A stretch of DNA of 56,084 bases, the filler included, from Porpidia crustulata (lineage: Eukaryota): the NCBI GenBank assembly GCA_964255105.1. It is 5 parts of 5 records of this genome, joined end to end, with 100 filler letters (N's around TTAATTAATTAA, not from the genome) between each part and the next. Parts side by side here need not be neighbours in the genome. Positions count along the whole stretch, not along the records: positions 1 to 11,163 come from CAXUWE010000690.1; 4 more parts are not named here. One strand, 5' to 3'. How positions within the stretch are numbered: the stretch's first letter is position 1; every line of letters begins with the position of its first letter. The position numbers and the translations under genes were made by a program. Below, one piece after another: positions 1-56,084 of the stretch. Below the pieces are notes generated by a model that saw only the letters and a program-made list of their open reading frames with translations, was not told the DNA's origin and did no database searches.

Positions 1-190
1 CTTCTCCGCCTCGGCCATCTTGCCTTGATCCGCGTAGAGAATCCCTAAATTGTTGACCGTGTCCAGCGTTGACGTGTGCTCCGCCCCCCCAGCCGTCTCC
101 CTTCCGTTCAGCGCCCGCATATACATCTTCTTCGCCTCGGCCATCTTGCCTTGATCCGCGTAGAGAAGACCTAGGTTGTGGAGTGCGTCG
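1..190 (-). repeat. 126-bp-period coding tandem repeat (TPR array, partial)
   Basis: 1-41 (cttctccgcctcggccatcttgccttgatccgcgtagagaa) recurs at 127-167 with one mismatch; period 126 nt = 42 aa. Confidence 0.9.
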
Positions 191-2273
191 ACAGCTTCCG
201 CTGATTCAAGCCGATGCAGGCTTTCCAGGTCATCAATCTGCTGTACACATCGATCAACGTGGGGGAGCAATCGCTGCTCCAAAAGCCAGTACTCCGTCTC
301 TGTATGAGTCGGCGCCGCGATGCCTACAATCGTCAGCGCGGCCAGCATTAAGTCATCTTGGCCGTAGCTAATTGTCTCAGTGCACCAGTCATGCACAACC
401 GGATGAATGGAATAGCTTTCCCTATCTCCGTGCGATTCGACGAGCGAGTAGGCCAGTAAGCTCTTCATCACCCTCTTAAAGACGATCTCGCTGCCTGCCA
501 GCTCCTGTAACCAGTCATACTCTTCTTGATAGCCCTCGCGTCCGCGACGGAAGAGCTCATACCAGACATCTTGATGATCCAAGTACCCCCACAGCTGCAT
601 CAACTTCCCCGCCGTCCGGCCGCCCTGTCGTACGTGCTCATAAGAGATCATCCACGTCGTCTGAATGCTCCCATTCTCATAATCCCGTAGGCGAGGTGTC
701 TCGGCCACGAGCTGAGTCCACGAAGATTTATACAGATCTAAGTACTTCGAGCAACCCGTCTTGGTTTCGCACATGTAGGTGCCTGCTTGAACTAGAGCGA
801 GGGGGAGGTAGCCGAGTCGCTGAATAAGGTTTGTCATGTCTGTAAAATATGTTATTAGGTTTGTGTTTCCAGGTTCAGACAGGATCCATATCTTACCGTG
901 GCTGGATGAATGCAGACCCGAGTGATGACTAAGGAGCTTTTGTGCCTGATCCAAATTGAGACCCCCAACTTGCGTTGACTGCCCCATCCCCCTTAGGGAA
1001 GGAAGACGGGTCGTGATTAACACGGAGCCGTGATCAGCTGATGGCAGGAATGATGTGACCTCAAAGGCCTGTGTATCTTCCGTGCTGAATCGGACGTCTC
1101 GATCGACATTGTCGAAGATCATCAGCCATCGATGATTCCCTTCTAGAGCGAGCCATCTCAGCACAGCGGCCGCCTCTGTCTCTATATCGAAATCCTGCTG
1201 TGCTGCATAGGCAGTCGATTCTGAGACACCGTCAACGTCAGCCCGCCTACCGAACGCAGACAGGCTCTGCAAAACCGTATTCCTGCTGTTGCCATTAACC
1301 CATAGGACCGCACTATATGTACGTTGATACTTTCGAGCATGCGCAATCGCCAGCTGAGTCTTTCCGATTCCACCTAGGCCATGAAGGATGTGCATCTTCC
1401 GTTCAGTCTGTGCCTTTGTCGGGAGTAGATATCGTTCCATCGCTTCCATTTCGGGGTCGCGATCGACGAAGTGGCCGGCAACCAGCGGACCCATAAGCTG
1501 GAAATGCACGTGGAAATCATCGCTTTCTGAAAGATGTTGAATCAGCGCTTGCTCGCTGGTCTCATATGTCAACGACTTTCTATAACCCGTACTTTACGCA
1601 CAATGAAACTGTGTCCCTCCTCTTCCAAGGATTTGATTCTTTTTAAGAGCACTCACCCACCTGGTGCAAAGGATGAATTTGCTGGGACATCTTGCACGCC
1701 AGGCGTTTCACGTTGTAAAAGATGCACCTTCATTTCACCTGTCATTTCAAGAGCGGACTTCGCTTGCTCAAAAGCTTCGATATAACTCCTCTGTCCATAC
1801 CCAAGCGCCGTATAGAATTCTCGGGAGAAGTCGATCGCATCTTGGTCCAATATGCTTCCCTCTGACACTATAGCTAGACCAACTGCCTCCGCAAAAGCCT
1901 GCCCTTGATCCAACGAGAAGCAAGCATTGAGTATGACGAGTCGTAGCTCTTTCTGATGGCTCAGCACTTTTGCTAGCGCTTGCTTTTGGACAGGTTTAGC
2001 GGTCCCTTGAACATCTTCAAAATATAGTACATCCTCTCCACCGTGTCCACTAAAGTGTAGTATATGTGGATCGAAGCGATCCAATGCTGCTGTAATATCA
2101 GAATATCGACAGGAAGGTTCATTGAGGACGTTCAGCGACGAGGCAAAGCGTGTTCCACGGATTGCGACCTGTAAGTCTCGATGCTCTTGCGCCAGACGTA
2201 ACCGACCTATATTGCGAGGATCCGATGATAGGATAAGAACCTTTAATGGCCATTGTGGCATAGAATTTTGCAT
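1..2273 (-). CDS. Fungal NLR-like STAND protein: CHAT (caspase/HetF-like) protease + NB-ARC + TPR repeats; 3' end truncated by contig edge
   Basis: Exon 2273-1661 encodes CHAT with HILHFSGHG and LVILNAC motifs. Phase-1 intron 1660-1527. Manual translation of 1526-1 is open: P-loop GLGGIGKT (1380-1357), Walker B WLMIFDNVD, VLITTR, GYLPLAL, SIHPVVHDW, then 42-aa TPRs (NLGLLYADQGKMAEAKKMYMRAL). In-frame intron 896-840. Confidence 0.9.
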
Positions 2274-3702
2274 TGCTGAGAAGGTTCAGGTATATGCCAC
2301 TTCGTAGGTTGTCGTCGTATGTTGTTATGAGGCGAATGCTGCAACCTCCATCACTTTGAACATTCGTTTGATTAGGTAACGTAGATTTTGGTTTGACCTC
2401 AGATCCTAGTCACCTATGCACGATTGTTGTGACGGCAAAGGTATAAGAGACGGCTGGCGACGATTAGAGCGGGGCACGCTATGTTATGGCTGAAGCCTTT
2501 CGCTGTCTCGTGGACAGGACAGGCATTGACAGGTGTAGGACAGAGCTTGGCACGAGTCGTACTTAGTAGATTTCGGTAGCTGAATAGAACGACATCTTCC
2601 ACCCACTTGACTGACCCATAACACGCTAGGTCATCCAAAATAGACTTAACACATATCTATCAAACAGAGGTTCCTATAAAATAAGCCACACTTTGAGTTT
2701 ATATAGTCATAACGTACAATACTGCTAAGAGCATACGATTGCTGTCATGTCCTGTCAGTAGCTGTTGAGTCCTGTCAATCTTATCTTACAGACAGGACAA
2801 GCCTTGGCACTTAAACTTAGCCATTTTCGATATCTTAGTAACTTATACCGTAATTGTATACAGGGTCGCTTTGCACTAGCCCGGCTCGGTAACAGCTGTG
2901 ATCGGAGGTACCGACCAGGATAGCGACCTTGGGCGAATTTACACACGACAGCAGGTACAAAGCATACGAAGACTTTCCCATCATCGTTTCAGTGTTCTAA
3001 AGCTCAAATCAAACTTTTCTAATATGTATCATAGAAAGCAAAGATGTCGTGGTGGTGCAGTAGCGTTTCGCGACAAAAGAAGCCGCCGAGCGGATCAGGC
3101 GAGAACGCGACGATGCAAATGTAATTTATGGGTCGGACAGGTTATCAATGTTTTGCAGTAGCCACAGCACATGATATACACCTAATATTGATCAAGCTCA
3201 AGGTGTGCACAGAGCTTCAGGCGCTTGAAGTCAAAGTACCCATTATATTTTCCGGCACGGGTGGTTTTCCGCCACCCGTGGAGGGACGTTAGGGAGAAAA
3301 CATCGGCCATAACAGGACAGCAAAACCCACCGCAGACCAATACCCGAATCCCATACGACCCGACCAAAACTTAAAGAGTTGACTTCCAAGAACCGCACAG
3401 CCAATCCGAAAACAGGCGTAGATAGCATAGCAATATCACGTCACCACCACCGCTCGTATGGTTCCCTGCACAGTGGATCGAGAACAATGTTGAAAATACT
3501 GTATTCCCTCAAACTCCCCAACCTTCCCCCCCCCCAAGAAACCGAACGAGTAGAACAGTATGCCGCCGGCTAGAAAAGAAAAGAAGTAATTATGGTACAG
3601 CCAAGCCTCTTTAATCCATTCTAATTTCAAACTCATATCTTCTCCGTTCCAAAGACACTCTCACTGCTTCCCTTGTGCTTCCCTTCATTGCTCTTACTCG
3701 TC

Positions 3703-6329
3703 TTACTGCCCATCGCCACTCCCGTCGTAGATCCCCCGGCTGACTTTTGCCGGATTACCCGCCACGACGGTGAATCGCGGAACATCCTATTGGCTTTCAT
3801 CAGTCGAAGAACTGACGACAGAAAGGGAACGCGAAAGACTTACTTGATGCAACAGACTCCCCGCTCCAACCGTGCTGCTCTTGCCCACCCTCACGCCCGC
3901 CAAAATCGTCACGTTGCTACCGATCCAGCAGTCCTCCTCGATGACAATGTTTCTCCCGAGCGCCTGCCCGCCACTGCCCATCCTCCTTCGCGGATCGATC
4001 GGATAAGTAGCGCAGACAAGCTTGACGTTGGGGCTGAAGATGCAACGCGCCCCGATAGTCACGGCGCAGGTGTCTGAGATGCGGCAGTCGGCGCCAATGA
4101 GGACGTCGTCACCGATGGTGATGTTGTAGCCGTAGTCGCAATGAAATGGTGCCTCGACCACGACGCGCTCGCCAACGGTGCCAAAGGGGAGTGGCATGGT
4201 TGGGGCTGGAGGTTCGGCACCGCTTGGCAGGGGCGGTTCGGGCGTGGGGCGCATGCTCATGATCGCTTTGAAAAGACGGGCGCGCTCTTGGGGGCTGGCG
4301 CCATGGGACGGGTTGGTGGCGTTGTTGAATCGCCAGATGGCGGCCATACATTGCTCGCGGTCTTCTGTGAGGGCGGCGCTAAATGGAAGATAGTAATTGC
4401 CTTTGAGCATTTTCTCGCGCTCGGTGAGGTCTTGACGGCGGTGAGGGGATGGACGGAGAGAGGCAGGATGCGAAAGAGCTGTTTGAGCGACGATCTGCGG
4501 ATTGTTGGGATTCGGATTCGACGGATGGGATGACTGTGCCGAGTATTGTGACTGAGAAGAGTTGGTCCGATGCACGGGCGCAGGGGGGTGCATCGAATTC
4601 GGGTCGCTCACTTGATCGTAGGGCGTCTCTTGCATGGAGCTGGGACGATGATCAGTTTCGGGCTGATACTTCGAAATATGTGGAGGATTGCTGGGGTATG
4701 GCCTTGCCGCTTTATTCCATGCGGGCTTCTGGTGGCCATTAGGGGGACTCGGTTGTGCGTACATCGATTCACGTTCCTCATCAACAACAATGGGCTTGCC
4801 TCTGTCTCCTTCCGGACCCATATGATGGTTACGATTAGGAGGTGGACCCGGGTACTCAGGGCTAGTTTCTTGAGCGTATTGGGCTTGGTAGAGCCCGCGG
4901 TGGATTGATGGAGGATAGCCGTTCTTTGCCTGGATTGGCATCGGAGGTTTGGTGCTGGAGGGCTTTTGCCACGTGTTTCGTATTGTGTAGCCTTCACAGA
5001 CAAACCCGCCACGAAGGCAATTATTGCCTATATTTGGTCAGCTAATATGCAAATAACAAAGCGGTCACTAGAAGGACAAGATGTAGCGAGCACGGAGTAT
5101 GGTAAACAATGTCAGAAGCTAGTGAGCCGAGTCATGCAATTGAAATGGACAAAAAGAGTAGCACGGTAACCGCAGGAGATCGCAATAGGCAGCGAACGAG
5201 GAAGTCATGTACCACAATAAATCAAGCAAGGTTAAGAACTCATTATGTACTCACATTCCGGATGCTGCTCGTCGCACTTTTTCTTTCGTCTTCTACAGGT
5301 CATGCATCCTGTCTTGGTTCGATTACTGAAAACTCGCTTTCTGCGCTTCCGCTCGTCCATCGCAGATTGAGAGCTTCGGTTCATACCGTAATCTCCATAC
5401 TGCTGAGCATGCTCGTCTTCCTCTTCTGGACTGACATAGTTCTCGCGCGTAGGCATGGAATCATAATTGCGCAACGCCTGGACCATCCCTGCCTCCGAGT
5501 AGTATGGCTGGTCTCGTTGAGGCGCCAACGTAGGGTCACCGCGAGAGTCGTATTCGTTCCTCACCAATGAATGCCTTTCTGGACGTGGGTACAATTCTGG
5601 TTGATGTCCACGCTCCGGTCGTGGGTACGGATCAGCTGGGTGTACATGCTCGTGTCTAGAATAAGGATCCGGGTGACCACCGTGCTCTGGTCGCGCATAT
5701 GGATCAGAAGGACCAGCTACCTCGGGTCGGGGATAGGTCTCCGGCCGGGCATGGGCATAAGGCTCGACTGGGCTGATCATGTCTGGCTGTCGACCGCTGT
5801 CAGTGTTGTATATTCTCTGTCGGTCAGAGCTCAGCGGCATTTCATGGCTGTGGTACGCAGTTCCGTTAGAATTCTCGGTGGCCTCTGGGAAGGACCGTTT
5901 CCTCTTCCTCGGGCTACCATTGGCGGTCCTGGACGGCTGGCTATTTGGTGTCTCAGGATGGCTGCCGTAACGATGTTTAGCTTCATCAGAGTTTTCTCGA
6001 CGATGAGGAGTTTGACTTGGGCGATCAACTACCGGATTAGCAGCCGGAGACGGTCCACGTTCCGTGTGCGTGAATGCGTCAAGCTGGCGTGAAGGGCTTT
6101 GAGATTTTTGTCGTTCTTGCTGAATGTTTGGTCGAGCAGTCCGAGGATTGGGCTCATCACCAGCTTCCTTTGAGGATTCGTTTGGGGTTTCTTGAGCCGA
6201 CTTTGACTTTGCTGGTGGTGTTGTAGCAGCACCGTTGACGGCAGTGAATGATGGGCCGGACTCGGCAAATTGTTCGGTTTCGACCCCTCCTGGAGCCTCG
6301 GATCTGTGATTCGAGGCAATTGTTGCCAT
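3703..6329 (-). CDS. Zn(II)2Cys6 binuclear cluster protein fused to a maltose/galactoside O-acetyltransferase (hexapeptide-repeat, LacA/NodL-like) domain
   Basis: Exons 6329-5255, 5027-3844, 3786-3703. Spliced product has RTKTGCMTCRRRKKKCDEQHPECNNCLRGGFVCEGY and, C-terminally, TEREKMLKG..PFHCDYGYNITIG..IEEDCWIGSNVTILAGVRVG..DVPRFTVVAGNPAK. Confidence 0.9.
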
Positions 6330-7239
6330 ACCTGTCGACTTCAATAGATCGAAAATACTCTGACTGATGGACCTTGGCGCGATAGCCGCTATATCGAATT
6401 ATTTCCTCCCGCGAGTTACCGAAAGAGAAGTAACTTTCAAATCGTTACGGTCCCGATAGAGTCGTAATATATTTATAACACTTTGAGTAGAGAGTACTGA
6501 TCCAAGTCGATACAAAACGGAAGATTTATTATCCTTGGTCGGCGGCTTATACTTGGGTGATAACGTCGGGAAAAGGATCGTTGAGAAGTGGGGGATTATT
6601 AATGGATTGGGAGGGGGGAAGGAGACGGTTGCGAGTAGGTAGAGTAGGCAAGATATTGATAGTAATGAGGAACGCTTGGTGAATGAGGGAGTCGTCTGTC
6701 GCCTCGGTTATATTATTACTGCGCGCCTCTCGATCCTGATCTTATTCTTGTTGCTCAACAAGGATGCTACGAGAAGCGGCTGGAAGCTACGCAGTAATGA
6801 TAATGCGCACGAAGACTCAGCAATCTATCAGTAGCATGGGTTAGTGATCCTGTATGGAGCACGTTGGAAAGATAAGGAGGAGGGATGAGCGAGGAGGGAA
6901 GAAGGAGGGCAAGTTCAGATTTGGCGCAAAAGGCGGAGGGCGGCTGAGCAAATTGCTCTACACGCCGTGTCTCTCGACTCCATCCATGATCCGGGCTCAT
7001 TTTCACTCGGCCCACGCGATTCGGCTGGTGTGACGAGTGAGAGTCAGAGGAACATGACCAGGGGGTCTCATTGGCTGCTTCCGAAAGGGCGCTTAGTTTC
7101 TTCAGGCATGTAAGTTGCAGGCTGCGTGTTGCAAGTTCCAAGCAACCCTAACGCCTTTGAGTGCCTAACACCCTACCGTGCCTAGGTACCAAAGTGATCC
7201 CTACCCACGGTTCCCTCGTCCAGCCCCTCGAGTCACTGT

Positions 7240-7283
7240 GGGAATTTGGGGAATTTGGGGAATTTGGGGAATTTGGGGAATTT
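7240..7283 (+). repeat. (GGGGAATTT)n 9-bp tandem repeat, ~5 copies; G-quadruplex consensus
   Basis: gggaatttggggaatttggggaatttggggaatttggggaattt read directly. Confidence 0.9.
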
Positions 7284-9244
7284 AGCAAAAAGGAACAAGG
7301 GGGACGATTTGATTGTTTGATCTTTCATGCCGCACAACGAAGAAGCTTCGATGTGCTTGGGTCCTTCTGAAGTTCTGTCTATCCCAATGGCGGTAACTCC
7401 AAGATTTCTGACGAATCATCTGACTAGCTAAGCTGCGACTACTACGTCAAATAGACTATCGCGTTCCGTGAAGATTGCTCGCACCTCAAGCACAGACATG
7501 ACGAGCGGCAAAATTATCATGGCTCGACTAAAGCTCTGCGCTGGGAGATGATGGGTGAGAGCTACTGGTGTTGGCTTGACACATTCCACACCTGCATACC
7601 TAGTTGTACGTCGACATCTCACATGCTGCAAACTTGCAGAGTTCAGGCTAAAGCACAATTCTGCCATTCGGTTGGTGGGCGCTGCGCAGTCAGGAAGCAT
7701 CCATGCGTTGCGTAACCATCGACCTAACCAGTACAGTAAGGAATCCTTTAGAATTACCGAAATTCCAATGGTGACACCAAGACATGGCACAAGCTAATTT
7801 AGCCAAGTATCTAACAAATTATATTTACCGGAACCGAGCCCCAACTGCCATGATGCAGGATTATTATTGGCCCATTCCCAGAAAACGTCTTTGGGTCTGG
7901 GAGAAGACTATTGCGCTTTGGCCGTTGGGCCCCCTCTTCAGCTGTATGACCTTAAGCCTTGTATCCAGTAAACACCACCCAGTGCACCAGATGGATCCTT
8001 GCTATCTCACCCGTCTAATCATGACTGCAAGTTGCCCGACGCTAAACCATCATCGCGCGCATGAGGCTTCCGCGATCGCATACCTGCGCTCTGCGGCCAC
8101 TGATGGAGATGTACCGTATCCACCCGACCATACTCTTCTCCAATGGACTAAGTACGCAGCATCGTGACATTCATAACGGCTGAGGTGCCTCGGCTCGAGA
8201 GTATCATCTCCGAAGAAGTTTCAAACAGCCACTGTTCCTGGATAACACATGCGTTAATCTTTGTCGCAAATAATGGGCAAGGTCGCCGATAGCATTCAAG
8301 GAATAGCGAGGCATATCTCATGGCACAGCGATAAGGCGTCTGTATTGGAAGCTTCCAACCATGAGACGGGGGACAGCAATCCTTCGCTCATTTCCGACGA
8401 CCCTCCGTCAGACTCAGGCCTCAGGTAGCCCGCCTTTTCTCTACCCGGAGCCAGAGAGCAGAAGCGTTTTTAGGCGGATGATGCAGATGCAGTGTGTCAG
8501 CAAACATCCTGGTCATCCTCGAGAAGCGACGCCGCGTGTTCCCGCTACACTTTCGCCAAGCCAAACCGATCACTTGTATCGGTTGCTTGCGGACACACGG
8601 AATGCTACAATAACATTACAACAGTCACAACGTTGGCAAGAGTCTGCCAACACTGACGCCGCGCGTACTAGTAGATATGTGCAACGTGTCCATTTTGGGA
8701 AAAGGACGCGACGGGCGCGGATGTGTGAAGGATGCACTTAATCATAATTTGATCCGGATTGGATTCGAAACTAACAAGACTTGGATCCCTGCCCGCCAGA
8801 ACGAAGCCATCATGGGCTCACAGGCTTACATGTGAACCCTAGCAAGTAGGAAGTTTGTGGGCCTTGATGGTGGCCGTCGCGGCAAGGTGATTGGCTGCCG
8901 CAGCTTTGGCTAGTCTCGCGAGTCTTGCTTCCCCCAACCCTTAAACTCTCCAAAGAATCCAGGCGCTTGTTGCGAGTCAAAAATGGCTTACAGCTTCCGC
9001 CTCGCGCTACGCCGAATCCTTCGAAACTTAAACGATGTAATTACGGAGACCGACAATCGCCATCCAACTCTTCCCTCGCGGCTGTAAGCGCTGATAAACA
9101 GCGAGGCATGTCTGTCGGCCATGAAGGATTGCATTACAGTTTACAAAGGACACGTCAGTCGTGCTCCAGGATCAGTGAGGCACAGGGACCGTCATGTTGG
9201 CTTGATTTCTGATGCATGAGATATCCATACAACAGCCAGATTGG

Positions 9245-9288
9245 CCACTGAGACATGTGTCATGGCCCACTGAGACGTGTGTCATGGC
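9245..9288 (+). repeat. 22-bp tandem duplication (2 copies, 1 mismatch)
   Basis: ccactgagacatgtgtcatggc followed by ccactgagacgtgtgtcatggc. Confidence 0.9.
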
Positions 9289-10388
9289 AGCCTCTGAAAC
9301 GGCTGAGCTAAACAAACACAACTTCTATATAAGGAAATCACGTACAGTGGCTATACTTAATCCACTCACTTGAACGGTGCAATCATTACCACAAATCAAA
9401 TGCAACAGCAGAGTCAGCCGAACAGGATGACGGTCTGCCTGTATACGCGGCAAAATTCAGTCAAGTCGACGCTTTGTCAGCACACAAATAGGAATTCAAA
9501 TTACTTCTTTACACAAGACCGCAGGACTTCCAGGCATCCGATGAGGCGTTCGGATGGGATCTGGCTTTTGTTCGCTGACGTTTCGCATGCCTAAATGAAC
9601 GAGGCTTGAGGTTGAACCGTACCTTTCCGGGGTTCACGTCTCCCTTTCACTCAACGTTTCCGCAATCAACACTTTTCAGATGATCTTCAATTCATTGTTA
9701 CGATGCTCAAAGCTCAAGGAAGCTCGGTGGGTCCAACCCAGTTGTCTCACATGTAGAGTTTTCGAAGCACAACAGCTCGCCTTCGAACCACAGCATAATC
9801 TATTTTCTCTGCATCGGTCGTCATAGCGATGTCATGTTACAAAATAGCGCTGATATCCCATCATCTGCGTGACTGTTGTATCAAGAACCAATTCCATATC
9901 TTTATGAAATACATTCTCGAGTGATCCGTTAGTCCGATGTGGTATTAAAACTCTACACCCATCGAGTATGAAATACCGACTGAAGACTTCACGAAGTGCA
10001 TGCAACTTACACAGTACTTCCACATATTAAGCCTCTCATCGACTCTACAACAGAATTATTCGTAATTTCGAGGAGGTGACGCCGTCAGGTACATACGCGT
10101 AGAGTAATTATCTCCTAACGCCGGGCCGCCGCAGGCCATAGCCCTACTGTTCTACCACCACCATCCATCCTCAAGTATGATGACTGTGATTCTGTTGCAC
10201 CAGGTCTAGTCGCACAATGGTGATTTGCTCCAACTTGACAGCTCTGCCAAGGAGGCCTCGTCTTGCCTGTGCGCATCATGCACCCACAGAAAGGGAGACT
10301 GTCTAGCAATGGGCTCTTGGCCCTCGCCGGGTCAAGTTCGAGGGCCCATAGCTCATGCCGACGCAATGCCCATATTACGCTATCTCCG

Positions 10389-11163
10389 ATGAAATACCAG
10401 CCCATTAGATCGAACCATCCCAGATGGGCCTCCACAGCAACGACGACTCCTCCGAAGACCGCTCTCTTCTTCCCCGGTAAGCCCTCCACCTCTTCTCCCC
10501 ACCCTCAAGTTATCCCTAACTTCCTCAGGCCAAGGCGTTCAACGCATCGGCATGACCACTCCCTGGCTTGAAGCGTTTCCCAAAACCTGCAAACTCTTTC
10601 TCGAAGAAATGGACCACATCCTCTCCACCCCTCTCAGCACCATCATCGCCGACGGCCCCAACTCCACCCTCACCGCGACGGAAAACGCCCAACCGGCCAT
10701 CATGGCTACCTCCATCATGATCCTGCGCGTCCTCGAACAAGAATTCGGCTTCGTCACCCCAACCCGCGTATCCGTCACCCTCGGCCACTCCCTCGGCGAA
10801 TTCGCCGCCCTCGTCGCCTCCCAACACCTCGCCTACCCGGACGCCCTGCGCATGGTCCGCCGCCGCGCCCAAGTGATGGCCCGCTGCAGCCGCGACGCCT
10901 CGGCCTCAGACCCGACGGGTGGCGAATACGGCATGGTGGCCCTCGTTTGCGAGCCGGACCGCCTCGCCTCCCTCATCGACACCATCCACGACTTCCTCGG
11001 GCACGCCTCGCCCGGCTCGCGCGACGACTCCGCCAGCCAGGCGCCGCCGATCCAGCAGGTCCTGATCGCCAACATCAACAGCAAGAACCAGATCGTGCTG
11101 TCCGGCAGCGTCGCCCGCATCGGCGAGCTCCTGGTCCAGCTGCGCCAGTTCGGCGGCCACGAC
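10389..11163 (+). CDS. MCT1: Malonyl-CoA:ACP transacylase, probably mitochondrial (FabD/Mct1); start uncertain (10278 or 10389), 3' truncated
   Basis: TALFFP|GQGVQ across intron 10477-10528; LTATENAQPAI; catalytic GHSLGE; IANINSKNQIVLSG. Confidence 0.85.
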
Positions 11164-11263
11164 NNNNNNNNNNNNNNNNNNNNNNNNNNNNNNNNNNNNN
11201 NNNNNNNTTAATTAATTAANNNNNNNNNNNNNNNNNNNNNNNNNNNNNNNNNNNNNNNNNNNN
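11164..11263. other. Artificial contig linker (N44-TTAATTAATTAA-N44)
   Basis: 100 bp, six-frame stop spacer flanked by Ns; genes on both sides are cut mid-CDS. Confidence 0.98.
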
Positions 11264-12098
11264 GGTCAAATAATCACAACCCGCCAGCTCGGTGATCTCG
11301 CCGATGTTCCTGAAGCTAGCGCCCATGACGATCGTCTTGTAACCGTGCTTCTTGTAGTAATTGAAGATGGCCTGCACGCTCTTGACACCGGGGTCCTCTT
11401 GCGGGGAAAACTCCTTCTTCATCGCCACTTTATACCAATCCAGGATGCGGCCGACGAACGGCGAGATGAGGAAGGCGCCGGCTTCGGCAGCGGCGATGGC
11501 TTGTGGGAGGGAGAACATGAGGGTCAGGTTGCAATTGATGCCATACTCGGATTGCAGGGTGTGGGCGGCTTTGATGCCTTCCCACGTTGAGGCGAGTTTT
11601 ATGAGAATGCGGGATTTGTCGATGCCGATGGATTTGTAGAGCTTTGCATTATTAGTGAATGGTTCTTAGGTCGTAACGGAACGACTTGGGCATACTTCAA
11701 TGATATGAAGAGCTTTCTCAATCGAGGCTTTCGTGTCGAAGGAGAAGCGAGCGTCGACTTCTGTGGAGACCTTTCCGGGGACGATTTTCAAAATCTCCTT
11801 TCCAAATTCGACGAGCAGGCGGTCGAGGGTGGCATCCACCTTTTGGTCAATGTCTTTGCCCTGCTACAATCAGCTTTGTGGTCTGACGATCGGATTCTGC
11901 ACTACCAACGTGATCCTTGCCGTATTCCACAGCTACATCCATCAACTTGGCATACTCGGCCTTTTTCGATGCTGCTAGGATGAGAGATGGGTTTGTCGTG
12001 GCATCTTGCGCTTTGTACTTTCCAATAGTCTCAAAGTCCCCGGAATCGCAGACCACGGTGGTGCCGGTTGCCTTTAATTGTTCGAGTGAGCTCGTCAT
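11264..12098 (-). CDS. TAL1: Transaldolase, 3' truncated
   Basis: [52 protein letters not shown]. Introns 11909-11861 and 11695-11642. Confidence 0.95.
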
Positions 12099-12566
12099 AT
12101 TCTTTTGCCGGTAGGGTAGCAGTCGGTAGAGGTTTTCTTCAGATTTGTGAGTATAGGTGGGAAACAACGTCCGATTAATTGGCGTTTCTTTTGAGCTTGA
12201 GGATTTCTTTTGCTGGCGTTGGGAAAAAGACTCAAATAGCTGCCCCACCATATGACGGATAACGGCAAACTCCGCAAATAGAGTAGCGGATTGTTCGGCT
12301 GTCGCTTAGCAAAGCAATCAGAGTACTCTAGATAGGGATGATTGGGTCTAGTAAGACAGGCCAGCGGAGACGCCGGAGAGTCCGAAGAGGAGCAAAGTAG
12401 AGTAACAGTGTGACAGTGGACTCCTATTCGGGCTGGTTTCTATTGTCCGGACGCAAAATTTTGGGTCTATACCGATTTTCTCAATTCTAAGTCCTGAGTA
12501 GCTTCTTCTGATAGATAAGCTAACATAAATTGATATGTACAAGTTGGTCCTGGCTACGGTGATGCA

Positions 12567-13782
12567 TTAATCACTTGCTTCAAGCATGCCCTGGACTCCT
12601 TTCTCTAACCCTTTGCAGTCAACCACAAATCCCCAAGTTCTCGCGCAATTATACTCCACACAATCGCTGGCAAAGGTTGGGCTTGTCGTTCCGCAACCAT
12701 CGCTCAGGAGCACGCAATCCCACCCTTTCGTGAAGGAGTCTTGCAATGAGCCTCCCACACACTGATCGGTATTGACGCCTGCGAAGAGTAAGGCTGTGAT
12801 GCCTTCCTTCTTCAAAAACTCTTCGCAAGGCGTGGTGGCTCCCCACATGCCTGACATTCTATTCTTATGAATCCAGACATCGGGCGTCGCTTTCATTCGT
12901 TGACCCTCTTGATATGCAGCATCAAGAGCAGGAGGTAATGCGGCGTTCCAAGTATCCCGCATCAACAACCTTCCGCCGTCAACCTTGGAGCCATCACCTA
13001 GAGTCACAGGGCCCATTTCACTACCTAATCCTTTATATATACGTTTTGGCTTCCCATTCTCTGTCAAGTCATTCGTACTCGCTGCTTGTTCCTTCAAATG
13101 AAGCTCAACTGCTGCTTGATTGACGCCGTGGGCATCAATGGCTGGCAATGCTTCTTCAGCAGGTAGCGCTTCAGCTTCCGCGTTCGCCTTCAAAGAATCC
13201 TCAAACCCAAATGCGCGACGCGTACTTGGAGGCATCTTCACTATATCGCTATCTGTGAGGCCCCAGTTCAGCCAAATTATTCGTATACCGGCCTTTCGTG
13301 CTGCTGGTATGGCCTTCTCTAACAAACACTTTTGGGCTTTATTTCCGGCGCCGTCCGCTGGACGACCCAGACAGGTGGAAATGAAGAAATTCTGCATATC
13401 TAAAAATGCCAAAGTCAGTATGCTTTGCTAGGCCAGTCTTATGCGCTATTGATCATGTCTGCAGTGTCGACACTCCTGATATAGGTCTTGCACCTCATGA
13501 CAGTCTCCAAATTGGGTGATATTGTCTCGCGTTCGGCTTACCTATTATCACCAGCGCTGTCTTGCTTGGCGCAATGATTATCGGGGTGGTAGTCGTAGAA
13601 AGAGCTATAGATGAGGTCGGAGATGGAAGAGGAAATTCTGGAGGTGAAGGCCGAGTAAGGTCAAACGATGCTGGCGAGGAGGTATACAACCAATGGTTCG
13701 GATATTCTCCCACGAGAGCGCGTCGGGGCTTTGGCTTGAAGACTCCATCAACCACCTTTTGCTCGGTAATAGTTGTGCTCAT
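12567..13782 (-). CDS. Isochorismatase-family cysteine hydrolase
   Basis: Exons 13782-13542 and 13399-12567 give TALVII|DMQNFF, IHKNRMSG and AGVNTDQCV (Asp-Lys-Cys triad). Confidence 0.88.
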
Positions 13783-14411
13783 CTTGATGACTTCCTGAGA
13801 GGTCGCTACGGCGCACGATTTCCTTCGCTATATACACGCATTGGGGTGCTCAGCTTGCTTTGTAGAAATTGCAACCCCCAGATAGCATGTCATAAGACAT
13901 GTCAAAGATTCATATCATGATCGCGCAACCCCGCAGTTTGATAAGGGGAATTTGTCCTGAAGATAGATAGGGTGATCGGCACGACCATCCACTGGGTGTA
14001 CCCATTCGTACGGAGCAAATTTGCTATCTTTGGGGATCTTGAACGATTGCATCATGTAGTGAGCTCAATTATGAATCATGCCCAACAGATGGGACTCAAA
14101 GGATCCATTTTACACCAACAGCCCATGGAGAAGCAAAAGGATGATCTTGCGATTGCGGAGAAGGGGTATGAAGATCCAGAAGCGAAGCAAGCACGGACCA
14201 CACCATAGCACGTCAACCCACACTCTCCGTTCTCCATTTCACATCCATTCTCGAAAATCTACCAAGAGCGCACGCCCAATAGTCCCAATAGTCCTGGAGC
14301 GTAGATAAACGAGCCAAGAGTAGCACGACTCCAACTCACCAACAATTGTCTTGTACTGGCATCGATCTTCAATTCTAAGCTAGCTCAAATAAACCTACCA
14401 GCAAACTTAAG

Positions 14412-17283
14412 ATGGCCATATCGCAAGCAAAAGTCAAGAGTGTGCTCTCAGGGGACACCTTGGTTCTGGTCAGCGTTAACAATCCAAGCCAGGAACGGAC
14501 TTTAAGCCTTGCTTTTGTGAGCGCACCTCGTTTACGAAGAGAGGGCGATGAGGTTAGTAACCAATTTCTTTGCACGTTCCCGCAGCACATGCGCTACTAT
14601 TCATCTCATATCATTACATTTTGATTGAACTAAATGTCTGAATAATTCTGCAGAAACGCAGTTGGGGGATTGCGGCCTACAATTAAACGCTGACTGTGAA
14701 GAATGACAGCCATTTGCGTTTCACTCTCGCGAATACCTACGCCGCAAATGCGTGGGGAAAGTGATACAATTTAAAGTCCTATATACGATACCGACTGGCG
14801 CAAAGCGAGACTATGGTACCGTGAAACTACAAAGTGGTGACCCATTACCCGAAGCAGCGGTTGCAGAAGGATGGGTGAAACTTAGAGAGGACGCCGGCCG
14901 GAAGGATGAATCGGAGGAATCAAAGGTGCTGTTAGAATTACTGGAGCTGAAAGAGGCGAAGGCAAAAGCGGACTCCAAAGGCGTGTGGGCATCTGAAGCT
15001 GGGAAGATTGAAAATACACATGAAATACCGGATGCCAAAGAGTTTGCGGAACAGTGGAAAGGTCAGCCTTTGGATGCTGTAGTCGAGAGGGTGTTGAGCG
15101 GTGACCGCATGGTTGTGCGGATGTTTTTATCTCCCACGAAACATGTACAAACAATAGTACTGGTTGCCGGAATTCGTGCACCAGCCACCAAAAGAACAAA
15201 TACTTCAGACGGAAAGGAGCAGCCTGCTGAAAGTGGCGGTCCGGAGGCTCACCATTTTGTTGAGTCGAGAATGCTGCAGCGAACCGTGAGTGTAGAGGTA
15301 CTTGGTTCAAGTCCTCAAGGCCAGCTCATCTGCGTCATAAAGCATCCGAATGGCAGCATTGCAAAGTTTATACTCGAAGCTGGTCTCGCACGATGTACCG
15401 ATTTCCACTCCACCCTCCTGGGCCAAGAGATGACTACACTAAGACAGGCAGAGAAACAAGCTAAGGACGGTAGACTTGGTCTATTCAAGGGCATGACCGC
15501 GAACAAGGGAATAGCAACTGGCGATGCCGAAGCCACTATTACAAGAATACAAACGGCTGACACAATCTATTTACGAAATAAAGCCGGATCAGAGAAACGA
15601 GTCAGTCTCAGCAGTGTCCGGCAACCTAAGCCTACAGACCCAAAGCAGTCCCCCTTCCAAGCGGAGGCTAAGGAATTTCTGAGGAAGAAACTTATAGGGA
15701 AGCATGTCAAGGTCACTGTAGATGGTAAAAAAGCAGCTTCGGAAGGCTACGAAGAGCGAGAGGTTGTCACGATAATAATCAACAATAAGAACGTCGCTCT
15801 AATGCTAGTAGAAGCTGGCTTTGCCTCGGTCATCAGACATCGACGAGATGATGGTAAGTCTGATTCAAATTGCATTCTTCGTGTAGCTTACTGTTTTCTA
15901 GATGATCGAAGCCCTTATTACGACGAACTCCTAGCTGCCGAGGAAGCAGCGCAAAAGGATGAGAAAGGGATGTGGTCAACAAAACCTCCAGCCCAGAAAA
16001 CCTACCAAGATTACTCCGAGACCCTACAGAAAGCAAAGGTGCAAGCGTCAGTTTTGCAACGACAAAAGAAGATCCCCGCGGTGGTCGACTTTGTCAAATC
16101 CGGATCTCGATTCACAGTCCTTATCCCTCGAGAGAATGCCAAGCTTATATTTGTTCTTTCTGGTATACGAGCTCCTCGTTCGGCTCGGAATCCGCAAGAC
16201 AAGGCGGAACCATTCGGACAAGAAGCACACGAGTTTGCCAATCGACGTTGTAATCAGCGAGACGTTGAAATTGACGTCGAGAATACCGACAAAACTGGAG
16301 GCTTTATTGGCACACTTTACGTTAATCGGGAAAACTTCGCCAAGGTCTTGGTCGAGGAAGGCCTTGCCAGTGTGCACGCATATTCAGCCGAGCAGTCGGG
16401 CAATGCCAATGAACTCTTTGCTGCCGAGAAGAAGGCTAAAGAAGCCCACAAAAACATATGGCACGATTGGGACCCCAGCAAAGAGGAAGATGACGAAGCG
16501 GAGGAGGATATTAAAATCAATGGCTCGAACGGCATAATAAATGGCGACTCGAATGCAGCCCCAGCCAAGAAAGACTATCGCGATGTCATTATCACACACA
16601 TAGACGATTCATGTCACTTGAAGTTCCAAATGATTGGCAGCGGGACGTCTTTTCTAACAACCCTCATGTCCACCTTCCGCACATTTCATCTTTCACCCTC
16701 GAACTCAGGAACGCTGCCAACAGCACCTAAGGCGGGAGACATTGTTGCCGCTAAATTTTCTGAAGACGGTGAATGGTATCGAGCCCGCATACGTCGTAAC
16801 GACCGCGAGGCTAAAAAGGCCGACGTCTTATTCATCGACTACGGTAACAGCGAAACACTGCCATGGACATCGCTACGACCTCTCAATCAACCGCAATTCT
16901 CGACACAGAAATTGAAAGCCCAAGCCGTTGAGGCTCAGCTTTCTTTTCTCCAGTTTCCATCAAGTCCTGAGTATCTGAGTGATGCAGTAACCTTCTTGGG
17001 TCAGGCAACAGCCGGTAAGGAATTGGTCGCTAGTGTGGATTTCACTGAAAAGGATGGCACTCTATGGTGTACTGTCTTCGATCCAGAGAAAGGCGAAGAC
17101 GAATCAAAGAGTTTCAATGCCGAAGTTGTTGGAGAAGGATTAGCTATGGTAAGCAGGAAGCTGAAGCCTTGGGAGGCGAGGAGGACGGACTTGATCAAGG
17201 GCATGAAGACGAAGGAGGAGGAGGCCAAGGTGGAGAGGAAGGGAATGTGGGAGTATGGAGATTTGACGGAGGACTACACTTGA
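14412..17283 (+). CDS. SND1: Tudor staphylococcal nuclease (Tudor-SN/p100)
   Basis: AKVKSVLSGDT..., four SNase repeats and a Tudor domain (AAKFSEDGEWYRA..FIDYGN), ending MWEYGDLTED. Introns 14553-14709 and 15854-15901 (in-frame). Confidence 0.95.
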
Positions 17284-17591
17284 ACAAAGGTGGTCCTTTG
17301 AAGTTGTCCATCCATGAAAGTCAGCTTGTCAATGGCATGAAGGTCTTTCGATCATACGGCATCAATGTCTGACATCGAAATCACCACGGATTCGTAAAGC
17401 AGTGAAACCTAGAATTAGCCCATTGATTGCTGACAAAACCGTGACCCCACCATTCGAGGACATTGCCCCGCCATTGCCATCATCAATCCTCATCTTCCTC
17501 CACACCCACCACAAACATCCCAAGACCTACATCTTATACCAACAGCCAAGAAGTCATCTCTTTATAGTTCGTAAAAGAGTCATCAGCCACA

Positions 17592-18464
17592 ATGGTCAAA
17601 GCAGGTAAGTCCACTTTCTCAACAACTTAGTGTTCCACTTTCTAGGCGTGATCACGGATGGATCGAGCAATTTTGAGCAAGTTTTTATGCACTGTGACTT
17701 GATGGCATCACCAACCAGCCTCCTTCCACCAGTATACCATACTGTTCTTCACGTCACTTCTCAACGTCTCCTTCCGCTTCTTCCGACTCCACCCCTTCAG
17801 TCCCTATTCCCTATCCCATGCTCCCGCTTATCAAGCCTAAAACTGACATGCCTACAACAATCAGTCGCAGTCGTCCGTGGAGACTCCAACGTCAGCGGTA
17901 CCGTCACCTTCGAGCAGGCTGACGAATCCTCCCCAACTACCATCTCCTATGATATCAAGGGTAATGACGCATCGGCTGAGCGTGGCATGCATGTTCACCA
18001 ATTTGGAGACAACACCAATGGGTGCACTAGCGCTGGACCGCATTGTAGGCATTGTTGATAGGATGTCTGACCGCTGTGGCACTGATTCTTCGACTTCATC
18101 TAGTCAACCCGCACTCCAAGACACACGGTGCTCCGTCCGACGACGAACGCCATGTCGGCGATCTTGGAAACTTCAAGACGGACGCCCAGGGTAACGCTAA
18201 GGGATCCATTGAAGACAAGATGGTCAAGTTGATTGGGCCTGAGAGTGTTCTGGGAGTGAGTTTTTCGTCTTCTATCCTACCTCGCCATCCATATCTTGAA
18301 CGTGCTGTTTTGCCCGGGAGTATCAAAGGCTGACGTCAATCCAGCGCACCATTGTTGTCCATGCTGGCACTGACGACCTTGGCAAGGGTGGACACGAGCA
18401 GAGCAAAACAACTGGAAACGCTGGAGGTCGACCGGCGTGCGGTGTCATTGGCATTGCGGCATAG
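17592..18464 (+). CDS. SOD1: Cu/Zn superoxide dismutase
   Basis: Exons 17592-17604, 17865-18044, 18104-18255, 18345-18464: [55 protein letters not shown]. Confidence 0.97.
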
Positions 18465-19860
18465 GGTCCAAAGACTACACAAAATGAGAATTTACGATAG
18501 TCGAAATGATCTGGTGCGTGGATGGATATGTGATAAGTTTTTGAACTTAGCGGGTCGTTGTACTTTAAACCCAGATTACAAAGAAAGTCGATCATTAAGA
18601 AAATTATGGAGGCAAGGCTGATCTACTTCTATGATCGATTTACCCCAAGTGTAATAAATCGAGTCTTGCAAGCATAGGATTGCGCTTTGGAAAACCCAAC
18701 ATCAACCTCGGAGATGTTCGAAAACACGATAGGAGATATTCGAGTCTGGTTTGACAAGGTGCATGATGCATGAAAAGACACTGTAGGGCAGCTGATGGCG
18801 CACAGAGCCACAACCCGGAAACGCAGGCTGCATGGAAACAGTTCGTGGAAGCAGTCGAGATGGGGAATCAACCTGATAGGCCATTGGAGTTGTCGATGCG
18901 CGATAAAACGGTTTCAATTTGAAATTTCCGTGGATGATGGAGAAATAACGGGAGGACACGTCCTGCCCAAAAGCTGTCGTTGGATGCAAGACTAGGCCAT
19001 GAGTAGTAATTGGATACGGAGGAAGGGCCGAGACCGTTGCGGTTATTCTTCATGGCAGCGCCGCTGGTGTCAAGCGTTCAGTTCAATCGTTGATAGGCGG
19101 TAGCGGTTGCTACTACTGTTGATTTGGGGCATCTCGACATTATGGGCTATGACTTGGATGCCCCTAATTCTTTTTCGCGGTCTGATGAAAATTAAGATGA
19201 GAGGGCTGGTGAGAAGTGCCGTGGGCGGTTGCTTTTTGTCTAGTGAGACAGCAATCTCGAAGAGCGGAGTCGGTTTAAGGCTTGAAGTTCACCTTCCTAG
19301 TCGAATAAAAGGATTATATGCCAGGGTAGTTCCAACCAAATAGTCCGTAATAATAAAAAATTCGAAAGAAATAATCTTAACTCAATTCCACTAGCATCAA
19401 CGGCCGAGGGCAACCACCACTACCGCCAACCCATCCTCCTCACCTCTTCCACCTCCTCTCCCTTCTTTCCGCGACACCACTAGGTTTTTCTCTTCTGGTC
19501 CGAATTTCCAGTCTTCTTGCGGTTTCAGTTCTATCAACTTATTCTTTTCTTCGCCAAACCGTCAAGTATCAGTAAGTCTTTCCCACGATTCGCCTAAATC
19601 CCGAGGATCTGCAAGAGGGAAAAAAAACCTCAACACCCCCAATCTTTGAAGTGCGACTACACAGGTGTCCAGATAAGAAACGGCAATGTGCCTCTACACT
19701 GTTGCATCAATGTCTTCTCACAGTGTATTGCTAACCTCCGTTTGCAAGAATAGAATTACAGCTTCGATGCTTGTGTAATACAGTTTCTCTCGCCAAACCT
19801 ACCTCCCCCCACCGTTGACTTCGCAGCATTTACATCCTACATCAATTCCGGACACGTAAA

Positions 19861-21279
19861 ATGTCTTTCTACGAAGCTCAGTCATGGCAGCTGCCTATGA
19901 ACCAGGGCTCCTGGGAGCGACTGCCTCCTCTGTCAAGATCCGGTACGTTTACACACAATCGAGTACTCGGAAGGCTCACTCTCATCCTTGGACAGGCACA
20001 AGTTCTGTCAACCAGCAGGAGGGTATATCTGCGTTTGATGTACAAATAGAAGGTATGTCGCATTTTCTTCCTTTGAGCCAGTAGGCACCGCATTAATTCA
20101 GCTTTCGGTCCTCAATTTCACATCTGGCTCGCACTCCTTCATCGAACTTTGCTCATGATATAGATGTCTACCAGGCAGAACCAAACTGACCATTTTCTAG
20201 AAGTGGACCGTGCGCTCGACAATCTGAGCAAGAGCGGGAAACTGTTCAACGCGCCCTCGAGAAGAGATTCCATGCCTATGATGGGAGGTTCACGCCCTTA
20301 TGCGGAATTTGGTATTTATTCCTTCCCTACAAGCACAAAGAACCTGCTAAATATACAAGATCAACGTATGGGCGGCATACCTCCACGCCATCATTCGATT
20401 AGCGACTACGAGCAAGTCCGACCGCATTCTAGCTCCAACCTTCAGAGTTTCTATGCGAATCAGCGTCACCAGCCACGACCTAGTGAAGCGGAACAGATGA
20501 TGCAAGTCAAGCGGAAAATGGCCGCCCAACGTGAACGTGAACTTCGTAATTACCATCAAGAACAGAAGTCTGCTCGCGCCAACAGTCCTGCCTCAATGAA
20601 TGAAGAGGAGCGTAGAACTTTGATTGCACGCCAACACCGAGCACTCTATGGTGACGGCGCTCCGGCTTTCTATGATAATGCTGGGGCCGGGAATGAAAGT
20701 ACCACTCCTCGTCCGACAGGCCAAGGCTCAAATGCGTCAAATTCTGCAGGGCCCTCTCCGCTTGCTTACGATCCATTCGGACTTGGCCAAAACCAGACTC
20801 AGGCTAGTCACGGAGAGACCGCTGGGCAATTTACCAATGTCGAGCAGACTCAGTCAAGTGCCGCAAAGGGACCGTCACCAAAGCCACAGCAACGGTCACG
20901 TGCAAACAGCACATCGTCTCCTGCTTCGAACAATCAGAACTTCAGTTTGTTTGAAAACGCCGCTCAGCAATCAAGCCGGACGTCGACATCGTCTCCCGGT
21001 GGATCTCCTCCGCGCCAGGCAAAGACATCAGTAGCTCCCATTGGCACCGGGGTTATCGGCAGCCGTGCGGCTCCAAGCCAGGCTCTTAACAAGCGCTCTA
21101 CCACTCCTCTACCTTCGCCGCTTAGTTATGGTTTCGCGCCCAATGAAAGTGCGAACGCAAACGAACGCTCCACGCCGGCGGCCTCGAACCCTACTGCAAC
21201 CCCCAAGGACTCCACTCCTTGGGGCGGCAACTGGGGAGGGAAAACCAATCTCGGTGTTCAGCAATCCGTGTGGGGCTAG
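19861..21279 (+). CDS. Hypothetical low-complexity (S/Q/P-rich) protein, probably conserved in Pezizomycotina
   Basis: Exons 19861-19942, 19996-20052, 20201-20311, 20360-21279 with consistent phase-1 introns; blocks EVDRALDNLSKSGK and MAAQRERELRNYHQEQ, C-terminal QSVWG. Probable 5'UTR intron near 19572-19753. Confidence 0.75.
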
Positions 21280-22420
21280 TATGGTTTTCAAAAAGTTGGT
21301 GGCGTGTTTTCTCGACGGAGTATTCGCGGTGTCTTGCATTCCGGTGTTTACATGTGCGCTCTAGGATATCCCGTGTTCGGTTCCCTTGGGTCCATCAGTT
21401 CCGCTGCAATTTTTCGCGCTTCCTTTTGTCAGCGTCATGTCATCGGGGCGGCGGCGGCGACGGATAAGGTCGCTTCTTTTCTCCTACCGTTCGGGACGGC
21501 CGGTGTCTTTGGTGGTGTTTTTTCCTTCTCTGTGTCAGGCAAAGGGCGGACTCGGCAGTTCGATGGGTAATCAAGAGGATCAATCATTGGCGCGGGAAGC
21601 ATGGGTTTTGTTGATTGAGTCCGGGATTTGGTTTTCGAATTAGCATTGTGTGGGTGATAGTTACACGTGAGGAGAGCGCAGGCGTGACGGGACCGGGGCT
21701 GGGGCTTTAACGGTGTAAGGAACTTGAGCGAAACTGAAGCTGTGACAGTGGTTTTTATGTCGGCGTGTGATGTGATTGATGCGTGTGATGCGTTCGACGG
21801 GCACGAATACTCTCGTGGTTGTTAACGCTGAACTCGCGTCCTTCGAATCCCTCTTGATTAATTTATGTATCTTCTGTTCTTGCTGTACATGCCATCCTCA
21901 TCTCGTCTTCATCTTCATCTTCGCCTCATCATTATCTCATCCCGATCTCACCATTGTCCCCTCTCATCCTCATCTTCCGTCTTTCATCTCTCGATATACA
22001 TCTTTTCTCAAATTTCTTTTGAATTAACCGGTGTGACGGATTCGTTGCGGACGGGAACGGATTAGGAAAGGGTTCATGAGATATTGGGTGATGGAATTAA
22101 TGAGAAAGAGAGAAGATTATGCTAATGGAGTCGTGATGGAAGAGAAGAAGAATATCTCAAGAACAATTCCAATCCAATCAACCAAACCCACTTACCCAAC
22201 GATTCAAGAAACCCAACGACCCACCAAACCCATCAGCTAATAAACCAGCACCATAAACCCCCTACCCCGACCAAACCTTTCCAAGAAAAACCGTCCTACT
22301 GGTTTTCATGGAAAGAAATCAAGACGCGAGTGAGTGTCTGGAACTAGAATGTGGTGGTTTGGGAATTTTAGGGAGGGTTGTGTTGGTTTTGAGGGGGAAA
22401 AGGGTGGATGAGTGTGTGAG

Positions 22421-22520
22421 NNNNNNNNNNNNNNNNNNNNNNNNNNNNNNNNNNNNNNNNNNNNTTAATTAATTAANNNNNNNNNNNNNNNNNNNNNNNN
22501 NNNNNNNNNNNNNNNNNNNN
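22421..22520. other. Artificial contig linker
   Basis: N44-TTAATTAATTAA-N44. Confidence 0.98.
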
Positions 22521-23697
22521 GTGTGGTGCTGACGGCGGGGTCCGTGAAGGGATCGAGATCTGTGGGGATTATGGTTGAAGAGGTGGTGGGGATGGCGACG
22601 GCTTTATTCGCTTGGCGGGCGAATTGCGCTGCTGGGCCGTTATCGTGGATGTAATCCGTGCCGCGCGTTTCGGCGATTCGACATGAGCAGCATTGGAACT
22701 GGCATTCCATCTTCATGAAGTCGATCTGGTCTTCCGCGTTCCTTCTTAATTGCTTTTCCATGTGCAATGCCTTCTGCGCCGTCGCGAGATCGTCATCCTC
22801 GTCTACTTCCGGGTCCTCATTTTCTTTTAGGCTCTCGCGTCTGTCTGGCCGCTTCTTTTTCGGCGACGAGAATTCGTCTCCTTCTCTTGATATTGGCAAT
22901 GCTATTCGACCTTCTGCAGCGATTCTGGCGACCTCCTCTTCCCGAAGGCTTGTCTTTAAGACTTCCTTTTCCTCTTCAATGACTTTCATTCGACGTACTA
23001 GGCTGTCTAGCTCCTCTTGTAGGCCGACGAGCTGGTACTGCGCTGCGAAAGTCTCCCGCTCTTTTCCATCCACCTTCCGCCGCTGTACCTCCACCTCTTC
23101 CCTCATAAGCGTGAACTTATTTCTGGCAGACTTTAGCTCCTCCTGTAGCTTTACCAGCGCACTAGATGATTTGAACGCTTCCTTTCTTGCTCGTCGTACC
23201 TCCTTCTCATAGAGCGCTTGCGAGCGCGCAAAGGTCTCTTTCGATTGTTGAAGCTCTTCCTAAGCCGGAATTAGCAAATCGCTTTATTCCGATTTCTTTG
23301 TGTAAAGTACCATAACCGCCTCAACTCTTTCTCCAACCCTCCTTTCTCTCGATCTACCCTCTTCAAACTCCCTCCGTAATTTGCCATTCTCATCCTTTAG
23401 CCTTCTCGTTTCACTCTCCGCTTCCTCTCTTCCAAGCACTGCCCTCCTCAAAGACGCCTCATTCTCTTTTCGTCTTTGCACCGCCTCTTTGCTCAATGTA
23501 TTGAATTGCGCGACTTTGCTCTGTACATCGGAGGAGCCGCGCGAATGATTTGTGACGAATGGATCGTATTGAAGGGCGGCAAGGCCGGAGGGGAGTGATG
23601 GGGAGTTCGGGAGATGCGGTTGACGATTCGCGCGTTCTGGGGAGACGGGGAAGAGAGGAGTACCAGGAGAGGCGGGAAATCGGAAAATTGGGTCCAT
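22521..23697 (-). CDS. Hypothetical coiled-coil protein with a CQFQCCSC motif; 3' truncated
   Basis: Exon 23697-23311, intron 23310-23260, exon 23259-22521; long E/R/K heptad region, EEEVARIAAEGRIALP, MKMECQFQCCSCR. Confidence 0.75.
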
Positions 23698-24248
23698 CTG
23701 ACGCTTAGGTGAGTTTCACCAGCTTCAAATACAGGATTGTAGACGTATGTATGAGAATCCGTCAGTTCTCTAGCATTGAGTTGGTCGACGGGATGGCCGT
23801 GTTGACGCGAATTATGGCGCTAGCAGTCGCACCCAGCAACGCTAACACGCGATATACAATGTCACTCCCTCGTCCCTTCGCTCGTACTACAGACTTGCAA
23901 GTGAAGAAATCTAAGTTCATTGTTCCAAAATTGTTAAGAAGTATGCTTTCAACAACATCACGACCTTCATGGCAATCAAAGCTTCAGTTCCTGAATTCTC
24001 GGCTTTTCGTCTAATGCTACTAACAACAAACCTCCTTGCCAACCACCTTTCACAACTGGACAGGATCATTAAGCAGGAGTCGTTGTTGCAAAATCTTTGA
24101 TGTTATCTAAGATGTCATCTAAAAGTTATGGAATGTAGCCTTGGGATTTAAAATAGGTCATTATAATTTCATATTCGATAGATGTGGAGTACCTAATCGT
24201 GCTATATTTACGCGGCTCCAAGATTCAGAGAATGCTCATGAGTGAGAA

Positions 24249-26540
24249 TTAGAAGCTGGTTTCCCTTCTTCGTTTAGACGTCGACTCTTCTGCTCCCTCA
24301 TCCCTACACCTCTTCTTTCCCCTCGTCAGCGGCCCTGCCAGCAGGTCCTCTGGCTCAGGCATCTCCACCCTTACAACCCATCTTCTCTGCCTCTTTCGTG
24401 GTCTCTCGTGCTCTGTTGAAGATCCTTCATCCAAGTCAAGCTTGTTAGCCCTTTCCAATGCCCTCTTTCTTTTCGCGGCGAGTGCTCGCTTTGCCTTTGA
24501 GGCGTCGCTAGCCTTTGGATTCAGATACGTGTACTTCACTATATCTCCCATGTGAAATTCGAGCATGGTTTTAGTATCTCGCTCGAGACGCCTCATTTTT
24601 GCCGTTTTGGGTTCAACCCTAAGTTTCATATCTGAGAGACCGTGTGTTAAAGTGCCCTCGTGCTTGCGGTTGGGCGCGTCGTAGCGTGGATAATTCCTAG
24701 GTACATTGTCCCCTTTGCACTCCTTGATAAACCTTTCTGCCCAATCGACTTCCTCTCGCGAGCTTAGCGCCATGGGATTGTGTTCTTTAGGTTCTTTACG
24801 GAGTTTGCGATTATCGGGGCGGATCATGAGATCTTTACAGATTTCAGGGAAATCGAGGAATCTCTCGAGGCAGTCCAAATGAACGTAGCCGGCGTTCCAG
24901 TGAGGATCAATATCCTTATTCTTAAGAGATTGCTGATCGAAAGCGACCCGATATTGGCCACTGGCGATTAATTTTCCATCTGCAGGACAGTCAATGAAAC
25001 GACAGCGCTGGGATAGATGGTTGGGATAGCGATGACCAGAGTCTCCAGGCTTACGTTGAATCCAGAGGATGAGGCCCTTTCTTTGATGTTGAGGGTTGGT
25101 GTACAGAAATCTATGAATCTCCTCTGGGGAGTAGAATTCTTCAGGCTCGAGTTCGCCATATTGAGTATATTTAAAGATGTCCCATGATTTCGGCGGTCTT
25201 GCGAGAGGAGGATAGTGCTCTTCTGGATTGAATTCGAGGATTTTTTTCGTGCGAGCGCTGATCTTGTAGTTTGGATTCGCTGCGAGAGCCTTGGCAATTT
25301 TCTCCTCCGCGTCCCCTTTGTATATGCGATAATAATTCGAAGCTAGGCTTTTCGGCAATTTGGGTTTGGGGTGCTCGAGTCTATCAATGACGGGCTGCAT
25401 TGAGGACGATCTCGATGAGCCTCCGCAGTCTGGCGAAACTTGTTCTCGTGCTGAAGGTCGAAGTTGCTCAACATCTGGTTCAGCTAATGTGAGCTGCGTA
25501 GTATTGACATTCTGGAAATACTCTGGTGAGTCTTGCGTTCTATGCATAGGTCGTGAAACTCGCGGAAATGGTGGCTGCGCAGCCTGTGCGGGGAAGCCTC
25601 TAGACAACGGAATTGGAACCCACTTCGGGATATCATTCACTTGAACATGCAGTTCCGGGGCGTGCGGTCTGGTTTCTCTCGGGGTCTGCATGGGTTGTAG
25701 GTTGGAGTTGTGTAGAAGAGGGTAAGAAGACTGACCTATTTGACTAGGTACCCTGAATATGTCATCTGACACGCAAGGCAACGAAGGGTACACTTCAGCG
25801 TCGGCGGTATAGGAATGCTGCTGAACGGGTGGCATTTGGAATGGGATCATATTACTCACAGATACGAACTGGTCAGTGTTAGCCTGTGGTATCGTATTGA
25901 AGTCCATAGCCTCGAAAGTATCGTCCAATAACGGAAATGTAGCGGACGGCCCAAAGAGCAGGTCGAGCATTTCTGGCGAAAAATCAGGCACCATGAATGA
26001 AGGATCGTCCGTTACTTGGACAGCTTCCTGGGGAATCTCAAAGCTTCCACCTTGCGGTACAAAGCCGCTTGGTGGAGTCAAGCCTTCTTGAAACGTTTCC
26101 ATTGCTGGTGCGAAGAGCTGGTCCAACATTGATGGCGATATGTTAGCTATGTCCTCGAAATTGTTTTCGAGAGGTCGATACTCAGACTCATCTATGTCTT
26201 GGTTTGTCTTGGCCATGTGGCCTGGTACTTCGATGGAACCGCCAACAGTAGGATATGCTGCGCCGATTTCCATATCCATTGATTGATCATTCAATAGACC
26301 GGTATAGCCTCCAGAGTAAGTCTGTCGGTTCATTTCGTCAATTTCCCTGTCCATCCGCTCCAATGTACTTGGAGTGCTTGGCGGCGAAGTCGTCTGTTCG
26401 GGCACTCGTTCACTCGCTTCTTGATTGTGTGGCTGCCGAGTCTCTGGAACATTCATTATATATGAGAAAGAATCTTCATATATAGCCGGCGAAATGACTT
26501 TGTTGCTTTTGTTCGTATGCTGCTTGTTCATTCCCGTCAT
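24249..26540 (-). CDS. Hypothetical ~760-aa protein: acidic/P-rich N-terminal half, globular Cys/His-containing C-terminal domain, basic NLS-like tail; start uncertain
   Basis: Uninterrupted ORF of 2.7 kb. The region upstream of about 26540 looks non-coding. LWIQRKPGDSGHRYP..CRFIDCP..RVAFDQ..NAGYVHLDCLERFLDFPEIC. Confidence 0.7.
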   Translation of the reverse strand: MTGMNKQHTNKSNKVISPAIYEDSFSYIMNVPETRQPHNQEASERVPEQTTSPPSTPSTLERMDREIDEMNRQTYSGGYTGLLNDQSMDMEIGAAYPTVGGSIEVPGHMAKTNQDIDESEYRPLENNFEDIANISPSMLDQLFAPAMETFQEGLTPPSGFVPQGGSFEIPQEAVQVTDDPSFMVPDFSPEMLDLLFGPSATFPLLDDTFEAMDFNTIPQANTDQFVSVSNMIPFQMPPVQQHSYTADAEVYPSLPCVSDDIFRVPSQIGQSSYPLLHNSNLQPMQTPRETRPHAPELHVQVNDIPKWVPIPLSRGFPAQAAQPPFPRVSRPMHRTQDSPEYFQNVNTTQLTLAEPDVEQLRPSAREQVSPDCGGSSRSSSMQPVIDRLEHPKPKLPKSLASNYYRIYKGDAEEKIAKALAANPNYKISARTKKILEFNPEEHYPPLARPPKSWDIFKYTQYGELEPEEFYSPEEIHRFLYTNPQHQRKGLILWIQRKPGDSGHRYPNHLSQRCRFIDCPADGKLIASGQYRVAFDQQSLKNKDIDPHWNAGYVHLDCLERFLDFPEICKDLMIRPDNRKLRKEPKEHNPMALSSREEVDWAERFIKECKGDNVPRNYPRYDAPNRKHEGTLTHGLSDMKLRVEPKTAKMRRLERDTKTMLEFHMGDIVKYTYLNPKASDASKAKRALAAKRKRALERANKLDLDEGSSTEHERPRKRQRRWVVRVEMPEPEDLLAGPLTRGKKRCRDEGAEESTSKRRRETSF

Positions 26541-28430
26541 ATTGAGCTCAAGTTTGGCTAGTATGTAGAGTAAAATTATTGTTCTTGGCCCCAAAATCGA
26601 CGGGTCAGTGTCGTCGATATACAACATGACTGTTCCTTGATACAAGCTTCTCTTTGTCCTTCGATCATCAGGCTTTGTTGGGAGGATTGTCTTGCGTCGA
26701 ACAATTAAGAAAGCAGTAACAATGCATTGAAGCTTGACAAAGAGGCGTGACATGATTGCTTTGTATTGAAAATTGTAGAGCGTTATCGCTTTGTTGGACC
26801 TCGAGACAACGAGCATTATGAAAAAGAGACTAAGAAATGGCATACTAGGAGACCGTGATTTTGGAATCATGCAGTTTTCACTTAAGTTTCTTGCCAAATG
26901 GAAAGAGTGAGCTTTTAAACGAGAGAGCGTATCCGGTGAACGTATTTCTAGGTGAGATGTGGACATATGACACGACATGGATGCTCGGCATACTACCGAC
27001 GATTCTGTTGACACAGGTACCTGATGGATGGAAAATCACACGAGCCAAGTGACGCTCAACTGCTTGTATTTCGCTTCTAGGTATTTGTATGGAGGCGATT
27101 AAGAAAAGCGTCAGAAGAAGCCTTGACTGCAGGCTTTTCGGGTTTGCAAGTACCGAGTTGATGTTCATAAGTCAACTCTCGACCTAGCATTACATTGGGC
27201 CCTAGGTTTGATGCAATTGTCAATATAAGTTCCCTAATGTGTACATGCAGCAGCGTTTATATAGAATGGGTTGATTCTTGTCAGAAGGTCTCCAAGATAA
27301 GAGATGTCCACATTGAATTTCAGAACAGGTCTGTGATAATTCATATGATTTTCATCAGGAGGATCGATATATATATAGCCATGGAAAGAAATAGAATAGA
27401 ACTCACTTCAAGTCCGAATTCAATGTGGGCCTTCGGAATAGCGCTTCGTTGATAGAGACATTGGTGATAATCATGGACAGCTGGCGAAAGGCCGACTAAG
27501 CGGGTATCATGGATAGATCATCCGCTTAAATACGATCGAGTGTCCCACATTGATCCCCACATCATGTAGCGCTTGAGGGACTACTAGCATAATGATCGTC
27601 GAGTAGCACTTGTGGAACGACTTACTTGCTCTCGGCATTGGCGGTGTCGTTGTTGTAAGTCAAACTTCCTGTCATTCGCGGGTCCCTCGTCCCTTGGCTC
27701 TGATATGTCAATCGAGGGTTTAACTCGAAGGCTGATTCTGGAGGATTTGTCCGTCATTGAGTAAGACTTCACGATTCCTAGCATCATAGTCGGTGGACAA
27801 AGAGGTAGTAGAGACGGCGTAAGACACCAAGATCGTGAGGATTGGATGATTGGAATTTCGTCAACATCTTTCATTTTCTTTTCAATCACATTTAGTGTGA
27901 TGCCAATGTACAACAATGATATGTTCCAAGTTCGACTGCACATGAAATGCTGTCAGGTAATTGTGATCGTCGTGTCGTTGAGCGGTCATCGAATTGGAAT
28001 CCTCTCCATGAGCCCTGCATGTAGATCTTGATATTTGATCTTGTGCTCTGAGTATATCTTATTGTAACTGCTCCCCAAGTCATAGCTCAGAAACGGGACG
28101 CCTATCAAAGCACAATGGTGGATGCATGTGTTCAGTTTTTCTGGCGTTGATGGAAGAAATGCTAGCGTGAGCCTAAAGTGCGGCGTTACTCTACACTAGC
28201 CACACCTTAAATCCGAGAAGCGCTGCGGTGGTACGAGGCAAAGGCGTCCAAATGGTTCTCCAGTCAATACGGCAAGGCAATTGTCCACGCGTTCCAATGC
28301 CCACTATGGTATGCTTCACTTATCGTCGATCGATCTGACTCGCATGAACACTATTTGAGGTCGGCCTGGCGAACAGTGGAGCCTGCTGGCAAGCCTGCGC
28401 CATCCAGTCTTTCCTGTGCACACTCAAAGA

Positions 28431-31400
28431 ATGACGGAGAACAATCCAGAACTGCAGGCGAAGCTGCGGCAGTTAGATCATGAGCTGGACGAAGGAGACA
28501 TCACAGCCAAAGGATACCAAAAGCGGCGAACTCTGATACTTTCAGAGTATTTGTCACCACAGCAGATTGACCAAGTACAAGGAGGATTGAGGGTGCACTC
28601 TCCCGACGATACTGCGCATCCATCTCAAAATGGATCGCGTTCAGCTTCATTCGCAGCCTTGACCCAGCGCTCGACTCATGGGAGTTTGTCGGGGAAAAAT
28701 GACCCACGGCATAGTATGGCAGTAAGCGAATTAGAGAGGTTTGACGGGCAAAGCGACTACAGTCCTCGGGGGTTCGGGGGTACGCAAAGCCAAGCAGACC
28801 AATACGGGGAAAAGAGATTGGGTGTGACCAACCCAGACCAAGATCGCGCTCCGCGTATTCATGATTTACAGATCGAATCTAGACCATCAGACTTGAGTCA
28901 ACATTTCGAGAGAGAGCCTATGAATACCAATTATGCCTTCAATCCTGCAAATAATGCCGAATACATGGAGCAGCAAGGTGGTGGGCATGGCGCATCGGAC
29001 GGTGACCAGACTCGACAGTCAACTATGCTGGAATCGCAGCAAAACTACTTCTCTGATTTTGCTGGTCACCAGAACGAGGAACAGCATGACAGCTATGGAG
29101 GTGGACCTCATCGTTATTCTACCACAGACGCCTTCTCTCCCACAGCAGCCATGGCGCCGCCAATGCTGAAGAATAGCGATTTGCCTTCGCTGGGTACTGC
29201 AAACCATCTATTGCCTTTAGAACCTGGAGATGTCCCATTTGCTGTGTACGATCCTCACAATGGAAACGTTCCGATGTCCAAGTTTGACAACATTGCAATG
29301 GTTCTTCGGCATCGAGCTCGTACGATTCCCCGACAGCCCGCCTACTGGGTTTTGGATCAGAAAGGTAAAGAAATGTCGTCAATTACTTGGGAAAAACTTG
29401 CCAGTAGGGCGGAAAAAGTAGCGCAAGTGATCAGAGAAAAGAGTAATTTGTACGGAGGCGACCGAGTAGCTTTGATATATCGGGATACTGAAATTATTGA
29501 CTTCGCAGTTGCGCTCATGGGATGCTTCATTGCAGGTGTTGTTGGGGTTCCTATCAATGACTTGAACGACTATGCACGATTGAACGTGGTTCTCACCACC
29601 ACCCAGGCCCATTTGGCTTTGACTACAGATGCAAACCTCAAGAACTTCCAGCGAGACATCACCACAAACAAATTGAATTGGCCACGCGGCGTAGAATGGT
29701 GGAAGACCAATGATCTTGGGAGCTTTCATCCTAAGAAAAAGGAAGAGATTCCTCCCCTGGTGGTTCCCGATCTTGCCTACATAGAATTTTCCAAGGCTCC
29801 TACTGGTGATTTGCGTGGCGTTGTAATGAGTCATAGAACGATCATGCACCAGATGGCTTGTCTGAGTGCTATTATTGCAACGGTTCCTAATAATACGAAT
29901 GATACCTTTAACTCAGGATTAAGGGACAGAACTGGGAGATTAATGGCTGGTGGTGGTGCTGGTGAAGTACTCTTAAGCTACCTGGACCCTCGCCAGAGCA
30001 TTGGTTTGATTCTTGGAGCACTTTTGACTGTTTATGGCGGCCATACCACCGTTTGGATGGAGGCTCGTGCTGTTGATACCCCAGGACTTTATGCAAATCT
30101 CCTTACCAAGTATAAAGCAACTCTTATGGCGGCGGATTACCCAGGGCTAAAACGTGCAGCGTATAATTATCAATCCGATCCCATGACTACACGGAACTTC
30201 AAGAAAAATTTCGAGCCTAATTTTTCGAGCGTAAAATTATGTTTAATTGATACTCTAACCATCGATTGTGAATTCCACGAGCTCTTGGCAGACAGATGGC
30301 TTAGACCGTTAAGAAATCCCAGGGCTAGGGAGGTTGTTGCTCCAATGCTTTGTCTTCCTGAGCATGGTGGCATGGTTATATCTATGCGAGATTGGCTTGG
30401 CGGAGAGGAGAGAATGGGCTGTCCATTAAAGATGCTTGAAAGAGACGATGGAGAGGATGAGAATGAGAAAAAGGAAATGAAGCCGGTAATTCCATCGAAC
30501 GGTTATGGTAGCTTGATTGGTGGTGGCGCGGCGCAGCCAACGCACGAGACAACTCGCACAGAACTCAGTGAAGTACTTCTCGACAAAGAATCCTTGAAGA
30601 CAAACGAAGCTATTGTGCTAGCAGTAGGTGAGGAAGCTAGCAAAAGGGCCGCGAGCGAGCCCGGTACAGTTCGCGTCGGAGCTTTTGGATACCCAATTCC
30701 AGACGCAACTTTGGCGGTTGTAGATCCGGAAACTAGCCTGCTATGCACCCCCTGCGTAATTGGTGAAATCTGGGTTGACTCCCCTTCATTATCCGGTGGC
30801 TTTTGGGCTCTACCAAAACACACAGAAACCATATTTCATGCTCGCCCGTATAAATTTCAAGAAGGAAATCCTACTCCCATGGCTGTAGAGCCCGAATTCC
30901 TTCGGACTGGACTCCTAGGCACCGTTATCGAAGGAAAGATCTTCATTCTTGGGCTTTACGAGGATCGATTACGACAAAAAGTCGAATGGGTAGAACATGG
31001 TATGGAAGCTGCTGAATATCGATACTTTTTCGTACAGCATCTTGTCCTCAGCATAATGAAGAATGTCCCAAAAATACATGATTGCTCTGCACTCGACGTC
31101 TATGTTAATGACGAGCATCTGCCTATTATTTTACTCGAATCCACTGCTGCTTCCACGGCACCGACAACTTCTGGCGGTCCACCGCGGCAACTCGATACTC
31201 CACTTCTAGATTCATTGTCTGAGCGTTGCATGGAAGTCCTGTATCAAGAGCACCACCTTCGGATCTACTGTGTGATGATTACAGCCCCTAATACATTACC
31301 AAGAGTGTTCAAGAACGGTCGAAAAGAAATAGGCAATATGCTCTGTCGACGAGATTTTGATTTAGGCATCCTACCATGCGTTCACGTTAAATTTGGGGTA

Positions 31401-33676
31401 GAACGGTCTGTGTTGAATCTGCCTGTTGGTGTGGACCCTGTGGGTGGAATCTGGTCACCTATGTCTACTGCCGCAAGGCAAGATATCTTATCTATGCAGG
31501 AGAAGCAATATTCTGGAGTTGATTACCGTGAAGTGGTTATCGATGATAGAACTTCAACGCCTCTGAATAATTTCTCAAGTATTGTGGACCTTTTGCAATG
31601 GCGCGTTGCACGGCAGGCCGAAGAGTTGGCTTATTGTACAATTGATGGGCGAGGTAAAGAGGGTCGGGGGGTCAATTGGAAGAAATTCGATACCAAAGTT
31701 GCCGCAGTCGCGTTATACCTTCAGAACAAAGCCAAGATACGACCTGGAGATCATGTGGTTCTCATGTACACACATTCTGAGGAATTTGTATATGCTGTTC
31801 ATGCTTGCTTCTGCCTCGGAGCGGTAGCCGTCCCCATGGCACCGTTGGATCAGAATCGCTTGAACGAAGACGCACCCGCCTTTCTCCACATAGTCACAGA
31901 TTTCAGGGTCAAGGCAGTCCTAGTCAACGCTGAAGTCGATCATCTCCTGAAGCTCAAGATTGTCTCGCAACATATCAAACAGTCTGCTCAAGTTCTGAAA
32001 GTAGCTATACCACCTAATTATAACACCACAAAACCTCCTAAGCAATCAAATGGTTGTAGGGAACTGGGTTTCACCATGAAACCCGCATGGGTCAAGTCCA
32101 ATTATCCTGTCTTGATATGGACTTATTGGACTTCTGATCAGCGACGCGTAGCAGTCCAGCTCGGTCATGATACCATCATGGGCACATGCAAAGTACAGAA
32201 AGAGACCTGTCAAATGACTAGTTCCAGACCTGTCCTTGGTTGTGTTAGAAGCACCATGGGCCTTGGATTTGTGCATACATGCTTGATGGGCGTGTTTGTC
32301 GGTGCTCCCACATATCTAGTATCACCCGTCGACTTTGCATCGAATCCTCAATCACTCTTCCTCACACTATCGCGATATAAGATCAAAGACACCTATGCTA
32401 CAGGGCAGATGCTGGATCATGCCATGGCCACAATGCCTGGCAAGGGTTTCACTCTACATGAACTCAAGAACATGATGATATCGACAGAAGGTAGACCAAG
32501 GGTGGACGTTTGTAAGTCGAGCGCGTTAACCTCTGTCAATTAAATCACAAAGCTAAAAGCAAACAGTCCAAAGGGTACGCTTACATTTTGCCGGCACTGG
32601 TCTGGATCGCACAGCTATCAACACAATATACTCACACGTTCTGAACCCCATGATTGCCTCTCGATCATACATGTGCATTGAGCCTATTGAGTTATGGCTC
32701 GATACTAGAGCCCTGAGGAGAGGCCTTGTCTACCCGGTCGATCCTGACACTGACCCTTCCGCACTTCTTGTCCAAGATTCTGGCATGGTTCCTGTAAGTA
32801 CTCAAATCGCCATTGTGAATCCAGAAACTCGTCTATTGTGCCATATTGGAGAATACGGTGAGATTTGGGTTCAGTCGGAAGCTTGCGTCAAATCTTTCTA
32901 CGGGTCCAAAGATGCTTTTGACGTGGAGAGATTCAATGGCCGAACAGTCGATGGGGACCCTCATGTCATGTATGTGAGGACTGGAGACCTTGGCTTCTTA
33001 CATAATGTCACGCGACCAATTGGCCCAGGGGGTCAACAGGTAGAGATGCAAGTACTCTTCGTTCTTGGCGGCATAGGCGAGACATTTGAGGTCAATGGGC
33101 TCAGCCACTTTCCTATGGATATTGAGTATTCCATCGAAAAGTGCCATCGGAATATCGTATCTGGTGGATGGTGAGTTATTCAACCACACCGTGGCCAAGT
33201 GCCGTGACTCGTAGCTAATGTCACCGATAGTGCTGTCTTTCAAGCTGGCGGCCTTGTCGTTGTCCTCGTCGAAGTTGTCCGGAAAGCCTACCTCGCCTCC
33301 ATTGTTCCCGTTATCGTCAATGCCGTCCTTAATGAACACCAAGTCATCGTCGATATCGTCGCCTTTGTCTCCAAAGGCGACTTCCCTCGCTCTCGCCTTG
33401 GTGAAAAACAGCGTGGCAAAATTTTAGCATCATGGGTGACGCGCAAACTCCGCACAATCGCACAGTTTGGAATCCGTGACCCGGATGGAGCAGACAGCCA
33501 GATTACTGAAGTTGCCGAACCAAGAAGTAGGGTGGGAAGCATCCGTGGCATCGGCAGCTCGTTGAAAAACGTCAACACCATCACCGAACATCCAGCGCAG
33601 TATCCTCAGAAAGACTTTGCTCCCTTACCGACCGGCATATCCGAAATGCCCACCCCCTATGAATCCTCCATCGTCG
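28431..33676 (+). CDS. CPS1: DIP2/Cmr2/CPS1-family protein (DMAP1-binding N-terminus + two adenylate-forming domains); 3' truncated
   Basis: ELDEGDITAKGYQKRRT; LAYIEFSKAPTGDLRGV; FLRTGLLG; second domain RTGDLGF..FPRSRLGEKQRGKIL. Introns 32512-32566 and 33171-33230. Confidence 0.92.
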
Positions 33677-33776
33677 NNNNNNNNNNNNNNNNNNNNNNNN
33701 NNNNNNNNNNNNNNNNNNNNTTAATTAATTAANNNNNNNNNNNNNNNNNNNNNNNNNNNNNNNNNNNNNNNNNNNN
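33677..33776. other. Artificial contig linker
   Basis: N44-TTAATTAATTAA-N44. Confidence 0.98.
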
Positions 33777-36545
33777 GACCCTGCCCACCTCGACGTCCTC
33801 CCCCCTCTCGCTCTCCACCGCGGCCAGCAGCCCCGCCACCATTTGATCGACTTGGCTCTCCTCGACGCCCGTGCACAGCGCGACGACGCGTTTCAGCTGC
33901 GCCTCTAGCACCGTACTCTTGCTCGCGAGATCCTTGGCCTGCGCGTCGAGCCGCGCGTTGTTCCTGCGGTACGCAGCGACGCGCGCCTGGAGGACCCCGG
34001 CGGAGGGCTAGGAGGCGACGTAGGCGAATTGCTGGGGCGTGAGGTCTCGAGGGTTTACGGGGTCGATGTTGGTCAGTGAAGGGTCGATCTCGAGGCCGGC
34101 GTCTGCTTCGCCAATTTTGACGTCCGATCGGGCTTCTATGGAGGCGTTTCCGGATCGGAGGAGTAGGGCACGTTGCTCGTCGTTTGCGCGGCGGAGGCTG
34201 GCGATTTTGCGGCGGAGATCCTTGCGCTCTGAAGATTTGCGTTGGAGGTCTTCGAGTTGGCGGCGCTCCGTGGCGAGGAGGGAGGTGGTCTCGCGAAGGG
34301 TGGCGTGGGTTTGGTCGATGAGGGATTGTTTGGTTTGAAGTTCGGATTTGAAGGATGAGGAGGTGTCGGAAAGGAGTGTTGAAATTGCTAGAAAGGAGAT
34401 TAGAGACATGCTTTTGTGCGAAGAATGGAGAGATCACATACAGTTCATGAGTTCCTGGCTACTATCTAAGACCCTACTCACGGGGTTCTTTTCTGATTTC
34501 GTGATCTGATTGTTTGGTTGGATATCCGCAGGCTCCGGGGTCCCCCCAACGCCAAAATCGATGGGCTTGAGGCCACCACGGTTCGGGATTGACGCGTTTG
34601 CACCAACTTCGAGAAGCTGTTGCGTGATACTTTTGTTGCCGATTCTCGCTGCGAGATTCAATGCCGTGTCTCCAGACATGTCTTCGGCATTCACAATCTC
34701 AGCCATGAACCTAGCAAGACCAATTGGTTTGATGGCTGGCACTATGCTGGTCTCAGGACCATTGAATGAGTTTTGCTGGCTATTTTGGGCGCTTCCCTGC
34801 CGTACGACGAATTCCAATAGGGATTCGAGATAATAGCGGCATGCCTGACTTCGGCCTTTGACGGCAGAAGAGACTGCAATGTGATGTAAGACAGTGCGAC
34901 CACGACCATCTCTTATCTCTATCGTCGGACCAAGTAGTTCCAATAACTCTGGGAAACTGCTTTGGTCGAGGTTGTTGGTGGTTAGCGCTGCACGGATCAA
35001 CGCGGTTTCGCCCCCACCGTTAAGGCGGAAAATACTCGCCCCTTTTGCTATGAGAGCGCGCAGTAGCGAAGTCCGTGCCAAGGTCGCGGCCCAATGCAGA
35101 GCAGTATGCGCGGTTGCGTCGATTGGAATATCAAGGTCTTCACCAGATAGTTGGAGCAGAACCGGGTGGTTCGAAAAGTCTGTTTTTGATGGATCGAGAA
35201 AAAGAGAAGTGAGCATTTGTTGTTTCTTCATCGTGGTACCATTGGCAGGTTGAGGAAGAGGCGCTAGTCCTGTGGTTGTAATGTCTATATTAGGTTGACT
35301 TTGATAGGCAAATAATTCATTTGGCTCCGTGGGCGACATTTCCCTCATGGATGTGTCATAATTCATATCATAAGTAAAAGGATCTTGGCTGGAAGAAGGT
35401 TTTGCACGCTTTCGTGGTGGTTCGTTGATATCCCCATTTTGATTTTCACGCACGTTAGTGAAGTATGGCCCACTATGGCCCCGAAGAGCCGGATCAAGGT
35501 GACTGTTCGCCCCAAAGCTGTTCTCAGAGTGTAAGCTCTGCATGCTTTGCTGACTACTACCAGCATACATGGATTCTTGACTACCCATCATCCGCTGTGA
35601 CGATTTTCGCGCCGGCGCTGGACGCTTATTGCCGCTACCTGGGCGAGGTCCTGGAGAATCAAATCTTGCTTTACTGATCGCATTCACGGCACTTGCTGCG
35701 GTCTTTGAGATGTTTTTGAAAAATGTTCCATTCGGGGAGGAGGCTGAGGGTCGATGATCAATTCCACCATTGAGCAGGTTTCTCTTTCGCTGGGCTGCCA
35801 TCGCCTGTTCTTTCGTAGGGGTATCTACATTGCCTTGACCGGCGATTGTCAATCCGTCTTGGCCCATATCATATTCTAACAGGGGCCGTAATAGCTCTTC
35901 AACACCATACCCTCGACAGAATTCCACCCCTCTTCTATAATTGATCCAGGTCCCTTGGTATTTGCCGTATCCGCCTTGAACCTTTTCGTGTTCGCCAGCA
36001 AGGATCTCTTTTTCCAAGACTTTTGTGCGTTTACCCTTGTCGATGCCTGCCACCTTGAGAATTTGCGTCGCATTCAACCACGAGTCATTGCGCCGACGCA
36101 TAACGGCTATTTGGTTTACTTCCATTTCATAGACAGCAACACCGGAGTATACGGCCTTGAAAATCCCAATTGATTAGCCAATCGTTTAGAAATATACACA
36201 TCATCTTTGTGATAGCCATACCGTATAGATTTGTGGTTTATGACCTGGGGGGTATTGCTGCTGTGATACATGGCTATTTGTGTCTCCAAAACTTCTCTGC
36301 GCATGATGTTGTGAGTGTAGCCCGTTCGGAGGTCCGTAATTGGACATGTTGTACGGTAAGATTTGCGGGTGCCCTCGAGACGCGGGTGGGGTCGGAGTTG
36401 GTGTAGATATGATTGATTGAGGAGCGTCAAAAGAATTGTGGCCAGCCTGAGAGAGATTCATACCGTTCATGGAAGAGTCTGTACTGTTCTGGGAAAACGA
36501 CGGTGGGGGATAGGAGGAAGAAGTGGCATGAAGGGTCGAAGCCAT
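33777..36545 (-). CDS. SWI6: APSES/KilA-N + ankyrin-repeat G1/S transcription factor (Swi6/Cdc10-type of filamentous fungi); in-frame TAG at 34010-34008; 3' truncated
   Basis: IYT|AVYSGVAVYEMEVNQIAVMRRRNDSWLNATQILK..EKVQGGYGKYQGTWI; ankyrins HTALHWAA, GRTVLHHIA, GDTALNLAAR; C-terminal coiled coil. Introns 36221-36156 and 34441-34388. Confidence 0.85.
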
Positions 36546-36898
36546 AAGGAAGTCGAGGGGAAATCGCGCCAGCGGAGAAAGGAAATTGAGGATATTGTTC
36601 ACACTGGGAGGTAATGCCAAGATCAAAGGCAGTGATTCTTGACGGGTAGTACTACTGCATGCTCGACTTGGAGTTCAATGCGCCAGTTGGTAGTTGGCTG
36701 AGTAATTTCGTGATTATTGAGAGACGAGTCGCGTTCTTTCTAAAGTGCATCGTGGGTGGGGAGAAAGGGATCTACGTGCTTTGGCGCGTACTCGTTTTCA
36801 CCCCTCAGAGGAACAGCAGGGCTAGGGTTAGGGTTATTTCACTAGTTTGAAACTAGTTGTTCCGTTGAGGTGAAAACGAGCACATCAGTCGCGCGAAA

Positions 36899-37816
36899 TT
36901 AGACATTACTCTTTTTCTCTTTCAACCATTGTTCGAGAGAAACAGGCGTCTTGAACTGCTCCAATTTATCCACCTTCTTCATTTCCCACAATCCCTTGCT
37001 TGCAATCAATGCTGCAGCCACTGACATCCATCCAAAATACGCCAGCGGTGCGGGTAACTTCCGCATCTCGGCCAGTTTTGCCTTAAGTTCCTCCACACTA
37101 CCCTCACGAACAACCTCAACTTCGGTCCCGTAGACCTTTTGGTACATAGCTGCGAGTTCTTTGATGGTTGTGTTTCCGGTCTGGATTTTGAAGATACCGC
37201 CATTCCCAGCTTTAACACCTTCCCCATAAAGTAAGATATCAATCGTCCACTCAGCTGCATCACTCTGGGTGATCCATGGATGCTTGTCCGTTATTCCGTT
37301 GTCTCCCCAGTACTTCATCTGTGGCTTCTCACCAGCTTCAAAAGCTCCTGGGCCGTATGGTGACCACAAAAGATCCGCAAAAATCCCATTGATGATGTAG
37401 ACAGGCTTGATAGGGCTAGTATTTGCAATCTGATGCTCAAACGCTTTGTGGTTATTATAGTGCTCGAAGTCCCCAAACTGGATGTTAGTCCAGTCTCGAC
37501 TCCAGGAAGAAGCGATAAAGACTCTGATTTCCGCTCGCTCAGCAGCACGGAGGAGCAGAAGGTGACCATCAAGGTCTAATACAGGAGTTGGCGAATATGC
37601 ATTAATAATTGCATCAACTCCGGCAACTGCTTTCTCGAGAGCAGGAATGTCGTAGTAAGTCTCGCTTTTGATGAAAGACTCGAGCTGTTCAGATATCCTG
37701 GGCCTTAAATTGCTAGGGTTACGGCCCAGACCTCGAACTGATAGTCCTCTTGAGAGAGCAATCTTAGCCAAGCTTTGGCCAAGGCTTCCAGTGATTCCAG
37801 CAATAAGAACGAGCAT
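36899..37816 (-). CDS. NmrA/isoflavone-reductase-like NAD(P)-binding protein
   Basis: Intronless 305-aa ORF; N-terminal Rossmann motif VLIAGITGSLGQ; LLRAAERAEIRVFIASSW. Confidence 0.85.
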   Translation of the reverse strand: MLVLIAGITGSLGQSLAKIALSRGLSVRGLGRNPSNLRPRISEQLESFIKSETYYDIPALEKAVAGVDAIINAYSPTPVLDLDGHLLLLRAAERAEIRVFIASSWSRDWTNIQFGDFEHYNNHKAFEHQIANTSPIKPVYIINGIFADLLWSPYGPGAFEAGEKPQMKYWGDNGITDKHPWITQSDAAEWTIDILLYGEGVKAGNGGIFKIQTGNTTIKELAAMYQKVYGTEVEVVREGSVEELKAKLAEMRKLPAPLAYFGWMSVAAALIASKGLWEMKKVDKLEQFKTPVSLEQWLKEKKSNV

Positions 37817-38479
37817 GATGAAGTGGTGAGTTGAGTCCGTTAAGCCATGTTTCTTGGGCTTGTGATAATCTGGTATGAGAATAAGATTAGAACATATTGT
37901 AGACAGTCAATATCCGTTACATATATATATATTTGTTGTTTCGTTAGTTTGCCGTCTTGCGATGATCATTAAGCAAAAACGCAGTTGGCTGACGAATCCA
38001 CGTTCACTAAGGCGACTGCTAAGTTAGATCACGATGAAGCACGGAGTTCCTTGATACTCGGTATTGTTAAGGTAAGCATCAGGAGTTTATGCAAACAGTA
38101 CCACTACCAAGCTCTTTTGATTAGAAACAAGTAACAAGTGTATTTAGAATTATCAGAGATATCCGTTCGATCCCTAAAACTTAAAACTTCTCCATAGTTG
38201 TCTATATATCGTAAACTAAGTAATGCATCTCGCTTCCGACACATTTTTACTCTAATCAGACGAGTAGAAAGATATTTACAATCATCATCTGATGATTGTA
38301 CTGAATGGAAACAATAATTCAATTTCAAGTGCCACTTCAAGCGCAACCGCAATTACAACTGGAATCATGAGGGACGCTATTAAGACATTTATGAGAAGTA
38401 ATATATTTATTAGCATCAAAATAGAACCAGTGACTCTATCATCCAACTCCTTGTATGGAATAAGGGCGTTCCATATTAC

Positions 38480-39723
38480 TGTTTTTGGAATTCTCTCAAA
38501 AACTCTCATCTTTCTTTCCCCGCCCACCCTTTCTCTTTCCACGCATTTGCCGTTGCTGGAAACATATCTACAACTCCAACTAGAAAAAAATCCTGTGCAA
38601 TGACCGTAAAAACATTTTCATTGTCATCGAATTCCTCCAATTTCACAATACTCTCAAGCGTCTCTTCGACATTTGTTGCGAGCGATTCTCCTGTTGGTGC
38701 AACTGCCATCGTATAGAACGGCTCTGTGCGGCTTCTCTTTGGATGTAACTGCTCGAAAAAGGAGCATGGACATGCGGATATATGTGTAGAGGGATAATGT
38801 TGACCTGAGATGTGCTCTGAAAGTGGCAGATAAGCGGTAGGGCGGAACTCTGCTGCATGATGACAAGTATCACCGCCTAGAAACATGAATGTCGACGGCG
38901 TAGTACGAACAAGAGCAGCCATGCGCCCTGCAGTGTGATCAGGAACGTCTAGGAGATAGAATCTTCCGTCGTTAAAGAATCCAAGTGCGCGATATCGGTC
39001 AAGTATCAATTCGTCGCTTTTATTATCGAAATCAATCTCTCGAACTTGCCCGTCCCTGCATAGTTGTGAGAAAAGACTCTACTTGGAATGGGGCGTCCAC
39101 ATACTTATAATCAGTCCCTAGAATGTGAGAATCTGCCATCTGGATTTGCTGAATAGCCCGGTAGATGAAATTTTATAAACCCAGGTCCTACTATTAATGA
39201 AGTGGAAGTCGGAAAAGTAGCGGAATTTCCTATATGGTCAATGTGGCCGTGACTGTGCACGGTTATCAGCAAACCCTAGAGGTCGTAAAACTCGAGGACC
39301 GAGATACTGACCTCCAAATTATACCCCCTATATTAGTGTAAAGGTCTACTCCATGCTCTTGCAATACATCAGCCACGCCCTTGTTATCAATCACATTCAT
39401 CTCGACGCCCTATCAGAGTTAGTGAATTCCTAGTTTGAGAGTCAAAATGTGACCTTACAGATCCCTGAATTATCTTCACAACAGCAGGTGACCTATTTTT
39501 CCAATCCTTTCTGACACCCAAATCGAACAAAACCCGTTGGCCAAGGGCCACATTTTCAACAAGGAAAGAGAAAGCTAGAGCAATTACAAATTCAAGTCCA
39601 GGAATCAGGCATGAGCATGAAAGATGAAGGAGTTTTCATGCGACATGATGTGTCAATGATTGAGACTTTGCATGTATTATCTGTTGGAATTTGGAGTGGT
39701 GGTGCACCAGGGTGTGCCCCTAT
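38480..39723 (-). pseudogene. Metallo-beta-lactamase-fold hydrolase (AHL-lactonase-like fungal family) pseudogene
   Basis: Fragments CKVSIIDT, FSFLVEN..RVLFDLGVRKDW, GIIW|SHGHIDHIGN, FYLLDVPDH, GGDTCHH. ATA at the expected start, frameshifts near 39605 and 39135, probable metal-ligand substitution (AQD where the family has AHD), premature TGA at 38506-38508. Confidence 0.8.
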
Positions 39724-39809
39724 GTTGGAAAAATTTCCTCTCTACAGGGCTAGCCCTATTGGTAGAGTTTTCACCTCCTAGCTAGATTTTCCCTTCTAAC
39801 GTTAGATAA

Positions 39810-39955
39810 CGTATCCCTTCGTCTGGCAAACGAAGAGCCACCAGGATCACAGGCACTACACCCAAAGGGGCAGCAGCGATACTATCGTGTATACTTATAA
39901 AGGTGTAGTGCCCGATAATCCTGGTGGCTCTTCGTTTGCCAGACGAAGGGCTACG
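39810..39955. repeat. Long inverted repeat / MITE-like hairpin (~53-bp arms, ~39-bp spacer)
   Basis: 39815-39847 (cccttcgtctggcaaacgaagagccaccaggat) is the exact reverse complement of 39918-39950; pairing continues with ggcactacacc/ggtgtagtgcc. Confidence 0.9.
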
Positions 39956-40089
39956 CCGATACCAACAGAACGTCCTCCTATTTGGATTAACAAAATCCCC
40001 CTCGAATAGTGCCGGTCGACTCAAAAATTTCATACCTCCTATATGGACTGGTGCAAACTAAAACATTTTATCCTGTACAACACTTCGTC

Positions 40090-41076
40090 TCATATAGACT
40101 TTATAACCGATCCACTGATAGTCTCTGCAAAACCAGCTCCGAAAACAATTGCCGGTGTTTGGAAACCTCCCCGAGTCTCACCACCCAAGACTCGCATAGC
40201 GGCTTCTACTAAAGCCAAAGTTGTAAAAGTGTAGCCGTTCATGGTATGAAGTACCGCGCGCTGGACGGTACCATTTTCGGCCGTTGCAATAACGGAAACC
40301 TGGTATGGATTTCTCTCCCTCTCCTTAAGTGTCGGGCCCTCTGGCAACGAAGTCAGGTCTCCTGTCGGAAATCCCCCAGAAGCGTGAGCAAAGGTCCTGA
40401 TATTGGGGACTCCTGTAGATTTCCACAGCGTAATGAGATCCGGCAACGTCACTGGGAAAGAGCCGACGGGTCCCTTCCCATTGTCAAAGTCGAACGGGAC
40501 GAGGTCGCTGGAGTCTAGATTCACCAATTCACCCCCAGATCGCTGAAGAATTGCGCCCGTTGTGTTTTCTGATGCGCTGATTGCGGATCCACGAGACATG
40601 GGTCCGGCTACTGCTATAGCGATGTCGATTGACTTGATCTTTTGACCGGGTTGTACCACGCGACTAGCCAAAGAACCAAACATCGCTACACTGCCGCCAG
40701 CACCCGGCATAAGCATGACGCCTGCCTTCTTTGCTTTTTCATCTCGCTTTTCGGCTAGAAGGTAACTGTCTAATTCCGCCGCGACATCAAGATAGTGTAC
40801 TCCGTTTCGTATGCATGAATCTATTAGTGGCTCGGCGGTGCGCATAAAAGGGCCCGAACAATTGAGGAGGACCTTGGTGCCCTCCAATGCTGAGTCGACG
40901 AGTTGGCGGTCATCGACATTGAAGACGAGGAACGGTACGCCGAGTGCGGAGGCGAGGTCTTTAAGCTTGTTCTCGCTTCTCCCGGCTACTGTGAAATTGA
41001 GTCCAAGGTTTTTCGCGTATGCGGCAGTGAGACCACCAGTGTACCCGGTAGCACCGTATATGATGAAGTCCGCCAT
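40090..41076 (-). CDS. Saccharopine dehydrogenase-like NAD(P)-dependent oxidoreductase
   Basis: Intronless 328-aa ORF; IIYGATGYTG, AGRS, VLLNCSGPF, GVHYLD, NGYTFT, GFQTPA. Confidence 0.88.
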   Translation of the reverse strand: MADFIIYGATGYTGGLTAAYAKNLGLNFTVAGRSENKLKDLASALGVPFLVFNVDDRQLVDSALEGTKVLLNCSGPFMRTAEPLIDSCIRNGVHYLDVAAELDSYLLAEKRDEKAKKAGVMLMPGAGGSVAMFGSLASRVVQPGQKIKSIDIAIAVAGPMSRGSAISASENTTGAILQRSGGELVNLDSSDLVPFDFDNGKGPVGSFPVTLPDLITLWKSTGVPNIRTFAHASGGFPTGDLTSLPEGPTLKERERNPYQVSVIATAENGTVQRAVLHTMNGYTFTTLALVEAAMRVLGGETRGGFQTPAIVFGAGFAETISGSVIKSI

Positions 41077-42459
41077 GCTGATTTGGGAATTGTTGTAGGT
41101 CTAAAAGTAATTGTAGGGCTGTGGAGAATTGAAGTAACTTGGAAGTCGTAGTAGAGCTGACGAGAGTAGATGGATGCTAATTGAAGGTAAAGTAGGTTAT
41201 ACAGAGTTATTATATAGGATCCTACGCGCAAGCTAACAAGTACCAGGTCGACGATTCTAATATTTTCGCTGAGTAAGCTCATTGTTATAAATCAACTCTG
41301 GAACATCTGTGCTGACATGCAAAAAGCGGATCAGTCAATCATAAAGAAGGTAAGATGTGAAAGAACGAGCCAACTCTACTGAAAACAATTCACATCCACT
41401 CGGAACTTCGCTTGGAGGGCGTCCTGCTCGGCATGATGTCCGAGTTCTTGTTTGACTCATCGCTAGGTTCGAAGGTTGGTTTGATGACCGACCTATCGAA
41501 TCTGCTCTGAACCGCATCATTAACACCCTCGACGCGATTTGCAACGACTTGGATTTCGATGTAACAGCGCAGGCTTAAAGCCTCAGAGCAGATGATGAGT
41601 CGACTGAAAGTCAAATTTAGAGATCGAACGACAATGAATCGGGTAGTACTAACTATCACTATGCAGGATGTATCTTCATCGGCTTGTTCATCCCTCGTGC
41701 TTGCGTTGTTTTAAGGATCGCAAGTAAGACTTCATAGCCTTAGATCAGCGCGCAGCAAGACTCTCTATGTCATTGTTGATGTCGGACTCCCTCTATTCTC
41801 GTTTCTATGCTGCTTCGAATCTGTCCTTTAGATCTCAAAAGAAAATCGATGATTGTATGACAGTTGCAGAGCAACGAGAAGTGATGCGATCAAAGCTCAT
41901 CAAATATCTCTGATGAATGGCAGAGTCGAAGCAGCAGGGCGGGCCTAAACATCTTTAAAAATTCATCGACAGCTCGAGTCGAGCACAAGATAACCAAATC
42001 CCTTCAGAGTTGTTTGAAACGTAGACAGTTCCATCTAGGCAATTTCATCTAGGAAGCATACTACGTAACATTCTAGACAACCATTTCGAATGATTTTGAA
42101 AATTACCGTTCAGTACTGTTAGATTGATTTCACATTTCAGACGCCAAAAATAATAAGTGAGAAGGCCGCTAAAACGGCGTCGAGACCATCCCTAATCAGA
42201 CGCGTTCTCACCTGCACACAAAGCTCCCCGCGTCTTGTGGCGCTTATCTACTTTCATCAGGGGCCTTATGCTATGGTCAACATATCCGTCTTTTCCAGAG
42301 ACAAGAAGTATCTACGGTATGTGTCAGAATAAAAGTGTCATGATCTTTGACATCTGCCACGCTGATGTCATCAAGACAGGCTGCTGAACCGCGCATTGTT
42401 CTATTTCGACACCTGGGAGACAGTAGTGACGGGAATCTAGTCTGTATTGGTTGAGCGAT

Positions 42460-43548
42460 ATGCTTGGAGCGAGTCATCGCTGGTCAGAATTCGCAAGTCC
42501 AACCAACCTGACAAATGCAATTACACTCGTTGCATCGAGCCCAAACCGATCCTACGATCGAATCACCCTACCTCTCTTCCGTGCCTTGCTCCGTGAATGC
42601 ACATATTTACCAGATCCTGCTGCGCGGATCAACATACGCTCCGACATTGTCTCCAATCTTCGCCGCCGTTGCCCTCGCCAACAGCCTGGAACAGTACCCA
42701 GGGACTTGAAAAAAGCGCTCCTGGATCGGATCCCGACGCTGCTCAGAGATGGCGTGAGGAACCTTAGGCTGCTCATTCGCGCAAATAGAGGTCATCCAGA
42801 CGAGCTTTACAAGGTTCTTGCAACGACGTATGGCCGCAGAGGGAAGCGAAAACACGAGCTTCTAGAAACTTTAAGGGCGAAAGATGGTCCGGTAATGCCA
42901 GAAAATCTCAATTTGGCTTCTAGCTCTGATGAAACCAAAATGAATGTGCCGCGCATCGGAAAGGCGGTGACAGCTCTCATCACATCACAAAAGGCGCAAA
43001 GAGAATTTGGGTTCGACAAGGGACCGATAAAACACCTGAAGCCGATGATAGACAAGGAGAATATCTGGGGTCGTCCGCTCCCGTTGCGCAGGGCTGTCAA
43101 TAAGAACAAGGAGTGGTACGCAAAAACTCTTGCTGCAATTCTGCCACCTCTCTCAGAAAGGGATTGGAATAGACTTGGCGACCTTGCTAATGGACGAATC
43201 CAATGGCAAGGGCCTGTACCTCGGAGGACCCAAGCTGTCGTACAGAGCGTGGCAGGAGAAGATGACAGCCAATTTTTCCAAGGTTTTCCCGACGAGGCCG
43301 AGGACATGCTAGACGATCCAATGTCGAATGATTTGTGCTCTAAGGGTCTTGGTAATGTCAAGACGAATCCACACACGCTATCGCCTCGGTATATGAGAGG
43401 TTTGTGGGCTAAAGTCTTTGTACGCTGTCCAGTATTGAGTTGGGTGTCTGAAAAGCAAAAGTGGGTTGTTCGGTGGGGATCTGTCCGAGAGGAAAAGGAG
43501 ATTGTTCTCGCCCTGGGTCAGCATGAGAGCATTGATCTGTTTGACTAA
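42460..43548 (+). CDS. LYR-motif-containing hypothetical protein, probably mitochondrial; start uncertain
   Basis: LFRALLRECTYLPD (LYR-like), TYGRRGKRKHELL, NIWGRPLP, RYMRGLW. Confidence 0.65.
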   Translation: MLGASHRWSEFASPTNLTNAITLVASSPNRSYDRITLPLFRALLRECTYLPDPAARINIRSDIVSNLRRRCPRQQPGTVPRDLKKALLDRIPTLLRDGVRNLRLLIRANRGHPDELYKVLATTYGRRGKRKHELLETLRAKDGPVMPENLNLASSSDETKMNVPRIGKAVTALITSQKAQREFGFDKGPIKHLKPMIDKENIWGRPLPLRRAVNKNKEWYAKTLAAILPPLSERDWNRLGDLANGRIQWQGPVPRRTQAVVQSVAGEDDSQFFQGFPDEAEDMLDDPMSNDLCSKGLGNVKTNPHTLSPRYMRGLWAKVFVRCPVLSWVSEKQKWVVRWGSVREEKEIVLALGQHESIDLFD

Positions 43549-44886
43549 GCCAACATGTCAAGTAGAGCATCTCCTGTTGTCGACGAACTGGACTGATTGG
43601 CAATGGCTGATATCATTAGTGTAACGCGGGGCTATTCTAGGCTTCAGGGATAGATAAACTCACCATTAGTTGTAGCGGAAATACCGAAAACAGCTGCTAA
43701 GCTTGGGGAGAGAACTTTGTGGAGATTTCGTGGCATGGCACCCATGAAGTGGTGTCTTAAGTACGAGGCCATGACTAGCTCCAGCCTCGGACTTTCATAC
43801 GAACAGAAGAGCTGCGCTGATAGATGCGTGTACGTCACCGACCATAAAGACCCAACAAATAGCAGGTATACAATTTCATCATGCTTTGGATTTCCTGACA
43901 AGGACTAATATTCCCCTAGGGTTTAGTACCTTGCCATATAATCAGCTATGAAATCATCGGACCTTCTATATTCCCTGAGGATTCATTGGCGGATTTAATA
44001 ACTCATGGTACACTGTGTATGGAACAAAGCCTGTCCACGAGGATGAATATTATCCATCGTATTTTTTATTTGCTGCCTTCTCATGTGTTTCCTCAGATCG
44101 CAACTACCAAAACGCCAATAATTGCTGACTAGCTCTCAATGCTACTATTCGTCAACCCATATGACTTATTGCAGATATTACGGGTCTGATTCAGTACCTT
44201 GATCCTTGGGAACCATACAAGCTCTTCGACCATTCAGGCCTATTTTACGCTACTGCAATGCCTTTCCATATCCATGCATAGAATATCAGGGAATTGGGGA
44301 TCGAAGCCATCATGGGGTTGAGGTTCCTCTTTGTGTGCTAATCGTACCGATCCATATATCACGCCACCCTTGGCTCTGTGTCTGCAGCTTCATCGCTGCT
44401 GGGTAATTCTATCCCTCTACAGGCTTACGGACACCTTTCAATGGAAGAGCTTCCTCTTTTACAATAACATCGTTCTACCAGCCTTTCAAAAACAGACTTG
44501 GCTCTGGAAGTATTGTGGTACCTTGTCCTGAGCGTACGAAATTTGAATTCAACATTTCATATATCCTAAAACTCTCAAACCAAAATTTTCATTTATCAGA
44601 AACATCAAACAAACGCTTCGAATCCAACCTACAACCATGCACCTTCGCCATTCCTACATATCTACACTTACTCCTGAGGATGCCTTCCATACCTATTCAA
44701 AACGAGCCATACCGACCATTGTAGCACTTGCTGCAGACGTCTTCAACCGCAGTATCTCAAGTGCCTGCCGGGTATATGAAAGCAAATCCTTTAAGCCTTT
44801 TGTAGACATTTTCCGGTGCAGAGTTACCATAACCCTTGACCAGCCAAACATGTTCGTATACTTGTAAATTTCAGACTATATAGAAC

Positions 44887-44986
44887 NNNNNNNNNNNNNN
44901 NNNNNNNNNNNNNNNNNNNNNNNNNNNNNNTTAATTAATTAANNNNNNNNNNNNNNNNNNNNNNNNNNNNNNNNNNNNNNNNNNNN
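44887..44986. other. Artificial contig linker
   Basis: N44-TTAATTAATTAA-N44. Confidence 0.98.
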
Positions 44987-45815
44987 GCACACACCACCTC
45001 CGCTCCTTCCTCAAAGGAAAAAGAGGAAAGAGCGAACCCCCCTGGCCTTCCGCTTCGGGACTTCGACACACACATCGACTTCGGGGATCTTTCATCTTTC
45101 CGACACTTTGGATCGACGACACGAAAAGGAAAATGCGAACCACGACAGAGTTTATATAATTACAAGATTAACCTGCCTGCCTATTGGGCTAATCTCTCCC
45201 CCCATTTCCCCTCTCTTCCGGGTCCCTTCCCCTCAGCAGGCCGCCTACCACTCTCGAAGGTAAAAGCCAAGACTCGCTTGCTCGCTGGAGATAATGCTTC
45301 GCAGAAGCGCTAGTTTAGAGAAAACAGAGAAGGATGTTCGGACTGACACAGCAAAAACCGCCGATGGTATCGATCGCGTTGGTCGGATGAACATGACGTG
45401 GGAAAAGAGCTGGTATCGAATTCGCTTGGGTACTGGTTGGAAAAAGATAGCGCTGGACGGATTGGCGTTACATACGTTCGACGTGGTGGTGGACATTATT
45501 TTGATCGGACGTATTTGGACGGTAGGTAAGGAAGATGGACCCAAGCCTCGGCGGTTGGGTGAGTTGGTCGCAAATATGGTACAGCTCGCCGTCCACATTG
45601 CTGGACGGCGGGAAATGAAAATGGGAAATTCCATGCCTCTAGGTAAATGCCATAGGATGATGGCTACGCAAAAAGAGCGGACCCAAAAGCACAAGTGGTG
45701 AAATTATTGACATCGAAGTGGAATTACATGATTGAGTGCCCTCGCAGTAGGGGATGGCGATGCAGGTGTACGCCGAGCTTGTCGAGTTGGTTGGCATAGC
45801 GAGATCTTCCACCGT

Positions 45816-47948
45816 TCAAGGCGGCGTTATCTCTTCGGTGAAACGAGAGCCTCGTGAACCGTCGAAACTGGGATGACTTCGACCGACGCCATCCCTTGGA
45901 ACTGGACTGGCGCCAGGTCCAGGCAACGGGCGAGGAGGTGGAGTACCCCTTCCAGTCGCCGGAGGTGGTCGTAAAGAGGGAATGACTCCAGGCTGGTTGG
46001 TTACCGGAGTGCGGGCTGGACCAGGCCTCATAAATGCGACTTCCTCGTCTCTCCGAGCTTGACTCCCTGCACGGGCCAGAGGAGACGTGCTGCCAAGTGC
46101 GGGACCAAAGCGATCTGGTGACCGAGGTGGAGGAGATTCAGGTCTGCCATACATTGACGACGGGTTCGAACTCGGTTCAGGCTCGGGCGCTCCACCGTAA
46201 AAGCCTTGCGAGTCACGATAAAAGGAGGTTTCGGACAGAGGGGTCTGTGGACTGGCGGGACGAAGACCAGCAGCCACAGGCGCAGCACCAAAGCCAGGAG
46301 TGGGACGACTTGGACCACCACTGCCATAAGGATCGGGATTACCGAAACCATCACCACCGTGCTCAAGCACCGATTGGATTTTTCTACCGCCAAAGTTCTG
46401 GAAGCCACGCTCACTGGGTGCAGTTTCCGTGGTCGCTGCAGTGGCACTGGAACGAGGTCTTATACGCTTGAAGATACCCGCGGCGGCAAATGGGACATTG
46501 CTTGATCGCTCCGTTACTGTTCCACTTGGGGCCCCACTGGTGGGAGGAATCGACTGAGTCATGGGTTGTGAAATATTTCTTCCGCCTGCCACCTTCCTCC
46601 GCCGCCAGCGGATGAAGGCCAGAATAAGTAGGAGGATTATGGTGAGGCCAGCGACTCCTCCTACAACACCACCCACAACGGATGGGGTAGATGGAGTACT
46701 GCTACTACTATTACCGGATCCAGCTCCTGCGCCTGATGTCGATGAAGGAGTCGAACCGTTCGAAGTACCAGTAGCGCCACCTATACCGCCAGGTACGATA
46801 CCAGCACCGGATGTAGTGCTGACAGAGCTTGATGATGACGTGGGAGAGGAAGCCGAAGAAGTAGATGAGCTACTTATGGTGGAGGAAGTAGTCTGAGAAT
46901 TGGTACTGGAGATTGTCCCAGTCCCACTGCTTGACGACGTCCTCGTAGATGTGAGGAGAGTAGAGTTTGACATTGTTGCAAAAGTCAGAGAAGTTAGGCC
47001 CTTAGACCCTGTGCTCGTCTCTGAGGATGTCACAGCTAACGAACCGTCAATTTGATTAAATCGTCAAAAAAGTTCACAAAACTTACAGGTCATAGTGGAA
47101 TTAGTCGTGGACATTGGAGAGCTAGGATTCGTCGCGGTTGGATTAAGGCTTGAGATACTTGATGTATGAGTAGAAGACGATGCCGATGACGCACTCGAAG
47201 AGAGTGAGAAATAGGAGGTAGTTGATGTACTACCGATAGCACTAGTAGATGACGTTGAACTCGAAGGGCTTGAGGGTACAGGTGTAGCAGGAGGTGAGGA
47301 TAATATAAATTGGGAGCTTGAACCAGGCACGCTGATGGTCATTGGGCTCTGGCTTGGCACGGAGTTTGTTGACGCGGCAGAACTTGCTGGCGATGCTTCA
47401 ATACTTCGCGACGATGGTTGCTCTGTGGGCGTCGGTGTCGTTTGCTGCGTGGGTTGCGATGGTTGATCTGACGCGATGGAAGGAGAGGAGCTCTCATGTT
47501 GAGGGGGTGGCAGTGAGAACGACGTCGGCGATGCTGCGTTAGAAGCCAAGGTGAGAGGACCGTAACCGTCGAAAGTGAAGACACTGGATTGAGCAGGTAC
47601 AAGCACATCTCCAACGGGAGTACCCGCAGGATTATCAACAATGACTCGCACCACTGATTCAACCGCGGTACTGACTGGTTGAGCAACTTGGGAGACCGGT
47701 GCGGGGGGTATTTGACGTGGTTGGATCTCCTGGTACTTGTCGGTAGGAAGCTCTGAGGATATGAGATCTTCTTCTGCTGAAGCTTCGTGCTGGTTGTCAT
47801 ACCGAGTTGGAGCGTCAATTTCTAGGCTCTTATCTTCGGTTGATAAAGCGATAATGGCCTCTGGCTCTTGAAGAAAATCCGTAAAGCTGCGATGTGCCCC
47901 ACGCAGTCCTCTCTGGTGTAGGCGCCTTCTCTTGGAGGGTCGTTCCAT
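45816..47948 (-). CDS. Ser/Thr-rich single-pass membrane protein (Mid2/Wsc-like layout)
   Basis: Exons 47948-47087 and 47035-45816; long S/T tract, TM VVGGVVGGVAGLTIILLLILAFI followed by RWRRRK, P/G-rich tail ending SRGSRFTEEITPP. Confidence 0.75.
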
Positions 47949-49965
47949 TAGACCTTATGATGATGTTCCGTACCAATGTTTCTATATGATGGGATATGGT
48001 CCCGGTTGCGATGAGACAATTAAGATGAGCAATCTATGCGATGCTTCTAATTAAGCTGTTGATAGTGAATTGGCTCCACGTTTTTGGCGGAGCATTAATC
48101 CGGCGATAACACACTAATCTGAATTAATACGATGGCCCTGAGCCCGAAGAGAAGCGGTTCGTAACGACTGAAGTTGTGTTCTTAGGAAAAGATGACGGGA
48201 CGACGTCTTTGTGCGGACGTTTTTCGCTCTTTGCGATCGAAGATCAGCTTCGACAGCGTATGAATGTTGCGACTCAATGAGTGGACGTCAGTCAAGCGAC
48301 TGACGGGATTAGATTGTCGTAAAACCTGCACGGGTCGATCAGTACCCAAATGTGGTCGCCAGCCAATCGCCAGAACCGGGGTTCTCTTACTGTTGCTTAA
48401 GCTCGCATTCTGTGAGAGATGCAGCGTGTTCAGACAGAAGCCGATAATGTTGTAGTATTATTGATGCGGTAACGAGTGTGTGCTGTATGCTGTTGAAAAA
48501 GTTGATGTTATCGAAGCATCCGCACCACCCCCTGGGCAATGCGACAGTAAATTTGTGCGACCGGTGGTAGATGCTGCTGTGTATACTGGTGCCCTTCCTG
48601 TTTTCCCTGGCACTCTCCAGCACCTCAATCCTCTCTCTTCTTTGCGAACACCACCGACAGCGTGAGCTGAGAGGCTTCACCACTGAGTCGCAATCCACAT
48701 TTGACAGTAGAAAAAGAAAAGATAGGGAGGACAAGCGGGATGAGATTGGAGGAGGATGGAGGTACAAGCGCTGTGATCGACAGCTAGCCGGAAAGCGTTA
48801 GCTGCCAAACCGCTAGGGTTCGAAGATGAAATTGCGAAATTATCACCGACTGCACTCTACCAGTAGTCGCAGTCATGTTCTATCTAGACGACTTAGTGCA
48901 TGAACAAAGACATAGTTATTAATAGATCAATCCAGTACAATGTACAGTAATTACGGATGCATTTGTATTATTATTGTTGCTCGTGATCATCATTGATATC
49001 ATTGTCATATCAATCCATTGCTAAATCACCCTGTTTGGTTGTGAAGAGACTGGTGACAGTGAGGGTGGACACTAAAGTAGCACGTGCCAGGCAGAATAAT
49101 CCATACCGCAAATATTGATCTTTCGCTCACATCATCAAATTTACTGTTGCATCTGTAGAGCACATCATCTGAACGCTACAAAGTCAAGTAATGATGAACG
49201 TCAAATGTAAGATTGAAACAACACGCTGTCAGATCACATAGATACATCGAAAAATCTTCTTGAAACAATCAAAATCTGATTTATATTGATGGAAGTCGAG
49301 TTTTGCGGCATGGATTTTTTTGCCTGGCACGTGAGTAATACTACTCGATACGAATAGCCTCAGATCCTTTCCCCTGAGCGAACCTCGGAAGAAGCAAAGT
49401 TGACTGGTGAGCCGCACTCTTATGCAGGTCCCGGCCGTCCAATAATGCGCCATCGTGCCTGAATGACGCTTGGGGCTAGGGGGCCACAAAGGGGGCCGTC
49501 CAGCCGCGGTTTGATTGCGCACACTCCTGAGAACTTGACAGTCGAGTCTACTTCAATCCGTAGTACAATTTGCGCTTCAACGAATATCCAATGTCAGTAC
49601 GAGCGTGCCATCATGGTCATATGATTAAGCCGCGTACGAATTCCCAATGTCTAAGCTTCCTTTCACGCCGAAACATACAACCTACAATGTGTGCCCACAA
49701 GCTCGTGCCACGGTGGAACCAGATTGGCGTCTTGCAGTGCCATTAGGTTAAAGCAAGAGAATTTGGTGACAAAGACGTACTTTGCCGATACAGCTGATAT
49801 CGAGCGGTGCTCAAGTTCACCGTAGAACGAATGTAGATGCAAAGCTAGTTGAGAAATATAGAATTGTATGCTTTGTTCTGAGTTCTCCTAGCTACGCAAG
49901 CTATGAGGACCTATGTAGTCGCGACTTTGTGGATTGAAAAATCTCGGAGGGAAGCTCATTTGCTT

Positions 49966-52615
49966 TCATTTCTTAACTTTCGTTTTGCAGTCAGGGCAGT
50001 ACCATTTCGTTCTCCTTGGCGGAGGTTCCAACAGTCCGACACATTCGAGATGAAACCATTCCCGCTCGCACTAGAAATAGACGCCCTATGTCAGTGTTGT
50101 CCGTTTATGTAGCGCTCAATGGCAGCCTAGGCAGTAACGGGCGGAGGGTACTTACTTCGGCATTTTCACAGCATATCATAGTCCCGAAGCTTACATCGCC
50201 ACAAACGCAGTACCTAGGTTCATCAGGGTCAATGTATTCGCCTGCAGCTTCTTCCTCAGCCCTTGCCGCCTCCTCCTTTTCTTTGGCACTCGCAGCTCCT
50301 TCGGCTGCCTTCTTTGCGTTGGCAGTTGAAGCACTGCCTCGCTTCCTTGGCGCATTCTTGCGTCTGCCAACGCTTACTGCTGGACCATCATCTTGGCTGC
50401 TAGTGACGAATCCCGGCGCAGGACGCTTACTTCGTCGGCTGGCAGCTGTCAGCACTGGAGTTGGATGATGGGCGGGCGTTGCGCTTCTTCGACGAAGTCC
50501 ATCACGACCAATGCGGCCGGATGGAGGACCGGTGGAGGCGCGACGGGAGGCCGTGCGGGAGGCTGTCCGCGAAGGTACCTTGGTGGATTCTGATGGAGGA
50601 GCGGGGCCTTTGATGGTCAATGAAAAACGGCGAGGGCGGGAAGATTTTGCCGCAGCTCCGCGTGTCTCCACAGTTGGGGATACGGGAACAGGCGCTGATC
50701 GCTTTGTTGGCGATGGCGCAGGAGCAGCCAGGGGAATGGTTGTCGTGGTCGTGATCGAGGCATGGTCGAGGGTCGCTGATTGAAGCCCAATCTTACGCCT
50801 CTTAGTTGTTGCTTTAGATGGCGAGGTCACGGCTTCAGTCTGTGGGTGGGTAGTATCCGACTTGGCCGTTGGCGAATCCCGCTTTCGCTTGGTTGCCTGT
50901 ATCCTATTGGCCTCCTTTTCCTTTTCCTTTTCCTCTTGCTTTATTTTCTCTATTGCTTCTTGTTTTACCTGCTCTTCTTTCTCTTTCTCCTTAATCATCT
51001 CTCGCTCCTGTTCCTGTTCTTTCTCACGGGTCTTTTCCGCTTCCTTCTCCTTTATTGCTCGCTCTCTATCCTTCTCTCTTTCCTTTTCTCTCTCTTTCTC
51101 CTTCTCCGCCTTTTCGTTCTCCTTTTCCTTTTCCTTCTCTCTTTCCCTATCCCTCTCTATATCCTTATCCTTTGCCTTCGGAATCTCTTTGTCCTTTTTC
51201 TTCTCCTTATTCACATCTTTAAAAACGGTTTGGCTAGCACTAGACGTAGTAACATTACTTGGCACTTCGACAGGCTGAGCAAATAGTCTCTTGATTATAC
51301 TACCAGCATCTCCCAATCTTTTCGCTGCTTGTCCAGCCTCTGCTGCTGCCAACGCCGCCTGCTCTCTTGCCACAGTCTCCCTCTTGAGTTTCTTCGCTTC
51401 ATTCAGCTTCATGCCTCTATTGCTAAGCTGGGTCTCCTCGAGGCCCAGCGAGTCTGCACTAATTTCGCCTGGCGCAAGCGGCTTACCTGGCGCAGTGGTA
51501 GCAATATTATCGCAATCAATGAACGCCTCGCCGGTCGCATTCGATTTAGCTTTAGATGCACGGTAGTTCTCAGGTCCCCGGCCAGCCTCCGAAAGCTCAC
51601 GCCGGATCATTGTTTCACTCGGCGACCAAATCGCATTCTTCTTCATTCGCTTTCGTAATTTTGCCATTTCCCACTCGGTCAATCGCATCCATGGTGCATG
51701 CTCGCTGCCTGGTTTGGCGTCTGCAGGCGGAGGACTGAGAAGTGAGAGCGCATTACTAGTAGATATACCTGCAACGGCACTATGCACATTTGTGCCCATG
51801 GCTCCAGGTGGCCTAGGCGGCCGTGCTGCCTTGGGTACTTTGATTCTCGGGGCTTTTGGCACCTTGGGAAGTCTGATGCGCCCCGGCTTGGTGGATCGAC
51901 TCCGCGAGGATACACCAACACGTGAGGTAGGCATAGGAATCGGAGAAGGCGGTACAGACTCCCAATCGGAATCTGTAACTGGTGGCGGCGAATCTGGGTT
52001 CGGCGGTGGTAGCACCTCACCTGGCACAGTAACCTTCCGGCTTCTGTATCGCGGTCTATGAGTCTTGACAATTGAATTCCCAGCCGACATTCCAGCTTGC
52101 GGGCCTCCAAGGCGGAGTGTGACGCGCGGAGGTGGAGTACCATTGACTGTGCCCTTCAGCCCTGGCCTGACGCGATTTGCTTGGGGAGACTTGAGATGCG
52201 GCACAGGAGTAGGGTCTCGAGATGATGGTTTTGGTAGCAGATGCAGCTTGGATATGATGTTTGTCAGGCGATTGGCATGCCGGTCTACCATATCGTACAT
52301 GCGCGCGGCCTCAGCAGAAGAAGCCTCACGCGTGTTGAGAGCATACTGAAGTCTGTGCGAGATCTGGCGACGAAGAAGTTCTGGGCTCTGTCTTTGATTG
52401 AGAGGGATGTCGGGTAGTGAGCCGTAGGTCTTGGTTAAATTGTGTAAATCGTCGGTGGAGGCTAGATACGATGCATCGAGCTTGCCAATGAGGGTGAGAG
52501 AGCGAATCAGGTCCGAAGGGAGATACTCGGTATAGTCGAGAAAATCGGTAACAGTAGCTTGAGCATCAGGATCTGTTGGCGCCTCACCTATGATAGCTTC
52601 CAACTGTGTTGCCAT
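49966..52615 (-). CDS. ING-family-like chromatin protein with C-terminal PHD finger
   Basis: N-terminal [20 protein letters not shown] (ING-like); K/E-rich middle; [41 protein letters not shown] across intron 50155-50071. Confidence 0.9.
50900..51210 (-). repeat. Low-complexity coding tract (K/E/R-rich; TC-rich on + strand)
   Basis: [18 protein letters not shown]... within the PHD protein. Confidence 0.85.
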
Positions 52616-53300
52616 ATGAACGTTACGGTCTGCGTTGGCCACAATGTATTTCTGAGCTCGGGTTATGAATGTTGGGGTGGGGAGTAAGCATGGAGGCCTA
52701 AAGGGTAAGGGCACGGAGGTTATGGGAGACCGATGGACTAGATCTTGAACAGGATAAGCGCTACTGCTTGACACAGCACGGCCCGGTCACCAACGCCGTA
52801 CACTAATATTTCGGAAAATCGGTAAGCAGTAAGGTACCAAGCTCTGATTACTAGTATCAATGTATCTATCAAGATAAATTACATAGTAATATCCTCAGCT
52901 ATTGACTTCACCTTCCCTAGGTATTAAGCGGTCTTGGCTAATTCTTAGTTGGGTCGAATTTAGAATGTTGGATTTCATCAATTCTTTGAGGTTATCCAGA
53001 TCAAGCTGCCTGTGCCGGCTAAATCTATGTAATGTTAGGACTGATAATAAAGGTGATGTATGTGATGGTGAATCTTACGAGATGATTTCCTTGCTTACGA
53101 AGGATAAGTGGGACGATTTAGAGCTATGTATCGGCCAGTGACCCATCTCAAACACTCTTCTACTCGCAAACGCCTCTGGTGTTGAGTTGAATTGTCATTA
53201 CAAGCGACGAACATCACGAGATTTGAATCACCACTCGAGCTTAAGAGGGTTAGCCGAATGACCATCGGGCCACCCGCCCGCATTTTCACTTACATTCATA

Positions 53301-55861
53301 TTGCAAGGAATCAATGTGAAAGGATTCACGCCTACCTGTTCTAACACATTTACCAAACCATTCTCACTGATCAAAGGTAGTACTGGTCTTGAGCCAGTCA
53401 TCTCGAACTCTGATGAGGTGCAAACTTCCTTTTCCCAACTCAAGAAGGAATCGAAGCTGCTCTACCTAGGACCGCCAAAAGATATCCCTTTTGGTGAACG
53501 CCATGATGTCAGATTCTACCATGAGCCTTGGGGATTTAGCCCCTCGGGCTTGCGAATTTTGTCCTCTTCAGGCCGTCAGCAAGTTCCCCTATCGATATCT
53601 GAACAAATATGATATGGAACTAGTATCAAGCGCTTTCTTTGCTTCAGGAAGATTCCGTGCGAGAGGCTGGAGCGTGTAAGTCCTCGAATGTCTTTCCAAA
53701 CCCATCTTATGGCATTCATGCTTCCTCATTCACTTTCCTGTATTATTTGTTAATGTTCCGTTCGAATGAATATTTTAGTAGATGACGTTAAGGCAATCCC
53801 CTATCCTGTACATATCATTTGAGCATTTTTTGGTCATTCTGGCTAAATTCTTTCCCTTCTGTGCATCCAATTGCAAAGAATCATCTTATTGATTCCCAAA
53901 TCTAATCTGTTCCCTATAGATACTACGTTCATACGTATCTGCCGTCGACCAAACCATTACTTCTTGTACCTATCCGCGAATTTCAAGCTCTTCTGAAAGA
54001 TATCAACAAGGAACTGGAGATTCAAATCAGAATTCCTCGAGTAGCTGGATTCCGGATCTGCTTTTCAGACGAAGGTAGCCCGCGTGCTCGATACCTGGGT
54101 CAATTGACATCGGATACGGAAGTCGCGTCGTTGGAGAGAATGGTTCCAGGACCAAATTTCAAAGGGGACGGAGGAAATGAAGTGCTAGATGATCGTTCTT
54201 TTGCAGCTTTTAAGAAAAAGATTGAGGCGTCAATCGAAGCCGGTAAGAACAAGTCCAAGGCGCAAAGGGAGAGGAAGAAGAATGAGCGTATTGTCCTCAA
54301 GAAGGGCTGGTTTGCTGAGATGAAGCGGGTCCAATGCTATCTTGGAGCACGGCCATGTCGGACAGCAACGGAAACAGATGACCCTATTCGAAATTCGGAG
54401 CTCGCGTGGGATGATCTGCAAAAAGCTTGCGAAGTTCATCAATTTGCTTCAGGCACAAATCTCCCCAAATTGGACACTACAAAGCCTGTGCCTTACCCAT
54501 TTGACATGGACGTCGTTTTTGTTTGCGTGGACGTTGAATCTTATGAGCGGCAACACAAGGCGATTACTGAGGTTGGGATTTCCTCGCTCGATACCAAAGA
54601 TTTGATTGGTATTCCACCCGGCCAAGATGGCAAAAGCTGGATCGATAAGATCCACTCTCGACACTTTAGAATCCGAGAGACTTCGCACTTGCAGAATACT
54701 GAGTTCGTGGTTGGCTGCCCTGACAGGTTCGAGAAGGCTTTCGGCATAAGTGAATGGATCTCAAAAGAGGAGGCGCCCAAGGTCGTTGCAGCTTGCTTCC
54801 GACCACCATTTGCGACTCGTCCTTTGAATGCAAGTACCACTCGGTATCCTTCCATCCAACAAACCAAAAATGGGCTTTCTAATACTAAGAGCTCTGCCCA
54901 CTCATCTGACCTCCAATACGAGGTTGACACACAGCCAAAGCGGAATCTTGTTCTCGTAGGCCACAATACCGAATCGGACATAGAATATCTTCGCGATTTA
55001 GGCTACGATGTACGCAACCCCTCTAATCTTGTGGAAGCTGTCGATACAGTCAATCTTTACCGAGCATGGAAACAGGACCAGACTCCTCGTAATCTCGGCC
55101 AGGTCCTCCTAGATTTGGACTTGACGGGCTGGAATCTACATAACGCTGTAAGCCCGAAATCCGTTCCGAAACTTTGATTTACGAATCGTTTCATCCCTCT
55201 CTAGTAAACGCAGTTACTGACCATTGGTACCTTCCAGGGTAATGACGCGGCTTACACCCTTCAATCTATGATCGGCATCGCCTTCTCCTCCCTCTCTAAA
55301 AACCAAACCCACCAGTCCCGACTCGAAGCCCTGACTCAGGACGCTGAAGAACGTGCTAAGCAAGAGAAAGAAGAGTGGGAACTAGCAGTCGGAGAAGATG
55401 GTGACGGTGGGTCGGCCGTACGCTTGCATTCACAAGACGCGGATTGGACCGCTTCGCGTCCGATCCCAGCGAAGTCAAGGAAGGTTCTTGCACAGAAAAA
55501 GGCCATGCGAGAGGAGAAGCCTACGGAGAAGCAGACCAGGGGTGGGGCACCGGTCAATAAAAAGCCCAGTGGAAACAAGCACGTCGAGGGATGGGCTTCT
55601 TGGGCCGACGGTAAGCAAGACAAAGACAATTACGACACCAAAGTCGACAGCACCACTCTCAAAGCTACAAACGGCAAACCCGAAACCAAACCAAACCACA
55701 TCCCCAACGCCGCCTCCTTCGGCGACCCAATCGTCGAATCGCGCCAACCCCCCAAGCCGAGCGAAAACACAACTCTCCCAAGTCAATTCACCGAGCGTAT
55801 GGCTTACCTCGACATTGACGACGATGAAGACGGCGGCGGCGTCACGATTGTTTATCGTTGA
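53301..55861 (+). CDS. qip: QIP-like (QDE-2-interacting protein; Gfd2/YDR514C family) DEDDh 3'-5' exonuclease; 5' exons uncertain
   Basis: Exons ..53470-53675, 53920-55147, 55238-55861; VFVCVDVESYE, TEVGISSLDT, VLVGHNTESDI, LHNA|GNDAAYT. All expected D/E/D/H/D residues present. Confidence 0.8.
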
Positions 55862-56084
55862 GATTGATGGAGAGAATGGAGGTGATGCTTTGCTACAGCT
55901 GCATGATGGTGGATGAAAGGATTCTGGGGTTTGCTGCCACATGGGGGGATTCGCAGGAGAAACAGAGCTAGTATAGCATTCAATAGCGTGCTCGAGATGC
56001 AAATGATATGGCTTTTTGCTGACCGGACAGATCGAATAGGCATTAGTAGCACATGTGTATAGCTTTCTCTAGCACGCACTAGGC

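Follow-up and report, generated by a model that had tools for sequence, protein, structure and literature searches.

Gene layout, splicing and the models of relatives

Our study reports on a gene of the fungus Porpidia crustulata that lies on the minus strand at the start of a 56,084-nucleotide stretch of DNA, the whole of which is referred to here as the window. The ATG is at 2273-2271, and the frame that it opens reaches a TGA at 1655-1653, giving an ORF of 206 residues that encodes a CHAT protease domain. The first-pass annotation had joined this ORF, through a phase-1 intron at 1660-1527, to an NB-ARC frame running to the contig edge, and these coordinates were confirmed on the sequence; it had missed a second intron (896-840), which is seen both in the sequence and in an RNA contig. 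The features of the gene are as follows.

1661..2273, minus strand: exon 1, with the start codon and the whole compact CHAT domain (residues 1-204 and the first base of codon 205)
2043..2045, minus strand: codon of His77, predicted catalytic, in HFSGHG (2057-2040)
1920..1922, minus strand: codon of Cys118, predicted catalytic, in LNAC (1931-1920)
1527..1660, minus strand: intron 1, 134 nt, phase 1, GTGGGT...CTGAT...TCAG, containing the in-frame TGA
897..1526, minus strand: exon 2, with a linker and the N-terminal part of NB-ARC, including the presumed Walker A motif GLGGIGKT (1380-1357)
840..896, minus strand: intron 2, 57 nt, in frame, GTAAGA...CTAAT...ACAG
1..839, minus strand: exon 3, with GYLPLAL, a DUF7779-like helical/winged-helix part and TPR_10/TPR_12 repeats (about 189-4), open at the first base of the window

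Intron 1 is bordered by GT at 1660-1659 and AG at 1528-1527, with a branch-like CTGAT some 15 nt before the AG, and its position coincides with the junction between the CHAT domain and the NB-ARC-TPR part. The last base of exon 1, a G at 1661, joins AA at 1526-1525 to make a GAA codon, and the frame reads ...SSFAP-E-SDDFHVHF... across the boundary. Intron 2 is hidden in an open frame because it is itself in frame; its 19 would-be residues are less conserved than the flanking sequence when compared with P0003, a gene model from Dirinaria sp. On translation all three exons are open, with no lesion in the catalytic dyad or in the NTPase motifs.

RNA evidence comes from metatranscriptome contigs of related organisms, not from P. 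crustulata itself, in runs labeled X15 (poly(A)) and X20. RNA across 1660-1527, which the first-pass annotation had named as a check, bears out the intron: a 768-nt X15 contig joins 1526 to 1661 exactly, skipping 134 nt with CT..AC on the plus strand, and with an identity of about 89% it must come from a relative. In a second X15 contig, which spans 1320-1748 at about 93% identity, intron 1 is still present; this may point to a CHAT product of 206 aa that stands alone, or to DNA carried over into the RNA library. In an X20 contig (about 93% identical) a single letter separates 839 from 898, the equivalent of removing 896-840 and substituting position 897. Among 40 listed differences in the relatives' RNA (with 183 further), 12 of the 17 exonic ones fall on third codon positions.

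The public gene models of relatives bring up an alternative that we consider improbable, namely that two genes lie here, one for a 206-aa CHAT protein that ends at the TGA, the other for an NB-ARC-TPR protein with a shortened N-terminus, whose translation begins at an internal Met. The models seem to speak for it, as does the contig that keeps intron 1: 19 cluster representatives, 201-249 aa long and sharing 76-92% identity with the whole CHAT exon, are given as free-standing CHAT proteins; many NB-ARC relatives begin at or near a Met matching residue 26 of the exon-2 frame; and CHAT is present in the gene model of 0 of the 119 other NB-ARC relatives among the matches listed, at least one of which is a split annotation. 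However, 14 of the 19 short CHAT models stop two residues past the exon 1 boundary, inside the intron, and the residues beyond the boundary differ between relatives (GG, GV, GR, or 20-45 unrelated residues); this variability of length and content is as expected of an intron, and the splice in the X15 contig falls precisely on the predicted GT..AG. Several short models have the segment 'L(T/I)QHL(L/S)E' ahead of NB-ARC, and on our reading of the sequences it corresponds to the branch site and 3' splice signal of the intron. P0003, moreover, is a fused model of 747 aa, 86% identical over CHAT and 81% over NB-ARC. In Squamulea squamosa a 206-aa CHAT protein (Q9213_001136, P0304) and a 725-aa NB-ARC-TPR protein (Q9213_001137, P0017) have consecutive locus tags, and a contig of 191,996 nt is given for each. 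Judged from these sequences, the gene is conserved across many lichen-forming fungi; a metagenome scan with the CHAT protein gave 212 pattern matches, 0 of them confirmed.

A caspase-like protease domain on an NB-ARC-TPR body

The profile search that the first-pass annotation had suggested places CHAT, NB-ARC, TPR_10 and TPR_12 above their Pfam gathering cut-offs. The CHAT match (PF12770) is borderline, at 28.8 bits against a cut-off of 24 over residues 25-175, and P0003, 86% identical, has no Pfam CHAT row at E up to 0.001. The domain begins at about residue 10 after the Met and forms a compact module of about 190 aa. In an alignment of 74 CHAT sequences (A1), H73, H77, N116 and C118 are nearly invariant, and the profile of this alignment has one sequence match in the PDB, 8tl0 (E 7e-39), with the GHG and NAC motifs aligned. 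His77 and Cys118 fall on the GHG histidine and the NAC cysteine of 8tl0, in agreement with the earlier claim of an intact dyad. The catalytic dyad of SAVED-CHAT is given as H375/C422 in the available text of the preprint (Steens et al., bioRxiv 10.1101/2023.06.23.546230), and we infer an offset of 20 residues between the chain index of 8tl0 and this published numbering. All 22 lichen NLR-type CHAT sequences keep HFSGHG, and 21 of them keep the Cys; together with the third-position differences noted above, this speaks for selection on the gene.

The CHAT domain is predicted to adopt a caspase-like alpha/beta fold in a confident AlphaFold model (pLDDT 93.4, pTM 0.88). Foldseek searches with this model rank 8tl0 at the top (TMq 0.78, E 3e-15, 27-28% identity), followed by caspases 6 and 7 and CED-3 (TMq 0.5-0.63). 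A homodimer prediction for CHAT scored 0.00; run without controls, it weighs neither way. No SAVED domain was matched by Pfam in the gene, and the resemblance to SAVED-CHAT is confined to the CHAT module.

In the remainder of the gene, Pfam finds NB-ARC (PF00931) at 26.6 bits (cut-off 23.5), TPR_12 at 47.8 bits (cut-off 30.1) and TPR_10 at 43.3 bits (cut-off 27.5), with AAA_16 at 27.5 bits, under its cut-off of 32.6. The translation contains GLGGIGKT, LMIFDNVD, LITTR and GYLPLAL; we take the first to be Walker A, the second Walker B-like and the last a motif of the GLPL type. The P-loop, Walker B-like, GYLPLAL and TPR elements of the earlier motif set hold up, while its winged-helix part is represented only by a DUF7779 match of 25.3 bits, under the cut-off of 27. 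Two TPR units of 63 nt, spaced by 126 nt and 86% identical at the DNA level, are visible before the window edge cuts the array at these two units; ortholog models extend past this edge by 34 aa (P0003) and by about 260 aa with seven TPR_10 matches (P0017). The very high RNA depth at 1-240 consists of many short contigs lying over the TPR repeat and is no measure of expression. Identity over the NB-ARC-TPR part is 35-39% with the PNP_UDP- and patatin-NLRs of Aspergillus and Penicillium and reaches 50-56% with lichen NLRs that carry other N-termini (P0026, whose N-terminus matches DUF676 at 19.6 bits, just below the cut-off of 20.3, and P0028, whose N-terminus has no Pfam match). By sequence the body is of an ordinary fungal type.

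Origin, proposed mechanism and alternatives

Trees of CHAT sequences were built with FastTree (267 rows) and with IQ-TREE in quick mode (93 rows). The NLR-type CHATs form one clade with support of 100 in both, and this clade is nested within an all-fungal-type clade of 68 rows (support 99, FastTree) or 51 rows (SH-aLRT 99, IQ-TREE) into which none of the prokaryote-genome rows fall (0 of 79 and 0 of 28, respectively). Most of the fungal rows were called so by clade and shared architecture, the named ones being only Dirinaria, Squamulea, Thelotrema and Aulographum. The likeness to bacterial modules noted in the first-pass annotation stands in so far as the domain belongs to a compact, mostly bacterial CHAT subfamily, but its nearest relatives are fungal (44-58% identity, against 32-41% for bacterial copies). 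Of the 110 CHAT representatives nearest to it, 101 are recognized by the Pfam CHAT profile; partner domains include TIR_2 (4), TRADD-like_N (3), AAA_16 (3) and NB-ARC (1), with one each of EAD8/9/10 and bDLD3. Recent transfer of the whole gene from bacteria was rejected, since an NB-ARC-like stretch occurs in only 3 of the best 80 bacterial CHAT loci, 24-26% identical to that in the window, and the CHAT lies in the fungal clade. We propose instead that the compact CHAT module of a fungal 'helical N-domain + CHAT' family became the first exon of an ordinary fungal NB-ARC-TPR receptor. A tblastn search with 148 proteins found neither a second CHAT nor the helical N-domain of this paralog family elsewhere in the window, and Foldseek with a 358-aa model gave only CHAT/caspase matches and low-TM noise for the fold of that N-domain.

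A single polypeptide with an N-terminal, dyad-intact CHAT domain, an NB-ARC NTPase and TPR repeats is supported by the Pfam matches, the alignment with 8tl0, the fold model, the spliced RNA of relatives and the fused model P0003, and the single-chain architecture of the first-pass annotation is upheld. Taken together with the mechanism and origin proposed here, we think it likely that a fungal NOD-like receptor of CHAT/NB-ARC/TPR type is the product of one three-exon gene, which runs on the minus strand from 2273 to beyond position 1 and is interrupted by introns at 1660-1527 and 896-840. By analogy with STAND/NLR proteins and the SAVED-CHAT filament, the ligand-free TPR repeats would keep the receptor inactive; binding of a ligand to them would lead to nucleotide exchange in NB-ARC and to oligomerization, bringing the N-terminal CHAT domains together as active proteases, which could then cut a separate downstream protein and so set off a defense or cell-death response. 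Protease activity, activation through oligomerization and any link to a gasdermin are thus suggested by analogy.

No substrate candidate was recognized in the 54 kb on the 5' side of the gene, the side that the window covers; among 34 open frames of at least 110 aa between 2274 and 56084 Pfam, which may miss fungal gasdermins, found no gasdermin or HeLo-type family, in keeping with the earlier statement that no substrate gene is recognizable upstream, and in 11 unassigned frames it gave no gasdermin match at E up to 1, with the same reservation about fungal gasdermins. It is possible, if unlikely, that the receptor is as described but acts in a HET-Q2-like manner, its CHAT removing the inhibitory C-terminus of a HET-Q1/RCD-1-type gasdermin encoded past the window edge or elsewhere. 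The 3' side of the gene lies outside the window, and the accessible portions of the literature offer precedents: of 1,884 fungal gasdermins, 353 (19%) have a CHAT protease gene no more than 10 kb away, a CHAT domain from Podospora cuts the gasdermin encoded beside it, and Dataset S2 contains Fusarium rows described as 'CHAT | C-ter P-loop_NTPase' (Clavé et al., 2022, PMC8851545). The absence of a gasdermin family match in the 34 frames tells against this, as do the CHATs in the available part of Dataset S2, which are either C-terminal after a long TPR region (two rows) or, in Fusarium, much longer (PMC8851545), and the fact that SAVED-CHAT, the only sequence match of this CHAT among solved structures, is described in the available preprint text as cutting a protease and not a gasdermin. 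A more specific scenario, which we regard as doubtful, is that in an NLR clade found here only in lichen-forming fungi an NB-ARC-TPR receptor captured a SAVED-CHAT-like protease of the 'helical N-domain + CHAT' family as its first exon and directs it to a non-gasdermin target, either some other protein or a second protease, as SAVED-CHAT does PCaspase. If so, a symbiotic fungus would possess a receptor-driven proteolytic cascade, and split models together with a borderline Pfam score may explain its absence from automated NLR counts. That the copy is decaying or non-catalytic, with a CHAT that acts only as a decoy or adaptor, or that the gene is a pseudogene cut short within its TPR array, is very improbable: degenerate relatives do exist (P0212 with HFSERG; P0172, a 135-aa fragment with HLSGHG; P0314 with Ser in place of the Cys) and the gene's end is outside the window, but the three open exons, the intact motifs, the 76-92% identity to the 19 relatives over the full CHAT exon and the transcription and splicing of relatives argue against it.

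Comparison with known systems

Fungal NLRs with an N-terminal CHAT have already been described, and the present gene adds an example but no new principle. In the text available to us, fungal NLRs are listed with CHAT among their N-terminal effector domains (Clavé et al., 2022 PNAS, PMC8851545; Daskalov, 2023 iScience, PMC10197012), and 'dozens' of CHAT-bearing NLR-like proteins adjoining gasdermins are published (PMC8851545; PMC10197012; Wojciechowski et al., 2022, PMC9815663). These receptors, including the HET-Q2-like ones, share with our gene, so far as those portions describe them, the tripartite plan of N-terminal protease, central P-loop NOD and C-terminal repeats, and also the idea of a 'contracted' pathway in which a caspase-like protease is part of the receptor. 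In the Fusarium rows of the available dataset, however, 118-201 residues precede much longer CHAT segments, whereas here a compact CHAT starts at about residue 10; the HET-Q2-like genes described there have a gasdermin neighbor, whereas here Pfam recognized none within 54 kb on one side. The published fungal CHAT-NLRs also differ from the present clade in that the latter comes from lichen-forming fungi and is mostly split in public models. A limited search of the lichen-specific literature yielded nothing on a lichen CHAT-NLR, which does not prove its absence. To the fungal NLR catalog we thus add, from lichen-forming fungi, a receptor with a built-in caspase-like protease, transcript-supported through the RNA of relatives. 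In the public models considered, annotation usually treats the CHAT exon as a protein of its own, about 206 aa long, and leaves the receptor N-terminally short; since the Pfam score is borderline too, counts of CHAT-NLRs in these fungi are probably underestimates.

Fungal NB-ARC-TPR NLR classes with PNP_UDP, patatin or DUF676/sesB-like N-termini (Dyrka et al., 2014, as summarized in the available text of PMC9815663) have the same body of NB-ARC, DUF7779 and TPR_10/12, but their effector is a phosphorylase, lipase or esterase where the present gene has a CHAT protease. Bacterial STAND/NLR-like conflict systems with CHAT effectors, in which effector-associated domains and bacterial death-like domains occur, follow the same logic of an NTPase switch coupled to a protease effector; in the best 80 bacterial CHAT loci the CHAT is 32-41% identical to that of the window, and only the three loci noted above have an NB-ARC-like stretch.

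The SAVED-CHAT of the Haliangium ochraceum type III-B CRISPR/CBASS hybrid system (8tl0) belongs to the same compact CHAT subfamily and has an aligned His/Cys dyad. Its PCaspase substrate and CRISPR context have no counterpart seen here, and its sensor, in the preprint text available, is a SAVED domain at the N-terminus, which takes up cA3 as ligand and assembles into filaments, whereas here the sensor would be the C-terminal NB-ARC-TPR part. The same portion of the preprint describes 8tl0 as the cA3-activated filament and the protease as switched on by sensor-driven oligomerization (bioRxiv 10.1101/2023.06.23.546230). The solved SAVED-CHAT structure thus provides both a structural template for the present CHAT and, in oligomerization, an idea of how it may be activated.

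Gene structure and splicing evidence for a fused CHAT receptor

The first-pass annotation had proposed that a minus-strand CHAT exon of the window continues across an intron into an NB-ARC-TPR body. Our analysis confirms this observation, and the reading of these parts as one receptor is supported as regards structure, its function being putative:

2273 to 1655-1653, minus strand: open frame of 206 codons, from the ATG at 2273 to a TGA
ending at 1661, minus strand: exon 1, closing on the first base of a codon, with GTGGGT coming next
1660-1527, minus strand: intron 1, with a GTGGGT start, a TCAG end and a CTGAT branch-like site before the TCAG
896-840, minus strand: intron 2, 57 nt, GTAAGA..ACAG, in frame

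Joining 1661 to 1526 yields a GAA codon and keeps the frame into a long open frame at 1524-1 (P0002), which is uninterrupted because intron 2 is itself in frame. The proposed intron at 1660-1527 thus fits the sequence and joins the frames; the second, at 896-840, had been overlooked. In profile searches the exon-1 protein (P0001, the first 204 residues) scores 28.8 bits for Pfam CHAT (cut-off 24), with Peptidase_C25 and Peptidase_C14 as weaker matches below threshold, and the P0002 frame matches NB-ARC at 26.6 bits (cut-off 23.5), TPR_12 at 47.8 bits and TPR_10 at 43.3 bits, with a DUF7779 match of 25.3 bits under the 27-bit cut-off. The P0002 translation contains the motifs GLGGIGKT, LMIFDNVD, LITTR and GYLPLAL. 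Pfam recognition of this compact CHAT is borderline; a short CHAT model from Squamulea squamosa (P0304) scores 29.4 bits, whereas full-length P0003 (86% identical) returns no Pfam CHAT match within an E limit of 0.001, and PF12770 is absent from its precomputed list too.

Four coded sequencing runs were compared with window positions 1-2400. A 768-nt contig from a poly(A) metatranscriptome (X15) aligns to 1244-1526 and then to 1661-2137, leaving out precisely the 134 bases between, as expected for removal of intron 1; it differs from the window at 87 letters (~89% identical), and its source is therefore a related organism. A second X15 contig (1320-1748, ~93% identical) speaks against this, since it still contains intron 1; it may be unspliced precursor RNA, DNA left in the RNA library or a genuine retained-intron transcript. 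In a 173-nt contig from X20, 839 is joined to 898 with one letter between, the outcome that loss of 896-840 together with a single-base change at 897 would give. An orthologue lies on a 22.9-kb DNA contig of run X2 (~94% identical, 133 to 2364).

Gene models of relatives bear on whether this is one gene or two. The 747-aa P0003 from Dirinaria sp. is a fused CHAT-NB-ARC-TPR model, with 86% identity in the CHAT and 81% in the NB-ARC part. A protein search also returned 19 cluster representatives, 201-249 aa long and 76-92% identical to exon 1; 14 of these end two residues past the exon boundary (GG, GV, GR or SG), the pattern of the 206-aa frame in the window, and the remaining five carry 15-45 further unrelated residues. 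In S. squamosa the short model P0304 is Q9213_001136, and Q9213_001137 (P0017) is a 725-aa NB-ARC-TPR protein, 74% identical, each reported on a 191,996-nt contig; this pair and the short models indicate that public annotation usually splits the gene in two. These short models speak strongly for an intron at the exon-1 boundary, but are no demonstration of a free-standing CHAT. Directly before the NB-ARC start, several truncated NB-ARC models carry a translated L(T/I)QHL(L/S)E; the corresponding stretch in the window is the intron-1 branch site with its 3' splice signal, and we read it in those models as intron taken for coding sequence.

The protease domain and its probable origin

In an alignment of 74 CHAT sequences (A1), H73, F74, G76, H77, G78, N116 and C118 are near-invariant, and the coordinates that the first-pass annotation gave for the His and Cys motifs all proved correct when read against the window. 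The A1 profile has a single match among PDB sequences, residues 284-468 of 8tl0 chain A (E 7e-39), the cA3-bound SAVED-CHAT filament of Haliangium ochraceum, whose dyad is reported as H375/C422 (Steens et al., bioRxiv 10.1101/2023.06.23.546230). If a 20-residue offset is assumed, these are chain positions 355 and 402, the GHG His and NAC Cys that align with H77 and C118 of the window. An AlphaFold model of P0001 (pLDDT 93.4, pTM 0.88) placed five 8tl0 chains on top in Foldseek (TMq 0.77-0.78, 27-28% identity), followed by caspases 6 and 7 and CED-3 (TMq 0.5-0.63). HFSGHG is present in all 22 NLR-type CHATs from the lichen clade and the catalytic Cys in 21, P0314 having Ser. Among CHAT-exon relatives, P0212 has HFSERG at the HFSGHG position, and P0172 is a fragment of 135 aa in which the N-terminal part corresponds, in another frame, to the 5' flank at 2340-2218 of the window; together with P0314, these degenerate sequences indicate that some copies in relatives are decaying.

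The compact CHAT had been thought to resemble bacterial modules. This holds in part, in that the nearest ESM Atlas clusters are bacterial CHAT proteins of ~200 aa, most commonly from Cyanobacteriota. Pfam CHAT is found in 101 of the 110 nearest representatives, and their partner domains (TIR_2 in 4, TRADD-like_N in 3, AAA_16 in 3, Peptidase_C14 in 2, and NB-ARC, EAD8, EAD9, EAD10 and bDLD3 in one each) are of bacterial conflict-system types. A full HMMER search with P0001 against 1.84 billion representatives found 15,261 proteins at E<=0.001, 6,922 at <=1e-10 and 47 at <=1e-30. The top relatives are fungal, however: beyond the NLR clade, the closest, at 44-58% identity, are proteins of ~350-415 aa in which an all-helical domain is followed by a CHAT at the C-terminus (members come from Thelotrema lepadinum, Aulographum hederae and Letrouitia subvulpina), whereas the best 80 of at least 593 confirmed prokaryote relatives, from many phyla and often cyanobacteria, are 32-41% identical.

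Phylogenetic analysis likewise placed the CHAT within a fungal-type clade. In a FastTree of 267 CHAT rows the 22 NLR-type sequences form one clade (support 100), nested in a 68-row clade (support 99) with 32 N-domain proteins and 14 other representatives and with none of the 79 prokaryote-genome rows. A quick IQ-TREE of 93 rows (8 of the 22 NLR-type, 43 other fungal-type, 28 of the 79 prokaryote and 14 further rows drawn at random, with P0196, P0241, P0182 and P0277 left out) agrees, with support of 100 for the NLR clade, 96 for the surrounding 24-row fungal set and an SH-aLRT of 99 for all 51 fungal-type rows as one clade; both trees are unrooted, and support values from the 'quick' mode deserve less trust than bootstraps. 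Phylogeny and gene structure together lead us to infer that fungi already had a compact CHAT, which then became fused to a fungal NB-ARC-TPR body, intron 1 marking the seam.

The helical N-domain and CHAT family, the sister stock of the NLR CHAT exon, lies outside the window (P0004, P0137, P0140, P0141 and P0283-P0295, alignment A3). Its members share a conserved N-domain with a start motif like GAGILGNL.Y, and some end in a hydrophobic, transmembrane-like tail. A model of the family reached pLDDT 89.7, and Foldseek named no fold for its helical N-domain.

The NB-ARC-TPR part behaves as an ordinary fungal NLR body. Its 607 matches are led by lichen-forming fungi (Squamulea, Gyalolechia, Caloplaca, Xanthoria, Psora and Sticta; 50-80% identity), followed by PNP_UDP- and patatin-NLRs of Aspergillus, Penicillium and others (33-39%); against 80 bacterial CHAT loci, the window NB-ARC found only 24-26% matches, in three loci. 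Two lichen relatives carry other N-termini, that of P0026 matching DUF676 slightly below cut-off and that of P0028 giving no Pfam match. TPR units are near-identical in DNA (86% identity between 1-63 and 127-189, units spaced 126 nt apart), Logan contigs of the best DNA match (X1) and of the orthologue (X2) both end at ~133-137, and hundreds of short contigs from RNA runs stack on 1-240; the window edge at 1 is probably an assembly break within the repeat array. TPR length differs strongly among orthologue models, with 34 residues more in P0003 and ~260 more in P0017.

Genomic neighborhood

Pfam was run on 34 open frames of at least 110 aa in the rest of the window, and identified:

Zn-cluster/Mac acetyltransferase
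malonyl-transferase-like acyltransferase
transaldolase
isochorismatase
Tudor-SN
Cu/Zn SOD
DIP2-like AMP-binding protein
KilA-N/ankyrin protein
NmrA-like and saccharopine-dehydrogenase-like proteins

Judged by these matches, these are housekeeping-type genes. No gasdermin, HeLo or similar family was found in the 34 frames, and relaxing the limit to E of 1 for 11 unassigned frames brought up none either, in searches where Pfam may miss fungal gasdermins and which cover the 5' side of the gene, its 3' side lying beyond the window; this bears out the earlier remark that no substrate gene is recognizable upstream.

The upstream neighbor (3787-6398, minus strand) seems to be one gene in two open frames, with a Zn(2)-Cys(6) cluster at its N-terminal end (5232-6398) and, at 3787-5037, a Mac_assoc match of 26.2 bits (slightly under the 26.6 cut-off), a Mac capping motif and a hexapeptide acetyltransferase. 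Over ~4 kb at 6400-10300, GC is ordinary (0.45-0.53) and no open frame or Pfam match is convincing; the stretch may be a long spacer between genes, a gene with many introns or the remains of an element. Pfam, at E up to 0.001, matched none of three long minus-strand frames or frame pairs, at 24249-27035 (928 aa), 45816-47954 (415+296 aa) and 50105-52786 (893 aa). N runs occur as four pairs of 44 bases, 12 bases apart within a pair, every ~11.2 kb (11164-11207, 11220-11263, 22421-22464, 22477-22520, 33677-33720, 33733-33776, 44887-44930 and 44943-44986); they break open frames, for example at 11211, and their regular spacing looks like masking or tiling, not biology.

Model of activity and comparison with known systems

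By analogy with SAVED-CHAT, which is activated by filament formation (Steens et al., bioRxiv 10.1101/2023.06.23.546230), the protein may act as a receptor that senses, oligomerizes and cleaves. The TPR repeats would sense a ligand, upon which the NB-ARC would oligomerize; the clustered CHAT domains would then become active and could cleave a separate effector.

Wojciechowski et al. 2022 (PMC9815663) include CHAT (PF12770) in their list of 19 N-terminal NLR domains, and 19% of fungal gasdermins are located near CHAT proteases (Clavé et al. 2022, PMC8851545). Dataset S2 of the latter study includes Fusarium rows labeled 'CHAT | P-loop_NTPase'; the word NB-ARC is absent from it because clan names are used. 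Taken together, these sources make CHAT-bearing fungal NLRs a known kind. A literature search on lichen CHAT-NLRs found nothing specific. Particular to this gene are the absence of a recognizable gasdermin neighbor on the visible side, the systematic split annotation, the spread across lichen-forming fungi, the probable origin of the CHAT within a fungal CHAT family and the placement of a compact SAVED-CHAT-like module directly at the N-terminus.
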